Positions 1-64,000 of a DNA stretch of 64,000 nucleotides are shown here, one piece after another; positions within the stretch are counted from its first letter, which is position 1; every line of letters begins with the position of its first letter. Where the stretch lies: the NCBI GenBank assembly GCA_016432465.1, contig CP066690.1:786724-850723 (forward strand), read 5' to 3'. The stretch is from Candidatus Sungiibacteriota bacterium (GTDB lineage: Bacteria > Patescibacteriota > Minisyncoccia > Sungbacterales > HO2-52-23). The translations under genes and the position numbers were made by a program. The notes beneath the pieces are model-generated. The model did no database searches, was not told the DNA's origin, and was given only the letters and a program-made list of their open reading frames with translations.

Positions 1-22
1 TAAAGAGAAAAACATCGTTATA

Positions 23-670
23 TTGCGGGTAAAGCACTTGACGCGCTTCAGTCTGGTTGCCCCTGCGGATACTACTCCTCCTGCTCCTCCAACCAAAGCC
101 GTAGCTTCTGCTCTGGGAGAAGGAAAGGTGAAAGTAAGCTGGCAGAATCCCGTTTCCGATTTTGCTTACGCCAAAGTATACCGGAGCGACAAACTGGGCG
201 AGCTTGGCAAGCTCGTTGCGCCGCAGCTGAAAGGCAGTCAATATATTGACGGTTCAATAGCCGATGGCGTGACTTACTACTATGCCGTACGCTCGGTTGA
301 TCCGGCAGGGAATGAATCCAATAACCAAGATCAGGTAAATGTTAAGGCCATAGGGACGTCAGCCCAAGTGTCAGCGCCCGTAAAGCCGGCTTCCGCCGCA
401 GTATCGGTAAAAAAAGGCGGACTCTCGCGAAACCTAAGTCAGGGTGCAAAGGGTGATGATGTAAAAACACTGCAGGAATTGTTAATCAAAGAAGGATTTT
501 TGTCCGCGGGTTCCTCAACCGGATTCTTTGGTAACCTGACTAAACAAGCGGTAATACGTTTTCAGGAAAAATACGCCTCCGAAGTTCTTACTCCGGTAGG
601 ACTTACCAAGGGTTCAGGATTTGTAGGAACAGGAACGCGAAAGAAAATCAACGAGCTGCTTGCAAAATAA
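23..670 (+). CDS. Cell-surface protein, C-terminal part (5' end outside window); C-terminal peptidoglycan-binding (PG_binding_1-like) domain
   Basis: ORF open to the window start. The C-terminal LSQGAKGDDVKTLQELL...FGNLTKQAVIRFQEKY fits the 3-helix peptidoglycan-binding domain pattern. A hairpin terminator follows. Confidence 0.45.
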   Translation: MRVKHLTRFSLVAPADTTPPAPPTKAVASALGEGKVKVSWQNPVSDFAYAKVYRSDKLGELGKLVAPQLKGSQYIDGSIADGVTYYYAVRSVDPAGNESNNQDQVNVKAIGTSAQVSAPVKPASAAVSVKKGGLSRNLSQGAKGDDVKTLQELLIKEGFLSAGSSTGFFGNLTKQAVIRFQEKYASEVLTPVGLTKGSGFVGTGTRKKINELLAK

Positions 671-702
671 ACAAAATCCCCGCCGAACGGCGGGGATTTT
701 GT
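671..702 (+). terminator. Rho-independent terminator AAAATCCCCGCCGAACGGCGGGGATTTTGTTT
   Basis: Perfect GC hairpin plus T-run directly after the stop codon. Confidence 0.8.
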
Positions 703-734
703 TTATAAAGAGTTTGGAGATGACCCCAAAGAAA

Positions 735-1448
735 TTAGGCAGCAACGTTTCCCCACAAAGTTATAAAGATGGATTTCATCATGGTGGCGTAAGGACGATC
801 GGTAATAAGCATACCCCGCACTGGTTTCTCAAACGGAATAATACCCACCGAATTACCAAAGATAAAAACATAACCCGGAAAGTTGAAGGATTCGGGAAGG
901 ATTCTGTTTTCGTGCAGCTTAATGCCGGAGTCGCTTTTCTCGTCATCAGGAAAACGGAGAGAATTGAGAAAAATACCCCTTTCTCGTCTTCGTTCCCCAA
1001 AACCATATTTTCCACCGATAAGCTCCAGCAGTTTTTTAGTTGATCCGATTGATTGTATCAGCTTTTCTTTAGACCTTAGGGCTTCTTCGGTCATGCTTCT
1101 TACTGCATCCTGTCCTTCAAAAAAGCGGATGTGGGGAGTGGTGGGAAGTCTGCGCAGTTCTTTCTCCAGTTCCGGTATTAGTCTTTCTGCTAAAATGGCT
1201 TGACGTTCAAAAAAGGTTTTAAGCTTGGTCGGGTGTTCAGCCACAAATCGTCTTACCCCTCGCTCTTGGTAGGAACTCACCAGCCCCATAGAAATCAAAT
1301 TCTCCAGGATATGATAGGCGCTGGTCCGTTTAATTCCGGCTCTACGCGCAATATGGCCGGCCGGAGCGTCAGCCAAACTCAAGAGGGCCCTGTACAGAGC
1401 TTCTGTTTTTTTATCTAAACCAAGAGGTTGCAATAGTATTTTTCGCAT
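735..1448 (-). CDS. TrmB-family HTH transcriptional regulator
   Basis: N-terminal winged HTH (GHIARRAGIKRTSAYHILENLISMGLV) and overall TrmB-like layout. Length 237 aa. Confidence 0.5.
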   Translation of the reverse strand: MRKILLQPLGLDKKTEALYRALLSLADAPAGHIARRAGIKRTSAYHILENLISMGLVSSYQERGVRRFVAEHPTKLKTFFERQAILAERLIPELEKELRRLPTTPHIRFFEGQDAVRSMTEEALRSKEKLIQSIGSTKKLLELIGGKYGFGERRRERGIFLNSLRFPDDEKSDSGIKLHENRILPESFNFPGYVFIFGNSVGIIPFEKPVRGMLITDRPYATMMKSIFITLWGNVAA

Positions 1449-1638
1449 AAGTGACGATTACTTTCGTCAACTCTATCTTAGCACACCCCACCAGAAATTA
1501 CAAGCATCTAAGCCAAATTATAGAGGAAAGGTTTTTGTCAGGCATATTATGCCCTGATTTTATGACAATATTATGTCAATAATATACAGTGAAGGTGCGG
1601 AATGGTTCCGTGGCTGTTCTTTGAGAAAGGAGATCAAG

Positions 1639-2022
1639 ATGGCGGAGAACAAGGTTTATAGAGTAGTGTGTCAGAAGTGGCTGGAATCTGAACGAGGTTG
1701 GGGTACACGTCCTGATGGGTACTCACTGCATCTCACCGATAAGGAAAGAGAGCAATTTATTAAGGAATATTGGGATCGGATGCCTGATCAGGCCCCTGAC
1801 GAGTATTCTCGAGATGACGGTGATCCGTATGTGTGTGAGGTAAGCGAAGCAATTTTTAAGAAAATTAAGGAAAGTAGGAACGGAATCCGTTGTTGGGGGA
1901 CAGCCCCTTATCCGGGGGGAACTGATGGGTGGATCCCGCTTCCGTCTACATCTACAAAATTAGATCGGGCCACAATAGAAGATCTTAATAAAAAAACAAC
2001 CGGCCGTCATGGTCTAAAATAA
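1639..2022 (+). CDS. Hypothetical protein (start MAENK preferred over upstream alternative at 1573)
   Basis: Clean ORF, first gene of a tightly spaced 3-gene co-directional unit. No recognisable motif. Confidence 0.35.
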   Translation: MAENKVYRVVCQKWLESERGWGTRPDGYSLHLTDKEREQFIKEYWDRMPDQAPDEYSRDDGDPYVCEVSEAIFKKIKESRNGIRCWGTAPYPGGTDGWIPLPSTSTKLDRATIEDLNKKTTGRHGLK

Positions 2023-2027
2023 GCGGG

Positions 2028-2333
2028 TTGCCAGTGGAGAACTACAAAGTTATATATTACGACAAACCCATCAGTGAAGGACGGTTTGGTCGTATAATAG
2101 AAGGTGAAAAGTTAAGCGTACCCTTTAAGGCATCCGATTTCAACTATCTGGCAAAGGCAGCTGAAATATTAGCTGAAATAGCAACTAGAAAGAAAATTCA
2201 CTTCCATGATGTGTTGGTAGAAGAAGATGGTGAATATCCTCATGGTCGTGGATGGTCTGGATTAGTTGACGTGGGCACGCAGGATGCAATTAACGTACTA
2301 TTGAAGAAGATTTCTGCTTTAGCTATCAGTTGA
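2028..2333 (+). CDS. Hypothetical protein
   Basis: ORF 6 bp after the preceding gene. No motif recognised. Confidence 0.35.
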   Translation: MPVENYKVIYYDKPISEGRFGRIIEGEKLSVPFKASDFNYLAKAAEILAEIATRKKIHFHDVLVEEDGEYPHGRGWSGLVDVGTQDAINVLLKKISALAIS

Positions 2334-2368
2334 CCCCGCTAGAGACTACTTAAAAACGGAGGTAAACA

Positions 2369-2959
2369 GTGAATCGTCACGAATTTTTCCAGAAACTCAA
2401 TGGTGTGGTTAAGCAGCAGGATGACGGCACTAAAATTTCTTGGGCCTACTGGTTGGCTAAATCTACACATCGTACACAATTGCGTATTAACGGTGAAAGA
2501 TATTTTGAACATTGCCGTAGGGTAGCCTTAAACCTTGTGCATTATGGGCCAACGGACGCGGATGAAATTATAACGGCACTTTTGCACGATTGTCTGGAGG
2601 ATGGATTTTTACCGCAGGATTTCATCAAAGCTCTTTTTGGAGACTTTATCGCTAAAGGCGTGGAGGTCTTGAGTAAGTATCGGCCCAGGTTCAATGGAGC
2701 AGGTATAATTACAGAAAAAATAAGAATAAGCGACGATGATTATTACCGGGATATTTCCTGCGCTCCGTCTTGGATACGACGAATCAAACTTGCTGACCGT
2801 CTGGATAACATAAGAGATTTGGGGGTTCGTACTCCGGAACGACGACAACAATACATCCAAGAAACGAAAACATATCTCATGCCTCTGGCGCGTATAACTG
2901 ATGAGCGATTCCTTAAGGCACTGGAAGAACGCTGTGAAATTCATGCCGGTAAAGTTTAA
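2369..2959 (+). CDS. HD-domain (p)ppGpp hydrolase-like protein (RelA/SpoT hydrolase domain only; small alarmone hydrolase type)
   Basis: GERYFEHCRRVA...ALLHDCLED matches the RelA/SpoT HD hydrolase signature (H...HD). 196 aa with no synthetase domain. Confidence 0.6.
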   Translation: MNRHEFFQKLNGVVKQQDDGTKISWAYWLAKSTHRTQLRINGERYFEHCRRVALNLVHYGPTDADEIITALLHDCLEDGFLPQDFIKALFGDFIAKGVEVLSKYRPRFNGAGIITEKIRISDDDYYRDISCAPSWIRRIKLADRLDNIRDLGVRTPERRQQYIQETKTYLMPLARITDERFLKALEERCEIHAGKV

Positions 2960-2960
2960 G

Positions 2961-2992
2961 GGGCTATTCTGCTTGAGCAGCCCCTTTTTGAT
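2961..2992 (+). terminator. Rho-independent terminator (GGGGCTATTCTGCTTGAGCAGCCCCTTTTTG)
   Basis: Hairpin plus T-run right after the 2959 stop. Confidence 0.75.
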
Positions 2993-3007
2993 TCATAAAT
3001 TTTTGCT

Positions 3008-3041
3008 TGACTTTTCATGTTGGTTATGCTATCATATAATT
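3008..3041 (+). promoter_or_regulatory. Sigma-70-like promoter (TTGACT-17-TATCAT/TATAAT) for the 3114 gene
   Basis: Good -35/-10 spacing, followed by an AAAGGAG ribosome-binding site and a GTG start. Confidence 0.5.
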
Positions 3042-3113
3042 AAAGTTCGGGGATACGGCATAGTGCCGTTTTCCTTTTGAAATCAAACATAAGAGAAAGA
3101 AAGGAGTAAGACA

Positions 3114-4259
3114 GTGGAATTCAAGTATCCCACATCAAGGCAGTTCCCCTTTGACGAGGTGTGCGAGAAGATCGTGCACGCTCTCGAGGTGAGAAACTGG
3201 AAAGTTCCGGGCATCAAGATTGAGTTCAACCAGTGGGGGACCGGCGAGGAGAAGTATCGCTTCGTATCAGTGATCGAAGGAGCGAACTTCCAACTCCAGT
3301 TCAGTCTCATCAGAATCGAGAGCGTTTCCCAGATCAACATTCCGGGGATGGAGCTCAACGTCTATTCCGACGAATCAGGTCCTGGCTTCTATCTCTACGT
3401 CGGCGACGACTGGAATCGTGATCGTAAGATGTTCGAGCTGGGCAGCAAGTGCAACAGTAAGCTAAGGGGTGAGCCGCGGATTTACCTTAGGTATGAAGGT
3501 ATCTGTCATTGCGATAACACGATGAACCTCCCGCAGAGCCTCCCGCACCTTCATCGGGGCAAGCGGTCACCACTGCTCAGGCACACGAACGACCTGGATC
3601 GTGAGTACGATCCGGTCGGTCACGAACCGAAGGAGTTCGTGACAAGCGAGATTTTTACCAAGTTCACCGACTGGCTTTCGGAAAATGTGCTTCGAGTCAT
3701 CGAAGTGCAACCTCTGCCCGAGAGACGGATCGACATCTTCCACGAGGAAGTGATTCCGTTTCCGGTTTCGATCGGCCCGCTCTTCACGTTCGGAACACTG
3801 GACGAGGTTGAGCGGATCACACAGGGCAAGCAGGATCCAAGCAAGCTCGAGCCAAGGCGCCGTTACGGGCTCCGGGGAAATGAGTTCGGAGTGGGAGAAG
3901 TGACGCAACACACTCCGATCGATGCCCTGCGGATTCCGGGGTATTACCGGCGCACTGGCAGTTTTTCGTACAACGAGGAGTTCGTGATCCGTGTGGCGCC
4001 GAGGTCAGCCAATCATATCTTCGTCGTTGATCACGGAGCTTTCGAGAGAGCGGCGGAGAAAACCCTTTCTCGGCATCACAGGGGGTATTGGGTGACAGAC
4101 AAGGATTTGGACGGGTGGAGGCAGGCCAAGCAGCACACGCGAATCCCGATCGCACAGTATGACGGCAAGTTCAAGCAGCCGGTCGTCCTGATCGATCGGG
4201 AACTCTCCTTCGACGAGGTCGAGGTCGTGAGCGGTCCCCACAAGGATCGTTCCGCCTGA
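3114..4259 (+). CDS. Hypothetical protein, compositionally atypical (high GC) gene with own promoter and terminator
   Basis: 381-aa ORF starting at GTG with an RBS. GC visibly higher than its neighbours, which produces spurious overlapping ORFs in other frames. Confidence 0.5.
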   Translation: MEFKYPTSRQFPFDEVCEKIVHALEVRNWKVPGIKIEFNQWGTGEEKYRFVSVIEGANFQLQFSLIRIESVSQINIPGMELNVYSDESGPGFYLYVGDDWNRDRKMFELGSKCNSKLRGEPRIYLRYEGICHCDNTMNLPQSLPHLHRGKRSPLLRHTNDLDREYDPVGHEPKEFVTSEIFTKFTDWLSENVLRVIEVQPLPERRIDIFHEEVIPFPVSIGPLFTFGTLDEVERITQGKQDPSKLEPRRRYGLRGNEFGVGEVTQHTPIDALRIPGYYRRTGSFSYNEEFVIRVAPRSANHIFVVDHGAFERAAEKTLSRHHRGYWVTDKDLDGWRQAKQHTRIPIAQYDGKFKQPVVLIDRELSFDEVEVVSGPHKDRSA

Positions 4260-4341
4260 TCCCCAAGTAGTACAAAGGGGGTGTGCGTGAGGCAACTTGC
4301 GTACACCCTGTTTTTTTCGGCGCAACGAACTTTACTATTTA

Positions 4342-4446
4342 TCCCCCCACCCTCCCAGAATACCCCGCAGCTTGCTGCGGGGATGAATGGGCGCCGTAGA
4401 AATCCTTCCCGCGGGGTCCACTACCCCGCTGGGAAGGTGGGGGGAT
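4342..4446. repeat. TIR element family copy 1 (TCCCCCCACCCTCCCAG ... CTGGGAAGGTGGGGGGA; ~105 bp)
   Basis: 17-bp terminal inverted repeats enclosing a GC-rich core. Near-identical inverted copy at 5820-5925, related copies at 14232, 44094 and 51346. Confidence 0.8.
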
Positions 4447-4476
4447 TTATTCAAACCTTTAAGTGTGCTATAGTAA

Positions 4477-4495
4477 TAGTGTATACAATACACTA
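4477..4495. promoter_or_regulatory. 19-bp perfect palindrome TAGTGTATACAATACACTA upstream of nadD-nrtR (candidate NrtR operator)
   Basis: Exact inverted repeat. The same half-sites recur at 15299, 16774 and 18319. Confidence 0.55.
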
Positions 4496-4523
4496 TATTT
4501 GCGTTATACTATTAAATACCAAC

Positions 4524-5108
4524 ATGAAGATTGGAATTTTGGGCGGGACGTTTGACCCGCCTCATAAGGGCCATAAATTAGTCGCGGGAATAGTTAAAAA
4601 AGAACTGGGGCTAGACCGGATTATTTTTATTCCCACCAAAGATCCGCCCCATAAAGTAAGGCCCAAAGTATCGCCGCAACATCGCTTTTTTCTGACCCGT
4701 CTTTTGGTAAGGGGTAAAAAGGGGTTCCTTGTTTCTGACTTGGAATTTAAACGTCCCGGGAAATCGTATACCGCCGACACCGTTCAGGAGCTTAGAAAAC
4801 TCTACCCCCAAGATAAGCTTTTTTGGATTATTGGCGCCGACGCCCTGCTTTATATGCCGCGCGGCTGGAAAGAGGGCTACAAGATTTTAGATAAGTGCCA
4901 ATTTGTAGTAGTAGTAAGGCCCGGCTATTCTTTGAAAAGCGTGCCCGGCCGCATCCTTCAGAAAGTTATTATTGTAAAAAATAGGGCGCGAGACGATATT
5001 TCAAGTACCGAGATACGCAGATACCTTAAGAGTGGGAAGAGTATTAAGGGTCTTCTCACGCCCCAACAAGAAATTTATATAAAACGTAAGCATCTGTATA
5101 AAACATGA
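4524..5108 (+). CDS. nadD: Nicotinate-nucleotide adenylyltransferase
   Basis: MKIGILGGTFDPPHKGH...PTKDPPHK (HxGH-type nucleotidyltransferase, NadD pattern). The longer ORF from 4281 is a read-through of the upstream repeat. Confidence 0.85.
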   Translation: MKIGILGGTFDPPHKGHKLVAGIVKKELGLDRIIFIPTKDPPHKVRPKVSPQHRFFLTRLLVRGKKGFLVSDLEFKRPGKSYTADTVQELRKLYPQDKLFWIIGADALLYMPRGWKEGYKILDKCQFVVVVRPGYSLKSVPGRILQKVIIVKNRARDDISSTEIRRYLKSGKSIKGLLTPQQEIYIKRKHLYKT

Positions 5109-5788
5109 TAAAACGACAATTTCTCAAAAAATTTGAAAAACCCATGATGACAGTTGATGTTGTCTTTTTTACTATTGATCAAAATAAGTTAAAAGTTCTT
5201 CTCGTAAAAAGGAAATACGATCCCTATGGGGGTTTCTGGGCCCTGCCCGGGGGGTTTATTAGAAAAAACGAAGAGATGTATGAAGCGGCCGCAAGAGAGT
5301 TAAAAGAGGAAACAGGGGTGCGTGGAGTGTATTTGGAGCAGCTTTATACCCTTGGAGCTTTAGGCCGTGATCCTCGGGGCCGGGTGGTTACCGTGGCCTA
5401 TTTTGCGCTGGCACCGCGCCCGACTAAGAAACTTAAGCCCTCTTATGATGCGGCAGAAGCCGGATGGTTTTTGGTGGACAAATTGCCGAGGCTCGCCTTT
5501 GATCATAAGAAAATTATTGTTTATGCTTTGAGACGGGTGCGTAATAAAATTCAATATACCAATGCGGCTTGGAGTTTGCTTCCCGCAACTTTTAGTCTGG
5601 GTGAGGGTCAAAAAGTTTACGAAAGTATCTTGGGCCACCGGCTGGATAAAAGAAATTTTCGCAAAAAGTTTCTATCCCTCGGATTGCTGCAAAAAATATC
5701 TAAGGTTCGCCGCGGGCTTCGTCAGCGTCCGGCCCAACTATATAAATTTAAAACAAAAAAATACGTGGAACTTAAAAGGTTTTTCTAA
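5105..5788 (+). CDS. Nudix hydrolase with C-terminal winged-helix region; NrtR-like NAD-metabolism regulator / ADP-ribose pyrophosphatase
   Basis: Intact Nudix box GFIRKNEEMYEAAARELKEETGV, C-terminal ~90-aa helix-rich extension, ATGA overlap with nadD, and NAD-gene context. Confidence 0.55.
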   Translation: MIKRQFLKKFEKPMMTVDVVFFTIDQNKLKVLLVKRKYDPYGGFWALPGGFIRKNEEMYEAAARELKEETGVRGVYLEQLYTLGALGRDPRGRVVTVAYFALAPRPTKKLKPSYDAAEAGWFLVDKLPRLAFDHKKIIVYALRRVRNKIQYTNAAWSLLPATFSLGEGQKVYESILGHRLDKRNFRKKFLSLGLLQKISKVRRGLRQRPAQLYKFKTKKYVELKRFF

Positions 5789-5819
5789 CCCTCAATATAA
5801 ATATGGCAGTCAAAAATAA

Positions 5820-5925
5820 ATCCCCCCACCTTCCCAGTGGGGTAGTGGACCCCGCGGGAAGGATTTCTACGGCGTCTATTCATCCTCGCAGCAAGCTACG
5901 GGGTATTCTAGGAAGGTGGGGGGAT
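5820..5925. repeat. TIR element copy 2 (inverted relative to copy 1)
   Basis: Reverse complement of 4342-4446 with a few substitutions. Confidence 0.8.
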
Positions 5926-5943
5926 AAACAATATCTTGGGTTT

Positions 5944-7860
5944 TTGCGCCTAGCAGCAGCGTCACCTCCTCTTAGAATTGGTGACGTAGACTATAATGTT
6001 AAAAAAATTTTGGAATTTGCCAAACGCGCTGATAAAGAGTCGGTTGATATCCTCGTATTTCCCGAGCTTTCCATTACTGCCTATACTGCGTCGGATTTAT
6101 TCTTTAACCGCACACTTCTTGCGCAGGCCCTTAACGGCCTTGCTAGAATTCGTCTGGCTTCCCGCGCTCTGGGCAGCGTACTTGTTGTGGGCGTTCCTAT
6201 TGCGCAGGAAGGAAAGCTTTTTAACACCGCGGCCGTGGTTTTTAAAGGAAAAGTTTATGGTCTCGTTCCGAAAACCTACGTTCCCGGATACAAAGAGTTT
6301 TATGAAGAGCGCTGGTTTGCTTCGGCCCGGGATTTGGTAGTCAAAGAAATTATGCTGGGTGGCCAGATGATTCCCTTTGGCACTGATATTTTGTTTCGTA
6401 TGCCCAAAATTTCCGGCGCGGTTCTGGGCGTGGAAATCTGCGAAGATCTTTGGATGCCTATGCCTCCCAGCTCTTTTCAGGTCCTCCGCGGCGCAACTAT
6501 TATTGCCAATCTTTCTGCATCCAACGATTTGGTGGGAAAGGCGGACTATCGCAGAGCGCTTGTTACCCAGCAGTCTGCCCGTGGAGTTTGTGCCTATGTT
6601 TATAGTTCCTGCGGCGTGCATGAATCAACTACGGATGTTGTTTTTGGGGGACATGCCTTGATTGCCGAAAACGGTGCGCTTCTTGCCGAGTCCAAACGAT
6701 TTATAAGAGAGGGCGAGATGACCCTCGCCGATATTGATGTAGAACATATGCTAGTGGATCGCGAACGCATGACGAGTTTCGGCGAATCAATACACGAGTC
6801 GCCGCAAAAAGAATTTCGTATAATTGATATTCCTTTACCAATACCTTTTCATCCGATTCCCAGACGTTTTATTGACCCTAATCCCTTTGTTCCTTCCAAT
6901 CCGGAGGAACGAGACCTTCGCGCCAAAGAAATTTTCTCCATTCAGGTGGCGGGGCTGGCCAAGCGTCTGGAGGCGGCCAAAATAAATAAAATGATTTTGG
7001 GTCTTTCTGGGGGACTGGATTCTACTTTGGCGCTGCTTGTAGCAGTTAAGACAGCCGAAACCCTTAACCTGCCTCATAAAAATATTTTTACCTATACCAT
7101 GCCCGGATTCGGAACTTCGCATCGTACTAAAAATAATGCTGTAAAACTGGCTCGGGCTTTAGGGGTAAACATAGAAACTATTGATATAATCAAAGGCGTA
7201 CTTCAGCAGTTCAAAGACATTAAACATAGTCCTAACGAAGAGAATACTGTCTTTGAAAATGCGCAGGCAAGATACCGCACCTATACTCTTATGGATAAGG
7301 CCAATCAAATTCATGGCTTGGTGATTGGCACCGGCGATCTTTCGGAAATTGCTCTGGGCTGGAATACTTACACCGGAGATCATATTGCGCATTACAACGT
7401 AAACTGCAGTGTACCTAAAACTTTGGTAAGATATCTGGTGCAATGGGCGGCTGAAACCCAAGTGGATAAAAAAACGCGGCGCATTCTTGAGGATATTTTG
7501 GCCACACCCATCTCACCCGAGCTTAGGAAAAATCATAAACCCGGCGAAATTTCTCATCGGACCGAAAAGCTTATCGGGCCTTACGAGTTGCATGACTTTT
7601 TCCTGTATCACTTTATCCGTTGGGTCTCTTCTCCTAAAAAGATTCTTTTCTTGGCGGAGCACTCATGGGGCAAAAAATACAAAACCCCAGAACTTAAAAA
7701 ATGGCTTAAGGTATTTTTGCAAAGATTTTTTGGCTCTCAATGGAAAAGGTCTGTGGCCACTGACGGCCCCAAGGTTGGATCGGTTTCTCTCTCTCCCCGC
7801 GGGGACTGGCGAATGCCGTCCGATGCCGAGGTTAAAATGTGGAGTGAGGAATTAAAATGA
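5944..7860 (+). CDS. nadE: Glutamine-dependent NAD+ synthetase (N-terminal nitrilase-like + C-terminal NAD synthase domains)
   Basis: VDILVFPELSITAYT (CN-hydrolase) and LGLSGGLDSTLAL (PP-loop). The start is proposed at TTG 5944 (LRLAAASPPLRIGDVDYN...), because the 5' extension of the ORF back to 5803 only translates the repeat. Confidence 0.8.
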   Translation: MRLAAASPPLRIGDVDYNVKKILEFAKRADKESVDILVFPELSITAYTASDLFFNRTLLAQALNGLARIRLASRALGSVLVVGVPIAQEGKLFNTAAVVFKGKVYGLVPKTYVPGYKEFYEERWFASARDLVVKEIMLGGQMIPFGTDILFRMPKISGAVLGVEICEDLWMPMPPSSFQVLRGATIIANLSASNDLVGKADYRRALVTQQSARGVCAYVYSSCGVHESTTDVVFGGHALIAENGALLAESKRFIREGEMTLADIDVEHMLVDRERMTSFGESIHESPQKEFRIIDIPLPIPFHPIPRRFIDPNPFVPSNPEERDLRAKEIFSIQVAGLAKRLEAAKINKMILGLSGGLDSTLALLVAVKTAETLNLPHKNIFTYTMPGFGTSHRTKNNAVKLARALGVNIETIDIIKGVLQQFKDIKHSPNEENTVFENAQARYRTYTLMDKANQIHGLVIGTGDLSEIALGWNTYTGDHIAHYNVNCSVPKTLVRYLVQWAAETQVDKKTRRILEDILATPISPELRKNHKPGEISHRTEKLIGPYELHDFFLYHFIRWVSSPKKILFLAEHSWGKKYKTPELKKWLKVFLQRFFGSQWKRSVATDGPKVGSVSLSPRGDWRMPSDAEVKMWSEELK

Positions 7861-7869
7861 TACCCGAAG

Positions 7870-8060
7870 CAGAGCCTAAAGAATTTAAAAAGTGGAGCCC
7901 CACGCGCAGAGCGCGTGGCACCCTGTGTTGCGGGGTTCCTCCCACGCTCGCGCGTGGGGCGGAACCCCGCACCGAGGGTCATTTCATCCACGGGAAGTAA
8001 GACTTCCCACGGGCAAAGCCCGTGGCCCTCTGGTGCGCGGGTAGCTATGGGGTGGCCACC
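7870..8060. repeat. Cluster of GC-rich palindromes (REP-like), including GGGAAGTAAGACTTCCC at ~7992-8008
   Basis: CCACGCGCAGAGCGCGTGG, CCCACGCTCGCGCGTGGG, GGGAAGTAAGACTTCCC and CACGGGCAAAGCCCGTG hairpins in ~190 bp of noncoding DNA. Confidence 0.6.
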
Positions 8061-8317
8061 CGCCGGAGGATTTATATGATGACGACTACAATACTGCTAA
8101 GAAAGCTTTAAGATATTTAGTGGAGTCAATAAACAGGAATTTTAAGGCTGCTTTATCTTTGGAAGAAATAGTCAAGCTATATCAAAAGTCCTATGAAGAT
8201 GTTTTGAGTAAAAAAAGACAGCGTAGGACAAGGTGATTAAATTTTATACCTGCTCGGTTAGGTGGTCTTCTCATCTTAATCATAACAACAGGCGGCCTTA
8301 AGGCCGCCTTGCTGGGT

Positions 8318-8590
8318 TTACTGGGCTTTGGTTTTTGCTTCTTGTTTTGCCCGGGCTCGGGCCAAAGCTATAGGAAGGAAGTATTTTTGCCAAATATTAT
8401 TGGCAACATTTAGCAGTGTCGCGCCTACCATCCAACAGCCAAAATATAATCCTATTCCAAATACTACTCCCTTAGAATTCCCACTCTCGAAATATCCATC
8501 CGGCCCAATAACTCCTAAAAGGTAAAATAGGTTCCACGCCAGAGGTGTAAGCATAAAAACAGTTCCCAAAAGCGCATAAAAAATATACAT
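8318..8590 (-). CDS. Small membrane protein (2 predicted TM helices)
   Basis: Hydrophobic 90-aa ORF with a basic C-terminal tail. A hairpin GGCGGCCTTAAGGCCGCC lies just downstream at ~8292-8309. Confidence 0.35.
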   Translation of the reverse strand: MYIFYALLGTVFMLTPLAWNLFYLLGVIGPDGYFESGNSKGVVFGIGLYFGCWMVGATLLNVANNIWQKYFLPIALARARAKQEAKTKAQ

Positions 8591-8682
8591 TTTCTCTCCT
8601 TTCGGGTCGGCCCTAGGTTACCCTAAGCCAGCCACCTTTTCTATTATAGAATTTATAATGATATACGTCAAGTACAAAAGCT

Positions 8683-8716
8683 TGACAATTACGCTAGAGT
8701 TTGTTATTCTTTATAG
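8683..8716 (+). promoter_or_regulatory. Sigma-70-like promoter (TTGACA-17-TATTCT) plus GGGAGG RBS for pncA
   Basis: Consensus -35 and an acceptable -10, about 30 bp upstream of ATG 8743. Confidence 0.45.
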
Positions 8717-8742
8717 AGGGCCTACAAAGGGAGGCTAGAACA

Positions 8743-9336
8743 ATGTCTAAAGATGCGCTGATTATTGTTGATGTTCAGAACGATTTTTGTCTGGGTGGAT
8801 CCTTGCCTGTGCCGAACGGCGATAAAGTGGTAGAGCCGTTGAACAGAATGATTGGTAAGGCGGCAAAAAAAGATGGAGGGCTTATAATCGCTTCGCGCGA
8901 TTGGCATCCAAGAGAAACAAACCATTTTGCCGAGTTTGGGGGACGCTGGCCCGTACATTGCGTACAGGGAACCAAGGGTGCTGAATTTCACCCCGGACTT
9001 TTACTGCCAGCCGACAAAGCCATTATAGTTTCCAAGGGCATGGCAAAAGATGAAGATGCCTACTCTGCTTTTCAGGGTTCCGCAGTGCTTACGACCGCAG
9101 ATGATATAACTACTGTAACTATGTATTTGCGCGATATTCTGGGCGGCTGCGGGGTTGATACTCTTTATATCGGGGGTCTAGCCACTGATTATTGTGTAAA
9201 AGCAACTGCGCTTGATGCGCGCAGATTCGGATACGAAGTATATTTGCTGATTGATGCTTGCCGGGGGGTGGCCGCAGAAACCACCTCGGACGCCTTGATA
9301 GAAATGGCCCGGGCAGGGGTGAAGTTTATTTTATAG
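8743..9336 (+). CDS. pncA: Nicotinamidase/pyrazinamidase (isochorismatase family)
   Basis: MSKDALIIVDVQNDF... catalytic Cys in IGGLATDYCV, metal-binding DWHP. Confidence 0.8.
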   Translation: MSKDALIIVDVQNDFCLGGSLPVPNGDKVVEPLNRMIGKAAKKDGGLIIASRDWHPRETNHFAEFGGRWPVHCVQGTKGAEFHPGLLLPADKAIIVSKGMAKDEDAYSAFQGSAVLTTADDITTVTMYLRDILGGCGVDTLYIGGLATDYCVKATALDARRFGYEVYLLIDACRGVAAETTSDALIEMARAGVKFIL

Positions 9337-9397
9337 ATGACATCATAATTAAGTTTTTGGAGCCGCCTGTTGGCGGCCTTTAGATTATACATTTTAG

Positions 9398-9426
9398 ATC
9401 GTTAGATTTGCCTTTAAAACATAAAT
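9398..9426 (+). promoter_or_regulatory. Sigma-70-like promoter TTGCCT-17-TATAAT for pncB (preceded by hairpin terminator ~9364-9380)
   Basis: Spacing and hexamers are good, with a GCGGAGGA RBS before ATG 9486. Confidence 0.5.
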
Positions 9427-9485
9427 CTTGTATAATAAATTTAGAGTTTCCAAGGGGTCTTTGACTGCCAGCGGAGGATACAACA

Positions 9486-10955
9486 ATGCTGGAGGCGCAG
9501 CTTATTTTTGACCGTTACCATGCAACAATGGATCAGTTTGCTTCGGGAGAGCACGCCCTGATTGGTGGTAAACCTTTAGCCGACCTGCCGGCCACATTTT
9601 ACGTATCGCAGCGCAAACTTTCTTTTGCTCCTTGTGTTGGTCATGAGCGTCTGCTGGAGGGTTTGATGAGACGAAACATTGATGTACCCAGAGCGCGGTT
9701 TCTTCGTGAGGATAAGGCAGGACTTTCTCGAACCGCCGAGCGTCTTGCTTCAACCTCTAACCCTTTCTTGATTCGTTGTGTAAAGCCCGGAACTATTATG
9801 TTCGCCCGGGAGCCTTTTGCAGATATCACAGGTCCTTTTGCCGAGACGCAGATGATGGAAGTAAGGTTTGAGCACGCATTTGACGAACCCATGACGGTTG
9901 CGGGCAGGGCTTTAGCCATACGGCTTGATGCGGGAGAACGCTGGATTTCTGATTTTTCCTTACGTCGGGATGGAAGTCTTGGTAGAGCGGTGGACATTGC
10001 CAAGTACTCTTATATCGGAGGTTTTGACGATACCTCCAACATGGAAGCCGCGTTTCTTTTGGACATTAATGCCGTGGGCACCATGGCTCATTATCTGGTG
10101 CAGGCGTTTCTGGTGTCTAGTCGCTATCCCCAGCGTTCGGAAAAAGGAGTACGCAAACACTTTCAACAAGCATGTTTTGAACAATGGTTAGATGCGCACC
10201 CCAAAGGCACAACCCTGCTGTTGGACACTATTACCTTAAGGCTTGGAGTAATCCACACTATTCGTGCTGCTAAAAGTTCGGAAGGCAGACGCGGGGCTTT
10301 AAGGGCAGTACGTATTGACTCTGGTAATTTGATTAAAAACGCGCTTTGGGTGCGTGCGATGCTGGATGCCAATGCCCTTGAAGACGTTAAGATTATTCTC
10401 ACATCTGACCTTGACAGGAATCTGATTGCCGAGATTGTTAAACGCTGTCCGGCAGTATACGGATTTGGCGTAGGCACAAAACTTGCCGCCGAGGTGGAAA
10501 ACGTCGCCGGTGTTATATTTAAGCTTTCCCAGATTGATGACCTGCCGACCCTCAAGTGTTCCGAAACTCCCGGGAAAGAAACTCTCCCCGGTCGCCTGCA
10601 GGTATGGCGGTGTATTGATCATGAGGGATTTTTCGTCAAAGATGTAATTGGTACTGATGGTTGGGCGGCAAGCGAACAAGATAGAAAAGAATTTTCTTCT
10701 GCCTTTCCGCTGTTGCAGCCGTGGTGGGGCAATGCTTTCAAGACTGACTTTCTGCCTTATGAACAGCCGCGTATGCCGACCATTCAGGAACAGCGCGTGT
10801 TTGTACAGCAACAGGTTAAAAGATTTCGTGATATCCATAACTATCCGGTAGAACTCTCCAGTCTGACCAAAGAACGGATTAGGTATCTTACAGAAATGAT
10901 GACCCGTGATGAGATGGGAGAGAGTGGGGTCGTCATGGTTGACTATCCATCGTAG
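9486..10955 (+). CDS. pncB: Nicotinate phosphoribosyltransferase
   Basis: 489 aa with the GFGVGTKL motif and a NAPRTase-like N-terminus. Adjacent to pncA. Confidence 0.65.
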   Translation: MLEAQLIFDRYHATMDQFASGEHALIGGKPLADLPATFYVSQRKLSFAPCVGHERLLEGLMRRNIDVPRARFLREDKAGLSRTAERLASTSNPFLIRCVKPGTIMFAREPFADITGPFAETQMMEVRFEHAFDEPMTVAGRALAIRLDAGERWISDFSLRRDGSLGRAVDIAKYSYIGGFDDTSNMEAAFLLDINAVGTMAHYLVQAFLVSSRYPQRSEKGVRKHFQQACFEQWLDAHPKGTTLLLDTITLRLGVIHTIRAAKSSEGRRGALRAVRIDSGNLIKNALWVRAMLDANALEDVKIILTSDLDRNLIAEIVKRCPAVYGFGVGTKLAAEVENVAGVIFKLSQIDDLPTLKCSETPGKETLPGRLQVWRCIDHEGFFVKDVIGTDGWAASEQDRKEFSSAFPLLQPWWGNAFKTDFLPYEQPRMPTIQEQRVFVQQQVKRFRDIHNYPVELSSLTKERIRYLTEMMTRDEMGESGVVMVDYPS

Positions 10956-10961
10956 TTTTTG

Positions 10962-10998
10962 AAGCCGAAACGCAACCGCGTTTCGGATTTTAGTTTTT
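10962..10998 (+). terminator. Rho-independent terminator (GCCGAAACGCAACCGCGTTTCGGATTTT)
   Basis: Hairpin plus T-run after the pncB stop. A second hairpin CCGAGAGTTCACGCTCTCGG at ~11013-11032 serves the convergent minus-strand gene. Confidence 0.7.
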
Positions 10999-11047
10999 TG
11001 AAAATGATAAAGCCGAGAGTTCACGCTCTCGGTCTTTGACTTAACTG

Positions 11048-11872
11048 TTAACTGCAGGGCAAGGCGTTTAAGGTTTGTAGCATCAACTTGCCTTCGCCGG
11101 ACTCGCCCTGCTCCGGATCGCCAACAAAAATAGTATAAGAGCAGTTTTTGATGGGGTTTTCGTCATCTTTTCTGGTGAAGTCTTGAGACTCCCAACGTTC
11201 TTGTGTGGAAATAAAGGCGGTGATAGTTATATGGTGGCTCACCAAAAGAACTTCTCTTTCGGAGAACTCACGGATAAGTTTTCCCGAAAGAAGCCGCATC
11301 CGTCCCTCTACCCCCAGAACATTTTCTCCCTGCGGATAGCAATAGTCATATTTGCCGTCTCTCAAGTAAATGTACCTTTGTTCTGGGTGGAAGGTTTCCA
11401 TTACTCTCCAGTTATTGTAGAGACCGGCAAGCCCGATGTCTATTTCTCTAATAAGCGGTTCAGTCTCCTGTTTTATTCCAGCAAGTTCCGGCCATCCGCG
11501 GGTCATTCCTTCCAGTGTCTGTTTGGTGCGAAGATACGGCGAGACCAGAATAACGTCGGGAAGCCGTGCATCAGGAAGAATTTTCAGGGTTCGCCCCAGA
11601 CGTTCTGCCTGCAGCCAGCCGGTATCAGTTAGGGGTGTTAGTCGGTTACTGTAAGGCAGGAAATACTTTCTATACATTTTTACTGCCAACCCACGCAGTT
11701 CCTTTGAGGCTTTTACATACGGCCAATGTCTTTGGAACTTATCTAGATTAAATTCCTGCTCAAAGAGCTTTACAAAACGCTGATATTCCGGATCTTTCCT
11801 TTGCTGTTCTTTGACTCTGTTAAATTCTGATTCTCCGTGGCGCACTAAGATGACTTTACGCGGCCATTTCAT
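11048..11872 (-). CDS. Histidine phosphatase superfamily protein (phosphoglycerate-mutase-like)
   Basis: N-terminal ILVRHGESEFN (RHG catalytic motif) and C-terminal LLVSHH second histidine. Confidence 0.6.
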   Translation of the reverse strand: MKWPRKVILVRHGESEFNRVKEQQRKDPEYQRFVKLFEQEFNLDKFQRHWPYVKASKELRGLAVKMYRKYFLPYSNRLTPLTDTGWLQAERLGRTLKILPDARLPDVILVSPYLRTKQTLEGMTRGWPELAGIKQETEPLIREIDIGLAGLYNNWRVMETFHPEQRYIYLRDGKYDYCYPQGENVLGVEGRMRLLSGKLIREFSEREVLLVSHHITITAFISTQERWESQDFTRKDDENPIKNCSYTIFVGDPEQGESGEGKLMLQTLNALPCS

Positions 11873-11957
11873 TCGTTAGTCCCCCCGCAAGGTTTCTTTA
11901 ATCGTACCACGATTTCTCTGATTTTGCAAACTAAAACCGAAGCATGAGCTTCGGTTG

Positions 11958-13145
11958 CTATCTTCCCTCCAAAATGGTCTGCATAATCATTCCGACAGTT
12001 GACCAGTCAAGCAGTCGTGTCTCAATAATTTCGCCCAATGTTTTTACTTCAAGTGAGGTTTGTTCTCCTTCAGCGATATTTCCAAAGACCGTGCGGTTTC
12101 GAGCATTAGTCTCAAAATACTCAATTTCTTCGGGTTTAAGTCGGATAGAAAAAAGGTGGGTGTGATGCGCAGAAAAAGTTCCGGCAACCTGACGCGAACC
12201 ATGGGCAACCAGGCGGCATTTTTCAAATTCTTTTCCGGTTTCTTCCTTAATCTCCTCCAGGGCAATTTCTTCCGGTGTCAGCCACCATTGGGGTGAGGAG
12301 CCGCTGGGCAGCTCGTGGATAAATCCATCCGGAGTTCTCCCCGAAGGCCGGAACTCTTTTACCAAAACAATTTTTGTATTCAGCGGGTTGAAAGCTTCCT
12401 GCCATAGCACTGTGGCCGAGGTATCGGTTCTGGACAGGGCAAAATCAAACTCGCTTGTTTTGAATCTATTTTCCGAGGCAATAAAGATCCGTGCCTGTAG
12501 TATCCATCTGTAAACAAATGACCCCTTAGCATTCTTGCGGGAGCACCAAAGTACCTCGGCCCCTTCCAGTATATTTCCTGCTGTCTTTAGACCTTCATAC
12601 CACAATTGGAATGATTTCGCGTTCCAGATGTGAAGCGGTATGTCGCATTCACCGCCATTTCTCTCGGCGCCGCCTCCAATGTAGGAGACCGCAAAATCAA
12701 GGGTGTCTTTCAGCGTTTGAAAGCGCGGGACGTCTTGCCTGTCTGCCGTCAGTTCAAGATATTTATTTCTAGGAAGATCAGGTGGAGCGCCATAAACTAT
12801 TTTGCCCGAGCGTACCCAAAGACCAAATTCCACGTTGGTGGTAAAGGCAGGCATGGTAGTAAGGTTTCTTGGCACCCAAAACACAATAAGATCCGCCCTG
12901 TTAAGGCCTATTCGCTCCCAAGCAATCTGGTGTTTGTATTCTTGATTGTTTATATCTTCTTCTCTTGGTCCGTCGCGATTTTCCGGTATAAATACATGCC
13001 CGTCATAGCCAAGTTCCTCCAGAATTTTGATTGCCCCGGGAATGCGCCAAGAGGGAGTAGTGCGTTTCCTCGGCGTCGGCCCTGCAAGAAATATAGATTT
13101 TTTAACGTGCGTAGGAAAAGGTTCTCTGGTATAAATCAGTTCCAT
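11958..13145 (-). CDS. Two-domain protein: N-terminal Rcl/DNPH1-like nucleoside 2-deoxyribosyltransferase-fold domain fused to C-terminal Nudix hydrolase
   Basis: N-terminal IFLAGP...ADLIVFWVP...TTNVEFGLWVRSGK fits the Rcl/NDT pattern. The C-terminal half has the Nudix box LPSGSSPQWWLTPEEIALEEIKEETG. Confidence 0.5.
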   Translation of the reverse strand: MELIYTREPFPTHVKKSIFLAGPTPRKRTTPSWRIPGAIKILEELGYDGHVFIPENRDGPREEDINNQEYKHQIAWERIGLNRADLIVFWVPRNLTTMPAFTTNVEFGLWVRSGKIVYGAPPDLPRNKYLELTADRQDVPRFQTLKDTLDFAVSYIGGGAERNGGECDIPLHIWNAKSFQLWYEGLKTAGNILEGAEVLWCSRKNAKGSFVYRWILQARIFIASENRFKTSEFDFALSRTDTSATVLWQEAFNPLNTKIVLVKEFRPSGRTPDGFIHELPSGSSPQWWLTPEEIALEEIKEETGKEFEKCRLVAHGSRQVAGTFSAHHTHLFSIRLKPEEIEYFETNARNRTVFGNIAEGEQTSLEVKTLGEIIETRLLDWSTVGMIMQTILEGR

Positions 13146-13260
13146 GACGTCCTCCCCCTGCTGGCAATGTTTAAAGTTTAAACTTTTTTGTTAAAAAAAA
13201 CAAGCGAAAACCCACACCGAATTTTGGTGTGGGAAGTCTGACTTTCTGTGGGTGATTGGG

Positions 13261-14142
13261 CTATAGTATTACTGCTCCTTCATATTGCCAGTAGGGCCGG
13301 ATACGTCCGTTAGGAGAAAAAATTATATTTCTCAATTCTTCCGAGTCTGGCTGGATAGAAAGACAGTTATTAAGACAGAAATTCTGGCCGTTGACGTCAA
13401 AAACTACTGCACCATGGGTTAGGGTATACAGTCTCCTTCCTTGTGTAAAAAGAAATTGCTGGATATCCCCAAACTGTTCAGTGGTTAGCTGGTGCTCACT
13501 GGTCCACTCCCATACTTTTTTGTCTCTGGCCAGTCTTTCCTCTGGTTTTTCGACCGGCGTTCCGGTAAGTTGTTCCACCCTGTTTGTTTTGGCAAATTCA
13601 ATAAGACGTGTCAGCTCTTTGCTGTTATCAATAAACCCCCCGGTCAGAACGCAAGTTAGTCGCACCGAGAAAAGCATGTCGTGCAATGTTTGGATAAGAC
13701 GCGGCAGGTCAAAATAACTTTTGGGAGAGTGAAAAAAGAATTCTCCATTTTTCCCCGGATCGTAGTGGGCAATAGATATGGCAATAGTAGTCATACCAAG
13801 TTCGTACCACATTTTGAGGTGGGAAGCGTATACTTCCGGTTTTCGAGCAAGCAGACTGCCGTTGGTTTGCAGTTCAATAAGAGGAAATTCAAAGGGCTCA
13901 AGCTCTTGTAGAAATCGCGTAATTTGTTTTGGAAAGATCGTAGGTTCACCCTTGCCGGTCAGCATGACTGTGGTACATCCGCATTGTTTGGCTAGTCGGC
14001 AGGCAATTTTGAAGTTCCGCCAATTTACCTCCGGCTCCTTAGTCTCTATCCCCTCAGGTAGTGTCATTTTGGAAACACAGGGCGAGCAACAGGCATTACA
14101 GGCCTCACTTCCGGCGATAATGCTGAAGGTCTGGATGCGCAT
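13261..14142 (-). CDS. Radical SAM enzyme (small activase/QueE-like fold, family unassigned)
   Basis: CNACCSPC equals CX3CX2C, plus the glycine-rich TVMLTGKGEPT SAM-binding motif. 293 aa. Confidence 0.6.
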   Translation of the reverse strand: MRIQTFSIIAGSEACNACCSPCVSKMTLPEGIETKEPEVNWRNFKIACRLAKQCGCTTVMLTGKGEPTIFPKQITRFLQELEPFEFPLIELQTNGSLLARKPEVYASHLKMWYELGMTTIAISIAHYDPGKNGEFFFHSPKSYFDLPRLIQTLHDMLFSVRLTCVLTGGFIDNSKELTRLIEFAKTNRVEQLTGTPVEKPEERLARDKKVWEWTSEHQLTTEQFGDIQQFLFTQGRRLYTLTHGAVVFDVNGQNFCLNNCLSIQPDSEELRNIIFSPNGRIRPYWQYEGAVIL

Positions 14143-14231
14143 CTTCTACCCTCCGGTCCTGCGGTCTCTTTAAGGGTAACATAGAAATATTACTTTGTCC
14201 AGCCAAAAAGGAAGCCGCCCGCGGGGTTTCA

Positions 14232-14331
14232 TCCCCCCACCCAGGGAACCGCGGCTGGAAGGCCGCGGAGGAATGGCATAGTCTCTCGCGAAACGAGAAA
14301 CACAAGATAACCCACCCGGGAGGGTGGGGGG
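14232..14331. repeat. TIR element copy 3 (variant termini CCCCCCACCC/GGGTGGGGGG, different core)
   Basis: Inverted G/C-run termini enclosing the CCGCGGCTGGAAGGCCGCGG hairpin. Confidence 0.6.
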
Positions 14332-14333
14332 AC

Positions 14334-15206
14334 TCATCTAAACGCGAATTTTTCCTGCAGGCTTTTGAAAAAATAGTTTTTTTCAAGTTCCAAAAAGCGC
14401 ACCAATCTCTCGGATTTTTTAATAATTATGCGGTCTCCCGGGCGCAGCGCGAGAGCCCGTTCCGTGTCAGTCGAGAGCATGACGTCCACCGGCTCTTTTG
14501 TATCCTGCAGTAGAAATCGGCCACTTTTTCTAAAACCCCCAATCTTCACGGTGATGGTTCTGTCCCTTTTAATAACGAGGCTCGGCGTAGGCAGACTATG
14601 GTCCATTAATTCTGTGATGATAAAACATTTGATGTCGGGCATAACAATGGGGCCGTGGGCGGATAGATTGTAGGCAGTAGAGCCGGTTGCCGTAGAAACC
14701 AAAACCCCGCTGCCGTGGATTTTTTGTACACAATGCTCGTCCACATACACTTCAATATCAACAACCCCCGAAAGATTCTGGACCGCAATCTCATTCAAGG
14801 CGTATCCGGACAAAATTCTTTTGCCTCTACGTTCAACCACTGCTCGCATCATCATATGCGGTACCACGCGGTATTTACGGCGCAAAACACTAAAGAGTCC
14901 CGCTACGAAGTTTTTGGGGTTTCTGACGGAGGCAAGAAATCCTACATGACCAAGGTTCAGGCCCAAAATACGCGGATTCCAACGCTGAAATTTTTGAGCA
15001 GCTTCCAGTATGGTTCCATCCCCGCCCAGTACAATCAAAAGTTCCGGGGCTGATTTTTTTTGCCGCGGAACCGCATTGGATGCCAGAATTTGAATTTTGG
15101 TAAAACGTTTTTTTAGGAGTCGGGCAAGTTTGTTTTCCCAAAATTTGGCAGCTTTAACTTCCGTCCGAAAATAAAAAGCTACTTTTTTAAATGCTAAGCC
15201 GGACAT
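14334..15206 (-). CDS. nadK: NAD+ kinase
   Basis: GGDGT motif (LIVLGGDGTILEAA) and NE/D motifs; 290 aa. Confidence 0.8.
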   Translation of the reverse strand: MSGLAFKKVAFYFRTEVKAAKFWENKLARLLKKRFTKIQILASNAVPRQKKSAPELLIVLGGDGTILEAAQKFQRWNPRILGLNLGHVGFLASVRNPKNFVAGLFSVLRRKYRVVPHMMMRAVVERRGKRILSGYALNEIAVQNLSGVVDIEVYVDEHCVQKIHGSGVLVSTATGSTAYNLSAHGPIVMPDIKCFIITELMDHSLPTPSLVIKRDRTITVKIGGFRKSGRFLLQDTKEPVDVMLSTDTERALALRPGDRIIIKKSERLVRFLELEKNYFFKSLQEKFAFR

Positions 15207-15261
15207 GCGGTAATTTTATCACGTTTAGCCCTTTTTTGCCAAGTAGACTCCGGTTAACACC

Positions 15262-15290
15262 TTGACTTATTTTCACCGGCGTACTATACT
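15262..15290 (+). promoter_or_regulatory. Sigma-70-like promoter TTGACT-17-TATACT
   Basis: The -10 ends 8 bp before the palindrome at 15299. Confidence 0.5.
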
Positions 15291-15298
15291 AATACTGG

Positions 15299-15317
15299 TA
15301 GTGTAGCGTGTACACTA
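15299..15317. promoter_or_regulatory. 19-bp perfect palindrome TAGTGTAGCGTGTACACTA (candidate NrtR operator) in the nadK/15342 divergent region
   Basis: Exact inverted repeat, same family as 4477. Confidence 0.55.
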
Positions 15318-15341
15318 TTTGGTTCTTTTGGGGAGGATGTT

Positions 15342-15803
15342 GTGAGGACGGTTGAGATTGTGGTACGCAACAAAGACGGGAAATTATTTTTCTACGGTGA
15401 TGGGATTTATTTTAATTTTCTTAGTGCCTTTCCTTTTTGGGGAGGAGAGCTGTGTTTACTACGAGATGGCAAGATCATTGATCGCGCTCGCATTGATGAA
15501 CACGGCACACATGCGCCTACTGTATGCTTTTTGGGGCTAAAGAGTGTGGGCACGTATGCAACAACAGATCTTTTTGTCGTTCAGTTCCAAGAGGGTGATC
15601 TGCTAAAAATTGAGTTTCTGGACACGGTCGGCGAATTACGGCAATGGGTTATTAATGACTTTATTGATACGGAGGTTTGGAAGCGGGTAAAAGAGAGTGG
15701 TCATACCACCCCATCCTATGCGGTTCTGGAGTTATATGCGGAAGAATGGGAGCGTTTATGTAAAGAGATTAAGGATAAAAACATAGATACATTTGAAATT
15801 TAA
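15342..15803 (+). CDS. Hypothetical protein (GTG start, RBS GGGAGGA)
   Basis: 153-aa ORF immediately downstream of the operator-bearing promoter. Confidence 0.4.
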   Translation: MRTVEIVVRNKDGKLFFYGDGIYFNFLSAFPFWGGELCLLRDGKIIDRARIDEHGTHAPTVCFLGLKSVGTYATTDLFVVQFQEGDLLKIEFLDTVGELRQWVINDFIDTEVWKRVKESGHTTPSYAVLELYAEEWERLCKEIKDKNIDTFEI

Positions 15804-15911
15804 GAAACAAGGCACCCGTCTAAGGGTGCTTTAATGCAAAATTTTTTGATTGACTGTTGTATTTAAAGGGGGTACTATTGTTTAGGTTTGGATACAAGGG
15901 ACTCTTAAATA

Positions 15912-16718
15912 ATGCGGCAGCCGCTTCATAAAAAGGCGCGTCTGGAAAAGCCGTCTGTATATCCCGAAAGATTTTCTGTCCCCGACGACAAAGTAGACTG
16001 GTGTAGCTATTTTGGAGAATACCGCCCGCCTTATTTTGTGGCACCAGAAATTTTGGAGCGGTTTTATCAAAATCCGTCAGAAGTAGATCCAGAAGATTGC
16101 TGTAAGATTAAAAGGCCGTTTTACAGTTTTGAAAATAAGGTGGAGCTTGATAGTTCTAATCGGCCGAGAAATCCCAGAGGCAGAACCGGTCTTGCGGGTA
16201 GGGGCATACTTTGGAGGTGGGGAGCTAACCTAGCAGTTGATACGGTTTTAAGCAGGCTTAATGCAGAAACGGACGAGTTGGAGTTGCTTCTTATAAATAG
16301 AAAAGACACCGGAGAGCTCGCTCTTCCTGGGGGTATGGTGAATAAAGGTGAAAAGATTCGGGAGGCACAAGAGCGGGAATTTGAAGAAGAAACAGGTCTC
16401 AAGATTTCTATGGAAGACTCCGAAACGGTTTATTGCGGTTATGTGGATGATCAAAGAAACACAGATAACGCTTGGATGGAAACCGTGGCCTCGCATAAGC
16501 ACATGGGTAGTAATCAGGCAAGTACTTTAAGTTTTCGGGCTGGCGATGACGCCGAGAATGTTCTTTGGCATTCTTTGAAACCCGAGCTCATCACTAATCT
16601 TTATGCCAGTCATGACGAAATTGTTAGGCTGGCTATGTATAGGTTTTACGATCGCTGTGGCGGTTGGTTGACTGCAAAAACAAAGGAACAAATTGAGGCA
16701 GTGATAGTCCGTCAGTAG
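15912..16718 (+). CDS. NUDT9-like ADP-ribose pyrophosphatase (Nudix)
   Basis: RNPRGRTGLAGRGILWRWGAN, Nudix box GGMVNKGEKIREAQEREFEEETGL and RNTDNAW resemble the NUDT9/ADPRase family. Confidence 0.6.
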   Translation: MRQPLHKKARLEKPSVYPERFSVPDDKVDWCSYFGEYRPPYFVAPEILERFYQNPSEVDPEDCCKIKRPFYSFENKVELDSSNRPRNPRGRTGLAGRGILWRWGANLAVDTVLSRLNAETDELELLLINRKDTGELALPGGMVNKGEKIREAQEREFEEETGLKISMEDSETVYCGYVDDQRNTDNAWMETVASHKHMGSNQASTLSFRAGDDAENVLWHSLKPELITNLYASHDEIVRLAMYRFYDRCGGWLTAKTKEQIEAVIVRQ

Positions 16719-16773
16719 TACGGACTTTTTTCATTGACATATTGGCTATTACAGGCTATAATTTAAATAGCAG

Positions 16774-16792
16774 TAGTGTGCTATGCACACTA
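16774..16792. promoter_or_regulatory. 19-bp perfect palindrome TAGTGTGCTATGCACACTA just downstream of TTGACA-17-TATAAT promoter (candidate NrtR operator)
   Basis: Exact inverted repeat overlapping the predicted transcription start of the 16834 gene. Confidence 0.55.
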
Positions 16793-16833
16793 TTTGATCC
16801 TTGAGTAATTGGTGCCTGTAGAGGAGAAAGAAA

Positions 16834-18168
16834 ATGTATGAGAAAGTCTACGACGTCGCCATTATTGGCGGAGGGGTTACTGGCACAGCCCAAGCGTATA
16901 TCTTTTCTTATTTTGTGGAGGGGGTTTCCCGGATTTTGCTCGTTGAGAAAAATAATAATGTGGCGCTGGTAAATTCGCACACAGTCAGCAACGCCCAAAC
17001 ACTGCATGGCGGCGATACAGAAACAAATTTTGGTTTAGAGAAGGCGTTGAAGATGAGAGACGCGGAGCGAATGCTCTCGGCGTTTCTTGAGAAATTTAGT
17101 CACGGTCAGGGCGCATTCCGCCGGCTCTATAAAATGGCTTTTGGAGTAGGGGAGAAAGAGGTTCGGATTCTCTCCGAGCGCTTTGCCATGATTAGGAGCT
17201 ATTATCCTACTTTGCAGTTTCTGGGACGCGAGGAGCTGGTGCGCATTGAACCGAAGCTCTTGGAAGGACGTGATCCCAGCATACCCGTAGCAGCGCTTTA
17301 TCGTCCCAATGGTTATGCGGTGGATTATCGAAAACTGGCAGAGTGTTTTGTGGCTGAAGCCAAAAAAACAGGCAAAGTGGAAATTTTACTTGGCACAAAA
17401 ACGAATGAGATCATAAGGCGGGGCAATCTCTTTGAGATACGCACATCCAAAGGCAATTATCTTGCTAAAGCCGTGATGGTGGCAGCAGGACCCTATAGTC
17501 TTCTTTTTGCTCACGCCTTGGGTTATGCCGGGGATTATACAATTCTTCCGGTTGCCGGAAATTTCTACCACACTAAGGCTGTCTGTTTTCCTGGAAAGGT
17601 ATATGGTGTTCAAGATCCTGTATTACAGTTTACCGCAGCGCATATTGATTCTTCCGTGGATAATCCTGGAAAGATGCGTCTTGGTCCTACGGCTGACGTT
17701 GTTCCTCTTCTTGAAAAACACCACTGGATGACTTTTATAGACTTCTTGCGTACGGGGATCATTGGGTTACGCGGTGCCCGCGCTATTGCCAAGATTTTTT
17801 GCAACTGGAAGGTTGTGAAATTTGCAGCGCGTAACATCGTCTACAAGCTTCCTGTTGTTGGTAAATGGTACTTTTTGAAAAAGGCAGCGCAGAAACTCGT
17901 ACCCACCCTTCGTTATCGTGATATCCAGTTTGCCAAAGGAGAGGGTGGTATCAGGCCGCAGTTGGTGAACGTAGAAGAGGGGCGACTGGAAATGGGTACA
18001 GGGAAGATTTTGGGCGATAGTATTATTTTTGATATCACCCCTTCGCCCGGGGCTTCGGACTGTTTGAGGAATGCTGTGGTAAACGCTAAGCACGTCGTCC
18101 AACTTTCAGGCGGTGCATACGTTTTTGACGAAGAAAGTTTTCAGAAGGAGTTCGGCCTCCACACCTAG
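16834..18168 (+). CDS. FAD-dependent oxidoreductase (DAO/L-2-hydroxyglutarate-oxidase-like); candidate functional substitute for L-aspartate oxidase
   Basis: N-terminal dinucleotide-binding motif YDVAIIGGGVTGTA, 444 aa. It sits immediately upstream of nadA-nadC and carries the shared operator. Confidence 0.5.
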   Translation: MYEKVYDVAIIGGGVTGTAQAYIFSYFVEGVSRILLVEKNNNVALVNSHTVSNAQTLHGGDTETNFGLEKALKMRDAERMLSAFLEKFSHGQGAFRRLYKMAFGVGEKEVRILSERFAMIRSYYPTLQFLGREELVRIEPKLLEGRDPSIPVAALYRPNGYAVDYRKLAECFVAEAKKTGKVEILLGTKTNEIIRRGNLFEIRTSKGNYLAKAVMVAAGPYSLLFAHALGYAGDYTILPVAGNFYHTKAVCFPGKVYGVQDPVLQFTAAHIDSSVDNPGKMRLGPTADVVPLLEKHHWMTFIDFLRTGIIGLRGARAIAKIFCNWKVVKFAARNIVYKLPVVGKWYFLKKAAQKLVPTLRYRDIQFAKGEGGIRPQLVNVEEGRLEMGTGKILGDSIIFDITPSPGASDCLRNAVVNAKHVVQLSGGAYVFDEESFQKEFGLHT

Positions 18169-18318
18169 CGGTGGAGGTTTTTCTTTTATCTTTCGTCCTC
18201 CAGAAAACGCGGCAGCTTGGGAAGTCAGACTTCCCTTGCTGCCGAGTAGTTCATCACCTTTATCATTGAGCGGTTGATGCCCTCTTGACTTTTTTTGAAG
18301 AGCGCGTTACACCTTACT

Positions 18319-18337
18319 TAGTGTACAGGTTACACTA
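18319..18337. promoter_or_regulatory. 19-bp perfect palindrome TAGTGTACAGGTTACACTA upstream of nadA (candidate NrtR operator)
   Basis: Exact inverted repeat. Confidence 0.55.
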
Positions 18338-18358
18338 ATTGGACCCTTGAAAAAGGAG

Positions 18359-19474
18359 ATGGCCGTGCAAGAAATAGTATCCGGCGATATCCTACCGGCG
18401 CGGGAGGCCATTGAAGCCATTGATGAGACTGACCTTGGGCCGCCGATTGAAATACCAGCAATATCCCCGGACGCTTTCCCGGAAAATATCACGGATGAGG
18501 AGCGGAAGTTTTTAAGATCCGAAATTCAACGCCTCAAAGAGGAGCGTAATGCCCTAATTTTGGCCCACAATTATATGCCCAAAGACGTGCAGGATATTGC
18601 CGATGTGGTGGGGGACTCGCTTTATCTTGCCCAGCGGGGTACGGCATCCAATGCGGATATTCTTTGTGAGGCCGCAGTGCTTTTTATGAATCAGATTTTG
18701 GCAATCATGAAAAAGCCGCACCAGAGGGTTTTGGCGCCGAGTATGTCGGCCTTATGTTCTTTGGCAGCGCATGCGGACGCGGAAAAAATCCGGGCGTGGA
18801 GGCAAGAGCATCCGGACGGCATTGTCATAAGTTATGTAAATACCTACGTGGACGTAAAAGCCGAAAGTGATTATTGCTGTGCGTCCGCGAACTCCCCCAG
18901 GGTTATTCTTCATGTTCTCGCGCATCATCCCGGAAAACCTATTCTTTTTCTCCCCGATGTTTATCTTGGTTTTTATGCGGCAAAACTTCTGCAGCAGCAA
19001 GGCGAGTCTTTGGATCGGCTGTGGCTTATGATGGGCGTATGTCACGTGCACGATCGCATACGGCCTCATCATGTAGAAGCGGCACGCAAACTCTATCCCG
19101 GAGCGGCAGCCGTGGTGCATCCGGAATGCGGTTGCACCAGCGCCTGTATGCGTCAGATCAGTGATGGTTTGGTGCCTTCCAGCATGATGCAGTTTCGTTC
19201 CACTCAAGGCATGATTGATTTTGTAAAACAATCACCCCAAAGGGTTGTGATTGTGGCGACGGAAGTCGGGAACCTAGTTCCTATGTCCAAGGCCGCACCA
19301 GATAAAGTTCTGATTCCTGCCAACCGCGAGGCAGTCTGCGCTTTCATGAAGCAAAATACACTGCGCGGCGTTTATGGGTCGTTGCGCGATCTCAAATATG
19401 AAATTTCGATTGATGATCCGGAACTTGCTAAGCGCGCCCGCATCCCCATTGAGCGGATGCTCGCGATTGTGTAA
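18359..19474 (+). CDS. nadA: Quinolinate synthase
   Basis: ILAHNYMPKDVQDIADVVGDSLYLAQ and the three-Cys cluster context. ATG 18359 with AAAAGGAG RBS is preferred over TTG 18347. Confidence 0.85.
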   Translation: MAVQEIVSGDILPAREAIEAIDETDLGPPIEIPAISPDAFPENITDEERKFLRSEIQRLKEERNALILAHNYMPKDVQDIADVVGDSLYLAQRGTASNADILCEAAVLFMNQILAIMKKPHQRVLAPSMSALCSLAAHADAEKIRAWRQEHPDGIVISYVNTYVDVKAESDYCCASANSPRVILHVLAHHPGKPILFLPDVYLGFYAAKLLQQQGESLDRLWLMMGVCHVHDRIRPHHVEAARKLYPGAAAVVHPECGCTSACMRQISDGLVPSSMMQFRSTQGMIDFVKQSPQRVVIVATEVGNLVPMSKAAPDKVLIPANREAVCAFMKQNTLRGVYGSLRDLKYEISIDDPELAKRARIPIERMLAIV

Positions 19475-19485
19475 GGAGACAAGAG

Positions 19486-20322
19486 ATGAATGAACTCTGG
19501 CTTGAACCGGAACTTAAGCGTTTTTTGCTGGAGGATATAGGGTATCTAGAAATTGATTTTGGGGTTCCAGCGCGTTACATTACTGCCGAAATTGTTGCTG
19601 GAGGCGAAGGAGTATTTTGCGGTGGTCGTTTTATAGCAAAACTTTTTAATCTTTTGGTTCCGCCGGAGATTAGACCGCTGCAGATGATTCATTGCGAACC
19701 GGAAGGCGCAGAATTTAAAAAAGGAACAATACTGGCCAGTTTCAGAGTCAACGCCGAAGCCCTGCGGCACGGCACTCGTACGGTACTCAACCTACTGACG
19801 CACCTTACGGCGATTGCCACGCGTACTCGCGAAGTAGTAAAAGAGCTGCAGAATTTTTCAGTTACCTTGCTTGATACTAGAAAAACAACTCCGGGATTGA
19901 GGATTTTTGAGAAATATGCAGTTCGCGTGGGCGGCGCATCCAACCATCGCATGGGCAGGTTTGACGGCATACTTATTAAAAAAGAAGACATTAAAATTGA
20001 TGGCGGGATCAGGAATGCCGTGGAGAAGGCATGCCGCAAGAAAGCGTACCTTGTCGCTGTGTCGGTGGAAATAGAAACACTGGAGGAATTGGGGGAGGCG
20101 CTGGGAGACAAGCGCGTGACGCATCTTTTGGTTGATAACCCCAGTATTGAACTTCTCCAAAGAACAGTAGAGCGTTGCGCCAGCACCCATATAATAGAAG
20201 CATCAGGGGTGGGAAAGTTGGACCTTCGCGAGGTAGCGGCCACCGGTGTGCATTATATCTCTCTAAGTTCGTTGATTCTCGGCGCAAAAACAATTAAGAT
20301 GAAGATGAGAATAGTCTCCTAA
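19486..20322 (+). CDS. nadC: Nicotinate-nucleotide pyrophosphorylase (quinolinate phosphoribosyltransferase)
   Basis: LLDTRKTTPGLRIFEKYAVRVGGASNHRMGRFDGILIK matches the NadC signature. Confidence 0.85.
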   Translation: MNELWLEPELKRFLLEDIGYLEIDFGVPARYITAEIVAGGEGVFCGGRFIAKLFNLLVPPEIRPLQMIHCEPEGAEFKKGTILASFRVNAEALRHGTRTVLNLLTHLTAIATRTREVVKELQNFSVTLLDTRKTTPGLRIFEKYAVRVGGASNHRMGRFDGILIKKEDIKIDGGIRNAVEKACRKKAYLVAVSVEIETLEELGEALGDKRVTHLLVDNPSIELLQRTVERCASTHIIEASGVGKLDLREVAATGVHYISLSSLILGAKTIKMKMRIVS

Positions 20323-20323
20323 A

Positions 20324-20348
20324 AAGGCGGCCTCGGCCGCCTTTTAAA
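20324..20348 (+). terminator. Rho-independent terminator (AAAGGCGGCCTCGGCCGCCTTTT)
   Basis: Hairpin plus T-run after the nadC stop. Confidence 0.8.
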
Positions 20349-20381
20349 ATTGATAACTTTGGTATAAAATACGTTTTAGAC

Positions 20382-22673
20382 ATGGCAACTAACGATAAAA
20401 AAAGGCAAATTCCCATTACCCTAAGTCGCACCTTGGGCGTCTGGGAAGTAACTCTTCTTGGGGTGGGGGCGCTTTTAGGTGGCGGGATTTTCACCCTTTT
20501 AGGGCATGCGGCTGGACTGGCCGGAGGCGGTCTTATTTTTGCCATGATGCTGGGTGCGGCGATTTCTTTTTTAAACCTTAATTCTTATGTTTCGCTTGCC
20601 ACTACCTTTCCCGAAGCTGGCGGAGGGTATCTTTGGGTTAAGGAAGGATTAGGGGACTTGCAAGGATTTATGTCCGGCTGGATTTCTTGGATGGCGCACT
20701 CGGTTGCCTGTTCTCTTTATGCCGTAAGCTTTGGTATTTTTGCCGCAGAATTTGCTTTTTCGCTTCTTGGTGTACCCATGTTTGGAATTTCGCTTTTTAC
20801 TTGGAGGCTGCTTTTTACAACTGCAGTGGTGGTTTTTTTCGGATTGGTTAACTATCGCGGTGTAGCCCTTACGGGTAAAGCGGGCGGCTACATTTCACTT
20901 ACGCTTATTGCTATACTACTTTTTTATATCTTTTTTGGAGTGAAGCGGATGACTGGTCTCCCCGATCTTTTAAATATTAATTTCTTGCCCTTGCTTCCTT
21001 TTGGACTTGTGGGGGTACTGCAGGCAGCATCGCTTTTTTATATTGCTTTTGAGGGGTCCGAAATTCAGGCGCAAACCGGCGAGGAAGCCAAAGACCCCGC
21101 ACGGACGCTAAAAATTTCGCTTTTTTCTTCTTGGGCTATTATTTCAGTCCTCTATCTTTTAATTGCGTTTGTCATTGTCGGCGCGACCAGTAATTTGGGC
21201 GAACCTTCCTGGAAAGTTCTTATGGGACATTCGGACCGCGCCATTATTGAGTCAGCCAAACAGTTTATGCCTGTGGGCTATATTCTTATGGTGTTGGGGG
21301 GGTTGCTAGCCAACATTGCTGCGCTCAATGCCACTATTTATTCTTCTTCACGGGTCCTTTTTGCTATGGCGCGGGACAAATTTGTCTGGCCCAAACTCGC
21401 CGATATGCATGAACTTAATCTCACGCCCTACCGCGCTGTACTGCTTTCGGTGGCCGCAATTATTTTTGTGGCCGTTTTCCTGCCCCTGAAAGATATCGCG
21501 GGGGCTGCTGACATTCTATTTATACTGCTTTTCTCACAGCTTAATCTTGCCTACATAGAACTTCGGCGCAAAAAGCCGGAAGCGCGCTGGTATTACGTGG
21601 TTCCTTTTGGGCCGGTGCTGCCGCTTACGGCAGTAGTGCTTTACTTCGTCCTCGGAGTTTCGCTTTTTCACGTAAGTCCTATTGCTATTTATTTTACTGC
21701 CATCTGGTTTCTTTTGGGCCTCGTGAATTATTTTGCTTTTACCAAAACACAGGAGCGCGAGGATCTGGAACGGGAAGTTATGTATGAGCATACTACGCGA
21801 TTCCGTGAGAAGTTAGGATATCGCATAATTCTGCCGGTAGCTAATGAAGAACACTGGAATATGTTTTCGCAGATCGCCCTTGCTGTGGCGCGCGAGGAAC
21901 AGGGAGAACTTTTGGTCTTGAGAATTCACGAGGTTCCTCCAACTCTTCCCTTGGCTGCGGGTTTTAACACCGACCACGAAAGAAGGGTGCTGGACAAAAT
22001 AGAAAAATCGTCTATTGAGAAAAAAACGAATATAGATACGAGATTGCTTGCGGCGCGCTCCGTCCCGGAGACTATTTTAGAAACAGTAGCGGTGGAGAAT
22101 GGAGACCTGCTGATTATGGGTTGGGACGGCTATGTTGATACCAAGGGTTTTATCTTTGGCCGCAAGGTAGATACGGTATTGCATCGCGCCAAAAGCGACT
22201 TGCTAGTGGTTAAATTGCAGGACCCGGAACACATAAAAAGAATCTTGGTTCCGGTGCCCTTAGATGAAAATCCCAATCTTCGTTTTGCCGGAAAGGTTGC
22301 AACCGCTTTGGCCAACTGGTTTGACGGGGAAGTTACTGTGGTTATGATCATACCGGATTACACCTCAAACATCAGTTATGCTCGTTATCACGTGTTGTTG
22401 GAGGATAGGATTCGAGAACTAAAGTTTAAAACTACCAAAGAAATAAAATTAAAACTAATTCGTTCCAACCATATTGCCTCTGCTATTATCAAGGAGGCTA
22501 ATCATCACGATGTGGTGCTTTTGCCAGCGGCCCGCGGCCGCATTACCAAGGTTATTGGGATGGGATCAATTCCGGAACAAATCGCTAAGCATTGCCGCAA
22601 AACTATAATCATGGCCAAGGGGCATCGTGGTATTATTCAGCCGTTTTTTGACTACGTCAAATCGCGCTTTTGA
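20382..22673 (+). CDS. APC-family amino-acid permease fused to tandem universal stress protein (UspA-like) domains
   Basis: About 12 TM helices with GGGIFTLLG/APC pattern. The C-terminal ~300 aa shows two Usp-like alpha/beta repeats (RIILPVANEEHW..., KRILVPVPLDENP...). Confidence 0.65.
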   Translation: MATNDKKRQIPITLSRTLGVWEVTLLGVGALLGGGIFTLLGHAAGLAGGGLIFAMMLGAAISFLNLNSYVSLATTFPEAGGGYLWVKEGLGDLQGFMSGWISWMAHSVACSLYAVSFGIFAAEFAFSLLGVPMFGISLFTWRLLFTTAVVVFFGLVNYRGVALTGKAGGYISLTLIAILLFYIFFGVKRMTGLPDLLNINFLPLLPFGLVGVLQAASLFYIAFEGSEIQAQTGEEAKDPARTLKISLFSSWAIISVLYLLIAFVIVGATSNLGEPSWKVLMGHSDRAIIESAKQFMPVGYILMVLGGLLANIAALNATIYSSSRVLFAMARDKFVWPKLADMHELNLTPYRAVLLSVAAIIFVAVFLPLKDIAGAADILFILLFSQLNLAYIELRRKKPEARWYYVVPFGPVLPLTAVVLYFVLGVSLFHVSPIAIYFTAIWFLLGLVNYFAFTKTQEREDLEREVMYEHTTRFREKLGYRIILPVANEEHWNMFSQIALAVAREEQGELLVLRIHEVPPTLPLAAGFNTDHERRVLDKIEKSSIEKKTNIDTRLLAARSVPETILETVAVENGDLLIMGWDGYVDTKGFIFGRKVDTVLHRAKSDLLVVKLQDPEHIKRILVPVPLDENPNLRFAGKVATALANWFDGEVTVVMIIPDYTSNISYARYHVLLEDRIRELKFKTTKEIKLKLIRSNHIASAIIKEANHHDVVLLPAARGRITKVIGMGSIPEQIAKHCRKTIIMAKGHRGIIQPFFDYVKSRF

Positions 22674-22750
22674 AATTTTTTGTTAGTTGTGGTATACTTA
22701 AAATATGAGGTTCTTCGAAAATCTTTGAGGCTGGAAAAAGGAGGGAGTCG

Positions 22751-23701
22751 GTGGTCAGGAAGCCATTATCTTTGGGGCTTTTTCTACTGCTTTGGGTAGC
22801 ATTTGTGACGGCCTGCGGATCTTCCGGAGGCGGGGGTTCTGGCAGTCAGGGGGGCGGACCATCTTTTAATCTGCCTTCGGATCTATCTGCGTTTTTGGTT
22901 AAAAAAGTATGTATTGATAATCCACAGCAGGATCCTTACACCTGTACGAACCGCAGGGAATTAATGCCCGGGGAGTCGCTTCATATAAGTAATGTTGATA
23001 TGGAAGATAGTCAGGTAAGTGACGCCCTGCCGTTAGCAGACGGTCGAGTGGTGGCTACATTTGATTTTCCGCCTTTTCATATATTTAATAATGATATTGA
23101 CGGGTATGATTTGGCCGGAAAGTCCTTGCTTTTCTACGGCATCCAGGTCACGCGTGATCCGGTCAGTAAGGGAGTGACTTGGTTTAGGCGTGAAAACGGC
23201 GTCTGTAGCCAGTTTGATAGCTGGATTCTTTTCCCAAGATTTCATTCAGGAAATGGTATGTTGTCCGGACACATTGTTGCGTTATTGCACGGCGAACCTT
23301 GGGAGAAAAAGGGTCTGCCTTATCCAGGACTATGCACGGGCACAGATGTGCCGGCGCTTACCAAGTGGAGTTCACAGATTGTAGTGTATACGTCACACGG
23401 CACTCCACCGGTTGCCAAAGTGATGCTGACCATTGTTTCGGAACACTACAATAGCGCTTCGGAAGAGACCGCGACCATGATTGAAATTTTCTATTCAACC
23501 GATGTCTATGGTTTCCGAACCCGTTGGGAGCTTTGGGTGAGACAAGAAATCGGCGAGTCCCCGGTTTCCGACCAAAAGTGTAATGGCCCCAAGAGAAAAG
23601 GCCCTTGGCTTATGGTAGACTGCCGTGATTTTTCAAAAGTTCGTGTAAATTCTCCGCCTTTTGATTCAGTGGTCTGGCTTGTGCATGTGCCCGTGCCCTA
23701 A
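22751..23701 (+). CDS. Putative lipoprotein (signal peptide with lipobox FVTAC, Gly/Ser-rich linker)
   Basis: N-terminal hydrophobic segment ending in VTAC followed by GSSGGGGSG. Confidence 0.45.
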   Translation: MVRKPLSLGLFLLLWVAFVTACGSSGGGGSGSQGGGPSFNLPSDLSAFLVKKVCIDNPQQDPYTCTNRRELMPGESLHISNVDMEDSQVSDALPLADGRVVATFDFPPFHIFNNDIDGYDLAGKSLLFYGIQVTRDPVSKGVTWFRRENGVCSQFDSWILFPRFHSGNGMLSGHIVALLHGEPWEKKGLPYPGLCTGTDVPALTKWSSQIVVYTSHGTPPVAKVMLTIVSEHYNSASEETATMIEIFYSTDVYGFRTRWELWVRQEIGESPVSDQKCNGPKRKGPWLMVDCRDFSKVRVNSPPFDSVVWLVHVPVP

Positions 23702-23770
23702 TTGGGACGGGCTTTTACATTAAGGTTGCCGTTATAACCTAAAATAGTATATAATAAAGGCCATCTGATT

Positions 23771-24688
23771 ATGAGTGTCTGGACCGAGAAAACAAAAAAT
23801 ATCAGAAAAACTTGGCTTCTTATGTCCGTATTTTTTGGCGTGGTTATTGCGATTGGCTGGCTATTCAGCCGTCTTTACGGAAACTCCAGTATTCTTTATA
23901 TTGCCGTATTTTTTAGCATCTTTATGAATGTGTTGAGTTATTGGTTTTCGGATAAAATCGTGCTGATGTTGCATCGGGCGCGCCCCCTAGACGCCAAATC
24001 TCACCCGGAACTTTACCAAATAGTGGCCAGACTTGTTTCTTTGGCTGGTTTGCCCATGCCCAAACTTTATATTATTGATGATCCGGCTCCGAATGCTTTT
24101 GCAACCGGCCGTAATTCCAAACACGCCGTAGTGGCTGTAACCTCCGGGATTTTGGAGCGTTTGAGCCCTGCGGAACTGGAAGGGGTCCTAAGCCACGAGC
24201 TCTCCCACATTGGTAATCGCGATATGCTGGTGTCCACGGTTGCTGTAGTACTCGTAGGATTTGTTTCTATACTCTCTGATATTTTTATGCGATCTATGCT
24301 TTTTGGGGGTTGGGCTGGTAGAGATGATGATCGAGACAGGGGAGCGGGCGGGTTTATACTTGTTATCGGTATTATTTTTTCTATTCTTGCGTCCCTGATT
24401 GCTTCTTTGATTCATCTTGCTATTTCGCGTAGGCGCGAGCTTTTGGCGGATTCTTCCGGGGCGCTGCTTACTCGTGCTCCGCAGAATTTGGCTTCTGCTC
24501 TTGGAAAAATTGCATCGTATTCGCGGCCGCTATCAAGCGCCAAAAACGCTACGGCCCACCTTTTTTTCGGCAACCCGTTTGGTGCGGACCGAAGTGGTTT
24601 GCACAAAACATCTTGGATTATAAAGATGTTTTCCACACACCCGCCAATTGAGGAACGGATTGCGGCGCTTGAACAAATAAAAGTATAA
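23771..24688 (+). CDS. htpX: Zinc metalloprotease HtpX (M48 family)
   Basis: N-terminal TM helices and HELSHIGNRD (HExxH); typical HtpX length. Confidence 0.8.
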   Translation: MSVWTEKTKNIRKTWLLMSVFFGVVIAIGWLFSRLYGNSSILYIAVFFSIFMNVLSYWFSDKIVLMLHRARPLDAKSHPELYQIVARLVSLAGLPMPKLYIIDDPAPNAFATGRNSKHAVVAVTSGILERLSPAELEGVLSHELSHIGNRDMLVSTVAVVLVGFVSILSDIFMRSMLFGGWAGRDDDRDRGAGGFILVIGIIFSILASLIASLIHLAISRRRELLADSSGALLTRAPQNLASALGKIASYSRPLSSAKNATAHLFFGNPFGADRSGLHKTSWIIKMFSTHPPIEERIAALEQIKV

Positions 24689-24691
24689 GCC

Positions 24692-25285
24692 ATGCGTATA
24701 GTTGTTGCTACCACTAACCCTGCGAAGTTTAAAGAAGCCAAAGAGGTACTGCAGGGAGAAGACTTAGAAATTTTGAGTCTGGGTGATTTTCCAAATATAA
24801 ATCCGGTGGAAGAGTCCGGCGATACATTTGAAGAAAATGCGGTTTTAAAAGCCAAAGGGTATTTTTTACAGACTCAAATTTCATGTATTGCTGATGATGG
24901 GGGATTGGAGGTAGAGTACTTAGGCGGCGCGCCGGGGGTGCATAGTAAACGTTGGCTGGGATATGAAGCAACTGATTGGGAGCTGGCGCAGGCCATACTT
25001 AAGAAACTTGAGGGTGTATCGTGGGAGCAGAGAAAAGCGCGCCTCGGCGGATTTATTTCTTTTTTTGACGGCAAAAATCTTTTAACCCGTGAGGATTGGA
25101 TTGATGGGTACATAATGGACGAGTTAAAAGAAGAAATTTGTCCCGGATTTCCGTACCGCCCCCTTCTTTATATTCCGCAATTTCGTAAAACCTACGCCGA
25201 GCTTACAGAAGAAGAGCACAATAAAGTAAATTTCCGAAGAAAAAATTTAAGGGCATTAAAATCAAAAATTTTGGAATTATTATAA
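24692..25285 (+). CDS. rdgB: Non-canonical purine NTP pyrophosphatase (Ham1/RdgB ITPase family)
   Basis: MRIVVATTNPAKFKEAKEVL N-terminus and length 197 aa fit the Ham1 family. Confidence 0.7.
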   Translation: MRIVVATTNPAKFKEAKEVLQGEDLEILSLGDFPNINPVEESGDTFEENAVLKAKGYFLQTQISCIADDGGLEVEYLGGAPGVHSKRWLGYEATDWELAQAILKKLEGVSWEQRKARLGGFISFFDGKNLLTREDWIDGYIMDELKEEICPGFPYRPLLYIPQFRKTYAELTEEEHNKVNFRRKNLRALKSKILELL

Positions 25286-25289
25286 TATC

Positions 25290-25562
25290 ATGGAGTCACC
25301 AGAAATTACGCCCAAAAAAGAAGAGTCGCCACAACGCAGAAGGTCTCCGGAAGAACCGGGCGAAGTTAAATATGCCCCCAAAGATTACAATATTCCGGAA
25401 GGAGAACGAAAGAGACAAAAATCAATCGTAGAACGTAAAGTGGACGGCCAAACCCACCGCATAGAAATTTGGTATGAAGAAATACGGTCTGGCGATTGGC
25501 AGAAACTTCCCGGAGAAAAAGATTTGGGCATAGCGGAGCAAGAGTTTAAAAATGCGGCATAG
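25290..25562 (+). CDS. Small highly charged hypothetical protein
   Basis: 90-aa ORF 4 bp after rdgB; no motif. Confidence 0.3.
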   Translation: MESPEITPKKEESPQRRRSPEEPGEVKYAPKDYNIPEGERKRQKSIVERKVDGQTHRIEIWYEEIRSGDWQKLPGEKDLGIAEQEFKNAA

Positions 25563-25596
25563 GGAGGCGTCGCAAATCGCAATCCCATTTATAAAT

Positions 25597-25680
25597 GGAG
25601 GGTTGGCCGAGCGGTTTAAGGCGCACGCTTGGAAAGCGTGTGGGAGAAATCCCTCACAGGTTCGAATCCTGTACCCTCCG
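25597..25680 (+). tRNA. tRNA-Ser (anticodon GGA), long variable arm
   Basis: GGAGGGT acceptor, GGTTCGAATCC T-loop, anticodon loop TTGGAAA, 84 nt. A hairpin terminator follows at ~25688-25720. Confidence 0.85.
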
Positions 25681-25788
25681 ATAGATTGTGCGCCCGTTCG
25701 AGAGACCGGGCGCCCTTTTTATAAAAAAACAACCTACTCGGCTAAAAGCCTTTCGGTTGGTGATCTTTGTGGGATACGGTTATCCCTA

Positions 25789-25983
25789 TTACTCCTCGCG
25801 TGAATACGATTGAGCTTGCCACATACTAACGCGCCGACCGCTCTCGGTTACAACTCCGAACCCACCCTCTGATGGTTTCGCAAGCTGACCCTTATCATTG
25901 ATGCCCCATTTGGAGACAATCTTTTCAAGCTGGCCGTTTACCTTGACGTGTGTAGCTTCTGTCACATCGACTCCGTGCTTCAT
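25789..25983 (-). CDS. Small hypothetical protein (64 aa)
   Basis: ORF with plausible spacing; weak. Confidence 0.25.
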   Translation of the reverse strand: MKHGVDVTEATHVKVNGQLEKIVSKWGINDKGQLAKPSEGGFGVVTESGRRVSMWQAQSYSREE

Positions 25984-26144
25984 TTTGTTCCCTCCTTAAG
26001 ACTGCGGTTGAAAGAACTCTTAAAGATTATCAAAGATAGGTTCTGTTTGTCAACCAACAGACTTAGAATACCCCCCCGAGGAAGGTTGACGAAATGTAAT
26101 AAAAAATGTTATTCTAGAGTTATGCCTTTTGAAAGGATACTACT

Positions 26145-27230
26145 ATGGAAACAGGTGCGACTCAAAAAATTCGACAGGCCGTAGGGGTTATTGAAACTTG
26201 CATCGGCCTCAAGGGCGTATGGGCAAGCCCTATTCGTTACAAATATCAGTGCTGGACACGTGATTTTGCTCTAGCCACTGAAGAAGCGCTTCTGGACCTT
26301 GGTAGACCAGAAGTTGTTAAACTTCATTTAAACGAACTTTCTAGGCGCCAATACAGTGATGGGCGTATACCCATTATGTTTCTGGACAAGCCGTTGCGAT
26401 GGCTTCTGCTCAAGGCGTGGCACGCCATTAAGAATCGACGAATGTCATTTCTTCTTCGCCAATATTTCAGTAAAGATGGCATCGGCCAGCTTTCGCCCTG
26501 GACGCGGGATTCAGAACTGCTTTATGCGCTTGCTGTCGCCAGCTTTGTACGTCGAACACACGATGACACTTTTCTTATGAGGCATACTTCGCACATTCGG
26601 GCGGCTCTTGGTTACGTCGAGTCATCACTTATGAAGGGCGGACTTATTTTCGGAGGCGACTGGCGAGACACACGCCCCGACCTTACTGATAAATTTCTTC
26701 TGACAAACAACTGCTTGCTATATCAGGCATATGCGCTACTGGGCGAGACAAAAAAGGCAGAAGCCATCAAGGCCGCTATCAACGAGCGATTTTGGACCGG
26801 TTCTTATTATCGTGACTATATCGGTATTGATGATTTTGATACCTTGGGCAATTCCCTGGCCATTCTTTTTGATGTAGCGCCACAGGATCGTTGGCCATCC
26901 ATTATTGAGAGCGCAGAGGCGCTGGATACACCATACGGATATAAAATAAATAAGGTGACCTTGCCCCCAAAGTCGAAAGAAGAAACCGCAGTCATGTTGA
27001 GAACAAATCAGTTCGGCGTGATCTGGCCATTCATTCATGGGTTTATGATCTTGGCCGCCCTGAAAGGAGGCAGGACCGATATAGCAAAAAGACAGCTCCA
27101 AAAGTGGACTACACTTGACGGGTTCTATGAGTTTTATGATCCAACCACTGGAAGGGGTTATGGTAGCGTTGATCAGGTTTGGAGTGCCGCACTCTATTTC
27201 CGGACTGCGCATGCGTTAGGTGTAACGTAA
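26145..27230 (+). CDS. (alpha/alpha)6-barrel glycoside hydrolase-like protein (GH15/GH63/GDE-type)
   Basis: YKYQCWTRDFALA (Y..W.RD motif of glucoamylase-like hydrolases); 361 aa. Confidence 0.4.
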   Translation: METGATQKIRQAVGVIETCIGLKGVWASPIRYKYQCWTRDFALATEEALLDLGRPEVVKLHLNELSRRQYSDGRIPIMFLDKPLRWLLLKAWHAIKNRRMSFLLRQYFSKDGIGQLSPWTRDSELLYALAVASFVRRTHDDTFLMRHTSHIRAALGYVESSLMKGGLIFGGDWRDTRPDLTDKFLLTNNCLLYQAYALLGETKKAEAIKAAINERFWTGSYYRDYIGIDDFDTLGNSLAILFDVAPQDRWPSIIESAEALDTPYGYKINKVTLPPKSKEETAVMLRTNQFGVIWPFIHGFMILAALKGGRTDIAKRQLQKWTTLDGFYEFYDPTTGRGYGSVDQVWSAALYFRTAHALGVT

Positions 27231-27281
27231 GACATACACGGAGAATGTACAAAAATGTAACGCCGCTTTTTGAGCGGCGCT

Positions 27282-28484
27282 TTAATGTTTAAGGGCGCGC
27301 AGGACCGCCCTCCAAGAGTGTAAAGAAGTCCGTGGAGTGGCAAGAAACACAATCACTGCGAGTCCAAGGTATATATATGTAAAGACGTTTCGTGCCTCGC
27401 TCCAGGGCATGACAAGCTGGGTGCAAAATAAAATGGCAAGCGCAAAGGCCTCCTTGAGAGAAAGACTTAAATTGGCAAGCAGTACTACTGCGAATAGTGA
27501 CTGTGCGGCGGTAAGAAAAATTTCCTGACTCTGGCGTGCGTCCAGAGGAAAATAGGTAAGTCCGGCCGAACCGTGCCACTTTTCCGAAAGCCAAAAGACG
27601 AGAGGAAGAGTGCCGATAAGAAGCGTCCATTGGTTTATTTTGGAGGAAACAAGAACCCCGAGGCCCTTGGTAGCTTTTAGTCTCCAGGCAAAAAGGAGTG
27701 CTATGACAAATTCCGGAGTTTCGGAAGCAAGTGGGGCAAGCCATTGTACCAAGATGAACTCGTCAATTTGCAGCGCTTTCCCTGTCGTAATCAGACTATG
27801 GGCGAATGGTTCTGCGGAGATGGCAATAGCCAAAGCCGCATAGGCCATGAGGCCCACCCAGACAGCTACCCGACACTTTTTGGGTTCAATTTCAGAAATT
27901 GCCTTGGCCGGTCCAATGATTTCAAGTTCCACTCTGGGGAAACGCAGAATCTTAACAAGATAAAATATAAACAACCCGCCAAGAAGCAATCCGTCAAACC
28001 AGGCCAGAAACCCTTTCAGCGGTATGGTAAAAGCATAAAGAGTCGCAATAGCAAGAATTCCGCAATCCAGACGCTGGATGGGATGAATCTGCACACTGGT
28101 TTTATGGCCTTTGGTTTTTAGGGCCGACAAAAAGACCAGCGAGGCCCAGCCGATGCCAATCAGCAGACGGTTGGCGCCGGTCATATTGGCAATGGCATAA
28201 GGCGCAAACGATATGTCTTTTCCTGCGGACCAAGCCAGAGTACTATCCACTGCATATTCGGGGAGAACGGCGATCAAAGCAATTAAGGCGATAATCAAAG
28301 ATCCGGTAACGTCACGTTCCGCAGCTTCCGAAGCCCAAGTTAGCAGAAAAGCTGCTGCAAATATAGTTAACCCAGTAATTAGAGAAATAAGAATGGGACT
28401 CGGTTCGGCACCGAAAATTTTCAGTGCAATCCAGGGGATTGGCACAAGACTCATAGAGATAGCCCATCCGAATTTCCCAGCCAT
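27282..28484 (-). CDS. Polytopic membrane protein, possibly Ca2+/cation antiporter (CaCA) family
   Basis: About 10 TM helices; LAPLASETPEF resembles the GxSxPE alpha-repeat of Na/Ca exchangers. Confidence 0.4.
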   Translation of the reverse strand: MAGKFGWAISMSLVPIPWIALKIFGAEPSPILISLITGLTIFAAAFLLTWASEAAERDVTGSLIIALIALIAVLPEYAVDSTLAWSAGKDISFAPYAIANMTGANRLLIGIGWASLVFLSALKTKGHKTSVQIHPIQRLDCGILAIATLYAFTIPLKGFLAWFDGLLLGGLFIFYLVKILRFPRVELEIIGPAKAISEIEPKKCRVAVWVGLMAYAALAIAISAEPFAHSLITTGKALQIDEFILVQWLAPLASETPEFVIALLFAWRLKATKGLGVLVSSKINQWTLLIGTLPLVFWLSEKWHGSAGLTYFPLDARQSQEIFLTAAQSLFAVVLLANLSLSLKEAFALAILFCTQLVMPWSEARNVFTYIYLGLAVIVFLATPRTSLHSWRAVLRALKH

Positions 28485-28609
28485 TTATCCTCCAGTTTTT
28501 CCGTTGCGGCGCAAATTTTTTCAGTGAACTATTAGTCAAATTGTAACATTTCATTAGATTTAAGTCAAGCCAATTTGCAATTCGTTTATTTACCCCATAT
28601 CATTTAATT

Positions 28610-30370
28610 ATGACTCTTACCCCGATTGACGATATTAAAGGGCGTTTGGATATCGTGGATGTAATCCAGGGCTATGTCCGGCTTCAGAAGGCCGGGATAA
28701 ACTATAAGGCCCTGTGCCCATTTCACATGGAGAAGACACCGTCATTTTTTGTATCGCCTTCTCGTCAAATCTGGCACTGTTTTGGCGGATGCGGCAAAGG
28801 GGGGGACATTTTTAAATTTATAATGGAGATTGAAGGACTGGAATTTCCGGAGGCATTGCGGACGCTGGCGACTCGCGCGGGCGTGGTTTTAAAACGGGAA
28901 GACCCAGCCATACGCTCGGAGAAAAATAGATTACACGATCTCAACGAAGAAGCAACTAAAATTTTTGAAAGGAACCTTGTTCTTACTCCGGCAGTAAAGT
29001 TGTATCTCAAAAAGCGAGGGGTTGCCGACGAGACAATTCAAGGATTTCGTATTGGATTTGCGCCGCAGAGTTGGGATTTTTTACTGAAAGCCTTAACCGT
29101 TGGGGGATTTAAAAAAGAAGAAATTGAAAAAGCGGGCCTCGCCATAAGGTCAGAAGATGGGACTTCGTGGTACGACCGTTTTCGCTCACGGGTCATGTTT
29201 CCGATTAGTGATGCCAATGGCCGTGTGGTAGGTTTTAGCGGGAGAGTGTTTTCCGCCGAAGGCGGATCCGCCTCTGGCGGAGAGGCATCCAAAGCCGCGC
29301 AGATAGAGGCCAAATACGTAAACACGCCGCAAACCCTTCTTTACGATAAATCTCGTGTCCTCTATGGCTTTGAAAAGGCCAAAAACGAAATCCGCGCTAA
29401 AAATCAGGTGATCGTAGTTGAGGGCCAGATGGACTGTATCATGTCGCATCAGGCTGGAGTTAAAAACACTGTGGCTGTTTCCGGCACCGCCCTTACTCCT
29501 TACCAGTTAAAAATTTTACGTAGGCTTTGTGAGACCCTGATTAGCTCTTTTGACACAGATGCCGCGGGCGAGTCCGCTACTAAACGGTCGCTGGCTCTGG
29601 CTTCGCAATTTGAATTTGAAAGGAAAATTGCAGTGATACCTTCGGGCAAGGACCCGGCCGACACGGTGGCAGAAGATGCGGCCCTATGGAGAAGCGCCGT
29701 GGATGGGGCACGACCGGTAGTAGACTTTTATTTTGATAAAATGTTGCGGGAGCACGATCCTCGCACGGTTGACGGAAAAAAGAAAATTTCGGCGACGCTT
29801 CTGCCGTTGCTCTCGGAACTTGCTGGCGAAATAGAAAAAGCACATTGGGTAGGAGAACTTGCTAAACGCTTTGGGATCCGTGACGATGCTGTCTGGAACG
29901 AATTAAATAGGGTAAAAAGCGGACCACAGGAATACAGTGTTGATACCGCTCCCCGCAGTCGTATTCCAACGAGACGTGAACTTCTGGAGGAGAGATTGCT
30001 TACTCTTCTGACGCTTGTTAGTCAGGAGGTCCGCGATCGGGAATTGAGCGGCGGGAATGATTTCGTCTTTACCTCCGCTTTAAACGAGAGATTATTTGAA
30101 AACCTTAAGGAGAAGGCGACGGCCGTCAGCGATCTCTCCGGGCACCTAAACCTCTTACGGTTTAAGGGAGAAGTACTTGTCCAGATGACAAGCAATATTG
30201 AGGAAGAATTTGTGGTTTGCAAAAGAGAACTTGAAAAAGAGTGCATTAAGGAAAAACTCCTTAAGATAGGAGAGGAAATTGAGCGAAGTGAAAAAAGGGG
30301 GGATCACGTTGATGTTGTCTCGCTTCTGCAGGACTTTCAGGCCCTTTCCGGAAAGCTCAAAACTTTATAA
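28610..30370 (+). CDS. dnaG: DNA primase
   Basis: [11 protein letters not shown]...WHCFGCGKGGD zinc-binding motif, Toprim region EGQMD; 586 aa. Confidence 0.9.
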
Positions 30371-30375
30371 TTTCT

Positions 30376-31599
30376 ATGAATACAAAAAAATCAATAAAAA
30401 AGAAAGCAGCAGTTAAGGGTTATGAAAGAAAAAAGAACCGCGCTTCTATTTTGGTTAAGCAGGCGAAGATTAAAAGTCCGATTCCAACAAAAATCCAGCC
30501 AGGCCTAAAAAAAGTTGCCAAGGAGGTTGAGCAGAAAATCAAGGCGTTAATGGAACGGGGCAGGGGGCGCGGCTTCGTGACTTATGCTGAAATTCTTTAC
30601 TATTTCCCTACGATTGAGGAAGATATTTTGCTGCTGGAAGATCTTTATCAAAGGCTGGAACAGGGAAATATTGAAATTCTGGAGTCGCGGGAACTTCTGG
30701 GAGAAGCGGGTGAAGAAAAAGCCGTCGCTAAAAAAAGAAAGCGGGAGGAGGCCATTGACTTTGAGCAGTTATCGCAGGACTCGGTGCAGATGTATCTGCG
30801 CGAAATCGGCCGGATCACCCTACTTACCGGTGACGAGGAAAAAGACCTTGCCAAGCGTATTGAAAGGGGAGATGAGGAAGCGCGAAAAAAACTCACTCAA
30901 GCCAATTTGAGGTTGGTGGTTTCTATTGCCAAGCGCTACGTTGGCCGCTCGCCTCACCTGACGCTGCTTGATTTGATTCAGGAGGGAAATATCGGCCTTT
31001 TCAAGGCAGTAGAAAAATTTGATTACCGCCGCGGCTATAAGTTTTCTACTTATGCTACGTGGTGGATTAGACAGGCAATTACGCGTGCCTTGGCGGATCA
31101 GGCGCGAACCATACGGATCCCGGTGCACATGGTGGAAACAATTTCTAAATACCAGCAGGTCAAGCGCCGCCTTATTCAGGATTTGGGACGCGAGCCTTTA
31201 CCGGAAGAAATTGCGGCGGAGATGGGACTGGAATTGGAAAAGGTGCACCACATTGAAAGGATTGCGCAGGAAACGGTGTCTTTGGAAGCTCCGGTGGGAG
31301 ACGACGAGGAAGACTCGGTCTTGGGAGAGTTTATTGTTGATGAAAAAACGCTTTCCCCCGCGCAGTTTGCCGCGCGTCGTCTCCTTAAAGACCAGCTGAT
31401 TACGATTATCAAAGAGTTGACCCCACGCGAGCAGAAAATTTTGAGTATGCGTTTTGGTTTGGAGGATGGCATCACGCATACCCTTGAGGAAGTCGGTAGT
31501 GAGTTTGGTGTAACCCGCGAGCGCATCCGCCAAATTGAGGCCAAGTCCCTGGAGCGTATCAGACTACACGAGGCCTCCAGAAAACTTGAAGAATATTAA
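30376..31599 (+). CDS. rpoD: RNA polymerase sigma factor, primary (sigma-70 family)
   Basis: Region 2.4 [14 protein letters not shown], region 4 [22 protein letters not shown]; conserved dnaG-rpoD arrangement. Confidence 0.9.
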
Positions 31600-31671
31600 A
31601 ATTTTGTATAGAATTTAAAACATTCCGGCGTAGCCCCGACGTTAAGGTTGGGGCCCCGCACCAAATTCTCT

Positions 31672-31800
31672 CTCTGCAGTAGTTCAACGGTAGAGCGGCG
31701 CGCTGTTTCAGCCTGAGGCTGATCCGCCTCTGGCGGAAAGGAGACGGTCGCAGGTTCTCAGCCAAAGGCTGATTCGCCTCGGGCGAAGAATCCTGCAGCA
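31672..31800 (+). pseudogene. tRNA-Asn-derived sequence carrying two ~30-nt insertions (anticodon loop and T-loop) and a degenerate acceptor/anticodon stem
   Basis: D-arm TAGTTCAACGGTAGAGC, CTGTT...AAGGAGACGGTCGCAGGTTC...GAATCCTGC are collinear with the downstream tRNA-Asn. Insertions lie at 31708-31737 and 31758-31787. Confidence 0.5.
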
Positions 31801-31827
31801 AATATATTTACAAATAAAATCCTCTGC

Positions 31828-31900
31828 TCCGGTGTAGCTCAGTGGTAGAGCGGCTCCCTGTTAAGGAGACGGTCGCAGGTTCGAATCCTGCCACCGGAGC
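31828..31900 (+). tRNA. tRNA-Asn (anticodon GTT)
   Basis: TCCGGTG/CACCGGA acceptor, anticodon loop CTGTTAA, T-loop GGTTCGAATCC. Confidence 0.8.
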
Positions 31901-32306
31901 AAAGGGCGTGATTTGGGGTAGAAATCCCCGAATCGTGCCTTCACTGGGGGCTTTTCCGAGGTTCGAATATTATTTCGAGGTTCGGAGAGCTCCAACGCAT
32001 GATGAGAAAGTGTCATGAGCAATGCACCGCTAGGAATGGCGGTGTTTTGCTTTTGTTCGAATTTTTTCCATGCGGGGGTAAACTTTGCGAGTATTTCGAA
32101 GGCTTTGCTGTACTACAGTTCACAGTATTACGATGGCATAAACCTCACGCAGTTGAGGCCGCGAGTTGTTGCTTTCAAAACATATAAAACACACGACGGC
32201 ACTCTAATAGAGTTGTTTCAAGGAAACCGTGGGATGAGACCGGATCTCGATTTTGTTATAAAGATTTTTATCCCCGGGATATGGGAATAGATGAAAATTA
32301 GCAACC

Positions 32307-32828
32307 TTATCGAGGCACCGGTAATCCTATTTTTTGCAGCGGTAAGTAATTGAAGTAATATTGACACCCAACTGAAATAACATAATCGAGCGTATCTTTA
32401 TATGCGGGATTTTTGAACCAATCGTTGAGAATATAGACATATTCAACCTCGATATTCAGCGGTGCCATAAGTTTGCGATATTGTTTTTTCTTAAAGTCGC
32501 AAGTTTGTAGCTTCTCATCAACCGATCCCGCGACTTTCTGAAATTTCATCTCAATAATAAAGAGTGTGTTATTTACGATTACATATAAGGCCTCGTCTGG
32601 AAAAAGACGCTTCGAAACTAATTTATGCCAATTGATCTTCCTTTCCAATAACAACTTATATAGCCCCTGCTTGCGGTAACTGCGAGCTACTTCTTTGCCA
32701 CGATAATAAATTACACTGCCTTTCACAGAATAATCCTTAGCCTTTTTGAGAATTTCTAAAATATCGCGCTCTTTCTCAAAATTTAATCCCGTAATTGTAT
32801 TTCCCCCTCCTACACCTTTTGCCTTCAT
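32307..32828 (-). CDS. Putative type II restriction endonuclease (PD-(D/E)xK)
   Basis: FPDEALYVIVNNTLFIIEMK (PD...ExK spacing), 173 aa, 5 bp downstream of and co-directional with a DNA methyltransferase. Confidence 0.4.
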   Translation of the reverse strand: MKAKGVGGGNTITGLNFEKERDILEILKKAKDYSVKGSVIYYRGKEVARSYRKQGLYKLLLERKINWHKLVSKRLFPDEALYVIVNNTLFIIEMKFQKVAGSVDEKLQTCDFKKKQYRKLMAPLNIEVEYVYILNDWFKNPAYKDTLDYVISVGCQYYFNYLPLQKIGLPVPR

Positions 32829-32833
32829 AATTT

Positions 32834-34315
32834 TTATATTTTATTAAATTTTAGTGATAGATTTCGATTCAATTCTTCAAAGCGTTTAACGGATAAATCT
32901 AAAAATTTTGGTTCGGTATCGATGCCTATAAATTTTCTACCATGAAGATAGGCCGCGATGCCAGTAGTGGAACTCCCGGTGAATGGGTCAATAACTAAAT
33001 CACCTTTATTTGTGCTTGCGAGTACTATTCTTTTTAACAAATCTTCTGGTTTTTGTGTAGGATGTTTCCCAAACCTTTTTTCTATCGGTCTTGGCGTGCC
33101 CATTGACCAAACCGAGCGCATTTGGAGACCTGGTTTTTTTAAATTATCCTCTGCCCAATGGCCATTTTTCATTAGATCATAATTGAATGTATGTTTCGCC
33201 TTTCTTTCTTTTCTCGCCCAAATTAAGGTTTCGTGACTTGCGGTAAAATATCGGCAACTAAGATTCGGTGACGCGTTTGGTTTAAACCACGCAATATCGT
33301 TTAAGATATGATAACCGAGGGCCTGTAGGGCGTGACCACACTGATAAATTGAATGGTAAGTACCACTGACCCAAAGAGTGCCGTGCGGCTTCAAAACTCT
33401 CCGACACGCCTCCATCCATTTGTAATGAAAATCATAGTCATCTTTGAACCCCTTGCTTTTGTCCCAATCTCCCTTATTCACGCTAACCATTCGCCCTGCG
33501 TGAACCGTAAAGCCGCCATTGGAAAGGTTGTAAGGTGGATCGGCAAAAATCATATCAACTGAGTTTTCTGGAAGTTTTGCCAGTACATTGAGACAATTCG
33601 CTTGGTAAAGTTTAAACCCTGGCTTTTCATAATATGGTTTTGATGTAGTTACTTTCTGTTCTCTGTTGTAGAATTTTATTTCTGGAGAAATTTCTAATGG
33701 GGTAGTGTTGATGTTCTCACGAATAACATCGAGAACTATTCCTTGTATTGAAACATCCCGGCCATTTCTAAAAATAAGCGGCTCCATGCTTCTATTTGCT
33801 GGCTGTAAACGGATATGACCGCGCTCTCTATAAAATTTCTTTAGCGTCGCTTCGTGATTGTCTATAAGCGCAACTACTTTTTGGCCATTGTCAGCAACGG
33901 CTTGTTGTTTCACTAAAACGACATCGCCGTCGTTAATATTCTCGTCAATCATACTGTTGCCAACTACGCGGAGGGCATAGAATTCACCACCTCGAGGCAA
34001 CTTACTTTGAGGGACCGCGATGGTTTCCTTTTCTTGTATCGCTTCAATCGGCTGGCCCGCGGCAATAGTCCCGAGTAGCGGGATTTTCACCAGCCTGGCG
34101 GCTTTTTCCACTAAACTAATACCACGCGTCGAATTATCATCTTTAGTAATAAATCCCTTATCTGCCAAAGTTCCGATATGCTGGTGGATCGTAGAAAGTG
34201 ATGCGAGTCGGAAGTGTTTTTTAATTTCTTCCAAAATTGGTGAAAGGCCCTTCTTGTTGATATAGGACTTGGTATAGTCGTAGATTTGTTTTTGTCGCTT
34301 GGTTAGAGTAGCCAT
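32834..34315 (-). CDS. LexA (complete wHTH + S24 autopeptidase) fused to C-terminal beta-class N6-adenine/N4-cytosine DNA methyltransferase
   Basis: Residues 1-200 align with LexA: LTKRQKQIYDY, cleavage-site IPLLGTIAAGQP, catalytic VVGNSM Ser and LKKF Lys. Residues ~270-490 carry IFADPPYN (motif IV) then DPFTGSSTTGIAA (motif I). Confidence 0.75.
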   Translation of the reverse strand: MATLTKRQKQIYDYTKSYINKKGLSPILEEIKKHFRLASLSTIHQHIGTLADKGFITKDDNSTRGISLVEKAARLVKIPLLGTIAAGQPIEAIQEKETIAVPQSKLPRGGEFYALRVVGNSMIDENINDGDVVLVKQQAVADNGQKVVALIDNHEATLKKFYRERGHIRLQPANRSMEPLIFRNGRDVSIQGIVLDVIRENINTTPLEISPEIKFYNREQKVTTSKPYYEKPGFKLYQANCLNVLAKLPENSVDMIFADPPYNLSNGGFTVHAGRMVSVNKGDWDKSKGFKDDYDFHYKWMEACRRVLKPHGTLWVSGTYHSIYQCGHALQALGYHILNDIAWFKPNASPNLSCRYFTASHETLIWARKERKAKHTFNYDLMKNGHWAEDNLKKPGLQMRSVWSMGTPRPIEKRFGKHPTQKPEDLLKRIVLASTNKGDLVIDPFTGSSTTGIAAYLHGRKFIGIDTEPKFLDLSVKRFEELNRNLSLKFNKI

Positions 34316-34402
34316 AAACGATTGACTCAGCGTACTTATTTTCTTACACTATCAGTATACCGAAGATTTGCCGAAGATGTAACAAGTGAGTTATCCACAG
34401 AC

Positions 34403-35347
34403 ATGGGAACAAAAACATCAAATCCAAAAAGACAGCATTATGTACCGGCCTGCTATTTAAGAGAATTTACTGATCCGCGAGACGGATTGCTTTGGATATT
34501 TAATAAAGACGGGAAAAATGTTCGTAGACAGAAACCAGAAAAAACTTTTACATCAAATCATCTCTACACGATAAAAATAAGTGGCACCAAGGACTACCGC
34601 ATCGAACAAACACTTTCGAATATTGAAGGTAACTACGCCGGTATATTTCAAAGTAAAATCAAGAAGAAACTCCTTCTAACAGACTACGAACACATTATTT
34701 TATGTGTTTTTGTTGCAGCCCAACTTCAAAGGACATTGCGCATGAAGAAGAATCATGAAAATTTCATCCAACAGATTATAGATCACGGCAAACAGCTATT
34801 AATGGTTCACGGTAAGAATACTAATTCTAAGCAAATACAAGAATGGGAATCGTATAAAAATGACATCCATAAACTTCAGTTGTTAGATGGGTTGCCCTTT
34901 TTAACTAAAATTTTGCATCAGATGAGTGTTGCGTTTGTATGCTCGGCAAATCCTCAAAAACACTGGTTCATTACATCTGATGATCCATGCACTCTTTTCA
35001 ACCCAGATTTACAATGGCAGCGTTTTTATGGCCCGGGTTTTGGACAGAAGAATGTGCAACTAACGATGCCTCTATCGCCGGAAATAACTGTTTTCTTTTG
35101 CTGGGCTAATTATCATGGCTATTCACTTGCTGACGGCTATACGGTGGAAGAAATGATGAATAGGATGACGCGCGGGCACTGTCACAAAGAATTTGTATCT
35201 CCATTTGGCAATAAAAAATGGATATGGTTTAGTAGGATTCCTTTGGACCCGATATTTCTAATCAAAGTGTTAAAAACACGGCTTCGCTTTTTCTTGCATG
35301 ATGTAAAAATAAAGTGGAGGCGGCGTAAGTGCAAACGATATGAATGA
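34403..35347 (+). CDS. DUF4238-like protein
   Basis: N-terminal QHYVPACYLREF and C-terminal WFITSDDPCTLF match the two DUF4238 signature blocks as I recall them. Start MGTKTSN is preferred over the upstream alternative at 34322. Confidence 0.5.
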   Translation: MGTKTSNPKRQHYVPACYLREFTDPRDGLLWIFNKDGKNVRRQKPEKTFTSNHLYTIKISGTKDYRIEQTLSNIEGNYAGIFQSKIKKKLLLTDYEHIILCVFVAAQLQRTLRMKKNHENFIQQIIDHGKQLLMVHGKNTNSKQIQEWESYKNDIHKLQLLDGLPFLTKILHQMSVAFVCSANPQKHWFITSDDPCTLFNPDLQWQRFYGPGFGQKNVQLTMPLSPEITVFFCWANYHGYSLADGYTVEEMMNRMTRGHCHKEFVSPFGNKKWIWFSRIPLDPIFLIKVLKTRLRFFLHDVKIKWRRRKCKRYE

Positions 35348-37082
35348 TCTAGTCGAAAAAATTAAAGAAGTAGAGGCATCTTCGTTATCTGACGCAGAAA
35401 AGCTACAGCAGTTTGTAAATTTCATGGTCTCGCTTAAACCCGTTGATAATTCAGCGGCTTTAGTATTAGCTTGCACCTACGGAATATCTTCTGCGCAGAG
35501 ATTAGGTAGGTCAGAGATGGAAGCGCAATTTTATATAACTAGGGCTAAAGTATTCATTATGCAAACTGGTACTCTGATCCATGAGATGAAAAATATTACT
35601 TTAGCACCGCACTGGTTTCAGTTTGCTCTTGAGTCAGAAAAGAAAAGGTATGCCGAACTGGATATGCAAGTCAAAAAAATCTGGAGCGATGTTCAAGCTG
35701 ATATAGAAAAAGCATTTGAGGCGATCAATAAAAATCGTATCGCTGGTGCCGTTGCCTTCGTCTTAAAAACTACTGGTGAAGTTTATGGTCAATACTATTT
35801 ACAACTCAGGTTGTACTGTTTTAAATCAAAGTCGCCGTTTCATGCTCGGTTAGCAAACATGAAAATTTTTCGATGGATTGGGGCCGATGATTTTTTCGTT
35901 CTCAGTAAGGAGGCTAGAGGTAAACTTAAAACTGTGAAAAATGATTGTTTAACAAACCTATATAAAGCGATTGCTCTTTTTAAGCAACATAAGAATTACG
36001 ACTACCTGGCTGACGCCCTGCTTGCTCTTTCAACAGAATATCGTTCTTTCCAAAGTCCAATAAGGTCAAGATTTTATCTTACTCAAGCGGAAAGACTGAT
36101 AAAAAAGCATAAACTAACAGAACTTGAAGGCAACTTAGCTCTTATGAAGCGATGGGAGCCATTTAGTAACTATAATCCTAAAAATTTTATGGACATTAAC
36201 AGACTTGTAGAAGCTAATACTGCGTTTAGGAGGTTTGAAAAGGAGCTCTCTGGGTTTAGCGTCTCCGACAATAAAGCAAATAAATTTATGTCTTTGCTGT
36301 TAAGCTCTCTTGAATCTTTTGAGCTTGTTTCTACCCGTTACGCAAATATTAGAAACAAAATACAAGATATACACAAAGAAGAATGGGCGCAGAGAAAAGC
36401 AAATCCAGAAAGAAAATCATGGCCCGCACATCCTGATGAAAAATACTCCTACGCCGCCGTACGAGTAGATGCTGAATCTCTTTTTATATTTGGAATAATC
36501 ATGGTTCGCAGGACCCTCCCATTGATAGAATTGTTTATTCTCGATAAGCCACCGGCTAAAACATTCGAAGATTTGAGCAATTTCTATAGTTGGATTTCAA
36601 CTACCCCGAACCCATCAAAACTAACTGCTGATTTAAGAAATGATTTCGGTCATCATTTCAGATGGCTTTATGCGGTACTAAGATTTTACAGAAATAGATT
36701 TGTTGAGCATCTCAGTGAACCGCGACAACAAGGAATGAACTTTGATTTGGGAGGGAAAAAATTTGCATTACACTCCTATAAGTGGAATTTTAATGCGAAT
36801 GACGAAAAAGCTATTTTGGATTTTAAGAATAAACTGGAAAAAAGAGGTATAACGATACCAAATGAACATAATCCACGACATTATGTACAACTGGTTTTTG
36901 ATAACTTGGATCAGGTTCCCGAAGATTTTCTGCAGGACGCACTAAGATTAATTGATGATATCGGGATAGATTCGCCGTCACCAACAACTTTAATAAATCA
37001 CATTGAGGCGTATCTTCGGGATTTATTTAATTTTATGAGTGATCGTATTGGAGACAGCCACTTGGCTCAATACCGCAAATAA
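35340..37082 (+). CDS. Large hypothetical protein (580 aa, predicted helical)
   Basis: 8-bp overlap with the preceding gene (operon); no motif recognised. Confidence 0.4.
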   Translation: MNDLVEKIKEVEASSLSDAEKLQQFVNFMVSLKPVDNSAALVLACTYGISSAQRLGRSEMEAQFYITRAKVFIMQTGTLIHEMKNITLAPHWFQFALESEKKRYAELDMQVKKIWSDVQADIEKAFEAINKNRIAGAVAFVLKTTGEVYGQYYLQLRLYCFKSKSPFHARLANMKIFRWIGADDFFVLSKEARGKLKTVKNDCLTNLYKAIALFKQHKNYDYLADALLALSTEYRSFQSPIRSRFYLTQAERLIKKHKLTELEGNLALMKRWEPFSNYNPKNFMDINRLVEANTAFRRFEKELSGFSVSDNKANKFMSLLLSSLESFELVSTRYANIRNKIQDIHKEEWAQRKANPERKSWPAHPDEKYSYAAVRVDAESLFIFGIIMVRRTLPLIELFILDKPPAKTFEDLSNFYSWISTTPNPSKLTADLRNDFGHHFRWLYAVLRFYRNRFVEHLSEPRQQGMNFDLGGKKFALHSYKWNFNANDEKAILDFKNKLEKRGITIPNEHNPRHYVQLVFDNLDQVPEDFLQDALRLIDDIGIDSPSPTTLINHIEAYLRDLFNFMSDRIGDSHLAQYRK

Positions 37083-37103
37083 TCTTTTTTAATTACAAAT
37101 ATT

Positions 37104-37589
37104 ATGGCCGCAGGATGGGTACATGCATCGATGGATTTAATGGCGTTTGGACGCAGTTATTTTGATTTGCATAAATACAAAGATCATCCTTGGAGAGAGT
37201 TGGGATATAAGCATAGGCAAATAAATCACGATTGGTATAAAGAATTCGGTAAAAGCTGGAATTTCAATGAACCATTCCCCCCAATAATTCACATGAGAAC
37301 TGATGCTATAGAGAATCCAGATGAGGCGGAACAATTTCAATCGTGGACTTCACACGATTATTTGGATCGTATCTGGGATACTCTTGATTTTGAACGGCGG
37401 AGAAGTTTTGAGCTGGCTTGCAAATGGTTTTTGGAAAACCCCGAAGAACTGAATCGAGTTTACGAAATCGATGTTTTTAGAGGTTTAATTTTCCGTGTTA
37501 TTGACGGAAAAGAAGTAACTGAGAATTGTCCTGAACTCGTCAAAGAATATCAGCGTCTCCGTAGCTATGTGGCAAGGATTAATTTGTAA
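37104..37589 (+). CDS. Hypothetical protein (161 aa), third gene of DUF4238 operon
   Basis: Co-directional, 21 bp after the preceding gene. Confidence 0.35.
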   Translation: MAAGWVHASMDLMAFGRSYFDLHKYKDHPWRELGYKHRQINHDWYKEFGKSWNFNEPFPPIIHMRTDAIENPDEAEQFQSWTSHDYLDRIWDTLDFERRRSFELACKWFLENPEELNRVYEIDVFRGLIFRVIDGKEVTENCPELVKEYQRLRSYVARINL

Positions 37590-37855
37590 ACTTCTTAAGC
37601 TCGTCTAATTCGGGTCAATCTGGTGCCAGTGGTACAAAGCTCTGACCCGGGGTTAATCGCTCGCCACAGGGGCACACAGCTCGTAATTCGCGGTGTTTCT
37701 ACCAGTAGTTCACGATCTTAAACGGAGAAATGTTGCCGGGAATCTGCCAAATAGCGGTTCTAAATGCGTGAAGCGCGCGGAGCAAGATATAGGTAGCGGA
37801 TGGCAAATAAATCTGTTTCTGTGTACAACTCTGGATTTTTCTTGGGATAATTGAT

Positions 37856-39100
37856 ATGGTAACAGTAATGAGGTTTACGCCTAAAAAAATTACACTATTG
37901 ATTGCGGGAGCAGTGTTTACTGCCGGACTTGCAGTGGGCTTTGTTATTCCTGTTTTTGCGGCTGATGATTACAACAGCTCAAGGTCAAATACCTCAATAT
38001 CAGTAGTAAACATACCAATAGCAAACAAACACGTTGGAGATATTCTTTTGCGCTACGGCGCGGGCGGCGCGGAGATCAACGAGGTGACGGACGCTCTTGC
38101 TCGAGGTATTAGCACAGCTGACCTCAAGGCAATGCTGGTTAAGTTTGGTGTAAGCGATACGGGCATTGAGGCGGTCTTTACAAAACTTGATGAGCTTGGG
38201 GCTGGAGCTGATTCTCCCGAAAAAGAATTTACAACAGGAGGGGCGGTTTCTGCTCCTGCCGCGGGGAAAACACCGCAACCAGCAGCAGTAAATCGAGAAG
38301 TTAAGCGAATGAGTGGCAAAGTTTCTGCTCCTAATACACAAGACGATCCAAGACGAGGCAAGGGAAGCGTCAATTTTATAAATAAACCAGACAGAGGCGC
38401 ATTTCACGATACGCAGCAGGAAATTCTTGCAGAGTTTGATAGGTACGAAGAAGGCAAAAGCGTAAGAGAAAAAACAGATAAAATAGAAAAACTCCGAGCC
38501 AACCGCGAAGCATTTCAAACAGAAATAATATCTGTGAATTTAACTATTCGCGAAAACGCAAAAGCGCTTCGCGATAATTTCCGAGAAAATGTAAAAACAA
38601 CAATAGGCCACGTGGACCACGGAAAGACGGCGCGCATTGCCGTTGCCCACGGCAAAGGACTGCGCATGCTCAATCGTTACCGTTCAGCCATGGTCCGGTT
38701 TGACCATATTTTAAGCCGGCTGGAATCGCGTATTGAAAAAATGAGAATTGAATTTGAAGCTGAAGAGCGAGCAAAAACCGGCTCTGTAAATAATACATTT
38801 CCGCCACGCAACATGGCTATTCTTATTGAGAAAGCCAAAAATATGAGCGTTGAAAACGAGGCAAAGATGGAAGAACTTAAGGCAAAATATGAATCCCTGC
38901 TTTTGGGCGAAAATGCAAAGGGAGTCTTAGCCAAATTGACCATCGTTCCTGAAAAAGGGGAGGAAGCCCGCGCGCTCGCCGCAGAACTGAAAACAGACAT
39001 AGAAAACCTCCGCGCCATAATTATTGAGATATATACGCAAGGAGCCGGCTACCGCGGCGGCGTCGATTTCAACAGTTCCAGATCAAATACCAGTATATAA
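37856..39100 (+). CDS. Membrane-anchored/secreted coiled-coil protein with NSSRSNTSI motif at both termini
   Basis: N-terminal TM/signal (LLIAGAVFTAGLAVGFVIPVFA), a long charged helical middle, and the nonapeptide NSSRSNTSI at residues ~40 and at the extreme C-terminus. Confidence 0.4.
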   Translation: MVTVMRFTPKKITLLIAGAVFTAGLAVGFVIPVFAADDYNSSRSNTSISVVNIPIANKHVGDILLRYGAGGAEINEVTDALARGISTADLKAMLVKFGVSDTGIEAVFTKLDELGAGADSPEKEFTTGGAVSAPAAGKTPQPAAVNREVKRMSGKVSAPNTQDDPRRGKGSVNFINKPDRGAFHDTQQEILAEFDRYEEGKSVREKTDKIEKLRANREAFQTEIISVNLTIRENAKALRDNFRENVKTTIGHVDHGKTARIAVAHGKGLRMLNRYRSAMVRFDHILSRLESRIEKMRIEFEAEERAKTGSVNNTFPPRNMAILIEKAKNMSVENEAKMEELKAKYESLLLGENAKGVLAKLTIVPEKGEEARALAAELKTDIENLRAIIIEIYTQGAGYRGGVDFNSSRSNTSI

Positions 39101-39194
39101 TCATGGCTATTTACCCCGTTAGAAGTTCTTGGCAGAAAAATTTTTATAAAAATTTTTCTGCGCTGAATTAACGGGGATATAGTAAAAACAAAGT

Positions 39195-39575
39195 ATGTCA
39201 GAAACAAATTATAATAATCGCATGGAGCAGACTTATAACGGGGCAAGAAAAAACACACTTATCATTGCAATTATTATTCTCGCTGTTGTCGCGGGAGGAG
39301 TATTATTTTTCTTGAATCGGGGCCCTTCGTATCAAAAAGAGTCGCTTACGATTGAGCAGGGTTTGACGCCTATTGAACTTTCTCCAGAAGAACAGCAGGC
39401 GCTTCAAGCCGAAGGACTCGCCATTCCTTCTGGAGAAGACACAGCCGCAAAAAATTTGCAAACCGTGCGAACTTCCGACGAACTTGACGCTATTGGATCC
39501 GATCTCAACGAAACCAATCTATCAGGACTTGATGCCGAATCAGAAGCAATAGAAAGCGACCTCTCTGGGCTATAA
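39195..39575 (+). CDS. Small single-TM protein with acidic C-terminal tail
   Basis: TM LIIAIIILAVVAGGVLFFL; 126 aa. Confidence 0.3.
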   Translation: MSETNYNNRMEQTYNGARKNTLIIAIIILAVVAGGVLFFLNRGPSYQKESLTIEQGLTPIELSPEEQQALQAEGLAIPSGEDTAAKNLQTVRTSDELDAIGSDLNETNLSGLDAESEAIESDLSGL

Positions 39576-39798
39576 ACCTTGATAGGAGTAAAACAGAGGG
39601 CCGAGGGGCGCAACGGGGATTTATTCTTTCCCGCTCGCCACGTTAGAGATCCGCATTGTAAATGCGGCAGATACCATTGGCATCTCATCTCTAACGGGGC
39701 GAGCTGTTCCCGCAAAAAACTCCCGTGCTGGGAGTTTTTTGTTTCCAAACAATAGTGGGTTGAGGCGTGGGGGTAAAATGTTGTAAGATATAAAAAAT

Positions 39799-40146
39799 AT
39801 GCAATTTTTAATTAAAGTCCTAATCTCGGCGTTGATAATTGCTCTGGTGTCTGAGGCGGCACGACGGTTTACTTTGGTCGCCGCTCTTATTGCCTCGTTG
39901 CCTCTTACATCAATTTTGGCTATCATGTGGCTTTATCGTGATACAAATGATGCACAAAAGATTATAGATTTATCATCAAATATCTTTTGGGCAGTATTAC
40001 CCTCGTTGCTATTCTTTATTGTCCTACCAACACTTTTAAAAATGGGGTTTAAGTTTGGTTCGGCTATGGTTATATCATCAATAGTCATGTTCTTTGGGTA
40101 TACCATCTATGCCGTTTTACTCAATAAGCTTGGAATAAAGATATAG
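39799..40146 (+). CDS. Small membrane protein (3-4 TM helices)
   Basis: Hydrophobic 115-aa ORF lying between the two halves (B and A) of the left repeat. Confidence 0.35.
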   Translation: MQFLIKVLISALIIALVSEAARRFTLVAALIASLPLTSILAIMWLYRDTNDAQKIIDLSSNIFWAVLPSLLFFIVLPTLLKMGFKFGSAMVISSIVMFFGYTIYAVLLNKLGIKI

Positions 40147-40252
40147 AAATAGCGGTGGGGGTAAGTTTATAAGTTCGCATATTCCCTCAAATCTGGGATG
40201 TAAATATATTCATTTTGTCTCTTAAAAATGGTTCTAACATTGTTCACGGTGC

Positions 40253-40289
40253 GGAGCATCTCCGAAAGGCCAGATAAAACTGGCTTCAT
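40253..40289. repeat. Direct repeat A (GGAGCATCTCCGAAAGGCCAGATAAAACTGGCTTCAT); second copy 43695-43731
   Basis: 34/37 identical to the copy at the right end of the 3.4-kb module. Companion repeat B: TTGTTTCCAAACAATAGTG(G/A)GTTGAGGCGT at 39739-39768 and 43732-43761. Confidence 0.75.
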
Positions 40290-40324
40290 GGTTAGTAATA
40301 AAAAAGATGCCCAAGATACGGGCA

Positions 40325-41440
40325 TCAGCTTTTGATTCGCTCTCTGTCTTTGCGGAATGCGTCAAATGCGCCTATGGCAATATCAAGAAGATCTTCGCGA
40401 AGGCACAGTTCATCGCAGAGCATCATGGTGCGGTAGCCTATGTCGTACAACCACGTTAGATCGCAGAAGTCTGCACAGGAGGGAATATCCCTATTGATAA
40501 GTGATAGAAGCGTCGTCTCTACCAGTCTCGCTGGATCCTGTTTGTTTAAGTCAAGGGCACGAACCAGTTTAATTGCTTCAGAGATTTTGCGGTTTCTAAT
40601 ATCGTTGACTACCGAAAGAAGAATTCTTGAGCCAACACACGCTTCGGGGTCTTTTCCAACAATCAGTCTTAGGGCGTCCACTATCATGTGTGGCCACTCC
40701 AATTCTATAAAAAGATCGCCGCGGGCAGCCACCAGAATAAGGTTGTCTGATTTTCGGAATCCTCGCGCCACGAAATTAAGACCGCGCCGGTTTTCTATTT
40801 TGAGCATTACGACTGTATCTCTGCCAATCAATTCTTGAAACTCGTCAATATCTCTTTGGTCTTCCACGTAGGACAGGAAGTAGTTCTTAAATCCTGCCCT
40901 TTGAACTTTTTCCAGTTTGCTTTTCTCTTCATCGGTAAACAGTGGGCCGCTGGTTTTTAAGGATGGGTCTAGGATGTGAATAGACTCTCCGGGGTAAACC
41001 ATGTACGCAGGTCCACCGCGAAAAACAAGACGCCGGCCGTCCTCCTCAAGTTTTTCCAACATGGCGCTATCGGCGCCGGCCTTGAATAAAACCATCACCG
41101 GCGTTTTTACAGAAATTGGGTGATTGAGTCTCAAGTCTAAGTGGGTGGTGTTTTCCTTGTCTACCCACGCAACACGCAATTGTCTGCCCTTGGCGTCAAA
41201 GTACAGAGGCACTGCGGGCTTAAGGTCGTGCAGGGCTGTAAGTTCTTTTTCCAGTTCCGGATTATTTATCATGGCGCTATTCAGTCGTATTCCTGCAATT
41301 CTTTTGTCATCCATAAATTTAGTGAAATGCGGGAAGCTTGACCACAGTGTTACCATAAGCTTGAGGGGTTTAAATAAAAGAGCCTCTGGAGACTTGACTC
41401 GCGAGAGGCTCGGGAAAAATCTACGCAGTCCTGTGACCAT
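40325..41440 (-). CDS. Pyruvate-kinase-like TIM-barrel domain protein (PK/HpcH-type KIEN...ARGDL motif)
   Basis: VMLKIENRRGLNFVARGFRKSDNLILVAARGDLFIE resembles the PK barrel active-site stretch; the rest is unassigned. Confidence 0.35.
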   Translation of the reverse strand: MVTGLRRFFPSLSRVKSPEALLFKPLKLMVTLWSSFPHFTKFMDDKRIAGIRLNSAMINNPELEKELTALHDLKPAVPLYFDAKGRQLRVAWVDKENTTHLDLRLNHPISVKTPVMVLFKAGADSAMLEKLEEDGRRLVFRGGPAYMVYPGESIHILDPSLKTSGPLFTDEEKSKLEKVQRAGFKNYFLSYVEDQRDIDEFQELIGRDTVVMLKIENRRGLNFVARGFRKSDNLILVAARGDLFIELEWPHMIVDALRLIVGKDPEACVGSRILLSVVNDIRNRKISEAIKLVRALDLNKQDPARLVETTLLSLINRDIPSCADFCDLTWLYDIGYRTMMLCDELCLREDLLDIAIGAFDAFRKDRERIKS

Positions 41441-41450
41441 CTCTGACTCC

Positions 41451-42416
41451 TTAGTTTTTTCTGATCGTTACAGATCGTCCTTCGCCCAAAGACTTCTTTG
41501 ACTGTTCGCCGCTCGGCAAAGCATGTATGGTGTGCAAAGACGTCATTACAGTTTTGACCTGCTCCGGTGTTTGACGACCACTAAGCTCTTTCCGGAAATA
41601 ACCTATTTTCCCGGCTTCTCGGGCCATGATGCCGAAAATTACGTCAACCACGCGGCCGGGGTCAGCCAGAAGTGCAATGTGGTCTTCACCGACCAAAGCA
41701 GCCCAATTTTCATGAACTCTCTTGGTAGTGCCGGTTAGCGGACCATCAGAAAGCACCTCGCGGCCATAGGGCTTTTGAATAAAGTAGACCGAGAATTTCT
41801 GTTTCAATTCGTCAAAGATCTGACTGGTTCTTACCTTCTGGGGAAGCTTTACACGAGCGATCAATTCTGCTTCTTCCGGATCAACGAAGTCATAGGGCGA
41901 TTCGTCGCCAATGACGATCAGAAGCGGCCTCACGGCATTGGGCATAACAACGTTTCGTGCACAATAGAGAGCCGCAAGTTCATAGCTCTCCTGGGTTGTG
42001 CCGCCGCCTTCACCCTCAATCACCAGTTCCTTAAGTCTTTGAGCGTGGTCTGTTCCTTTGGCAAAGGGTCGCATCTGGAGCGGATACTTCTCGTTGTTGC
42101 GGGCATCGCCTATAGCACCCCAGCTAATTTCTACGTCTGTCCCCATGTATTCTGTCTTTGCCTCGTGTTCCAGATATGGCATTTTTGAGAACATGGTTGC
42201 TGGCCACTCACCCATTGAGCCTGACTGATCCGTAACAATAGCCATTGGGTTTTCGCTTTCAGTAGAGATACTTGCTGGAACCAAATCTTTAACGGTAGTC
42301 CCGCGGCTGAGGGCCTTATCCATGCTAGTTGCGGCAAAGTCTCGGTAATTCCTGCGTGCGCTCGCAAAGTCGTGACCAGCCCAGACGCCCGGACTATAAT
42401 CGCCAGCCTCTGACAT
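41451..42416 (-). CDS. von Willebrand factor A (VWA) domain protein
   Basis: MIDAS motif VTDQSGSMGEW. The start is moved to the internal Met (MSEAGDY...) to leave a 160-bp divergent promoter region. Confidence 0.55.
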   Translation of the reverse strand: MSEAGDYSPGVWAGHDFASARRNYRDFAATSMDKALSRGTTVKDLVPASISTESENPMAIVTDQSGSMGEWPATMFSKMPYLEHEAKTEYMGTDVEISWGAIGDARNNEKYPLQMRPFAKGTDHAQRLKELVIEGEGGGTTQESYELAALYCARNVVMPNAVRPLLIVIGDESPYDFVDPEEAELIARVKLPQKVRTSQIFDELKQKFSVYFIQKPYGREVLSDGPLTGTTKRVHENWAALVGEDHIALLADPGRVVDVIFGIMAREAGKIGYFRKELSGRQTPEQVKTVMTSLHTIHALPSGEQSKKSLGEGRSVTIRKN

Positions 42417-42580
42417 ACTGCCTCCTGTTGTTTTGGGATTTTCGGAGTGGTACCCATCCTGTCCACTCCGACCCACCAGTGATTGTACAGCTAAGTCACC
42501 TATTCTGTCAATGGCTTGACAAAAATGACACTTCTGGGTAGCATATAAGCAGCTCCCCAATTTTTATTATAGGTGGTTTG

Positions 42581-43636
42581 ATGGCTCACGCTAGGTCCAT
42601 TGAAGAACTTTACGAAGTGCTGGAAGTTAGTCTAAAGGCTTCTCCGGAGGTTTTGCATGCAGCCTTCAGGGCTCTTATGGCTAAACATCATCCAGATCCG
42701 CCCAACAGAACGGAAGCAGATGAGGAGCGTGCTAAAGAAGTCAGCGAGGCGTATGCCGTTCTTTCCGATCCCAGGGCCCGAGCGAGGTATGAACATAGGT
42801 TTAGAGACTTGACCGGCAAGATTGTTGGAGAATACCGCATACTGGCAAAAATTGCCGAGGGCGGATTTGGATGCACTTACAAGGCCGAGCACATGACTAT
42901 TGGCGAACCGGTGTGTATTAAGCACTGTCATAATCTGGATCCTTTTGATGAAGCAATTCTGATTGAGGAAGCTAAGGCCATGTGGGATCTTAGACATTAT
43001 TCAGTTCCGGCAGTTCGTGGTTTGTTAAGAATGCCGGACGGAAAGCTGGCTTTAGTGATGAGTTATATTCCCGGTCCAACGCTGACTCAACTCGTTGAGA
43101 AGTTATCAGAAAACAGCAGGAGATTGGATCCGGAACATGTAGCTTGGGTCACGGAGAGGGTTTTAAATGCTTTGCGTTACATCCACTATCAAGGTATAGT
43201 GCACGGTGATTTAAAACCGCACAATATCATTGTTGAGCCGGACAAACATTTAGCCTCTGTTGTTGACTTTGGGCTGTCCAAGATTAAACCTAAAGCCAAG
43301 TCCGGAAGTAAGGGTTACACTGAGTTTTTTTCGGCCCCCGAAGTTATAGCCGGCGGAACGATATTGCCGGAGGCTGACATGTATAGTTTGGGCATGACAA
43401 TGATTTATGCCTTATCCGGCGATCCGGACTGTTTGTTACGAAAAGAGGTACCAACCAATACACCCCTGCCCATGCAGAAGTTCATCAAGAAATTGATTGT
43501 CCGTGATCCTTTGTCTAGACCAAAATGGCCGAGTAGCCCGAATGAGATGGATCTTTGGGACGAGTTTTTGGAGATTCGCAGAGAATCTTTTGGCAGGAGT
43601 CGTTCTAGTCTGAAACCAATTCCGGGATTTAACTAA
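42581..43636 (+). CDS. J-domain (DnaJ-like, HPD) fused to Ser/Thr protein kinase
   Basis: N-terminal LYEVLEVSLKASPEVLHAAFRALMAKHHPD...AYAVLSDPRARARYE (J domain). The kinase part has GGFGCTYKA (Gly loop), HGDLKPHN (catalytic loop) and DFG. AGGTGG RBS and ATG 42581; hairpin terminator ~43645-43682. Confidence 0.75.
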   Translation: MAHARSIEELYEVLEVSLKASPEVLHAAFRALMAKHHPDPPNRTEADEERAKEVSEAYAVLSDPRARARYEHRFRDLTGKIVGEYRILAKIAEGGFGCTYKAEHMTIGEPVCIKHCHNLDPFDEAILIEEAKAMWDLRHYSVPAVRGLLRMPDGKLALVMSYIPGPTLTQLVEKLSENSRRLDPEHVAWVTERVLNALRYIHYQGIVHGDLKPHNIIVEPDKHLASVVDFGLSKIKPKAKSGSKGYTEFFSAPEVIAGGTILPEADMYSLGMTMIYALSGDPDCLLRKEVPTNTPLPMQKFIKKLIVRDPLSRPKWPSSPNEMDLWDEFLEIRRESFGRSRSSLKPIPGFN

Positions 43637-44093
43637 TCTGTTTTGGGGTTTCCCCGCACGGAATAAACCGTGCGGTGTTTTTATCTGGCCTTTTGGAGAT
43701 GCTCCAAAAGGCCAGATAAAACTGGCTTCATTTGTTTCCAAACAATAGTGAGTTGAGGCGTAGTGAAAACAGGATTATCCACAATTTGAATTTTGTATAA
43801 TTAAAAACGCCCTTCTCTTGGCGAGTTGGGCGAGGATGTAACTCGTAGCGTTGTGGACCGATATACGTCGGGAGCAGGGCCGCCAGCGCGGTGACCTTCC
43901 GATTTCATCGGGCAACTGCTACGGGGCTAAAACTCTCTGCGTTGTTGACTGGGTCAGCCGCTGGCACTGCCCAGGCAACGCAGAGGGATTATAACAACCT
44001 AAGCATAGCATAATCAGTCATGACCTGTCAACCACAAGTAACCCCTCATAAAAAGCATCGGTGTCTGTTACGGAGGCGTGTCAAGCGCAATAA

Positions 44094-44274
44094 ATCCCCC
44101 CACCTTCCCAGCGTGGTATTGGACCCCGTGGGAAGGATTTCTACAGCGCCCATTCATCCCCGCAGTCCAGCCTTCGTCCCGCTTCTAGCGGGACTACAGT
44201 CGCACGCCGCCATAGCTTTGGCGACGGCGCGCGGAGTAGGCCAAGCTACGAGGTATTCTGGGAAGGTGGGGGGA
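44094..44274. repeat. TIR element copy 4 (~180 bp, with ~75-bp internal insertion)
   Basis: Termini TCCCCCACCTTCCCAG / CTGGGAAGGTGGGGGGA, core collinear with copy 2 plus extra GC-rich segment. Confidence 0.75.
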
Positions 44275-44282
44275 TAAAAGCG

Positions 44283-45719
44283 TTATGGGGTTGGGTGCTT
44301 CTTTAGAAATTTAACCCTGCCCAGCGAAAAGAGGCCGTAGCTTGCCAGCAAAAATATAAAGGTATTGACCGGATAGCGGTGCCGGCCGTAGTCGCTGAAG
44401 CCCGCAACAATGGAGGTGGTTGCGTAATATATAATAAGTAGAGCAAGGAGGAGAGCAATCACTCTCCCAGCGCCCCCCCTTTTAACTGCCAAAAAAGCGC
44501 CGAGAGCCCCCAAGATGGTCAGAAATATCCAGAAAATTCTACCCGCTAATGGTATTAAAAAAAGTACTCCGAGTCTTTGCCAGACGAGCTTGGCAAGCGC
44601 CCCGGGCCCTTCTTTGATAAGCGTCACGGATGGGGAAAAGTCCATGGCAAAGCGCGGAATTACCCTGTATTGCCGTAAATAAGTGGCATATAAATCTTGG
44701 GTAAAGAAAGAATTTATGCTTATCGCAAAAACAGCCAGCGTTTCTTTGGGATTTTCAAGCATAATTTTAATTCCTTCACGCGCCAACAAAGATCCGTAAG
44801 CCGGATTTTCTTTTAAATCCTTAATAGTAAGGCCTTCCCGTAAAGCCAGGGTTTTATAAAGTTTTTCCTGCACTTCGCCATAAGGCTGGTCTGTTTTATA
44901 GTTCATTACCGAGGTGCCAAGAGACGAATAAATGTTGCGAACTCCGGTGGTGGACACGCTTATTGTGCCAAAGCGAATGTAGTTGCGGAGCAGCCAAGGC
45001 GAGAGGGTGAGGAGAAAGAAGACGGTAAACACTAACAGGATTAAGGCCCTCTGTTTAGCCGCCAGCACGATTCTTTCTTCGGGGGCGGGATCCGACCGCA
45101 CTCTTTTTAGGGATCCTTTAAGAAGAAGAATGAAAAGAAAAACGGCGGCCGGTATAAAAAGAAATTGAGCGTGAGGGCGAGTAAGAGTAGAAAGGCCAAG
45201 AAGTAAACCGGAAAAGAGAGCCGAACGGACTGAAAAATCTCCCAGCAGTTTTATAAAGAAAAAAACAGCCAGAAGCAAAAAGAAAACAGCAACCACGTCG
45301 CTCATTACGGTAATACTCCATAAAACCCCCAAGGGCTCAAACGCCGTGAGTCCGGCGGCCACTCCGGAGACGAAAGGGCGTACAGATAAACGCTCGCCAA
45401 TTCGGAAGACCACCAACGGCATTAACGAAGCAAGAATAATTTGTAAAATCAAAACCGGAAGTATGGAACTGGCTATAAGTTTTGATCCGGCAATTAAAAG
45501 CGGATAAAGAGGCGGGAAAAAGGCGGTCGGTAAAAAAGGCGGTTCGGGTTCCCGGGAGAATCCGTGTCCTGCCAGAAGATTATTGGCAGTTCGCAAAAAT
45601 ATTCTGGAGTCAGTAAGTTCCAGCCCCGTTTCTCCAAAATTGAGAAGCAGCGCAGAAAGGAGCAGCAAGCGAACAACCAAAGCAAGAAGGATAATTATAA
45701 TAAGTTTTTTTGGAATCAC
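44283..45719 (-). CDS. ArnT/PMT-like (GT39/GT83-type) polytopic glycosyltransferase
   Basis: About 12 TM helices and an N-terminal loop with conserved acidic/aromatic pattern typical of lipid-linked-sugar glycosyltransferases. Confidence 0.55.
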
Positions 45720-46342
45720 AGCGATTCTTTTTTTGCGACAACGATAAAAGTTGGTGATAAGTAATGCGTCAAAAGCGGATGTGAAAGGGTAAACTTTAGA
45801 AGTGCGTAAGGGAAGAACCCAAAAATTTTGGCGTGAGGGAAAAGTTGCATGACATCTTTAAGACTAAAAAACTTTTTGTGGTCAGGATTTTGCAGATCCT
45901 TAGGAGTATAGCCGAAAATTTTAAAAAAGGTATAAAGCCAAAAATAGGAATTAGGCGTAGTAAGCAGCAGTAGGCCGCCTGGCCCCAAAACCCGTTTGAT
46001 CTCCCGGATCAGATGATTGGGCGTATATAAATGTTCCAGCACGTCACTTGACCAAACAAGGTCAAATGACAGATCAGGGAAGGGGAGTCCTTTTTCCAGA
46101 TCCACAATTCTAGTTTTGGAGTACTGCATTTCATGATCAACCGAAGTTACGTTATAGCCAAGACCGGTCAACTTCTGTGACCAAAAGCCGTCTCCGCAAC
46201 CCATGTCCAGCGCTGTTTTTCCGGTAACAGCAAATTTCTTAGCAAATCGGAAACAAACCTTTTTGCTTTTAGCCCAGTGCCGCGCGTGTCCGGTGCCAAG
46301 GTCAATCAAGGGTAAATTTTTAAGAAATTGTAAAAAGCCCAT
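45716..46342 (-). CDS. Class I SAM-dependent methyltransferase
   Basis: [15 protein letters not shown] (motif I). Confidence 0.6.
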
Positions 46343-46415
46343 TTTAATGATTTTACTAATGAAACTAGCAGTAGACCTGTTAGGTTATATATACAGTGTA
46401 TACTAGGGAAAATTT

Positions 46416-47597
46416 ATGGTCTCGACAAGTAAGGCACCAGAAAAATGGGCCGCCAAAGTTCCGCAGCTTGATTTGGGGCGCTACGCCAGATTAGTAAGTG
46501 AGAAATGGCTGCGGTGTCTGAAAAACATTACCGACTCCGGGAAAGTTCTTAACGGACCGCATAAAAAAGCATTTGAGGAGGAGTGGGCGGCGTATCTCGG
46601 AGTAAAACACGTATTGGGGGTTGCTTCGGGTACCGATGCCCTTGTTCTTTCTTTGGAAGCGTTGGGTGTTGGTCGGGGGGATGAAGTAATTATTCATGCT
46701 AACGCCTTTATTGCGGACGTAGAGGCCATCATTGCTTTAGGGGCACAGCCGGTATTGGTTGATATGTCTTCTGAAGATTTGGGGCCGGACTATGAGGCGT
46801 TACCCAATGTTGTTTCCGAAAGGACCAAAACCATAATTGCTGTTCATATGCTTGGTTTGCCATGCAATGTCGGAAAGTTAATAAGATTTTCCGAAAAGTA
46901 CAACATTCCCCTGATTGAAGATGCTTCCCATGCTCACGGGGCCGCGGTTCAAGAATTGCACGGAGTTGAAGGGACGGGCGGCAGAGGAAAAAAAGTCGGA
47001 AGTTTCGGCAAAATTAATGCCTTTAGCTGCGGTCCTGTAAAAAATCTTGCCGCTTTGGGTGATGCTGGTTGTATTGCTACTGACGATACCGCTCTTTATG
47101 AAAAAGTAAAACTCTTAGCGGACCACGGACAGGCGAAAAAATATGAGCATGTGGTTTACGGATGGAATAGCCGGCTGGATGAGGTGCAGGCAGCTTGGTT
47201 AAGACTGGGGCTTACCACTCTTGATGAACGAAATCTCCGGCGGGCCGCAATTTACTTGCGCTACGTTAAGGCCTTACGCGACCTTGAACCAATGATAGAT
47301 CGCAAAGAAGGTCCTCCCAGCGATAAGTTTCCTGTTTTTCACCGCGCCGTATTTTTTAGCAAAAGACGGGATGAACTGCAGGGGTTCCTGCGCGCGCGCG
47401 GAGTTGAGACCGGAATTTACTATCCCCATGCTTTGCATGAGCAGGAAGCGTGGAAGAGAGCAGGGCTTCCCGCGGGATCTTTTCCTGTCGCCGAGAGATA
47501 TGCGCGTCAAAACATTGCCCTACCGCTTTTCCCCGAGATGACCGAGGAGGAAATAGAGTATGTCATAAGTTCCGTACGCGAGTTTTTCAGACGGTAG
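46416..47597 (+). CDS. DegT/DnrJ/EryC1/StrS-family PLP-dependent sugar aminotransferase
   Basis: GPHKKAFEEEWAAYLGVKHVLGVASGTDAL, Lys-containing segment SFGKINAFSCG; 393 aa. Confidence 0.8.
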   Translation: MVSTSKAPEKWAAKVPQLDLGRYARLVSEKWLRCLKNITDSGKVLNGPHKKAFEEEWAAYLGVKHVLGVASGTDALVLSLEALGVGRGDEVIIHANAFIADVEAIIALGAQPVLVDMSSEDLGPDYEALPNVVSERTKTIIAVHMLGLPCNVGKLIRFSEKYNIPLIEDASHAHGAAVQELHGVEGTGGRGKKVGSFGKINAFSCGPVKNLAALGDAGCIATDDTALYEKVKLLADHGQAKKYEHVVYGWNSRLDEVQAAWLRLGLTTLDERNLRRAAIYLRYVKALRDLEPMIDRKEGPPSDKFPVFHRAVFFSKRRDELQGFLRARGVETGIYYPHALHEQEAWKRAGLPAGSFPVAERYARQNIALPLFPEMTEEEIEYVISSVREFFRR

Positions 47598-47645
47598 AAA
47601 TTTTTAACTTTTGCCCGAGGAGGTTTTGATTCCCGGGCTTTTCTT

Positions 47646-48551
47646 ATGCCGCCAGAAATTTCCATTGTTGCTCCGATGCATAATGAAGAGGGTAATGCCC
47701 GGCCGCTTTACAATGCAATTAAGCAGACTATGGATAATCTTGGCCGCAGTTACGAGATAATTTTTGTTAATGATTTTTCCCGAGACAACACATTAAATAT
47801 TTTTAAAGAGATAAAGTCTCGTGATCCCAACTTTCATTACTGCGATCTTGAAGAAAATGCAGGAGAAAATTGGGCCATGCTGGCCGGTGTTTCCCGGGCG
47901 CAGGGAAAGATGGTAGTTACGATTGACGGCGATTTTCAAAATGATCCGCGCTACATACCTCTACTTTTAGATAAATTGAGTCAGGGCTACCGCGTAGTGA
48001 GCGGTTGGCGCAGAAATAGAATAGGAGGATTTTTTAGCAGAATCGCGCCTTCCGTAGCGGCCAACTTTCTTATTTCACTTATTTCCGGGGTGAGGGTGCA
48101 TGACTGCGGCTGTGGTCTTAAGGTCTATCGTAGGGAGGTTCTGGCGGGAAAGTTTGTGCCCAAGGGCTTTATGAATCGTTTTTCACCCGTTGTTTTCGGA
48201 GTAAAAAATCAGGAGTTTGCGGAGGTTGAAATTGAGGATCGGGTCAGGATCTATGGCCGGTCGCATTACGGCGCCAAGAGGATCTTGATAGTCTTTAACG
48301 ATCTTTTTGCCCTTCTTTTTATACTCCGCGGCTTCCGCAAGATGCGTCCTGTGGTTCTGACTCTGGCGTTGATATTTCCTGTTTTGGGACTTTTGGCCGC
48401 AACTTTGCTGCCTCCGCGTTCGTTACAATTTATAGTTCTTGTAGGCGCGGTCTTGCTCATGGAGACGGTTTTGGTAAGTATCTACTGGAATCTGGGCCGT
48501 TTTCTTGAAGCCGAAGTCCGCCCTCGTTTTAAAATTAAGGAGTTTGTATAA
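47646..48551 (+). CDS. GT2 polyprenol-phosphate sugar transferase (DPM1/ArnC/GtrB-like) with C-terminal TM helices
   Basis: ISIVAPMHNEEGN...IIFVNDFSRDNT, DGD motif, 2 C-terminal TM segments. Confidence 0.75.
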   Translation: MPPEISIVAPMHNEEGNARPLYNAIKQTMDNLGRSYEIIFVNDFSRDNTLNIFKEIKSRDPNFHYCDLEENAGENWAMLAGVSRAQGKMVVTIDGDFQNDPRYIPLLLDKLSQGYRVVSGWRRNRIGGFFSRIAPSVAANFLISLISGVRVHDCGCGLKVYRREVLAGKFVPKGFMNRFSPVVFGVKNQEFAEVEIEDRVRIYGRSHYGAKRILIVFNDLFALLFILRGFRKMRPVVLTLALIFPVLGLLAATLLPPRSLQFIVLVGAVLLMETVLVSIYWNLGRFLEAEVRPRFKIKEFV

Positions 48552-49579
48552 TGTCCGATCCACGGCATAAAATACGGCTGGGTCTGGTGGGACTTGGGTA
48601 TTGGGGGCCAAAACTTCTGCAGAAATTTTCCCGAATTGAGGCAGCGGAAGTAGTGCGGTTTTGCGAGAAGTCAGAAGATCTGCTGCGCGATTTTGCGGAG
48701 CGCTACCCCCTGCGCTACCCGCCCACCGTCTCTTTTGAGGAGTTAATTTCTAACGAATCATACCCGCTCGATGCCGTTATTGTTGTAACCCCGCCGGAAA
48801 CCCATGCTGCGCTTGTAGCACAGGCAATGCTACGGGGCTTGGACGTATTTGTGGAAAAGCCGCTGGCCACTAATTTGCAGGACGCGTTGTATCTCGCCAA
48901 GTTGGCACGGGAAAAGAACCGGGTACTTATGGTTGATCATACTTTTTGTTACGACCACGCCCTTCTTTATGTAAGAAATTTATTGTCAGATCGGAAGTTT
49001 GGTACTGCCGACTTTCAAGGAAGCGCGTTTGAATGGCTGGGCGCGCGGAAAAAGCCTCAAGGCCCCAGTATTCTTTGGGACTCCGGACCTCACGCCGTTG
49101 CCGCCATGTTATTTTTACTGAAGAAAACACCAGAGCGGATTAGCATGCGTGTCGTAGAAAATCTCTCCGAAAACATACCAGCAACGATGACCGGATATGC
49201 AGAGTTTACCGACGGGCATAAGGCAGAAATTCGTCTTGCTTGGCAAGACGGTGTATTGGATGGCAAGATCGTAGAAAAAGCAGCTCGGGTTGCCATTTTT
49301 GGGGATAGAAGAAAGGTTTTGTACGAAGGCACTTTTGGAAAGCGGGAGGTGCTGCTGCATCATGATTGGGACGGAGCAATACTCGCACCCGGACTCACCT
49401 ATGAGGATGAACCACTGCAGACCGTATGTGAAGAGTTTATTCGCGCCGTGGCTGAGGGCGGCTCCGCTTTTACGGACGGAGACTTTGGTGCCAAGGTCGT
49501 GGCCATTCTTGAGGCGGCAGAACGTTCCTGTATGCGGGAAGGAGAACCGATACCAATAGTTTTGCCCCAACTTTCTTAA
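48551..49579 (+). CDS. Gfo/Idh/MocA-family NAD(P)-dependent oxidoreductase
   Basis: IRLGLVGLGYWGPKLL Rossmann N-terminus; 342 aa. Confidence 0.7.
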   Translation: MSDPRHKIRLGLVGLGYWGPKLLQKFSRIEAAEVVRFCEKSEDLLRDFAERYPLRYPPTVSFEELISNESYPLDAVIVVTPPETHAALVAQAMLRGLDVFVEKPLATNLQDALYLAKLAREKNRVLMVDHTFCYDHALLYVRNLLSDRKFGTADFQGSAFEWLGARKKPQGPSILWDSGPHAVAAMLFLLKKTPERISMRVVENLSENIPATMTGYAEFTDGHKAEIRLAWQDGVLDGKIVEKAARVAIFGDRRKVLYEGTFGKREVLLHHDWDGAILAPGLTYEDEPLQTVCEEFIRAVAEGGSAFTDGDFGAKVVAILEAAERSCMREGEPIPIVLPQLS

Positions 49580-49614
49580 GCTACCGCCAGAAAAATTTTG
49601 GCGGTATTCTTTAA

Positions 49615-51330
49615 ATGATTCCTTTGTTGCGTAACAACTATATCCGATTTTTTATTTCCGCCGCTGTTGCAGCGGGCGTCTTTTATTTTTTATGGAAAGT
49701 GGTTTTACGTGAAGATTTATCGCTCCTTTCTTTTAATTTTGCTGTACGTTGGGGAATGGCGGCGCTGGTTCTAAACTTTGTACCGCTTCTGGTAAAAAGT
49801 ATACGATTTCATTATTTTTTACGCGGTCAAGTTCCCAAGGGGACAATTTTAGGCACGGCCGCGATCCATAGTTTTTGGAACTATCTGCTTCCCTTCCGGG
49901 TAGGTGAACTTTCCTACGTTTATCTCATAAAAAAAACCGGTAGAGTCAGTACCGCAGAAACCATAACTTCTCTGGTGGCCGGACGCATTTTTGATGTTTT
50001 TGTGGTCATGCTTTTATTAAGTATCGCATCTTTTTTACTGTTCACGCCGAACGTAGTAGGATCTTTAGCTATCCAGTTTTTGTGGGGAGGAGTTTTGGTT
50101 GGTCTGGTGGGAGCCCTGATTTTGGGTAAACAGGCGGATAAGCTGACGGCTTTTTTGGGGCGTAGATCCTTAAGGTTTCAGGAGAAAGGATTAAAAGTTT
50201 TTGCTAAAATTTTTACCAACTTCCGGGGGATAGTTACGGCCTTGGGAAGGCTCAATACTACCTCAAGCCTTGCCGTCTTTTTTATCCTTTCTATTTTTGT
50301 TTGGGTTAGCGACTTTATTTTTGTTTGGACGGCTTTGCGCGCTGCCGGGCTTGTACTGTCTCCCGCGTCAGCGATTTTTATTGCGGCTTTTCCGGTGATT
50401 GCCGGTCTTCTGCCCCTGCAAACACCCGTGGGAATTGGTACTTTTGAAGGAACAATGCTCGCGGGGTTTGCGCTACTGGGCATTACCGGCCCCCAAGCAG
50501 TTTCCGCCAGCATTATTCTGCACGCCGAGTTGGTTTTTTTCTCTTTTATTTATGCATTGCTGGGTTACTGGTTTTATGTGCGTCCGATACTGGCAAAAAA
50601 AATAAGCGATTCTCCTGAAAGCCACACCGAGTTTTATCAGGCCCTCCAGAGTCCGGCTGGTGATTTTAGAAACCGCAATTTAGCAGAGCTTCTTGTTTCT
50701 TATGCCAAAGGAAGTTCTTTGCTTGACGTCGGGTGCGGCTATGGACTTTTGTTGTTGTTGGCCAAGCAGCGTGGTTATCAGGCCGTAGGAATTGAGCCTG
50801 ATCCGAAAATACGGTTAGTAGGGGAAGAGGCGTTTGGTCGGTTAGAAATTTACCCGTCTGCTATTCGTGATTTTAATCCGCCCAAACTTTTTGATACGGT
50901 AACAATGATTGACGTTTTGGAGTGTTTGGAGCAGGACAAAGAAGCGCTGGCGCGCGTTGTTTCCTGGGTGAGTCCGGGGGGGCGTCTTGTCCTAGCCGTA
51001 CCCGCGCACCCCTTGCTTTTCGGGACACGGGATAAGATGTTGAAATATTTCAGACGTTATAGCAAAAAAGACCTCGTGCCAGTTTTGCAAAACCTCGGTT
51101 TTAATAAAATTTATACACGCCACTGGAACGTACTGGGAGTGTTACCCTACGCCGTTCTTTATAAATTGTTATCTTTTCGCTCGCACTTTGAAGGTTGGCG
51201 CGGAGGCGGCGCCAACGGCGTAGTCAGGACTCGGCTCTCGTCACTTCTGAACTTCTGGTTCAGACACGTAGAAAATCGTCTTAATGCGGGATTGGGCCTG
51301 ACGCTGATTGTGGTGGCAGAGAAGGAATAG
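49615..51330 (+). CDS. Fusion: N-terminal polytopic membrane domain (flippase-like/UPF0104-type) + C-terminal class I SAM methyltransferase
   Basis: About 8 TM helices, then LDVGCGYGLLLLLAKQRGYQAVGIEPD (motif I) and a VSPGGRLVL post-I motif. Confidence 0.5.
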   Translation: MIPLLRNNYIRFFISAAVAAGVFYFLWKVVLREDLSLLSFNFAVRWGMAALVLNFVPLLVKSIRFHYFLRGQVPKGTILGTAAIHSFWNYLLPFRVGELSYVYLIKKTGRVSTAETITSLVAGRIFDVFVVMLLLSIASFLLFTPNVVGSLAIQFLWGGVLVGLVGALILGKQADKLTAFLGRRSLRFQEKGLKVFAKIFTNFRGIVTALGRLNTTSSLAVFFILSIFVWVSDFIFVWTALRAAGLVLSPASAIFIAAFPVIAGLLPLQTPVGIGTFEGTMLAGFALLGITGPQAVSASIILHAELVFFSFIYALLGYWFYVRPILAKKISDSPESHTEFYQALQSPAGDFRNRNLAELLVSYAKGSSLLDVGCGYGLLLLLAKQRGYQAVGIEPDPKIRLVGEEAFGRLEIYPSAIRDFNPPKLFDTVTMIDVLECLEQDKEALARVVSWVSPGGRLVLAVPAHPLLFGTRDKMLKYFRRYSKKDLVPVLQNLGFNKIYTRHWNVLGVLPYAVLYKLLSFRSHFEGWRGGGANGVVRTRLSSLLNFWFRHVENRLNAGLGLTLIVVAEKE

Positions 51331-51345
51331 ACGTATTCCGGATTT

Positions 51346-51389
51346 ATCCCCCCACCTTCCCAGAATACTCCGCTGGGAAGGTGAGGGGA
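51346..51389. repeat. TIR element copy 5 (minimal: termini only, 44 bp)
   Basis: TCCCCCCACCTTCCCAG-AATACTCCG-CTGGGAAGGTGAGGGGA. Confidence 0.75.
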
Positions 51390-51428
51390 TTCATTGTCAC
51401 AGAACTACCGTCGTGTTAATCTTTAAAA

Positions 51429-53654
51429 ATGCAGCGAAACACTCTTGAGCGTACCGTAGTTTGGGTAGTCAAAATCGGGCTTTGGTTATTGCCGTTTTTG
51501 CCTCTTTATATTTCTTCAACCATGCTCTTCCCGTTTATTACCGGGAAGAATTTTGCTTTCAGGATTTTGGTTGAGGTCCTTTTTGCTTTTTGGGTTGGGC
51601 TGATGGTTGCCTGGCCTAAGTATCGTCCTCGGCTCACCCCGCTTTTAAAAGCGTCCACCATTTTTATTCTGATTGTTTTTTTAGCCGATCTTTTCAGCCC
51701 CAGCCCCTACCGAGCTTTCTTTTCTAACTACGAAAGGATGGAAGGGTTTATGATGGTTTTTCATCTCTGGCTTTATTTCCTGATGCTCTCCAACGTCTTT
51801 CGGACAAAGAAGGATTGGTTAGTTTTTTGGCACTCAACACTGGCCGCAAGCATTGTAGTCGGTTTTGTCGCGCTTATGCAAAAACTGGGATATCGCGTCT
51901 CTATCCAAGGGGGTTATCGCGTGGATTCCACCATTGGTAACCCGGCCTATCTTGCGGCGTATCTCTCCTTGAATGTCTGGATTATTTTTATGATGCTCCG
52001 GAGATTTTGGAGCAGGTGGTGGCTTCGTATTGTCTACACCGCGGCTTTGCTTTTTGAACTCATCATAATTTATTTCACCGCCACTCGCGGGGCGGCCGTT
52101 GCTTTTGCGCTAATAACGCCGTTGATGGCGCTGGCGGTAGTTATTTTCTGGCCGCGGCTTTTTCCTAATCGTATTTCTTGGCGTCCCTTGGCCGTTGCTG
52201 CTGTCCTGGTTTTCTTTGCTATTCCCGTTATATTCTGGCAGCTGCGTAACACCCACCTTATCCGTTCCAACCAAATTCTTAACCGCTTTGGTTCGATTTC
52301 CCTGCAGGATACAACTACGCAGGCCCGTTTTTCTATCTGGAAGATGTCACTTAGAGGAGTATTAGAGAGGCCGCTTTTTGGTTGGGGACAGGAAAATTAT
52401 TATCTTGTGTTTCAGAAATATTTTGATCCCAAGCTTTATTCCAGCGAGCCCTGGTTTGATCGTTCGCACAATGTGGTGCTGGATTGGCTAGTACATACAG
52501 GCGTCTTTGGTTTTGTTGCATTTTTTTCAATGCTGGGCGCGGCTTTCTGGGGTGTGGGGAGAGCTATACGAAGAGGCAGGATTGATGCCGGAGAAGGGAT
52601 ATTTTTGGGGGCTGCCTTGGGGAGTTACTTTATCCAAAACCTATTTGTTTTTGACAACCTAAATACCTATCTTCTTCTTTTCGCATTTTTTGCCTACACC
52701 AACTCTTTATATGAAGGTGAGCCAGAAGGGCGCCCCTCTTCTATACCCAACCCAAATTATGGACTGGCTATGGGCGGGGCGGCTTTGCTGCTGGTGTTAC
52801 TGCTTTTTTACCCGCTTCACTTCAAGCCCATTCGTCAGGCGCAGGCCCTCATTAGTGCCTTGAGGCTAAGTTACAGTAACGGCAATGCCGTTCAAATCAG
52901 GACCGCTTTTGAACAGGCGCTTTCCTATCAATCTTTTGGCACCACCGAGGTCAGGGAGCAGTTGGGAACTTTTGCGCGCGGAGTCCCCAATATCCAGCGT
53001 TTTACCGAGGATGAACAAAGAGGGTTTGTTAATTTTGCCGTGGAGGAACTTAAAAAAGAAATTTTAAAACCCAGCCGCGATGCTAAACACATGATTTTTA
53101 TCGCCTCTATACTAAATCAGGCGGCCCGCCTTAACCCCGCTTACGTTGATGAGGCAGTAACGATTATGCGGGAGGCCATCCGTCTTGCGCCCGCCAAACA
53201 AATTTTTTACTTTGAACTGGCCCAAGCGTATATTCTGCGCAAGGAATATGATCAAGCAATTGAAGTATTGCGTCAGGCCGTTCAGCTGGAACCCAATTAC
53301 GGGAAAGCAACCGGTAATCTCTTTGTTGTTGGTGCTCTGGCCGGACGTGCAGATATAATGAATGAGGCCTTCGGCAAGATTAATTTAAAAACTGCAGGAG
53401 AAGAAACGCTTAATACGGTTGGAAAAATTTATCGGAATTCCGGGGCGTATGAGCAGGCGAGGAAAGTTTATGAGCAGTTGGTAGAAATATCACCCGAAAA
53501 AGCTTCGTATCACGCAACACTGGCAGCTCTTTTGGGGGAGTTGGGAGAATATGAGTTGGCGAAAAAAGAAATTGGGCAGACCGTAGCGCTTGATCCCGCC
53601 GCCGGGGAAGAGGCCCGGGTGTTTCTCGAAATGTTGAAACAAAAAATGAGATAA
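51429..53654 (+). CDS. O-antigen ligase/Wzy-like polytopic membrane protein with C-terminal TPR repeats
   Basis: About 12 TM helices with a Wzy_C-like loop (FTATRGAAVAF), C-terminal ~250 aa of TPR-like repeats. Confidence 0.55.
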   Translation: MQRNTLERTVVWVVKIGLWLLPFLPLYISSTMLFPFITGKNFAFRILVEVLFAFWVGLMVAWPKYRPRLTPLLKASTIFILIVFLADLFSPSPYRAFFSNYERMEGFMMVFHLWLYFLMLSNVFRTKKDWLVFWHSTLAASIVVGFVALMQKLGYRVSIQGGYRVDSTIGNPAYLAAYLSLNVWIIFMMLRRFWSRWWLRIVYTAALLFELIIIYFTATRGAAVAFALITPLMALAVVIFWPRLFPNRISWRPLAVAAVLVFFAIPVIFWQLRNTHLIRSNQILNRFGSISLQDTTTQARFSIWKMSLRGVLERPLFGWGQENYYLVFQKYFDPKLYSSEPWFDRSHNVVLDWLVHTGVFGFVAFFSMLGAAFWGVGRAIRRGRIDAGEGIFLGAALGSYFIQNLFVFDNLNTYLLLFAFFAYTNSLYEGEPEGRPSSIPNPNYGLAMGGAALLLVLLLFYPLHFKPIRQAQALISALRLSYSNGNAVQIRTAFEQALSYQSFGTTEVREQLGTFARGVPNIQRFTEDEQRGFVNFAVEELKKEILKPSRDAKHMIFIASILNQAARLNPAYVDEAVTIMREAIRLAPAKQIFYFELAQAYILRKEYDQAIEVLRQAVQLEPNYGKATGNLFVVGALAGRADIMNEAFGKINLKTAGEETLNTVGKIYRNSGAYEQARKVYEQLVEISPEKASYHATLAALLGELGEYELAKKEIGQTVALDPAAGEEARVFLEMLKQKMR

Positions 53655-53693
53655 TTGGTAACCACCAGCGCCCCTAGCTCGTTTTATTATGTG

Positions 53694-54620
53694 ATGGCAC
53701 AGGAAAGACTTAAAATTGGGATTATAGGGGTGGGAATGGTGGGGACACCGCTTAAACGCTATTTTGAAGAACGACAGGGTTACCAGAGGGGCGAGACCAT
53801 TTTTCTTTACGACATAGACCCCAAGAAGGGCTATTTTGATGACATCAACAGGGCTGATGTTATTTTTATTTCTGTTCCTACACCCCGTTCCCCGGATGGA
53901 TCGGCCAATGTTTCGGCCGTTGCCTCTGCCTTGGAGATGATTCAGGGAAATAAAATCGCAGTGATTAAATCAACGGTGCCTCCCGGCACCACCGAGTTTT
54001 TTCAAAAAAAATATCCACAGCACAAAGTTTTATTTAACCCGGAATTTCTTACCGAGAAGCACGCTTGGGAAGATTTTATAAAACCGGATCGCCAGATTGT
54101 GGGTTTTACGGATCAGAGTCTTGATGCCGCGCATTTTGTGCTTTCGCTTCTCCCCAAGGCCCCTTTTATGTCGCCGTGGGGCCTTAATACTTACCGCCCC
54201 ATCAAGATTACCGCCACCGAAGCGGAGATTATTAAATACGGCGGCAACATTCATTTTGCCCGCAAGGTCAATTTGGCTAACGTCCTGGCTTTGTTTACCG
54301 AAAAACTCGGAGCAAATTATGAAAATGTGCGGGTGGGGTTGGCTGCAGATTTTAGAATAGGGGATTCGCATCTTGACGTGATCCATGGCGGCTATAAGGG
54401 GTTCGGGGGTTTTTGTTTCCCAAAGGATCTAGATGCTTTTGTGGCGCATTTGGGATCTCATGGTCTTAAGGAAGCGGCGGAACTTTTGCGTAGTGATCGC
54501 GCCTTTAACGAAAAACTTTTGGCGGGGCAGGGGCTGACACTGGAAGATGTATCAGTGCACGACCATGAATGGATACATAACAAATTAAAAACGAAAAGTG
54601 AAAAAGGCAAAACGGAGTAG
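53694..54620 (+). CDS. UDP-glucose/GDP-mannose dehydrogenase-family nucleotide-sugar dehydrogenase (short form)
   Basis: LKIGIIGVGMVGTP N-terminus, NPEFLTEKHAWEDFIKPDRQIVG family motif, catalytic Cys in GGFCFPKD. Confidence 0.6.
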   Translation: MAQERLKIGIIGVGMVGTPLKRYFEERQGYQRGETIFLYDIDPKKGYFDDINRADVIFISVPTPRSPDGSANVSAVASALEMIQGNKIAVIKSTVPPGTTEFFQKKYPQHKVLFNPEFLTEKHAWEDFIKPDRQIVGFTDQSLDAAHFVLSLLPKAPFMSPWGLNTYRPIKITATEAEIIKYGGNIHFARKVNLANVLALFTEKLGANYENVRVGLAADFRIGDSHLDVIHGGYKGFGGFCFPKDLDAFVAHLGSHGLKEAAELLRSDRAFNEKLLAGQGLTLEDVSVHDHEWIHNKLKTKSEKGKTE

Positions 54621-55512
54621 TAAGCCTAGAATACTTCTGACCGGGGGTTCGGGCTACATTGGATCAGAAATTAGAAAGCGCTTGGGTGAGCGTTTTCATT
54701 TTATCAATATGGATATTAAGTCAGGCCGCCGGGATGACGTACGAAATTTTAAACGTCTTCGGCGTGCCGTACGCAGTGTAGACGGTGTTTTGCACTTGGC
54801 GGCCGTTTCCCGCCCCAAATGGGGGTACCAGGATCCCTACCATTGTCTTATCACCAACGTGGTGGGCACCATTAATGTTTTGGAAGCAGTACGGTTGATA
54901 AACCCCCGTGCTTGGATCATTTTAGCTTCCAGTCGGGAGGTTTTTGGAAATTTGGCCAAATTTCCCGCAACCGAAAAAAGCCCGCGCAACCCTCTTAATG
55001 CTTATGCTGTCTCTAAAGTTTGCGGTGAAGACCTGCAGCGGCAATACGCAAAAAATTATGGACTGCGGTGCCTTACGCTGCGTTTTTGCGGAGTATATAC
55101 CGGACGCAGAGATATTCTGGACCGCGTTATCCCGCACTTTATTTTGCAGGCGTTAAAGAGTCGTCCCCTTATTATTGAAGGCAGCGGCAGACAAAAGGGT
55201 GACTATGTTTATATAGATGATGCCGTAGAAGGAGTGAGACGCGCGATTCACCACGTTTCTTCCAAGCGGACCGGATTTTATGATCATATTACTCTAGCCG
55301 CCCAAAACCCGATTACTCTCACCGATCTTGCCCGGATGATCATAAAGCTCGCGGGCAGCAAAAGTTCTGTTATCCATGCTCCACCCAGAAGTTATGATCA
55401 GCAGGGATTTTGGGGCACGTTCAAAAAAGCATATCGTCTTCTGGGCTGGAGGCCGCGGGTTTCTCTCCCTGCGGGATTGCGCCGCTCTATTAAGGAACTA
55501 CGAAAATTATGA
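54598..55512 (+). CDS. NAD-dependent epimerase/dehydratase (SDR extended family)
   Basis: ILLTGGSGYIGSEI, YAVSK catalytic motif. Confidence 0.7.
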   Translation: MKKAKRSSKPRILLTGGSGYIGSEIRKRLGERFHFINMDIKSGRRDDVRNFKRLRRAVRSVDGVLHLAAVSRPKWGYQDPYHCLITNVVGTINVLEAVRLINPRAWIILASSREVFGNLAKFPATEKSPRNPLNAYAVSKVCGEDLQRQYAKNYGLRCLTLRFCGVYTGRRDILDRVIPHFILQALKSRPLIIEGSGRQKGDYVYIDDAVEGVRRAIHHVSSKRTGFYDHITLAAQNPITLTDLARMIIKLAGSKSSVIHAPPRSYDQQGFWGTFKKAYRLLGWRPRVSLPAGLRRSIKELRKL

Positions 55513-56420
55513 GTACAATAAAAGTAATAGTAACCGGAGGGGCGGGCTTTATTGGTTCGCATCTGGTTGATGCTCTGATTGAGAAAGGATATGAAGTTTA
55601 TGCTCTGGACACGTTTCTAGCGGGGAAACGTGAACACTTAAATCCGGCTGCGATATTGCACGAGGCCGATATTCGTGATTTTGATAATTTGGTAAAAATT
55701 TTTCAGGGCGCGCGCTATGTTTTTCATACTGCAGCTCTGCCTCGGGTACAGCCTTCAATTCAGGATCCGCGCACCACCCATGATATAAATGTAAACGGGA
55801 CCTTAAATGTTTTGGTGGCAGCGCGGGATGCGGGGATAAAGAGGGTGATTTATTCTGCTTCTTCTTCCGCCTACGGCAATCAGGAAAAACTTCCGCTGCG
55901 GGAAGACATGGGGGCCTGTCCCTTAAGTCCTTACGGAATGCAAAAATATATAGGGGAGCTTTATTGTAGGCTTTTTTCGGAAATCTATGCTTTGGAGACT
56001 GTGGCTCTTCGTTATTTTAATGTTTATGGTCCTCGTGCTTCCACCCAAGGGGCTTATGCCTTAGTGATTGGAAGATTTTTGGAGCAAAGAAAACAGGGAG
56101 AGTCCCTGACTATAGTTCCAGATGGCATGCAGTCGCGAGATTTTACACATGTACGGGATGTGGTGCGTGCGAATATCTTGGCTGCCGAATCCCCAAAGGT
56201 CGGCAGGGGCGAAACCATTAACATTGGGGGAGGAAAAGATCGAACAGTACTTGAGATCGCAGACCTCATAGGGGGTCCGAGAGTTTTTATTGAGCCCCGG
56301 CTTGAGCCCAAACACACGTTAGCAGATATTACTAAAGCCCGGGAACTTCTGGGTTGGAGTCCGGAGGTAAACTTTGAAGATGGAATTCAGGAGCTGAAGA
56401 ATTTATACGGCATTAGATAA
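55509..56420 (+). CDS. NAD-dependent nucleotide-sugar epimerase/dehydratase
   Basis: IVTGGAGFIGSHL, YGMQKY catalytic YxxxK. Confidence 0.75.
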   Translation: MSTIKVIVTGGAGFIGSHLVDALIEKGYEVYALDTFLAGKREHLNPAAILHEADIRDFDNLVKIFQGARYVFHTAALPRVQPSIQDPRTTHDINVNGTLNVLVAARDAGIKRVIYSASSSAYGNQEKLPLREDMGACPLSPYGMQKYIGELYCRLFSEIYALETVALRYFNVYGPRASTQGAYALVIGRFLEQRKQGESLTIVPDGMQSRDFTHVRDVVRANILAAESPKVGRGETINIGGGKDRTVLEIADLIGGPRVFIEPRLEPKHTLADITKARELLGWSPEVNFEDGIQELKNLYGIR

Positions 56421-56454
56421 CTAAAATCCCCCGATGGTAATCGGGGGATTTTAG

Positions 56455-57831
56455 TTATCTTCCCGTCCGATGCAGAAGGGCAAATAGAGTTTTTATAATT
56501 ATAAGAAAATCAAGCAGAGCCGATCGATTTTTAGTATAATAAAGGTCATACTGCATCTTTTCCGGCGCATCTTCCACCGAAGCGTCATTCTCCATATTAA
56601 CCTGCGCCCAGCCGGTAAGCCCCGGTGGGATCAGAAGTCTCATCTCGTAGAATGGGATTTTTTGTTTAAGCTCGGCAACGTAATGGGGGCGTTCCGGCCG
56701 CGGCCCCACAAAGGACATCTCACCCTTTAGGATATTTATAATTTGGGGAAGTTCATCCAGATAACTTTTTCTAAGAAACCTGCCGGTACGGGTGTGGCGC
56801 GGGTCACGACCGGCCTCTTTTTGACCGCTAAGGTTTTCCGCGTCTTTTACCATAGAGCGGTATTTTATCAGCCAGAAGTCTTTTCCGTGCCGTCCCACCC
56901 TCTTTTGACGGTAAAAAGTCGGTCCCTCCGAATCAAGCTTTATGGCCAGGGCAATAAATGGTAAGAGGAGTAGAGTCGGAATGCCGAGCAGAGTGGCCAG
57001 CGCCACGTCCCCGATTCTTTTGAAAAATTCGTAAAACTTTTTTCGGATGCCGATAAGGTTTTCCAAAAACCAAACCTCTCCGATTAAGGAAAGAGGAATT
57101 TTCCCGGTAAGCATTTCATGATACTGGGGAAATTCAGCCACCGATATCCCCAGCGGTATTACCTGAAAGAGAAGTCTAACCAAGGTTTTATTTCCTTTAA
57201 GATCGCTGGTTATGACAATGGTATCAGCGCCGGTATCACGCAGAATATGATCCAGATTTTGATTAAATTGATAGTGGGGAAGGGGAAGGATATCTGGATC
57301 GTTTCGGGACTCACCGTTAGAGACAAAAGCCACTGGCCGCTGTCCCAATTGAGGGTTTTTAAGAAGGAAGTCCGCCAGTTCCACCATTTCCCGGTTTACT
57401 CCAAAAAAAATAACGCGCGGAGCATGGGTACGGATGATGATGAGATTAAAAAGATAGCGCCAAAGGAAAATATAGATGGTGGCAATTCCCGTGATAAGAA
57501 AGAGATTACGCCGCGGTTCTATTTCAAATATGGGGATAAGATAAAGCACTAGAATCGTGACTACGGCGTTGGTGGCCATGACGCGCAGCAGCCGGTACAA
57601 AAAGACCTTACTATTTTTCATAAAGCGCAGGTCATAGAATCCGAATGCCCCGAATATTACGAGCCAGAGGAGAAAAATTATAGAGAAGGGAAGGAGATGT
57701 CGCTTAACCAATAGGGTATCAAGTTCATAATATTGCCGTAAAAAAAGAGCGCCGAACAGCGCGGCATAAAAAAGGATCAGGTCGCCCAAGATGAGTAAGG
57801 AGACTTTTAAAGAGTGTCCCCGTTTAAGCAT
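56455..57831 (-). CDS. Polyprenyl-phosphate hexose-1-phosphate transferase (WbaP/bacterial sugar transferase family), initiating glycosyltransferase
   Basis: C-terminal FKRIGDVALATLLGIPTLLLLPFIALAIKLDSEGPTFYRQKRVGRHGKDFWLIKYRSM signature, N-terminal TM helices. Confidence 0.75.
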   Translation of the reverse strand: MLKRGHSLKVSLLILGDLILFYAALFGALFLRQYYELDTLLVKRHLLPFSIIFLLWLVIFGAFGFYDLRFMKNSKVFLYRLLRVMATNAVVTILVLYLIPIFEIEPRRNLFLITGIATIYIFLWRYLFNLIIIRTHAPRVIFFGVNREMVELADFLLKNPQLGQRPVAFVSNGESRNDPDILPLPHYQFNQNLDHILRDTGADTIVITSDLKGNKTLVRLLFQVIPLGISVAEFPQYHEMLTGKIPLSLIGEVWFLENLIGIRKKFYEFFKRIGDVALATLLGIPTLLLLPFIALAIKLDSEGPTFYRQKRVGRHGKDFWLIKYRSMVKDAENLSGQKEAGRDPRHTRTGRFLRKSYLDELPQIINILKGEMSFVGPRPERPHYVAELKQKIPFYEMRLLIPPGLTGWAQVNMENDASVEDAPEKMQYDLYYTKNRSALLDFLIIIKTLFALLHRTGR

Positions 57832-58981
57832 AAATTTTAATCATGTTCTCAATCATATCACGGAGCCGAAACCTTGTCTCGGATTTTTTTCTGGCATTTT
57901 CGCCAAGGGTTTTGCGTAGTCGGACATCTCTCAAGAGAAGGTCTAGGGTCTGGGTAAGCCTTAGGGGGTCTTGGGGCGGTATCAGGAGACCGTCGTGCTG
58001 GTGCGTAATCATATCCGGTATGCCGCCTACGGAAGTTGCGACAATCGGCAGACCCGCTTGCATAGCTTCCATTATGGTGTAGGGTAGTCCCTCTTTGAGC
58101 GAAGGCAAAATAAAAATATCAAAGCCCTTAAGATAGTGCGCCGCTTCAGGAAGAAAATCAACAAGAAATACTGAACCATGCAGTCCAAATTCCTGAATAA
58201 GGTTTTGAAGTTTGGAACGTTCTTCCCCCCAGCCAATGAGCAATGTCAAACATCGAATGTTTGACATTGCGTAGTTGGGGTTGTGCAGGGCCTGTAGGAG
58301 ACCGGTTAGTCCTTTATTAGGAGTAAACTCGGCTATAGTTCCTATGATAATAGTGTCAGTTTCAAGTTTTTTGGATAATTTTTCCGCAAAAAAATTACGG
58401 GCAGCGGCGCGTTCCATAAAATTAACCGGCCCGATTCCGTTATAGATTAAGGCGAGTTTTCTGCTGGGTATAAATTGTTTTGCCGCGTTAAGGTCGGCGG
58501 TATTTATTAGAATTATTTTGTCCTGAAATAGCGCCCCCAACCAACTTAAAAATCTGATAAATTTTTTCTGCCACCACGGGCGTTTCTCGTTAAAGGGCCA
58601 GCCGTGGACGGTGAAAATAGTTGTAAGTTGTAAGTTGTAAGTTGTAAGTTTGGCGGCGAAAGCCGCAATAGCGCCGAGGCCGCCGACTTTGCTGCTGTTT
58701 AAATGTATAATATCCGGTTTCTCGCGCACAAAAATTTTAAAGAGGTACCAAAGAGACACCAACTCTTTCCATAAATTTATGTCGCGCTGGAGTCCGGGAA
58801 TAGTAATGGTGCGGACTCCCGCTTTTTGTAATTTATCAAAAAGCGGACCGGAACCACCGGTTGCTACCACCACCTCGAATTGACCCCCGGGGAGATTTGT
58901 CGCCAAGTCAAAAATGTACCGCTGGGCTCCTCCCCAAACGGATTTGGTGATTACATATAATACTTTTTGGTGGTAGGCCAT
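57824..58981 (-). CDS. GT4-family glycosyltransferase; contains heptanucleotide tandem repeat (candidate phase-variable)
   Basis: EGLPYTIMEAMQAGLPIVATSVGGIPDMI (GT4 EX7E region). The repeat tract at 58619-58651 encodes KLTTYNLQLTT. Confidence 0.75.
   Translation of the reverse strand: MAYHQKVLYVITKSVWGGAQRYIFDLATNLPGGQFEVVVATGGSGPLFDKLQKAGVRTITIPGLQRDINLWKELVSLWYLFKIFVREKPDIIHLNSSKVGGLGAIAAFAAKLTTYNLQLTTIFTVHGWPFNEKRPWWQKKFIRFLSWLGALFQDKIILINTADLNAAKQFIPSRKLALIYNGIGPVNFMERAAARNFFAEKLSKKLETDTIIIGTIAEFTPNKGLTGLLQALHNPNYAMSNIRCLTLLIGWGEERSKLQNLIQEFGLHGSVFLVDFLPEAAHYLKGFDIFILPSLKEGLPYTIMEAMQAGLPIVATSVGGIPDMITHQHDGLLIPPQDPLRLTQTLDLLLRDVRLRKTLGENARKKSETRFRLRDMIENMIKIYA
58619..58651. repeat. Tandem heptamer (AGTTGTA/GTTGTAA) x ~4.6 inside GT4 coding sequence
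   Basis: AGTTGTAAGTTGTAAGTTGTAAGTTGTAAGTT; the unit length is not a multiple of 3. Confidence 0.9.
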
Positions 58982-59057
58982 ACAGGTAATATAACGTAAT
59001 TTGACTTTATTTGGTCAACATGATAAATTGTCGTAAGAGCATTGCGGAGGCTAAAAC

Positions 59058-59519
59058 ATGAGGATTTTCTTTATCTGCAAGGTGAGGGGAGTAACTGAAG
59101 ATAGTGAAGAGTATCAAAGGCAAAAGGCATATGTTGAGGAATGGGAACGCCAAGGGCATGAAGTGCATTGGCCGCATCGAAACACAGAGCAGAAGGATCC
59201 TAAACACGGCACTGGAATATGCCGCACGACCTTTTGGGCTATTTTTTGGTCAGATGAGGTGCGCGTGTTATTTGATCCTACAAGTGAAGGTTTTATTGCG
59301 GATATGATGATGACTTTTGCTCTGAAAGAGCTGGGTAACAATAACCTCTTTAAACGGTTTGTTGGGAGGAGAAAAGTTGTTGTCATGAATCCAGAGGCGC
59401 TGGAGAGAAAAATCGCAGAAGAAATAGAACAACAGATTATAAAAGGAGCAGATCCGCTTTTTGTAAAAAGTTATGCTATGGTTCTTCAGGATTTTGCCCG
59501 TGAGACGGCGAGTTTCTAG
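59058..59519 (+). CDS. Hypothetical protein (153 aa)
   Basis: Clean ORF followed by terminator hairpin GTCCAACATTTAACGTTGGAC plus T-run at ~59533-59560. Confidence 0.35.
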   Translation: MRIFFICKVRGVTEDSEEYQRQKAYVEEWERQGHEVHWPHRNTEQKDPKHGTGICRTTFWAIFWSDEVRVLFDPTSEGFIADMMMTFALKELGNNNLFKRFVGRRKVVVMNPEALERKIAEEIEQQIIKGADPLFVKSYAMVLQDFARETASF

Positions 59520-59597
59520 TTATGTCCAACGCGGTCCAACATTTAACGTTGGACATTTTTTATAATCCGGCAGACTAATTATTGTGGATAAATCCCC

Positions 59598-59727
59598 TTG
59601 ACTTTTTAAATAGGAGGATTATAATATAGGTGTGAGTGTCTTTTAGGAGGTGTTCCGCTTACAGCGGAGTATTCCTAAAACTCCAATTTGTCCGCGTAAA
59701 ACCCCCTTTCGGGGGTTTTACGTTTTG
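59598..59727 (+). ncRNA. Candidate small RNA: promoter TTGACT-16-TATAAT, ~95-nt transcribed region ending in intrinsic terminator GTAAAACCCCCTTTCGGGGGTTTTAC+T-run
   Basis: Promoter-to-terminator unit with no convincing ORF, 400 bp upstream of murB. Confidence 0.3.
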
Positions 59728-60123
59728 GATGGGTCTCATCCACACCAAGCAGATAAAATATGAAGCTCCACGGGCAAGCCTGTGGTATCCACGGTTTCAT
59801 GGTTAAGCCTGTGGTCTTCTGGTGCGTGGATAAAAGTCTAGGGGGGTCACAGAGGGTTTAACTCCAATACACTTGTCCTTCGTCCCCCACCCAACTTTGA
59901 CCGGAGATTTACTTACAAGGCGCCAGAAGGGTTTAACTCCAAAACTTTGTCCTTATGTGAGTGCCGGCTTCTGACGCCGTGAAAATAAAATGTCAAAGTT
60001 GGGTGGGGAATAAATGAGTGCCTGCTCCATAGCCCATCAAGAAAAAGGTGGGAGGATGAATGAGTGTCTCTAGTAAACCTTCTTGCTTAAACCCCTCATT
60101 ATTATATAACATAGATCTGTAGC

Positions 60124-61161
60124 ATGCCAGTAACTATAAAAGAAAATATCTCCCTCGCGCCCCACACTATATATAAAATAGGGGGGCCTGCGCGATATTT
60201 TGTGGAGACGAAAAATTCAGATGAGCTTAAACAGGCGCTTGATTTTGTAGCAACAAAAAAAGTTCCTATTTTTGTTTTGGGAGCAGGCTCAAATATATTA
60301 GTGAGCGATAAGGGGTTTGATGGTTTGGTAATTCGTATGGCCGGCGGGGAAGTTAAGGTTGAGGGCGAGAGATTGACTGCGGATGCCGGAGTTATGATGG
60401 CGCAAGCGGTATTGAAATCAGCGCAGGCTGCTTTAAGCGGTTTTGAATGGGCCATCGGAGTTCCCGGAACTATTGGCGGATCGGTGCGGGGCAATGCCGG
60501 GTGTTTCGGCGCAGAGATGAAAGATGTCGTTGAATCGGTGAAAATTCTTGACTTGGGGAAGTCGGACTTCCCAAGGAAGTCCGACTTCCTGATATTGAAA
60601 AATACACAGTGTGAGTTCTCGTATCGCGATTCAATTTTCAAAAAACATCCGGAGTGGATTATTCTTTCCGCGACCCTAAAACTTCAAAAAGGAGATCCTG
60701 CTAAAATTCAGGAGAAAATAAAACGCATTACTGCCGAGCGCGCACAAAAACAGGACATTGGCACCAAATCCTGCGGGTGTATTTTTAAAAATATTTCTTG
60801 GGCCCCGTTAGAGGTAAGCCGCCCCTTGGCGGCTGCCGCCGTGCCGTCCGGGCAGGGCGGACCTCTAACGGGGTGGGCAAGAAAAGATATAAATAAGGAA
60901 AAGATTCTTTCACAATTTCCCGAGCTTGAACAATTTAAGGATCAACCCAATGTCCCGGCCTCGTTTCTTATTGATAGGGCAGGACTTAAAGGAAAAAGTG
61001 TTGGACATGTTTTTATCTCCCCAAAACACGCCAATTATTTTGTAAATGAGGGCGGTGCAACGGCTGAAGGGGTTGTCACGCTTATTGGGATTGCCAAAGA
61101 CACCGTGCGACATAAGTATGAATTGTCGCTTGAGGAAGAAATACAGTATGTGGGATTTTAA
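60124..61161 (+). CDS. murB: UDP-N-acetylenolpyruvoylglucosamine reductase, with two in-frame palindromic insertions
   Basis: N-terminal FAD-binding domain (IYKIGGPARYFVE...VPIFVLGAGSNILV), and a C-terminal domain ending EEEIQYVGF. About 45 extra residues relative to typical MurB, located at the palindromes. Confidence 0.8.
   Translation: MPVTIKENISLAPHTIYKIGGPARYFVETKNSDELKQALDFVATKKVPIFVLGAGSNILVSDKGFDGLVIRMAGGEVKVEGERLTADAGVMMAQAVLKSAQAALSGFEWAIGVPGTIGGSVRGNAGCFGAEMKDVVESVKILDLGKSDFPRKSDFLILKNTQCEFSYRDSIFKKHPEWIILSATLKLQKGDPAKIQEKIKRITAERAQKQDIGTKSCGCIFKNISWAPLEVSRPLAAAAVPSGQGGPLTGWARKDINKEKILSQFPELEQFKDQPNVPASFLIDRAGLKGKSVGHVFISPKHANYFVNEGGATAEGVVTLIGIAKDTVRHKYELSLEEEIQYVGF
60555..60589. 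repeat. GGGAAGTCGGACTTCCC palindrome (1.9 copies) in-frame inside murB (encodes GKSDFPRKSDF)
   Basis: Same palindrome family as 7992, 13231 and 18219, which are otherwise intergenic. Confidence 0.8.
60804..60873. repeat. GC-rich palindromic insertion inside murB (CCCCGTTAGAGGT ... ACCTCTAACGGGG arms)
   Basis: 13-bp inverted arms around a GC-rich core, translated in-frame as an Ala/Gly/Pro-rich loop. Confidence 0.6.
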
Positions 61162-61223
61162 GGGCTTGGCCTAAATTTTCAATCCCGACTGGTCGGGAGA
61201 AGAAAATTTAGCTGCCAAACCTT

Positions 61224-61375
61224 AACCCCGCACTAATTTTGCCGCGTAAATCTGGGCAGTGCACCATTGAAACCTGAAATGGAATACATTTGCAGCCCGC
61301 GCGTGCCGAATAGGCACACACCGTTATGGGTGAGGCGGGCTGCCCCGTTTCATGTTGCAAAATTAGTGCGGGGTT
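61224..61375. repeat. 19-bp inverted repeat pair (AACCCCGCACTAATTTTGC ... GCAAAATTAGTGCGGGGTT) enclosing ~115 bp
   Basis: Perfect inverted repeats immediately after the murB stop, at the edge of the high-GC insert. Confidence 0.7.
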
Positions 61376-61581
61376 GATGACTATTGCAAGATTTAAATGG
61401 ATATGGTATTATGAAATTATAAAAAAGCTAAGCTCTTTTGATTAAGTTTGCGAGTTCGCCATAGCGTTTGGCGTGTTTGGAAAGCACTTCAAACGCTGTG
61501 GCGAATGGGAGGGTTAAATCGGTGCTCGCATGGTGCGACTGCCGACAAAACCGCGCTACGGCTCGTGCAAGGAGGCCCATC

Positions 61582-62190
61582 ATGGGCGACCATACCAATC
61601 TCATCATTACTGCAGTGAACACGCTGACTGCGAACGCGGACCTGGGGTCATTAGATCCCGAACGGTTCCAGGTCCAGGACCGGATCATTCGCGATGGGCA
61701 GCGCGCCGGTCGCGAGTTCCGGAAGTTTCTCGAGCTCGGCGCCGAAATCCAAATTGTGGTGCCTGAGCTCCATGTCATCGACTGTCGTATCGCCTCGATG
61801 CCACGAGAGTGGCGAGAGACTGGGTGGAAAGTCGAGTGGCACCGCAACCTCGGGCATCAGGTCTTCACGCCTGATGCCATCCGTCTGCACCTCGCCGAGG
61901 AGCAGAAGGATGGCAGGATCGTGCGCGGCGACAAGCTGCGCAAGATCATCGAGACCGAGCCGGTCCTCACGGACAACTGGCTTGACTTTCTCCTCGAGCA
62001 TCCGGAGTTCATACCGGAGTCGTGGAAGGGGAAGGCCATCTTCTTCTGGGGGACTGGCTACCGCCACCCCGACGGCGGCCTCTACGTCCGTTTCCTCTCT
62101 TTTAGTGTTGGGCTGTGGTACTGGCGCTGCTACTGGCTCGGCATCGACTGGTCTCAGTCGTACCCGGCTGCGGTGCTCGCAAGCTCCTGA
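61582..62190 (+). CDS. Hypothetical protein within high-GC insert (start at MGDHTNL assumed)
   Basis: Longest ORF in a ~0.9-kb GC-rich segment that also yields overlapping ORFs in all frames. Coding status uncertain. Confidence 0.3.
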   Translation: MGDHTNLIITAVNTLTANADLGSLDPERFQVQDRIIRDGQRAGREFRKFLELGAEIQIVVPELHVIDCRIASMPREWRETGWKVEWHRNLGHQVFTPDAIRLHLAEEQKDGRIVRGDKLRKIIETEPVLTDNWLDFLLEHPEFIPESWKGKAIFFWGTGYRHPDGGLYVRFLSFSVGLWYWRCYWLGIDWSQSYPAAVLASS

Positions 62191-62351
62191 TCGCTTGGTC
62201 GCTGGGTCACTTGTGCGCAAGGCACTTTGACCCTCTGACCCTTACCTGCCATCAGGCAGGCAAAGAGTCGGTTCACCCCTGGTGGACCGACTCTTAAATT
62301 AACTATGATTGAAGTCGAACTTCAATCATTAAAACTTCAATCATTAACTGC

Positions 62352-62449
62352 CACGGCGGAGGAAGTGGCGACTCTTGTTGAAACTGCAAAAGATACTGTG
62401 CGGAGAAAGTACGGCTTGCTACTTGAGGAGGAGATACAGTATGTTGGGT
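62352..62449 (+). pseudogene. Orphan divergent duplicate of the murB 3' end (encodes ...EEVATLVETAKDTVRRKYGLLLEEEIQYVGFV*)
   Basis: About 75% nt identity to 61065-61161 (EGVVTLIGIAKDTVRHKYELSLEEEIQYVGF*), with no upstream murB body. Confidence 0.7.
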
Positions 62450-62513
62450 TCGTTTGATACCCCTAAAAAGCTATGCTAAACTGTTTTTGTGGTTCTTTTT
62501 GGGGGCGTAAATA

Positions 62514-63011
62514 ATGCGGAAACTAGGCAAGTTCTTTCGTGCTGGTATTATTTTAGTGGCTATTTGGGTTTTTGGATTCTATGCGGGGTATCAGTACAGC
62601 TGGCGAGAGAGTGCTTGGCTCAAGGCAGGAGATTTTTATATGGCAGATTTTGATTTACACGGTTGGACAATAGCCGAGGTTAATACCGCAGGACGTCTGA
62701 GAGCTATCTTATGGGAAGAGATGCGGAAATTGGAAGAGGGCAAAAAACTGCCATATGCGAAGTGGGAAGTCAAACTCGGAACTCACAAGAAGACAAAGAG
62801 GCCGGCACTTCTTGTTATTAAACATCGTACTCTTTATTGGTCACCTGTCGTTATATATTCAGTAAATATGAAAGATATGGATTTGGTGAATGGCCCGAGG
62901 TTGCGTCCCATAATGGAGTCTGTGAAGAGTAGTAACCCAGAAGTTGTATACAAAGAATTTATAAGATCGGATGTCGTACCGGTAGTTTATCGACGACTTT
63001 ATCAAGATTGA
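62514..63011 (+). CDS. Hypothetical membrane-anchored protein (N-terminal TM)
   Basis: TM helix GIILVAIWVFGFYAGY; 165 aa. Confidence 0.35.
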   Translation: MRKLGKFFRAGIILVAIWVFGFYAGYQYSWRESAWLKAGDFYMADFDLHGWTIAEVNTAGRLRAILWEEMRKLEEGKKLPYAKWEVKLGTHKKTKRPALLVIKHRTLYWSPVVIYSVNMKDMDLVNGPRLRPIMESVKSSNPEVVYKEFIRSDVVPVVYRRLYQD

Positions 63012-63099
63012 GACAGTGGTGCACCGCACCACTTTTATTTATAAAAGAAAGTTATCCACACTTGATTATAAATAAATTTTTGTTGATTATTAAACTATA

Positions 63100-64000
63100 A
63101 TGACTAACGGAAACGGAGCATCAAGCGAAATAAAAACTCCATTAAAATTTTTATTTGTGTCGCTGGAAAGTCTAAGCGGTGATTTGGCTTGGACCCTGAA
63201 AAAAGAAGGACATGAAGTTAAAGCATACATCAAAGCTAAAGGCGACCAAGATGTCTACAACGGATTTATTGATAAAATAGATAGATGGGAAGACCATACG
63301 GATTGGGCAGACATTATTTTATTTGATGACGTATCGTTTGGTGAGACCGCGGAAAAACTGCGTAAAAAGGGTAAGCTGGTGATTGGAGGGTCGGTGTACA
63401 CCGACCGGCTTGAGATTGACCGCGAATTTGGCCAGCAGGAGCTGAAAAAGCACGGCATCAGTATTCTTCATAGCTGGAACTTCAATGGTTACGATGATGC
63501 GATTGCTTTTCTAAAGGCCAACCCGGACCGCTATGTATTTAAACCGAGCGGCAATACACCTTCGGTCGGCAAAGGGCTTTTATTTATTGCTCAAGAAGAA
63601 GACGGAAAAGATCTTCTGGAGCTTCTGGAGAGGAACAAAAATGTGTGGCAGAAAAAAGCGCCGTGGTTTCAGCTGCAGAAGTATGTTTCGGGTGTGGAGA
63701 TTGCAGTGGGCGCCTTTTTCAATGGCCACGAATTTATTTATCCGATTAATGTAAATTTTGAACACAAGCGTGTATTCCCGGGAGACATCGGTCCCTTCAC
63801 CGGTGACATGGGTGCATTGATGTTTTGGGATACGCCCAATGTTCTTTTTAACGCTACACTGGGTAAAATGCTGCCCGCCCTGCAGACTTCGGGCTACATT
63901 GGGTATATTGACATTAATTGTATTGTTAACGGACGCGGTATTTATCCTTTGGAGTGGACTTGTAGATTCGGGTTTCCCACGATTTACGTACAACTTGAAG
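63100..64000 (+). CDS. purD: PurD-family ATP-grasp enzyme (phosphoribosylamine--glycine ligase-like), 3' end beyond window
   Basis: HKRVFPGDIGPFTGDMGA and LEWTCRFGFP match PurD B/C-domain motifs. The ORF is open to the window end, which is why it is absent from the stop-delimited ORF track. Confidence 0.6.
   Translation, partial: MTNGNGASSEIKTPLKFLFVSLESLSGDLAWTLKKEGHEVKAYIKAKGDQDVYNGFIDKIDRWEDHTDWADIILFDDVSFGETAEKLRKKGKLVIGGSVYTDRLEIDREFGQQELKKHGISILHSWNFNGYDDAIAFLKANPDRYVFKPSGNTPSVGKGLLFIAQEEDGKDLLELLERNKNVWQKKAPWFQLQKYVSGVEIAVGAFFNGHEFIYPINVNFEHKRVFPGDIGPFTGDMGALMFWDTPNVLFNATLGKMLPALQTSGYIGYIDINCIVNGRGIYPLEWTCRFGFPTIYVQLE

Follow-up and report, generated by a model that had tools for sequence, protein, structure and literature searches.

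Two palindromic elements within murB

The window analysed here, a 64-kb stretch of a ~923-kb genome, carries an intact open reading frame (ORF) whose product contains the Pfam domains FAD_binding_4 (1.7e-18) and MurB_C (2.4e-24) and matches at 100% identity a database entry for UDP-N-acetylmuramate dehydrogenase from Candidatus Sungiibacteriota. All family-invariant residues are retained, PDB sequence matches to MurB reach E = 3.7e-41, and the top Foldseek matches of the AlphaFold model (overall pLDDT 87.8) were solved MurB structures, with target-normalised TM scores of 0.87-0.89. With both domains and the MurB fold present, the host gene is murB, encoding UDP-N-acetylenolpyruvoylglucosamine reductase.

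Two palindromic elements, termed element 1 and element 2, lie within this coding sequence (Table 1). The initial annotation had noticed both and held them responsible for ~45 extra residues; measured against the modal orthologues of 313-314 aa, the inserts amount to 6 + 25 = 31 residues. It had also proposed structure prediction and ortholog alignment as checks, and both were borne out: AlphaFold places the two segments in loops, and of 120 MurB orthologues 102 show the modal empty length at site 2 and 66 lack an insert at site 1.

Table 1. Coordinates of murB, its two elements and related repeats in the window
Feature	Positions	Strand	Basis or remark
murB coding sequence, 345 aa, host of elements 1 and 2	60124..61161	+	ORF, Pfam, database match
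Element 1, inverted doublet: GGGAAGTC-G-GACTTCCC, spacer A, AGGAAGTC-C-GACTTCCT	60556..60590	unstranded	sequence, fold
Probable outer right arm of element 1, CCTGATATTGA, encoding L-I-L-K	60588..60598	unstranded	fits arm consensus CCNAAYATTGA
Element 2, 71 nt, 13-nt terminal inverted repeats CCCCGTTAGAGGT / ACCTCTAACGGGG	60803..60873	unstranded	sequence, fold
TGGG, left copy of the element 2 4-nt target-site duplication	60799..60802	unstranded	direct reading; empty-site orthologues have a single TGG-N
TGGG, right copy of the element 2 4-nt target-site duplication	60874..60877	unstranded	direct reading
Element 1 single unit GGGAAGTCAGACTTCCC	18219..18235	unstranded	intergenic, 1 mismatch, nested in longer hairpin CGGCAGC..GCTGCCG
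Element 1 diverged unit GGGAAGTCTGACTTTCT	13231..13247	unstranded	intergenic, 3 mismatches, abuts terminator-like hairpin 13211-13233
Element 1 diverged unit GGGAAGTAAGACTTCCC	7992..8008	unstranded	intergenic, 2 mismatches, within GC-rich hairpin cluster 7900-8060
Element 2 family member CCACGTTAGAGAT ... ATCTCTAACGGGG, arms extended to 18 nt	39633..39704	unstranded	intergenic
Composite or degenerate element 2 family member CCCCGTTAGAAGT ... TTAACGGGG ... ACTTATAACGGGG	39114..39243	unstranded	overlaps start of ORF 39195..39575

Element 1 and its relatives

Element 1 is a palindrome doublet, with GGGAAGTCGGACTTCCC exact at 60556-60572 and its inverted partner AGGAAGTCCGACTTCCT at 60574-60590; the doublet had been described at 60555-60589, one base off. 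Its 15-nt arms (60557-60571 and 60575-60589) are 100% complementary across a 3-nt spacer, which forms the loop CAA, and as RNA the element is predicted to fold at -30 kcal/mol (z = -6.7). Re-reading the ORF gave the same conceptual translation as before, GKSDFPRKSDF, at residues 145-155. In the AlphaFold model this peptide caps the beta-hairpin E136-143/E155-159, whose tip is a hotspot for insertions in the clade.

Orthologous murB genes carry variants of the same structure. Element 1 is 93% identical in nucleotide sequence between the window and ortholog L002, where the arms reach 24 nt and the flank motif CCNAAYATTGA is present on both sides; the same motif occurs in ~28 of 230 flanks of unrelated metagenome doublets among the matches listed. 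In ortholog L001, arm 1 has a G>C and arm 2 the matching C>G, the long hairpin is preserved and the spacer reads TTG, the reverse complement of CAA. Ortholog P0088 has a loop of normal length with a single KSDF unit, encoded by a perfect 39-nt palindrome (19+1+19) of the element 1 family. Neither a target duplication nor a clean empty/filled pair was found for element 1 among the MurB orthologues; given the hypervariability of the loop and this 39-mer in a loop of normal length, the insertion event of element 1 cannot be demonstrated, and the earlier proposal that mobile palindromes had inserted into murB is supported, most clearly for element 2, by its terminal repeats, duplication, empty sites and dispersed family.

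The KSDF-carrying orthologues are scattered over a neighbour-joining tree of the 120 MurB sequences, a star-like tree that serves as a rough guide only. At least six kinds of insert occupy one and the same MurB loop in this set, unrelated insert families filling it in other orthologues, and P0061 has a decayed copy. The idea that palindromic insertion lengthened the protein had been staked on the DNA beneath the extra peptides; the orthologues with these peptides, P0002, P0007, P0015, P0003 and P0058, have palindromic DNA there in every case, and the idea is thus not refuted.

Across the window the element 1 palindrome gives 10 strand-matches, against 0.15 expected by chance, and AAGTC-N-GACTT shares first place among the 5-N-5 palindromes by frequency. 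The family occupies four loci here, murB and three others. The latter had been reported earlier and are indeed present and intergenic, as diverged copies with one to three mismatches. Their placement inside terminator-like hairpins could not be upheld: they lie beside terminators, as does the unit at 18219, ~40 nt downstream of the terminator-like hairpin 18154-18179, and none of the three has a T-tail.

Metagenomes were scanned for element 1 doublets, yielding at least 120 stretches, with 115 inverted doublets in unrelated contexts among the matches listed. Over 100 unrelated loci, spread over many different genes and often within essential ones, have the same 11-nt core, and a subset of the doublets shares the outer arms TCAATRTTNGGG..CCNAAYATTGA. 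Among the matches listed, 62 of 105 doublets lie within long ORFs, in all frames, compared with 261 of 360 random positions; hosts include polynucleotide phosphorylase (PNPase), Ile/Val-type, Leu and Cys tRNA synthetases, TopA, Mfd and ribonucleotide reductase.

Element 2 in murB

The second insertion had been credited with 13-bp inverted arms and an Ala/Gly/Pro-rich translation, and both descriptions are accurate. The arms are exact at 60803-60815 (CCCCGTTAGAGGT) and 60861-60873 (ACCTCTAACGGGG), and the interior forms two GC-rich hairpins, giving a Y-shaped fold of -59.9 kcal/mol as RNA (z = -6.5). Since the 71-nt element is flanked by a direct TGGG/TGGG duplication, the gain is 71 + 4 = 75 nt, or 25 residues; the element plus one copy of the duplication is conceptually translated as APLEVSRPLAAAAVPSGQGGPLTGW, residues 227-251. 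Element 2 is stop-free in two of the three frames on either strand, so that these 75 nt add 25 Ala/Gly/Pro-rich residues in frame after the FKN active-site strand, as a predicted disordered surface loop (pLDDT below 50 at residues 232-251).

The DNA of orthologues L004-L007 at this site reads TGG-N-CGN-AAR, element 2 being absent. A sister element of 65 nt, CCCCGTTAGAAGT..ACTTCTAACGGGG, lies five codons downstream in ortholog L003 (P0044), in a different frame. It is flanked by TTGA/TTGA, which brings the insertion to 69 nt, and its removal restores K-N-I-D-K-E. To judge from its DNA, the sister copy is a second, independent insertion in murB of another lineage. In L002 a second, unrelated unit + inverted-unit doublet is found at site 2.

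Element 2 is common to the window and P0002, inserted at the same nucleotide. The window MurB is 75% identical to P0003/4/5, which are without element 2, and 68% identical to P0002; to explain its presence in the more distant protein, the element must have been lost precisely, have inserted repeatedly or have moved by patch transfer. The element 2 copies of the window and L001 agree at 92% of nucleotides (88% at third positions), and the DNA of both elements is 86-93% identical overall, far above the 67-74% (41-51% at third positions) of murB outside the inserts. A recombination tract was considered as the source of the high window-L001 identity and discarded, as the excess is confined within the element borders.

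The element 2 family across phyla

Species-representative genomes were scanned for the element 2 termini, which gave at least 120 loci. At least 120 genomes from many phyla carry the termini, (C/T)CCCGTTAGAR..YTCTAACGGG(G/A); by the labels of metagenome bins, these phyla include Patescibacteria, Planctomycetota, Omnitrophota, Proteobacteria, Nitrospirota, WOR-3, KSB1 and Clostridia. These 12-nt ends are conserved across at least eight phyla, with 121 copies among the matches listed. Copies measure 50-80 nt, some near 36 nt, and several loci hold 2-5 copies within 8 kb. The inner hairpin sequences vary between copies and the Y shape is kept; in a MAFFT/RNAalifold consensus built from 20 Y-type copies, the outer stem and second hairpin were recovered, the first hairpin being misaligned.

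Among the matches listed, an exact 4-nt repeat flanks 70 of 119 copies, compared with 2 of 119 in a shifted control. The 22 different duplicated tetramers follow the consensus TNNA: 62 of the 70 begin with T, and 62 end with A. Copy length is divisible by three in 80 of 121 (p = 2e-13) and, for the copies within long open frames, in 28 of 29, again among the matches listed. This strong three-base periodicity points to a large share of copies within genes. The only frames used by the listed copies are the two stop-free ones, read as PVR[NSD]..SNG or PLE[IV]..LTG. In-frame hosts include SecA, DnaE, UvrA, GatB, a Mur ligase, UvrC and a class II aminoacyl-tRNA synthetase, and members are found in both orientations relative to the host gene as well as between genes.

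The family has three loci in the window. The copy at 39633..39704, located between the stop of ORF 39195..39575 and the terminator-like hairpin of that ORF, adopts the same Y-shaped fold (-38.5 / -45.1 kcal/mol).

A search of ~0.9 Mb of loci for terminus pairs 300-4000 nt apart turned up neither a transposase nor a full-length insertion sequence bounded by element 2 termini; the intervals of 0.3-4 kb hold ordinary genes (ribosomal proteins, GspF-like proteins, pilin, tRNA synthetases). Mobilisation is thus inferred solely from the footprint. Upstream of a gene for a small four-helix bundle (L074, L093), a site resembling a terminus proved to be a chance match with one mismatch and lacked a partner end. 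The parent may be an IS1380/piggyBac-like element. Viral contigs gave only four matches to the family, so that phages are no obvious reservoir. An integron attC site was also rejected as the identity of element 2: the core order is reversed (GTT...AAC, not ...AAC...GTT...), and the 7-mers do not fit RYYYAAC/GTTRRRY, which we take to be the attC consensus.

Origin and maintenance of the elements

Taken together, these observations make it probable that two unrelated families of small, non-autonomous palindromic repeats sit within the murB coding sequence and are read as loop extensions of what appears to be a functional enzyme. As far as comparative sequence can tell, element 2 bears the hallmarks of a transposed element, namely inverted repeats, a duplication, empty sites, a sister insertion and a dispersed family. 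We propose that a transposase acting in trans would cut a TNNA-like target (here TGGG) with a 4-nt stagger, that the element would be joined via its 13-nt terminal inverted repeats, and that gap repair would double the 4 nt. Element 1 is a REPIN-like inverted doublet whose 15-17 nt palindrome belongs to a second dispersed family; the flipped spacer and the paired change in L001 suggest that its arms are kept complementary by exchange between them. Insertion would be random and followed by a survival filter, such that in essential genes only in-frame, stop-free copies in permissive loops last. Both elements are most likely selfish or neutral passengers, whose high DNA conservation would reflect a constraint on the hairpin and not on the peptide.

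Element 1 could instead have formed in place, by template switching during replication or by inverted duplication where a hypervariable stretch codes for the hairpin, with no mobile insertion. The missing target duplication and empty/filled pair would agree with this, as would the perfect 19+1+19 palindrome behind the KSDF unit in the normal-length loop of P0088, the CAA/TTG spacer flip with paired changes at the arm ends in L001, and the unrelated doublet at site 2 of L002. Such a local origin could account for the upkeep of the palindrome, but not for the dispersal of the family: the 11-nt core recurs at those >100 unrelated metagenome loci, some of which share the outer arms, three more units lie between genes in the window, and the KSDF orthologues are scattered over the MurB tree. 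We regard it as improbable.

We give still less credence to the view that the inserts are selected features, either mRNA structures tuning or pausing murB translation or decay, or loops through which the peptide contributes to MurB. The predicted folds are highly stable, the identity of the elements exceeds that of the gene also at third codon positions, and the window-L001 substitutions in element 2, assessed by eye, lie mostly in hairpin loops or keep pairs. However, the inserts are missing from most orthologues at either site, other orthologues have unrelated inserts in the same loop, the peptide is predicted to be disordered, family copies lie in both orientations to host genes and also between them, and copies such as that of P0061 have decayed. 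Least credible of all, and in our opinion hardly worth entertaining, is removal of the elements after transcription, by excision from the mRNA or by ribosomal bypass in which the ribosome would take off from one of the duplicated TGG codons and land on the other. A strong hairpin between identical TGG codons does recall bypass elements such as those of T4 gene 60 and the yeast mitochondrial byp elements. Removal would nevertheless lift the pressure on frame, yet lengths in multiples of three prevail among the listed copies, above all within ORFs, only the two stop-free frames are used, and the murB inserts themselves are in frame and free of stops.

Returning to the reading of dispersed repeats tolerated as loop extensions, a broader form of it can be put forward tentatively, as a possibility that we hold somewhat short of probable: the element 2 family may be an undescribed superfamily of ~36-80 nt, present in many phyla and adapted to life within genes. 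It would be marked by near-invariant 12-nt termini, a TNNA duplication, termini stop-free in four of six frames, lengths in threes and a Y core kept by compensatory change, would spread horizontally by means of a broadly distributed transposase, and would quite generally supply the essential proteins of uncultivated bacteria with loop insertions. In a stronger form of this superfamily reading, the conserved hairpins of the family would also act on host mRNA.

In-frame selfish palindromes have so far been seen mostly as a curiosity of Rickettsia and few other genomes; here they are found in a bacterium of the candidate phyla radiation (CPR), and the element 2 family recurs in frame in SecA, DnaE, UvrA, GatB and tRNA synthetases of many phyla. 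If our interpretation is correct, such repeats explain part of the length variation and of the low-complexity "loops" in proteins from metagenome-assembled genomes, and annotators and structure predictors should treat these segments with caution as repeat-derived. The footprint of termini plus TNNA duplication would then serve the hunt for the transposase and the dating of insertions, and the affected proteins would be natural experiments on loops that tolerate 20-25 extra residues.

Comparison with known systems

At gathering score, Rfam returned only two tRNAs in the whole window, with neither element matched, and a permissive search of 60500-60950 gave only chance-level microRNA-like hairpin matches. 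Literature searches with the exact element motifs retrieved primer coincidences only, and those on CPR or MITE in-frame insertions retrieved a description of neither family. Both families look undescribed; their kind is already known, as coding palindromes that are Rickettsia-palindromic-element-like or MITE-like.

The parallel drawn at the outset with the Rickettsia palindromic elements (RPEs) holds for how the elements work and does not make them members of the RPE family. RPEs (Ogata et al. 2000, 2002) are summarised as selfish palindromic repeats found in frame in unrelated housekeeping genes, translated as fold-compatible extra segments, also intergenic, ~100-150 bp long and confined to Rickettsia (PMC10969869). 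The murB elements resemble them as in-frame palindromic repeats in a protein gene, tolerated in the predicted fold, and are set apart by host (a CPR bacterium), by size (35 and 71 nt) and by ends without the CGTC tag in which RPE-4 and RPE-6 terminate (PMC3733652). Element 2 further differs from RPEs by its clear terminal inverted repeats, its 4-nt duplication and its presence in many phyla.

The intragenic REPs of Di Nocera et al. (2013), single or as dimers, are short GTAG- or CGTC-tagged palindromes, occur in genes of replication and repair, uvrA and uvrB among them, and as dimers often encode 20-30 residues (PMC3733652). Element 1 is likewise an inverted dimer of a short imperfect palindrome, with 15-nt arms and a 3-nt spacer, and the element 1 and 2 families are also present in UvrA, UvrC, DnaE or Mfd. 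Unlike REPs, element 1 has no GTAG or CGTC tag at or beside its unit ends, and only few copies in the window. Bacterial MITEs that make in-frame fusions include ERIC, Coxiella QMITE1 and Anabaena MITEs (PMC10969869). Element 2 shares with MITEs the terminal inverted repeats of at least 10 bp, a duplication that varies with the site (TGGG in the window, TTGA in L003), small size and the lack of an ORF of its own, but its family is at the bottom of the MITE size range, keeps its termini across at least eight phyla and has no parent insertion sequence in the loci examined.

PARCELs are also coding sequences with dyad symmetry that have spread horizontally across distant microbes; they differ in being tandem 25-residue domains of accessory or membrane proteins, and not single insertions with target duplication in essential enzymes. 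The mitochondrial GC-cluster/byp elements are small, GC-rich mobile palindromes in protein genes with matching flanking codons, which break the frame and must be bypassed. The murB elements are similarly small palindromes within a protein gene, with matching flanking codons at element 2. Unlike byp elements, they keep the frame and avoid stops, which makes read-through the simpler reading.

Two palindromic elements in murB

The two features described in the initial annotation, a palindrome doublet and a GC-rich insert with 13-bp arms, are both present in murB and are referred to here as element 1 and element 2 (71 nt, MITE-like). The encoded protein is identical to one from Candidatus Sungiibacteriota (CPR/Patescibacteria), whose gene lies on a contig of 923 kb. 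Against 120 MurB relatives (54-70% identity; modal length 313-314 aa), of which ten had their DNA fetched, it contains 31 extra residues, 6 at site 1 (element 1) and 25 at site 2 (element 2), rather than the ~45 first claimed. Element 1 comprises a pair of 15-nt arms, fully complementary and separated by 3 nt; its palindrome gives 10 strand-matches in the window versus 0.15 expected, with a folding z-score of -6.7. The RNA folding z-score of element 2 is -6.5, and both elements are far beyond chance. No Rfam family matched either of them across the whole window or in a permissive search of 60500-60950.

The proposed loop location agrees with an AlphaFold prediction using 120 sequences (pLDDT 87.8). 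The model fits solved MurB structures, which lack both segments; site 1 is the turn joining strands 136-143 and 155-159, and pLDDT falls below 50 only at residues 232-251, within the element 2 insert (227-251).

Repeat elements and related features in the window
Feature	Position	Strand	Remarks
murB ORF	60124..61161	+	345 aa; FAD_binding_4 and MurB_C domains
Element 1 unit GGGAAGTCGGACTTCCC	60556-60572		inverted version at 60574-60590, one base between
Element 2 arms CCCCGTTAGAGGT / ACCTCTAACGGGG	60803-60815 and 60861-60873		exact 13-nt inverted arms
Intergenic element 2 family copy	39633-39704		outer stem and two hairpins, as in murB copies
Second MITE-like family, 18-nt terminal repeats ATCCCCCCACCTTCCCAG	4341-4446, 5820-5925, 44094-44275, 51346-51390		flanks TTTA/TAAA
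Inverted-repeat element AACCCCGCAC...GTGCGGGGTT	61224-61375		just 3' of murB
Inverted-repeat element, 26-nt arms, TCCTTCGTCCCCCACCCAACTTTGAC...	59876-60017		in 1.1-kb gap 5' of murB
GC-rich intergenic hairpin cluster	7900-8060		several adjacent hairpins; diverged element 1 unit at 7992

Element 2 bears the footprint of transposition

At site 2, 102 of the 120 orthologs are of modal length, and the window's insert is shared with one protein only, P0002. A TGGG flanks element 2 on either side, and empty-site orthologs read TGG-N-CGN-AAR, so that the insertion amounts to 71 + 4 = 75 nt. Five codons further along the murB of another ortholog (P0044, locus L003) lies a 65-nt element sharing the termini of element 2, flanked by TTGA/TTGA and read in a different frame (PVRS...TSNGV versus PLEV...PLTG in the window); deletion of 69 nt restores an ortholog-like K-N-I-D-K-E. 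Two independent insertions of one family in murB, each with its own duplication, are strong evidence of transposition. By identity and on a rough tree, the window MurB is nearer overall to P0003, P0004 and P0005 than to P0002, and none of those three has element 2; recurrent insertion or precise loss is therefore possible.

Scanning a single genome from each species for CCCGTTAGARNT-N25-55-ANYTCTAACGGG detected the termini at at least 120 loci, those listed being labelled Patescibacteria (many classes), Planctomycetota, Omnitrophota, Delta- and Gammaproteobacteria, Nitrospirota, WOR-3, KSB1 and Clostridia; viral contigs yielded only four copies. Among the matches listed, the bases just outside CCCG/CGGG pair with each other, as C..G in 74 copies and T..A in 36, and the next four bases form an exact direct repeat in 70/119 (2/119 in a shifted control), with consensus TNNA and 22 different tetramers. 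Length is divisible by three in 80 of 121 listed copies (p = 2e-13), and in 28 of the 29 inside a stop-free frame of at least 40 codons on either side. One frame of the termini has a stop (CGT TAG / TTC TAA), and the other two alone are used. The family thus dwells inside genes; the ten host ORFs checked encode SecA, DNA polymerase III alpha, UvrA, a sulfatase, a glycosyltransferase, an M17 aminopeptidase, GatB, a Mur ligase, UvrC and a class II aminoacyl-tRNA synthetase. Given this three-base periodicity, skipping by translational bypass or removal from the RNA is unlikely. In two Planctomycetota (L074 4877-4939, L093 3652-3714) a copy lies in a prepilin leader and duplicates GFT of the cleavage motif (KGFT-PLEV...LLTGFT-MVEL); judging from this context, the insert would be cleaved away with the leader peptide. 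Some other copies adjoin start codons. No transposase partner was found between terminus pairs 300-4000 nt apart in the fetched loci, and a literature search for the motif returned no description.

Many copies, both murB ones included, adopt a fold of one outer stem and two hairpins, and the hairpin sequences vary while pairing is kept. Copy strands place the family in both orientations relative to host genes, an argument that the structure plays its role at the DNA level. Outside the inserts, window and ortholog murB share 67-74% of DNA positions (41-51% of third positions), versus 92% (third positions 88%) for element 2 between the window and ortholog locus L001, and 86-93% for element 1 between the window and orthologs; this excess ends at the element borders. 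Read by eye, element 2 differences are mostly in hairpin loops or pair-preserving, and the conservation may reflect constraint or conversion on the hairpins.

Element 1, a doublet from a dispersed palindrome family

Doublets occur in the window and at loci L002, L001, L005 and L249, a single unit in L004 and a half-decayed doublet in L250, all in one loop and in the frame giving KSDF. At this loop 38 bases are the same in the window and L002 despite only 64% protein identity, and KSDF-bearing orthologs are scattered on a rough MurB tree. In L001, G>C at one arm end is paired with C>G at the other and the spacer reads TTG, CAA in reverse complement, which looks like exchange between arms. Simple insertion is opposed by the ortholog DNA compared, which revealed neither a target duplication nor a clean pair of empty and filled sites. 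In the murB of P0088 (L248 1611-1649), moreover, a hairpin of ordinary length, HIFNIRKSDFRILKN, is coded by a perfect 19+1+19 palindrome of the family, TTTTTAATATACGGAAGTC-C-GACTTCCGTATATTAAAAA, which plain insertion fails to explain.

Residues ~141-162, the beta-hairpin tip at site 1, are of modal length in 66 of 120 orthologs and longer in 52, with at least six unrelated types of inserted peptide (for example KSDF doublets, SEKLKVKS, FPISNFQFSNKSQISN, TQNAKRKTTTQNLK, LRQAQD..PERSRG and HSERSEES..PSVASLPQDD), several of which look like translated repeats. The loop is evidently an insertion hotspot; this could stem from tolerance of inserts and perhaps, more speculatively, from existing palindromes attracting new ones. 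The 'empty' loop of P0005 (L006 10430-10460) is coded by a tandem heptamer, (GCTACAA) x4, giving KATSYKLQATS. At site 2 of P0007 (L002 725-766) there is a different doublet, ACAGGGGTTCAACCCCTGTA / TACAAGGGTTGAACCCCTGT, translated RGSTPVTTRVEPL, likewise built as unit plus inverted unit.

A metagenome scan for AAGTCSGACTT-N5-11-AAGTCSGACTT found at least 115 inverted doublets in unrelated contexts. Among the matches listed, 62/105 are inside long ORFs (261/360 for random positions), in all frames, with hosts including PNPase, Ile/Val-type, Leu and Cys tRNA synthetases, topoisomerase I, Mfd and ribonucleotide reductase. Outer arms TCAATRTTNGGG..CCNAAYATTGA are common to a subset of those listed, and occur as well on both sides in L002 and on the right in the window. 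Locus L132 (995-9603) holds five doublets in 11 kb, their right flanks sharing CCTAAYATTGA-like arms; four lie within two very long ORFs (2170 aa, without a Pfam match, and ~518 aa). Metagenome contigs L163 (1-3003), L186 (289-3930) and L206 (1532-4729) encode class I aminoacyl-tRNA synthetases with doublets and whole inserted domains, His_Phos_1 in Ile/Val-type enzymes and alpha/beta hydrolase in LeuRS.

Other repeats and the murB neighbourhood

The ATCCCCCCACCTTCCCAG family has two 106-nt copies in opposite orientations, one of 182 nt and one internally deleted (45 nt); the copy at 5820 overlaps the 5' end of a nadE-like ORF (5803..7860) without a stop. In the murB of P0034 (L007 5418-5481), AACCCCGCAC...GTGCGGGGTT termini enclose a 64-nt insert that lies in frame at a third site, peptide FTPHLLSAANNLRKAQPTKGAG, of a type also found in P0117 and P0120. 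The hairpin cluster had no Rfam match. In relatives L004, L006 and L007, murB is preceded by a Peptidase_M24 gene and followed by purD; in the window (58982-60123 and 61162-63000) these neighbours are replaced by DNA without a Pfam match and several inverted-repeat elements. Directly after tRNA-Asn (31828-31900), GC falls from ~0.47 to 0.39-0.40 across 6 kb (32000-38000), which may be an island.

Relation to known elements

The finding is real, and its reading as in-frame palindromic insertion is supported. Both families are new, while the kind of element is already known; the cross-phylum, gene-dwelling family of element 2 is the by-product of most interest. Element 2 has every structural feature of a MITE save a known parent element. 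The parallel first drawn with Rickettsia palindromic elements holds for behaviour, which is also that of the intragenic REP dimers of Di Nocera et al. (PMC10969869, PMC3733652); both elements nevertheless fall outside either group by their host, their size and their end tags.

Follow-up and report, generated by a model that had tools for sequence, protein, structure and literature searches.

We analysed a stretch of 64,000 nucleotides (the window) in which the 3' end of murB was found twice, on either side of a GC-rich cassette. To judge from the pattern of their differences, the two tails, c1 and c2, come from two diverged lineages and so have different evolutionary origins, and the cassette between them is, by homology and gene order, the target-gene module of a Patescibacteria diversity-generating retroelement (DGR). 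The site is probably, though by no means securely, a recombination scar, where one homologous crossover and one illegitimate join between diverged relatives displaced a murB tail. The features of the region, from left to right, were as follows:

60124-61161, forward strand: murB (UDP-N-acetylmuramate dehydrogenase), 345 aa, intact
61057-61158, forward strand: tail copy c1, the last 34 murB codons, ATAEGVVTLIGIAKDTVRHKYELSLEEEIQYVGF; stop codon at 61159-61161
61222-61377, no strand assigned: structured inverted-repeat element, arms 61224-61259 and 61340-61375
61384-61412, forward strand: promoter-like site of the cassette (TTGCAA-17-TATTAT with TG), identically placed in loci L099 and L001
61455-61505, forward strand: conserved 5'-UTR hairpin of the DGR target-gene family (GCCAYAGC...GCTRTGGC)
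61582-62190, forward strand: 202-aa ORF, gene of a solitary DGR variable (target) protein, GC 0.61, GC3 0.78
62059-62182, forward strand: variable region (VR) of the 202-aa ORF, collinear with the L099 template repeat
62263-62295, forward strand: terminator-type hairpin with which the conserved 3' UTR ends, likewise conserved in L099 and L001
62296-62315, forward strand: last stretch homologous to intact DGRs, a remnant of the promoter-like sequence preceding the L099 template repeat
62316-62349, no strand assigned: junction filler of 34 nt, joining the cassette end to c2
62350-62457, forward strand: tail copy c2, the orphan murB 3' end, ATAEEVATLVETAKDTVRRKYGLLLEEEIQYVGF followed by V and a stop codon
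62454-62482: promoter-like site of the 165-aa gene region, overlapping the c2 stop codon
62514-63011, forward strand: hypothetical gene of 165 aa, which directly follows murB in the relative L136

The product of murB matched the Pfam families FAD_binding_4 and MurB_C, as well as the NCBIfam murB equivalogs, and had two in-frame insertions in common with P0027. A tblastn search of the downstream DNA with the murB tail gave a match at E=1.5e-14. In a pairwise alignment, c1 and the corresponding repeat unit of c2 (62350-62451, 34 codons) were identical at 71/102 nt and 26/34 aa, the longest identical run being the 11 nt ATACAGTATGT (61141-61151 and 62434-62444). The second copy sits inside a 50-aa ORF (62305-62457), presents neither frameshift nor internal stop codon and runs one codon further than c1 before its stop; on its own it matched positions 67-99 of the 99 of Pfam MurB_C (E=3.9e-5), under the Pfam gathering score. 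No murB body was seen 5' of c2, which is thus not the end of a second, intact murB-like gene, a case considered in the preliminary description of this DNA. The duplication of the murB 3' end reported there was real, but its identity was 71% and not 75%, and its coordinates were off by a few bases.

Differences between the tails were distributed 3/7/21 over the three codon positions (chi-square p=1.8e-4). Neutral decay in place of a duplicated tail, as after a target-site duplication, predicts ~43% differences at positions 1 and 2 and the observed value was 15% (p=3.7e-7), a pattern that ruled out this origin for the window. Since the differences lay mostly at third positions, both tails appear to have evolved as working murB ends in separate lineages; given their different origins, one of them would have arrived with foreign DNA and the other would have been displaced. 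The preliminary description had likewise proposed that the tails differ in origin and that one was brought in, in agreement with the codon-position pattern. It further took c1 to be the replacement and c2 the original tail, which is possible. Among 119 relatives, c2 was nearer than c1 to their tails in 112 cases, as against 5. Attempts to pick the native tail by nucleotide and codon-position identity to five relatives, by rank correlations over 119 homologs, and by informative sites (P0027 versus P0028-30) were uninformative or weakly suggestive, and segment-wise identity combined with informative-site analysis detected no mosaic breakpoint in MurB.

Gene order in relatives was compared with that of the window, and L136, L095, L096 and L098 presented the site empty. 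The orphan tail is contiguous with the 165-aa gene in the same way as the single murB of L136, where the homolog of this gene starts 69 nt after murB. In both L095 and L096 a small ORF separated murB from purD, and in L098 a small ORF came after murB, where the contig ends; the L097 contig stops 35 nt past the murB stop codon and is hence uninformative on downstream order. A donor-type arrangement (murB, spacer element, full DGR) was present in none of the fetched loci, where murB adjoined no locus of the target-gene family.

The cassette comprised a promoter, a 5'-UTR hairpin, a 202-aa gene with a C-terminal VR, a 3' UTR and a terminator. Its ORF belongs to a family of 4148 cluster representatives (E<=1e-3), and 49/121 family loci carried, directly downstream and in fixed arrangement, a template repeat (TR) plus Avd, reverse transcriptase (RT) or both. 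The closest relative was P0002 in the intact DGR of L099 (76% aa identity; 80% nt identity over 864 nt). There, VR/TR mismatches fell at template adenines in 14/14 cases, and in a second VR/TR pair, that of L011, a by-eye count from the alignment placed 9/12 mismatches at adenines. Compared with the TR of L099, a heterologous template, the window VR was mismatched at 19/32 adenine sites and at 13/92 other sites (odds ratio 8.9, Fisher p=1.9e-6). Relative to L001, differences by codon position were 10/14/9 in the last 45 codons (158-202, ~62053-62187, including the VR) and 24/15/66 in the rest of the ORF; outside the VR the target gene is, to judge by these counts, under purifying selection. 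The 5'-UTR hairpin showed compensatory changes in 19/22 predicted pairs, as counted in 24 loci pre-selected for having such a hairpin.

Neither TR nor Avd nor RT was found in the 64-kb window by tblastn with the L011 RT and Avd and by blastn with the VR. The variable-protein gene is therefore stranded, with no machinery to mutagenize it except what a DGR at another place in the genome might provide in trans. Contigs from seven other sequencing runs, covering all or part of the VR, were identical to the window in it. No match to the 202-aa ORF was obtained in Pfam, NCBIfam, PHROGs or a PDB sequence profile search. When the insert was searched against phage and plasmid DNA, a check that the preliminary description had proposed, nothing matched, and the family is almost absent from viral contigs.

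The GC content was 0.59-0.62 over ~61500-62300, compared with ~0.46 for the window. The target gene was GC-rich relative to the host in 71/80 family loci; family target genes lay 11 GC points over their flanks and the cognate RT 4 points under them, and the target gene was GC-rich even within resident DGRs whose RT is slightly AT-rich. Because high GC is a family trait, it is not a sign of recent foreign origin: the compositional contrast with the flanks described earlier was real, but as an argument for foreignness it fails. Composition is thus a poor gauge of foreignness here, since a gene that is sharply GC-rich in a CPR genome may turn out to be a DGR target.

Collinearity with L099 and L001 stopped at ~62315, and by this comparison the target-gene module is cut off just before the template repeat, with inverted-duplication filler at the cut. 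The filler contained two tandem 15-nt units, AACTTCAATCATTAA (62318-62347), which are inverted copies of the preceding cassette end and form with it a palindrome at 62305-62329; we interpreted the filler as a repair product. One population contig presented a SNP at 62323. A palindrome had been placed before at 62312-62350; it was present, but at 62305-62329 and followed by the 15-nt unit twice.

Between murB and the cassette there was a spacer of 222 nt. Within it, the inverted-repeat pair 61224/61357 pointed out in the preliminary description held up as a perfect 19-nt repeat (61224-61242 and 61357-61375; 0.04 matches expected by chance) and turned out to lie at the base of a 152-nt structure with closing arms of 36 nt (MFE -84.4 kcal/mol, z = -6.7). 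This element was single copy in the window, had no copy in 140 other loci and showed no visible flanking duplication around 61222-61377, lacking the multiple copies and TSDs by which a MITE is recognized. A permissive-threshold Rfam search of the whole region gave chance-level miRNA and snoRNA matches only, none of them on the 152-nt element or the 5' hairpin. The inverted repeat, the palindrome and the GC-rich segment had been read as one footprint, and this reading came apart, since the inverted repeat belongs to the unrelated 152-nt element and the palindrome to the junction filler, in which the end of the cassette is copied in inverted orientation.

From these observations we infer the following course of events. 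One related bacterium would have carried a DGR just 3' of murB, and in the other murB would have been directly followed by the 165-aa gene. A single homologous crossover, in murB or in the downstream genes, would have been accompanied by an illegitimate join, in which 34 nt of fold-back filler connect the DGR, cut at ~62315, with codon 312 of murB from the other lineage. The outcome would be an intact murB with one tail left as a non-functional orphan, and there would be no protein-level gain at murB, because both tails encode the same function. As displacement would have it, the locus presented a same-orientation orphan 3' fragment without a 5' body, which until recently was evolving as part of a functional gene, and one non-homologous junction of the kind marked by microhomology or filler, in this case the 34 nt after ~62315. 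Several points count against this reading: RecA-type crossover would be very inefficient between partners ~29% diverged, as the tails are, neither a donor-type arrangement among the fetched loci nor a breakpoint in murB was found, and the 222-nt spacer with its structured element is left unexplained. The process would amount to homology-facilitated illegitimate recombination, a model put forward for displaced 3' regions (PMC5361080); the works that PMC5361080 cites on displacement and illegitimate recombination include Jackson 2009, de Vries & Wackernagel 2002 and Prudhomme 2002.

Other explanations were weighed against this one. The arrangement is not an assembly artefact: the window comes from a metagenome-assembled genome and several short population contigs end near 62304-62333, as a chimera might produce, but L013 (60326-62933) and L137 (59014-64000), from other runs, span all the junctions at 100% identity. 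Eight independently assembled contigs from different runs matched the window at 99.9-100% over the part that each covers, and a chimera is effectively refuted. We regard as very unlikely that c2 is what remains of a tandem second copy of murB, a paralog whose 5' body was deleted as the DGR cassette arrived or decayed. Such a paralog would explain the purifying selection on c2 until recently, but a single murB was found at the locus in L095, L096, L098 and L136, whose contigs reach past murB, and c2 adjoins the 165-aa gene exactly as the single murB of L136 does; the small genomes of the host group also count against it. Somewhat less remote, though still improbable, is a site-specific element, now without integrase, inserted in the murB 3' end, with an att site that mimics the tail and the two tails as attL and attR. 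Direct repeats do flank a foreign-looking insert at a gene 3' end with the reading frame kept, and the 11-nt identical run could be a crossover core; at no more than 11 nt within 71% overall identity, however, an att-type core is not evident, being compatible with a short core and not indicative of one. What the insert contains is a truncated DGR whose filler junction looks illegitimate, an untranslated murB-like attP arm should not keep third-position-only divergence, the other solitary cassettes of the family are flanked by unrelated host sequences with no common att site, and the near absence of the family from viral contigs points the same way. Moreover, Pfam scans of all large ORFs found no integrase or transposase within the insert or in 47.6-64 kb, where only sugar and cell-wall genes were seen, and the 202-aa target gene is the only substantial ORF of the insert. 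The preliminary description was thus right about the missing integrase in this interval, but not in deducing a decayed or non-autonomous integrative element, given that the insert is part of a DGR, its target gene, cut before the template repeat.

A mobile DGR target cassette, or one copied by replicative template switch, with a target duplication of ~70-110 nt at insertion, is an unlikely explanation too, but it draws on parallels at other loci. Four or five independent cassettes had flanking direct repeats of local DNA of 66-112 nt, with identities of 97, 92, 77, 76 and 71%; among the solitary ones, the repeats measured 112 nt (97%) in L063, 79 nt (92%) in L107 and 73 nt (77%) in L128, and in these three the left repeat ended 0-14 nt before the cassette promoter. 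On the other hand, 29/33 clearly solitary cassettes had no flanking repeat, and cassette right ends fell at different points of the DGR, which fits sporadic truncation better than it fits an element with a defined end; the right junction of L063 lay where the DGR and the tail of the host gene share a microhomology of 12-15 nt. To our knowledge, no prokaryotic element makes target duplications of ~70-110 nt, which also counts against this explanation. For the window it needs two events, as one of the initially identical tails would have been replaced later by allelic recombination with a diverged murB.

The recurrence of ~70-110-nt repeats at other solitary cassettes could nonetheless mean that insertion has a dedicated mechanism and is not due to sporadic illegitimate recombination, which counts against the recombination scar. 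It is a tentative and rather doubtful proposition that Patescibacteria DGR target-gene cassettes are a recurrently relocated module, with flanking repeats of 70-112 nt in at least four independent genomes; a gene 3' end was the site in at least two cases, the window and L063. Note that tail duplication was absent after IleRS (L001), after Obg (L005) and after the upstream gene of L011; for L001, replacement of the IleRS end by cassette sequence was considered and rejected, the IleRS C-terminus being full length compared with L100. If relocation were true, it would represent an undescribed spread of DGR parts without reverse transcriptase, or the scar of a partial DGR curing driven by transformation, and the higher GC3 of the target gene relative to its own RT, seen across the family, together with the conserved 5'-UTR hairpin, would be part of an unrecognized biology of these genes.

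As a recombination scar, the locus would be a clear and datable case of an essential housekeeping gene that received another 3' end while its former one was displaced, and would imply DNA exchange between Patescibacteria lineages ~30% diverged at synonymous sites. Earlier descriptions of 3'-end displacement came mainly from loci of polymorphic toxins. At Rhs, CDI and T6SS effector loci, as would be the case here, a gene receives from the incoming segment another 3' end together with cargo, its previous 3' end comes to lie downstream as a same-orientation orphan, and one side of the exchange is homologous and the other illegitimate, with no dedicated recombinase; in contrast to those loci with their polymorphic toxins, murB encodes an essential housekeeping enzyme, a DGR target gene forms the cargo, and there is a single displacement and no array. 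Elements that integrate into gene 3' ends resemble the locus in the attL/attR-like direct repeats of a gene 3' end that flank the insert and in the preserved reading frame, but the window has no integrase, no long identical core, a truncated-DGR cargo and filler at the junction.

Among DGRs, the first survey of those in CPR bacteria is reportedly that of Paul et al. in 2017. The Patescibacteria/CPR DGRs correspond to clade 2 of Roux et al. 2021 (PMC8144416), and the CPR targets have no recognizable Pfam domain or transmembrane segment (PMC8144416), as was the case for the window ORF. This ORF also shares with CPR targets its small size and C-terminal VR, and with its relatives the adenine-specific VR/TR differences; those relatives keep a stereotyped order of target gene, TR, minus-strand Avd and RT, whereas the window has no TR, Avd or RT within 64 kb and its target gene has a murB tail on either side. 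Together with the parallel cases, the window raises the question of how DGR targets part from their retroelement and whether they are still diversified in trans. Remote or orphan DGR targets, acted on in trans, are similar in having a VR-bearing gene without an adjacent RT, with the VR 3' end and the downstream UTR conserved with an active relative; for the window, trans-diversification is a possibility only, and the VR was identical across the contigs of seven other runs.

The window derives from a metagenome-assembled genome of Candidatus Sungiibacteriota (Patescibacteria/CPR), and an NCBI protein of the same organism is 100% identical to the product of the 61582-62190 ORF. The 3' end of murB is present twice, as the preliminary description reported: the last 34 codons of the gene (functional tail) recur downstream (orphan tail) with 71/102 nt and 26/34 amino acids identical, the longest identical run being 11 nt, and no murB-like sequence was found upstream of the second copy. 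This similarity is far above chance, since the functional tail matched the local DNA with a tblastn E-value of 1.5e-14 and the orphan tail alone matched Pfam MurB_C over its final 33 positions (E=3.9e-5). An assembly artefact was ruled out because contigs assembled independently from other sequencing runs, eight in all, were 99.9-100% identical to the window where they overlap the region, two of them spanning all the junctions. The perfect 19-nt inverted repeat and the GC-rich block (0.59-0.62 vs ~0.46 for the window) noted earlier are also real; so is the short palindrome, but it lies at 62305-62329, with two copies of a 15-nt unit after it.

Features of the murB region; those marked (c) are collinear with L099, an intact diversity-generating retroelement (DGR), and with the solitary copy L001
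60124-61161, murB
61057-61158, functional murB tail, last 34 codons
61222-61377, 152-nt structured element, after the murB stop and ahead of the cassette promoter
61384-61412, promoter-like site (c)
61455-61505, conserved 5'-UTR hairpin (c)
61582-62190, ORF (c)
between ORF and terminator hairpin, 3' UTR (c)
62263-62295, terminator hairpin (c)
62316-62349, 34-nt junction stretch, two tandem inverted copies of the last 11-15 nt of the cassette
62350-62451, orphan murB tail, recurrence of the last 34 codons

The 202-aa ORF had no match in Pfam, NCBIfam, PHROGs or PDB sequences. Its family, made up of ~200-aa proteins, is large: 4148 cluster representatives were found at E<=1e-3, and GTDB species representatives contain 360 loci, mostly titled as Patescibacteria, against only four among 2.9 million viral contigs. 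Some members (P0148-P0151) reach 480-800 aa and carry three or four tandem copies of a conserved 135-aa core. The structure model of the ORF was confident (pLDDT 84.8), and a Foldseek search of it for a C-type-lectin fold gave weak lectin hits. In 49 of the 121 family loci examined three features follow the target gene in fixed order: a template repeat (TR), the accessory gene Avd in the opposite orientation, and a reverse transcriptase (RT). The nearest relative, P0002, with 76% aa and 80% nt identity (the latter over 864 nt), lies inside L099, whose variable region (VR) differs from its own TR at 14 sites, all 14 at template adenines; a second VR/TR pair occurs in locus L011. Compared with the L099 TR, window positions 62059-62182 mismatch at 19/32 adenine sites and 13/92 others (odds ratio 8.9, p=1.9e-6). 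Differences between the window and L001 in the last 45 codons (158-202, VR included) are distributed 10/14/9 by codon position, mostly 1 and 2, and in the remainder of the ORF 24/15/66, as under ordinary purifying selection. Because of the DGR linkage of the family, the VR/TR pairs of L099 and L011, the adenine bias and the shift in codon position, we identify the ORF from its sequence as a DGR variable-protein gene, its VR shaped by adenine mutagenesis.

No RT, Avd or TR was found within the 64-kb window, and the cassette is solitary and truncated; the insert, previously taken for a decayed or non-autonomous element, is instead a truncated DGR target-gene cassette. Its composition does not mark it as recently foreign either. 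The target gene averaged 11.7 GC points above its flanks in 80 family loci, exceeding them by >5 points in 71, and in 23 intact DGRs the target stood at +10.9 points and the RT of the same element at -4.0. High GC is thus a family trait, present even in intact DGRs, and no mark of recent foreign origin here; the excess in the window is chiefly at third positions (GC3 0.78 vs 0.44 in murB).

Collinearity with L099 and L001 starts at the promoter-like site and stops at ~62315, within promoter-like sequence that precedes the TR of intact DGRs. The orphan tail begins directly after the 34-nt stretch, which we infer to be filler at an illegitimate junction. Between target terminator and TR, DGRs of this clade carry a promoter-like TAGAAT and then a conserved GGAYAGTAGGTGA motif (L099 ~1000-1040; L001 ~5715-5760; L011 ~5735-5755; L100, another solitary copy, ~745-760), which may mark the beginning of the DGR RNA, and solitary copies break off at varying points around it. 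The 5' hairpin (~55 nt, stem GCCAYAGC...GCTRTGGC) lies ~95-125 nt before target-gene start codons in the window and 23 family loci, at DGR-linked and solitary copies alike. It has no matching Rfam family and showed compensatory changes in 19/22 predicted pairs, in sequences pre-selected for the hairpin. The 222-nt spacer (61162-61383) that precedes the cassette is unique to this genome; most of it is the 152-nt inverted-repeat element, strongly structured (z = -6.7; MFE -84 kcal/mol) and closed by a 21-bp perfect stem, with no Rfam match and no further copy, and missing from all fetched relatives.

Clearly solitary cassettes, i.e., those without RT, Avd or TR and with >2.5 kb of downstream sequence, made up 33/121 family loci, L063 included; L107, L128 and the window likewise lack all three and have shorter downstream flanks. 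Direct repeats of local host DNA surround the cassette in four cases.

Direct repeats around solitary cassettes
L063, 4285-4396 / 5291-5402, 112 nt, 97%, end of a pilin-like gene and its terminator
L107, 477-555 / 1318-1396, 79 nt, 92%
L128, 310-382 / 1267-1327, 73 nt, 77%
Window, 61057-61158 / 62350-62451, 102 nt, 71%, murB tail

In the first three, which come from other Patescibacteria genomes, the left repeat stops 0-14 nt short of the cassette -35 box. The right junction of L063 shows a 12-15-nt microhomology between DGR sequence after the TR promoter and the pilin gene tail, and L001 and L100 kept differing lengths of post-terminator DGR sequence. These cases fit a picture in which DGR loci were truncated and recombined repeatedly and sporadically; a more specific mechanism seems unlikely, some room for it being left because repeat-flanked cassettes recur.

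The two tails differ at 3/7/21 sites by codon position (chi-square p=1.8e-4), position 3 being saturated and positions 1 and 2 well conserved. Decay of an orphan copied from the functional tail was ruled out: under it, positions 1 and 2 should differ at ~43% of sites, as derived from the third-position distance between the tails, and only 15% differed (p=3.7e-7). The orphan also keeps an open frame and, among 119 related MurB tails, was the closer copy in 112, the functional tail in five. This pattern shows that both tails evolved inside working murB genes of separate lineages until recently, and one of them entered this genome by horizontal transfer; the earlier claim of foreign DNA at the site is borne out to that extent.

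Relatives with 59-75% identical MurB have the gene order 153-aa gene, M24 peptidase, murB, small variable ORF, purD, hibernation factor. In another locus, L136, murB is followed 69 nt on by a 60% aa homolog of the hypothetical 165-aa gene (62514-63011), the arrangement of the window from the orphan tail onward, and its tail shares 73/102 nt with the orphan vs 64/102 with the functional tail. A promoter-like site of the 165-aa gene (TTGATA-17-TAAACT, 62454-62482) overlaps the orphan's stop codon, so the orphan's very 3' end may be kept for expression of that gene from this putative promoter. The M24 peptidase gene, which in all relatives separates the 153-aa gene from murB, is missing from the entire window, and both intergenic blocks that flank it in relatives are kept (59622-59728 and ~59852-60066; region 59520-60123). 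The latter contains a 26-nt inverted repeat (59876-59901 / 59992-60017), aligns to relatives in either orientation and is possibly a structured element conserved ahead of murB. Two in-frame palindromic insertions lie within murB, reminiscent of the Rickettsia in-frame palindromic elements: 60556-60590 (GGAAGTCGGACTTCC twice, ~6 extra aa) and 60803-60873 (inverted repeat with 31-nt arms, 25 extra aa). Both are shared with the MurB protein P0027 (L097 1789-1820) and absent from P0028-30 and P0100; apart from them, the window MurB is nearer P0028-30 than P0027. The junction filler also holds a related core (GAAGTCGAACTTC, 62311-62323). As first described, the site lacks an integrase: neither integrase nor transposase was found in 47.6-64 kb, where the surrounding genes serve polysaccharide and cell-wall functions.

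Most likely, DNA of two diverged relatives was joined, one with a DGR just downstream of murB and the other with murB directly followed by the 165-aa gene, through a single homologous crossover and a single illegitimate junction (62315-62350). Either the murB 3' part, spacer and target cassette would have come in, anchored in murB, leaving the orphan as the native tail, or the 165-aa gene would have arrived together with the orphan tail, anchored downstream, and a resident DGR would have lost its TR, Avd and RT, a partial cure. Both versions fit equally well, and comparisons meant to separate them did not discriminate, since synonymous sites are saturated in every available relative; displacement of a gene tail, as first proposed, stands, but the orphan as native tail is one of two versions. 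The main weakness of this joining is that a crossover of partners ~29% diverged should be very rare; the donor arrangement, murB with a DGR just downstream, was not found among the family loci. The proposed history follows the same logic as the homology-facilitated illegitimate recombination by which Rhs and T6SS loci are proposed to have acquired their displaced orphan 3' regions (PMC5361080), and the ORF, small and domain-less, agrees with published descriptions of CPR DGR targets, which are likewise small and have no recognisable domain (PMC8144416). The site is an orphan DGR target gene together with a 3'-end displacement scar, both of known kinds.
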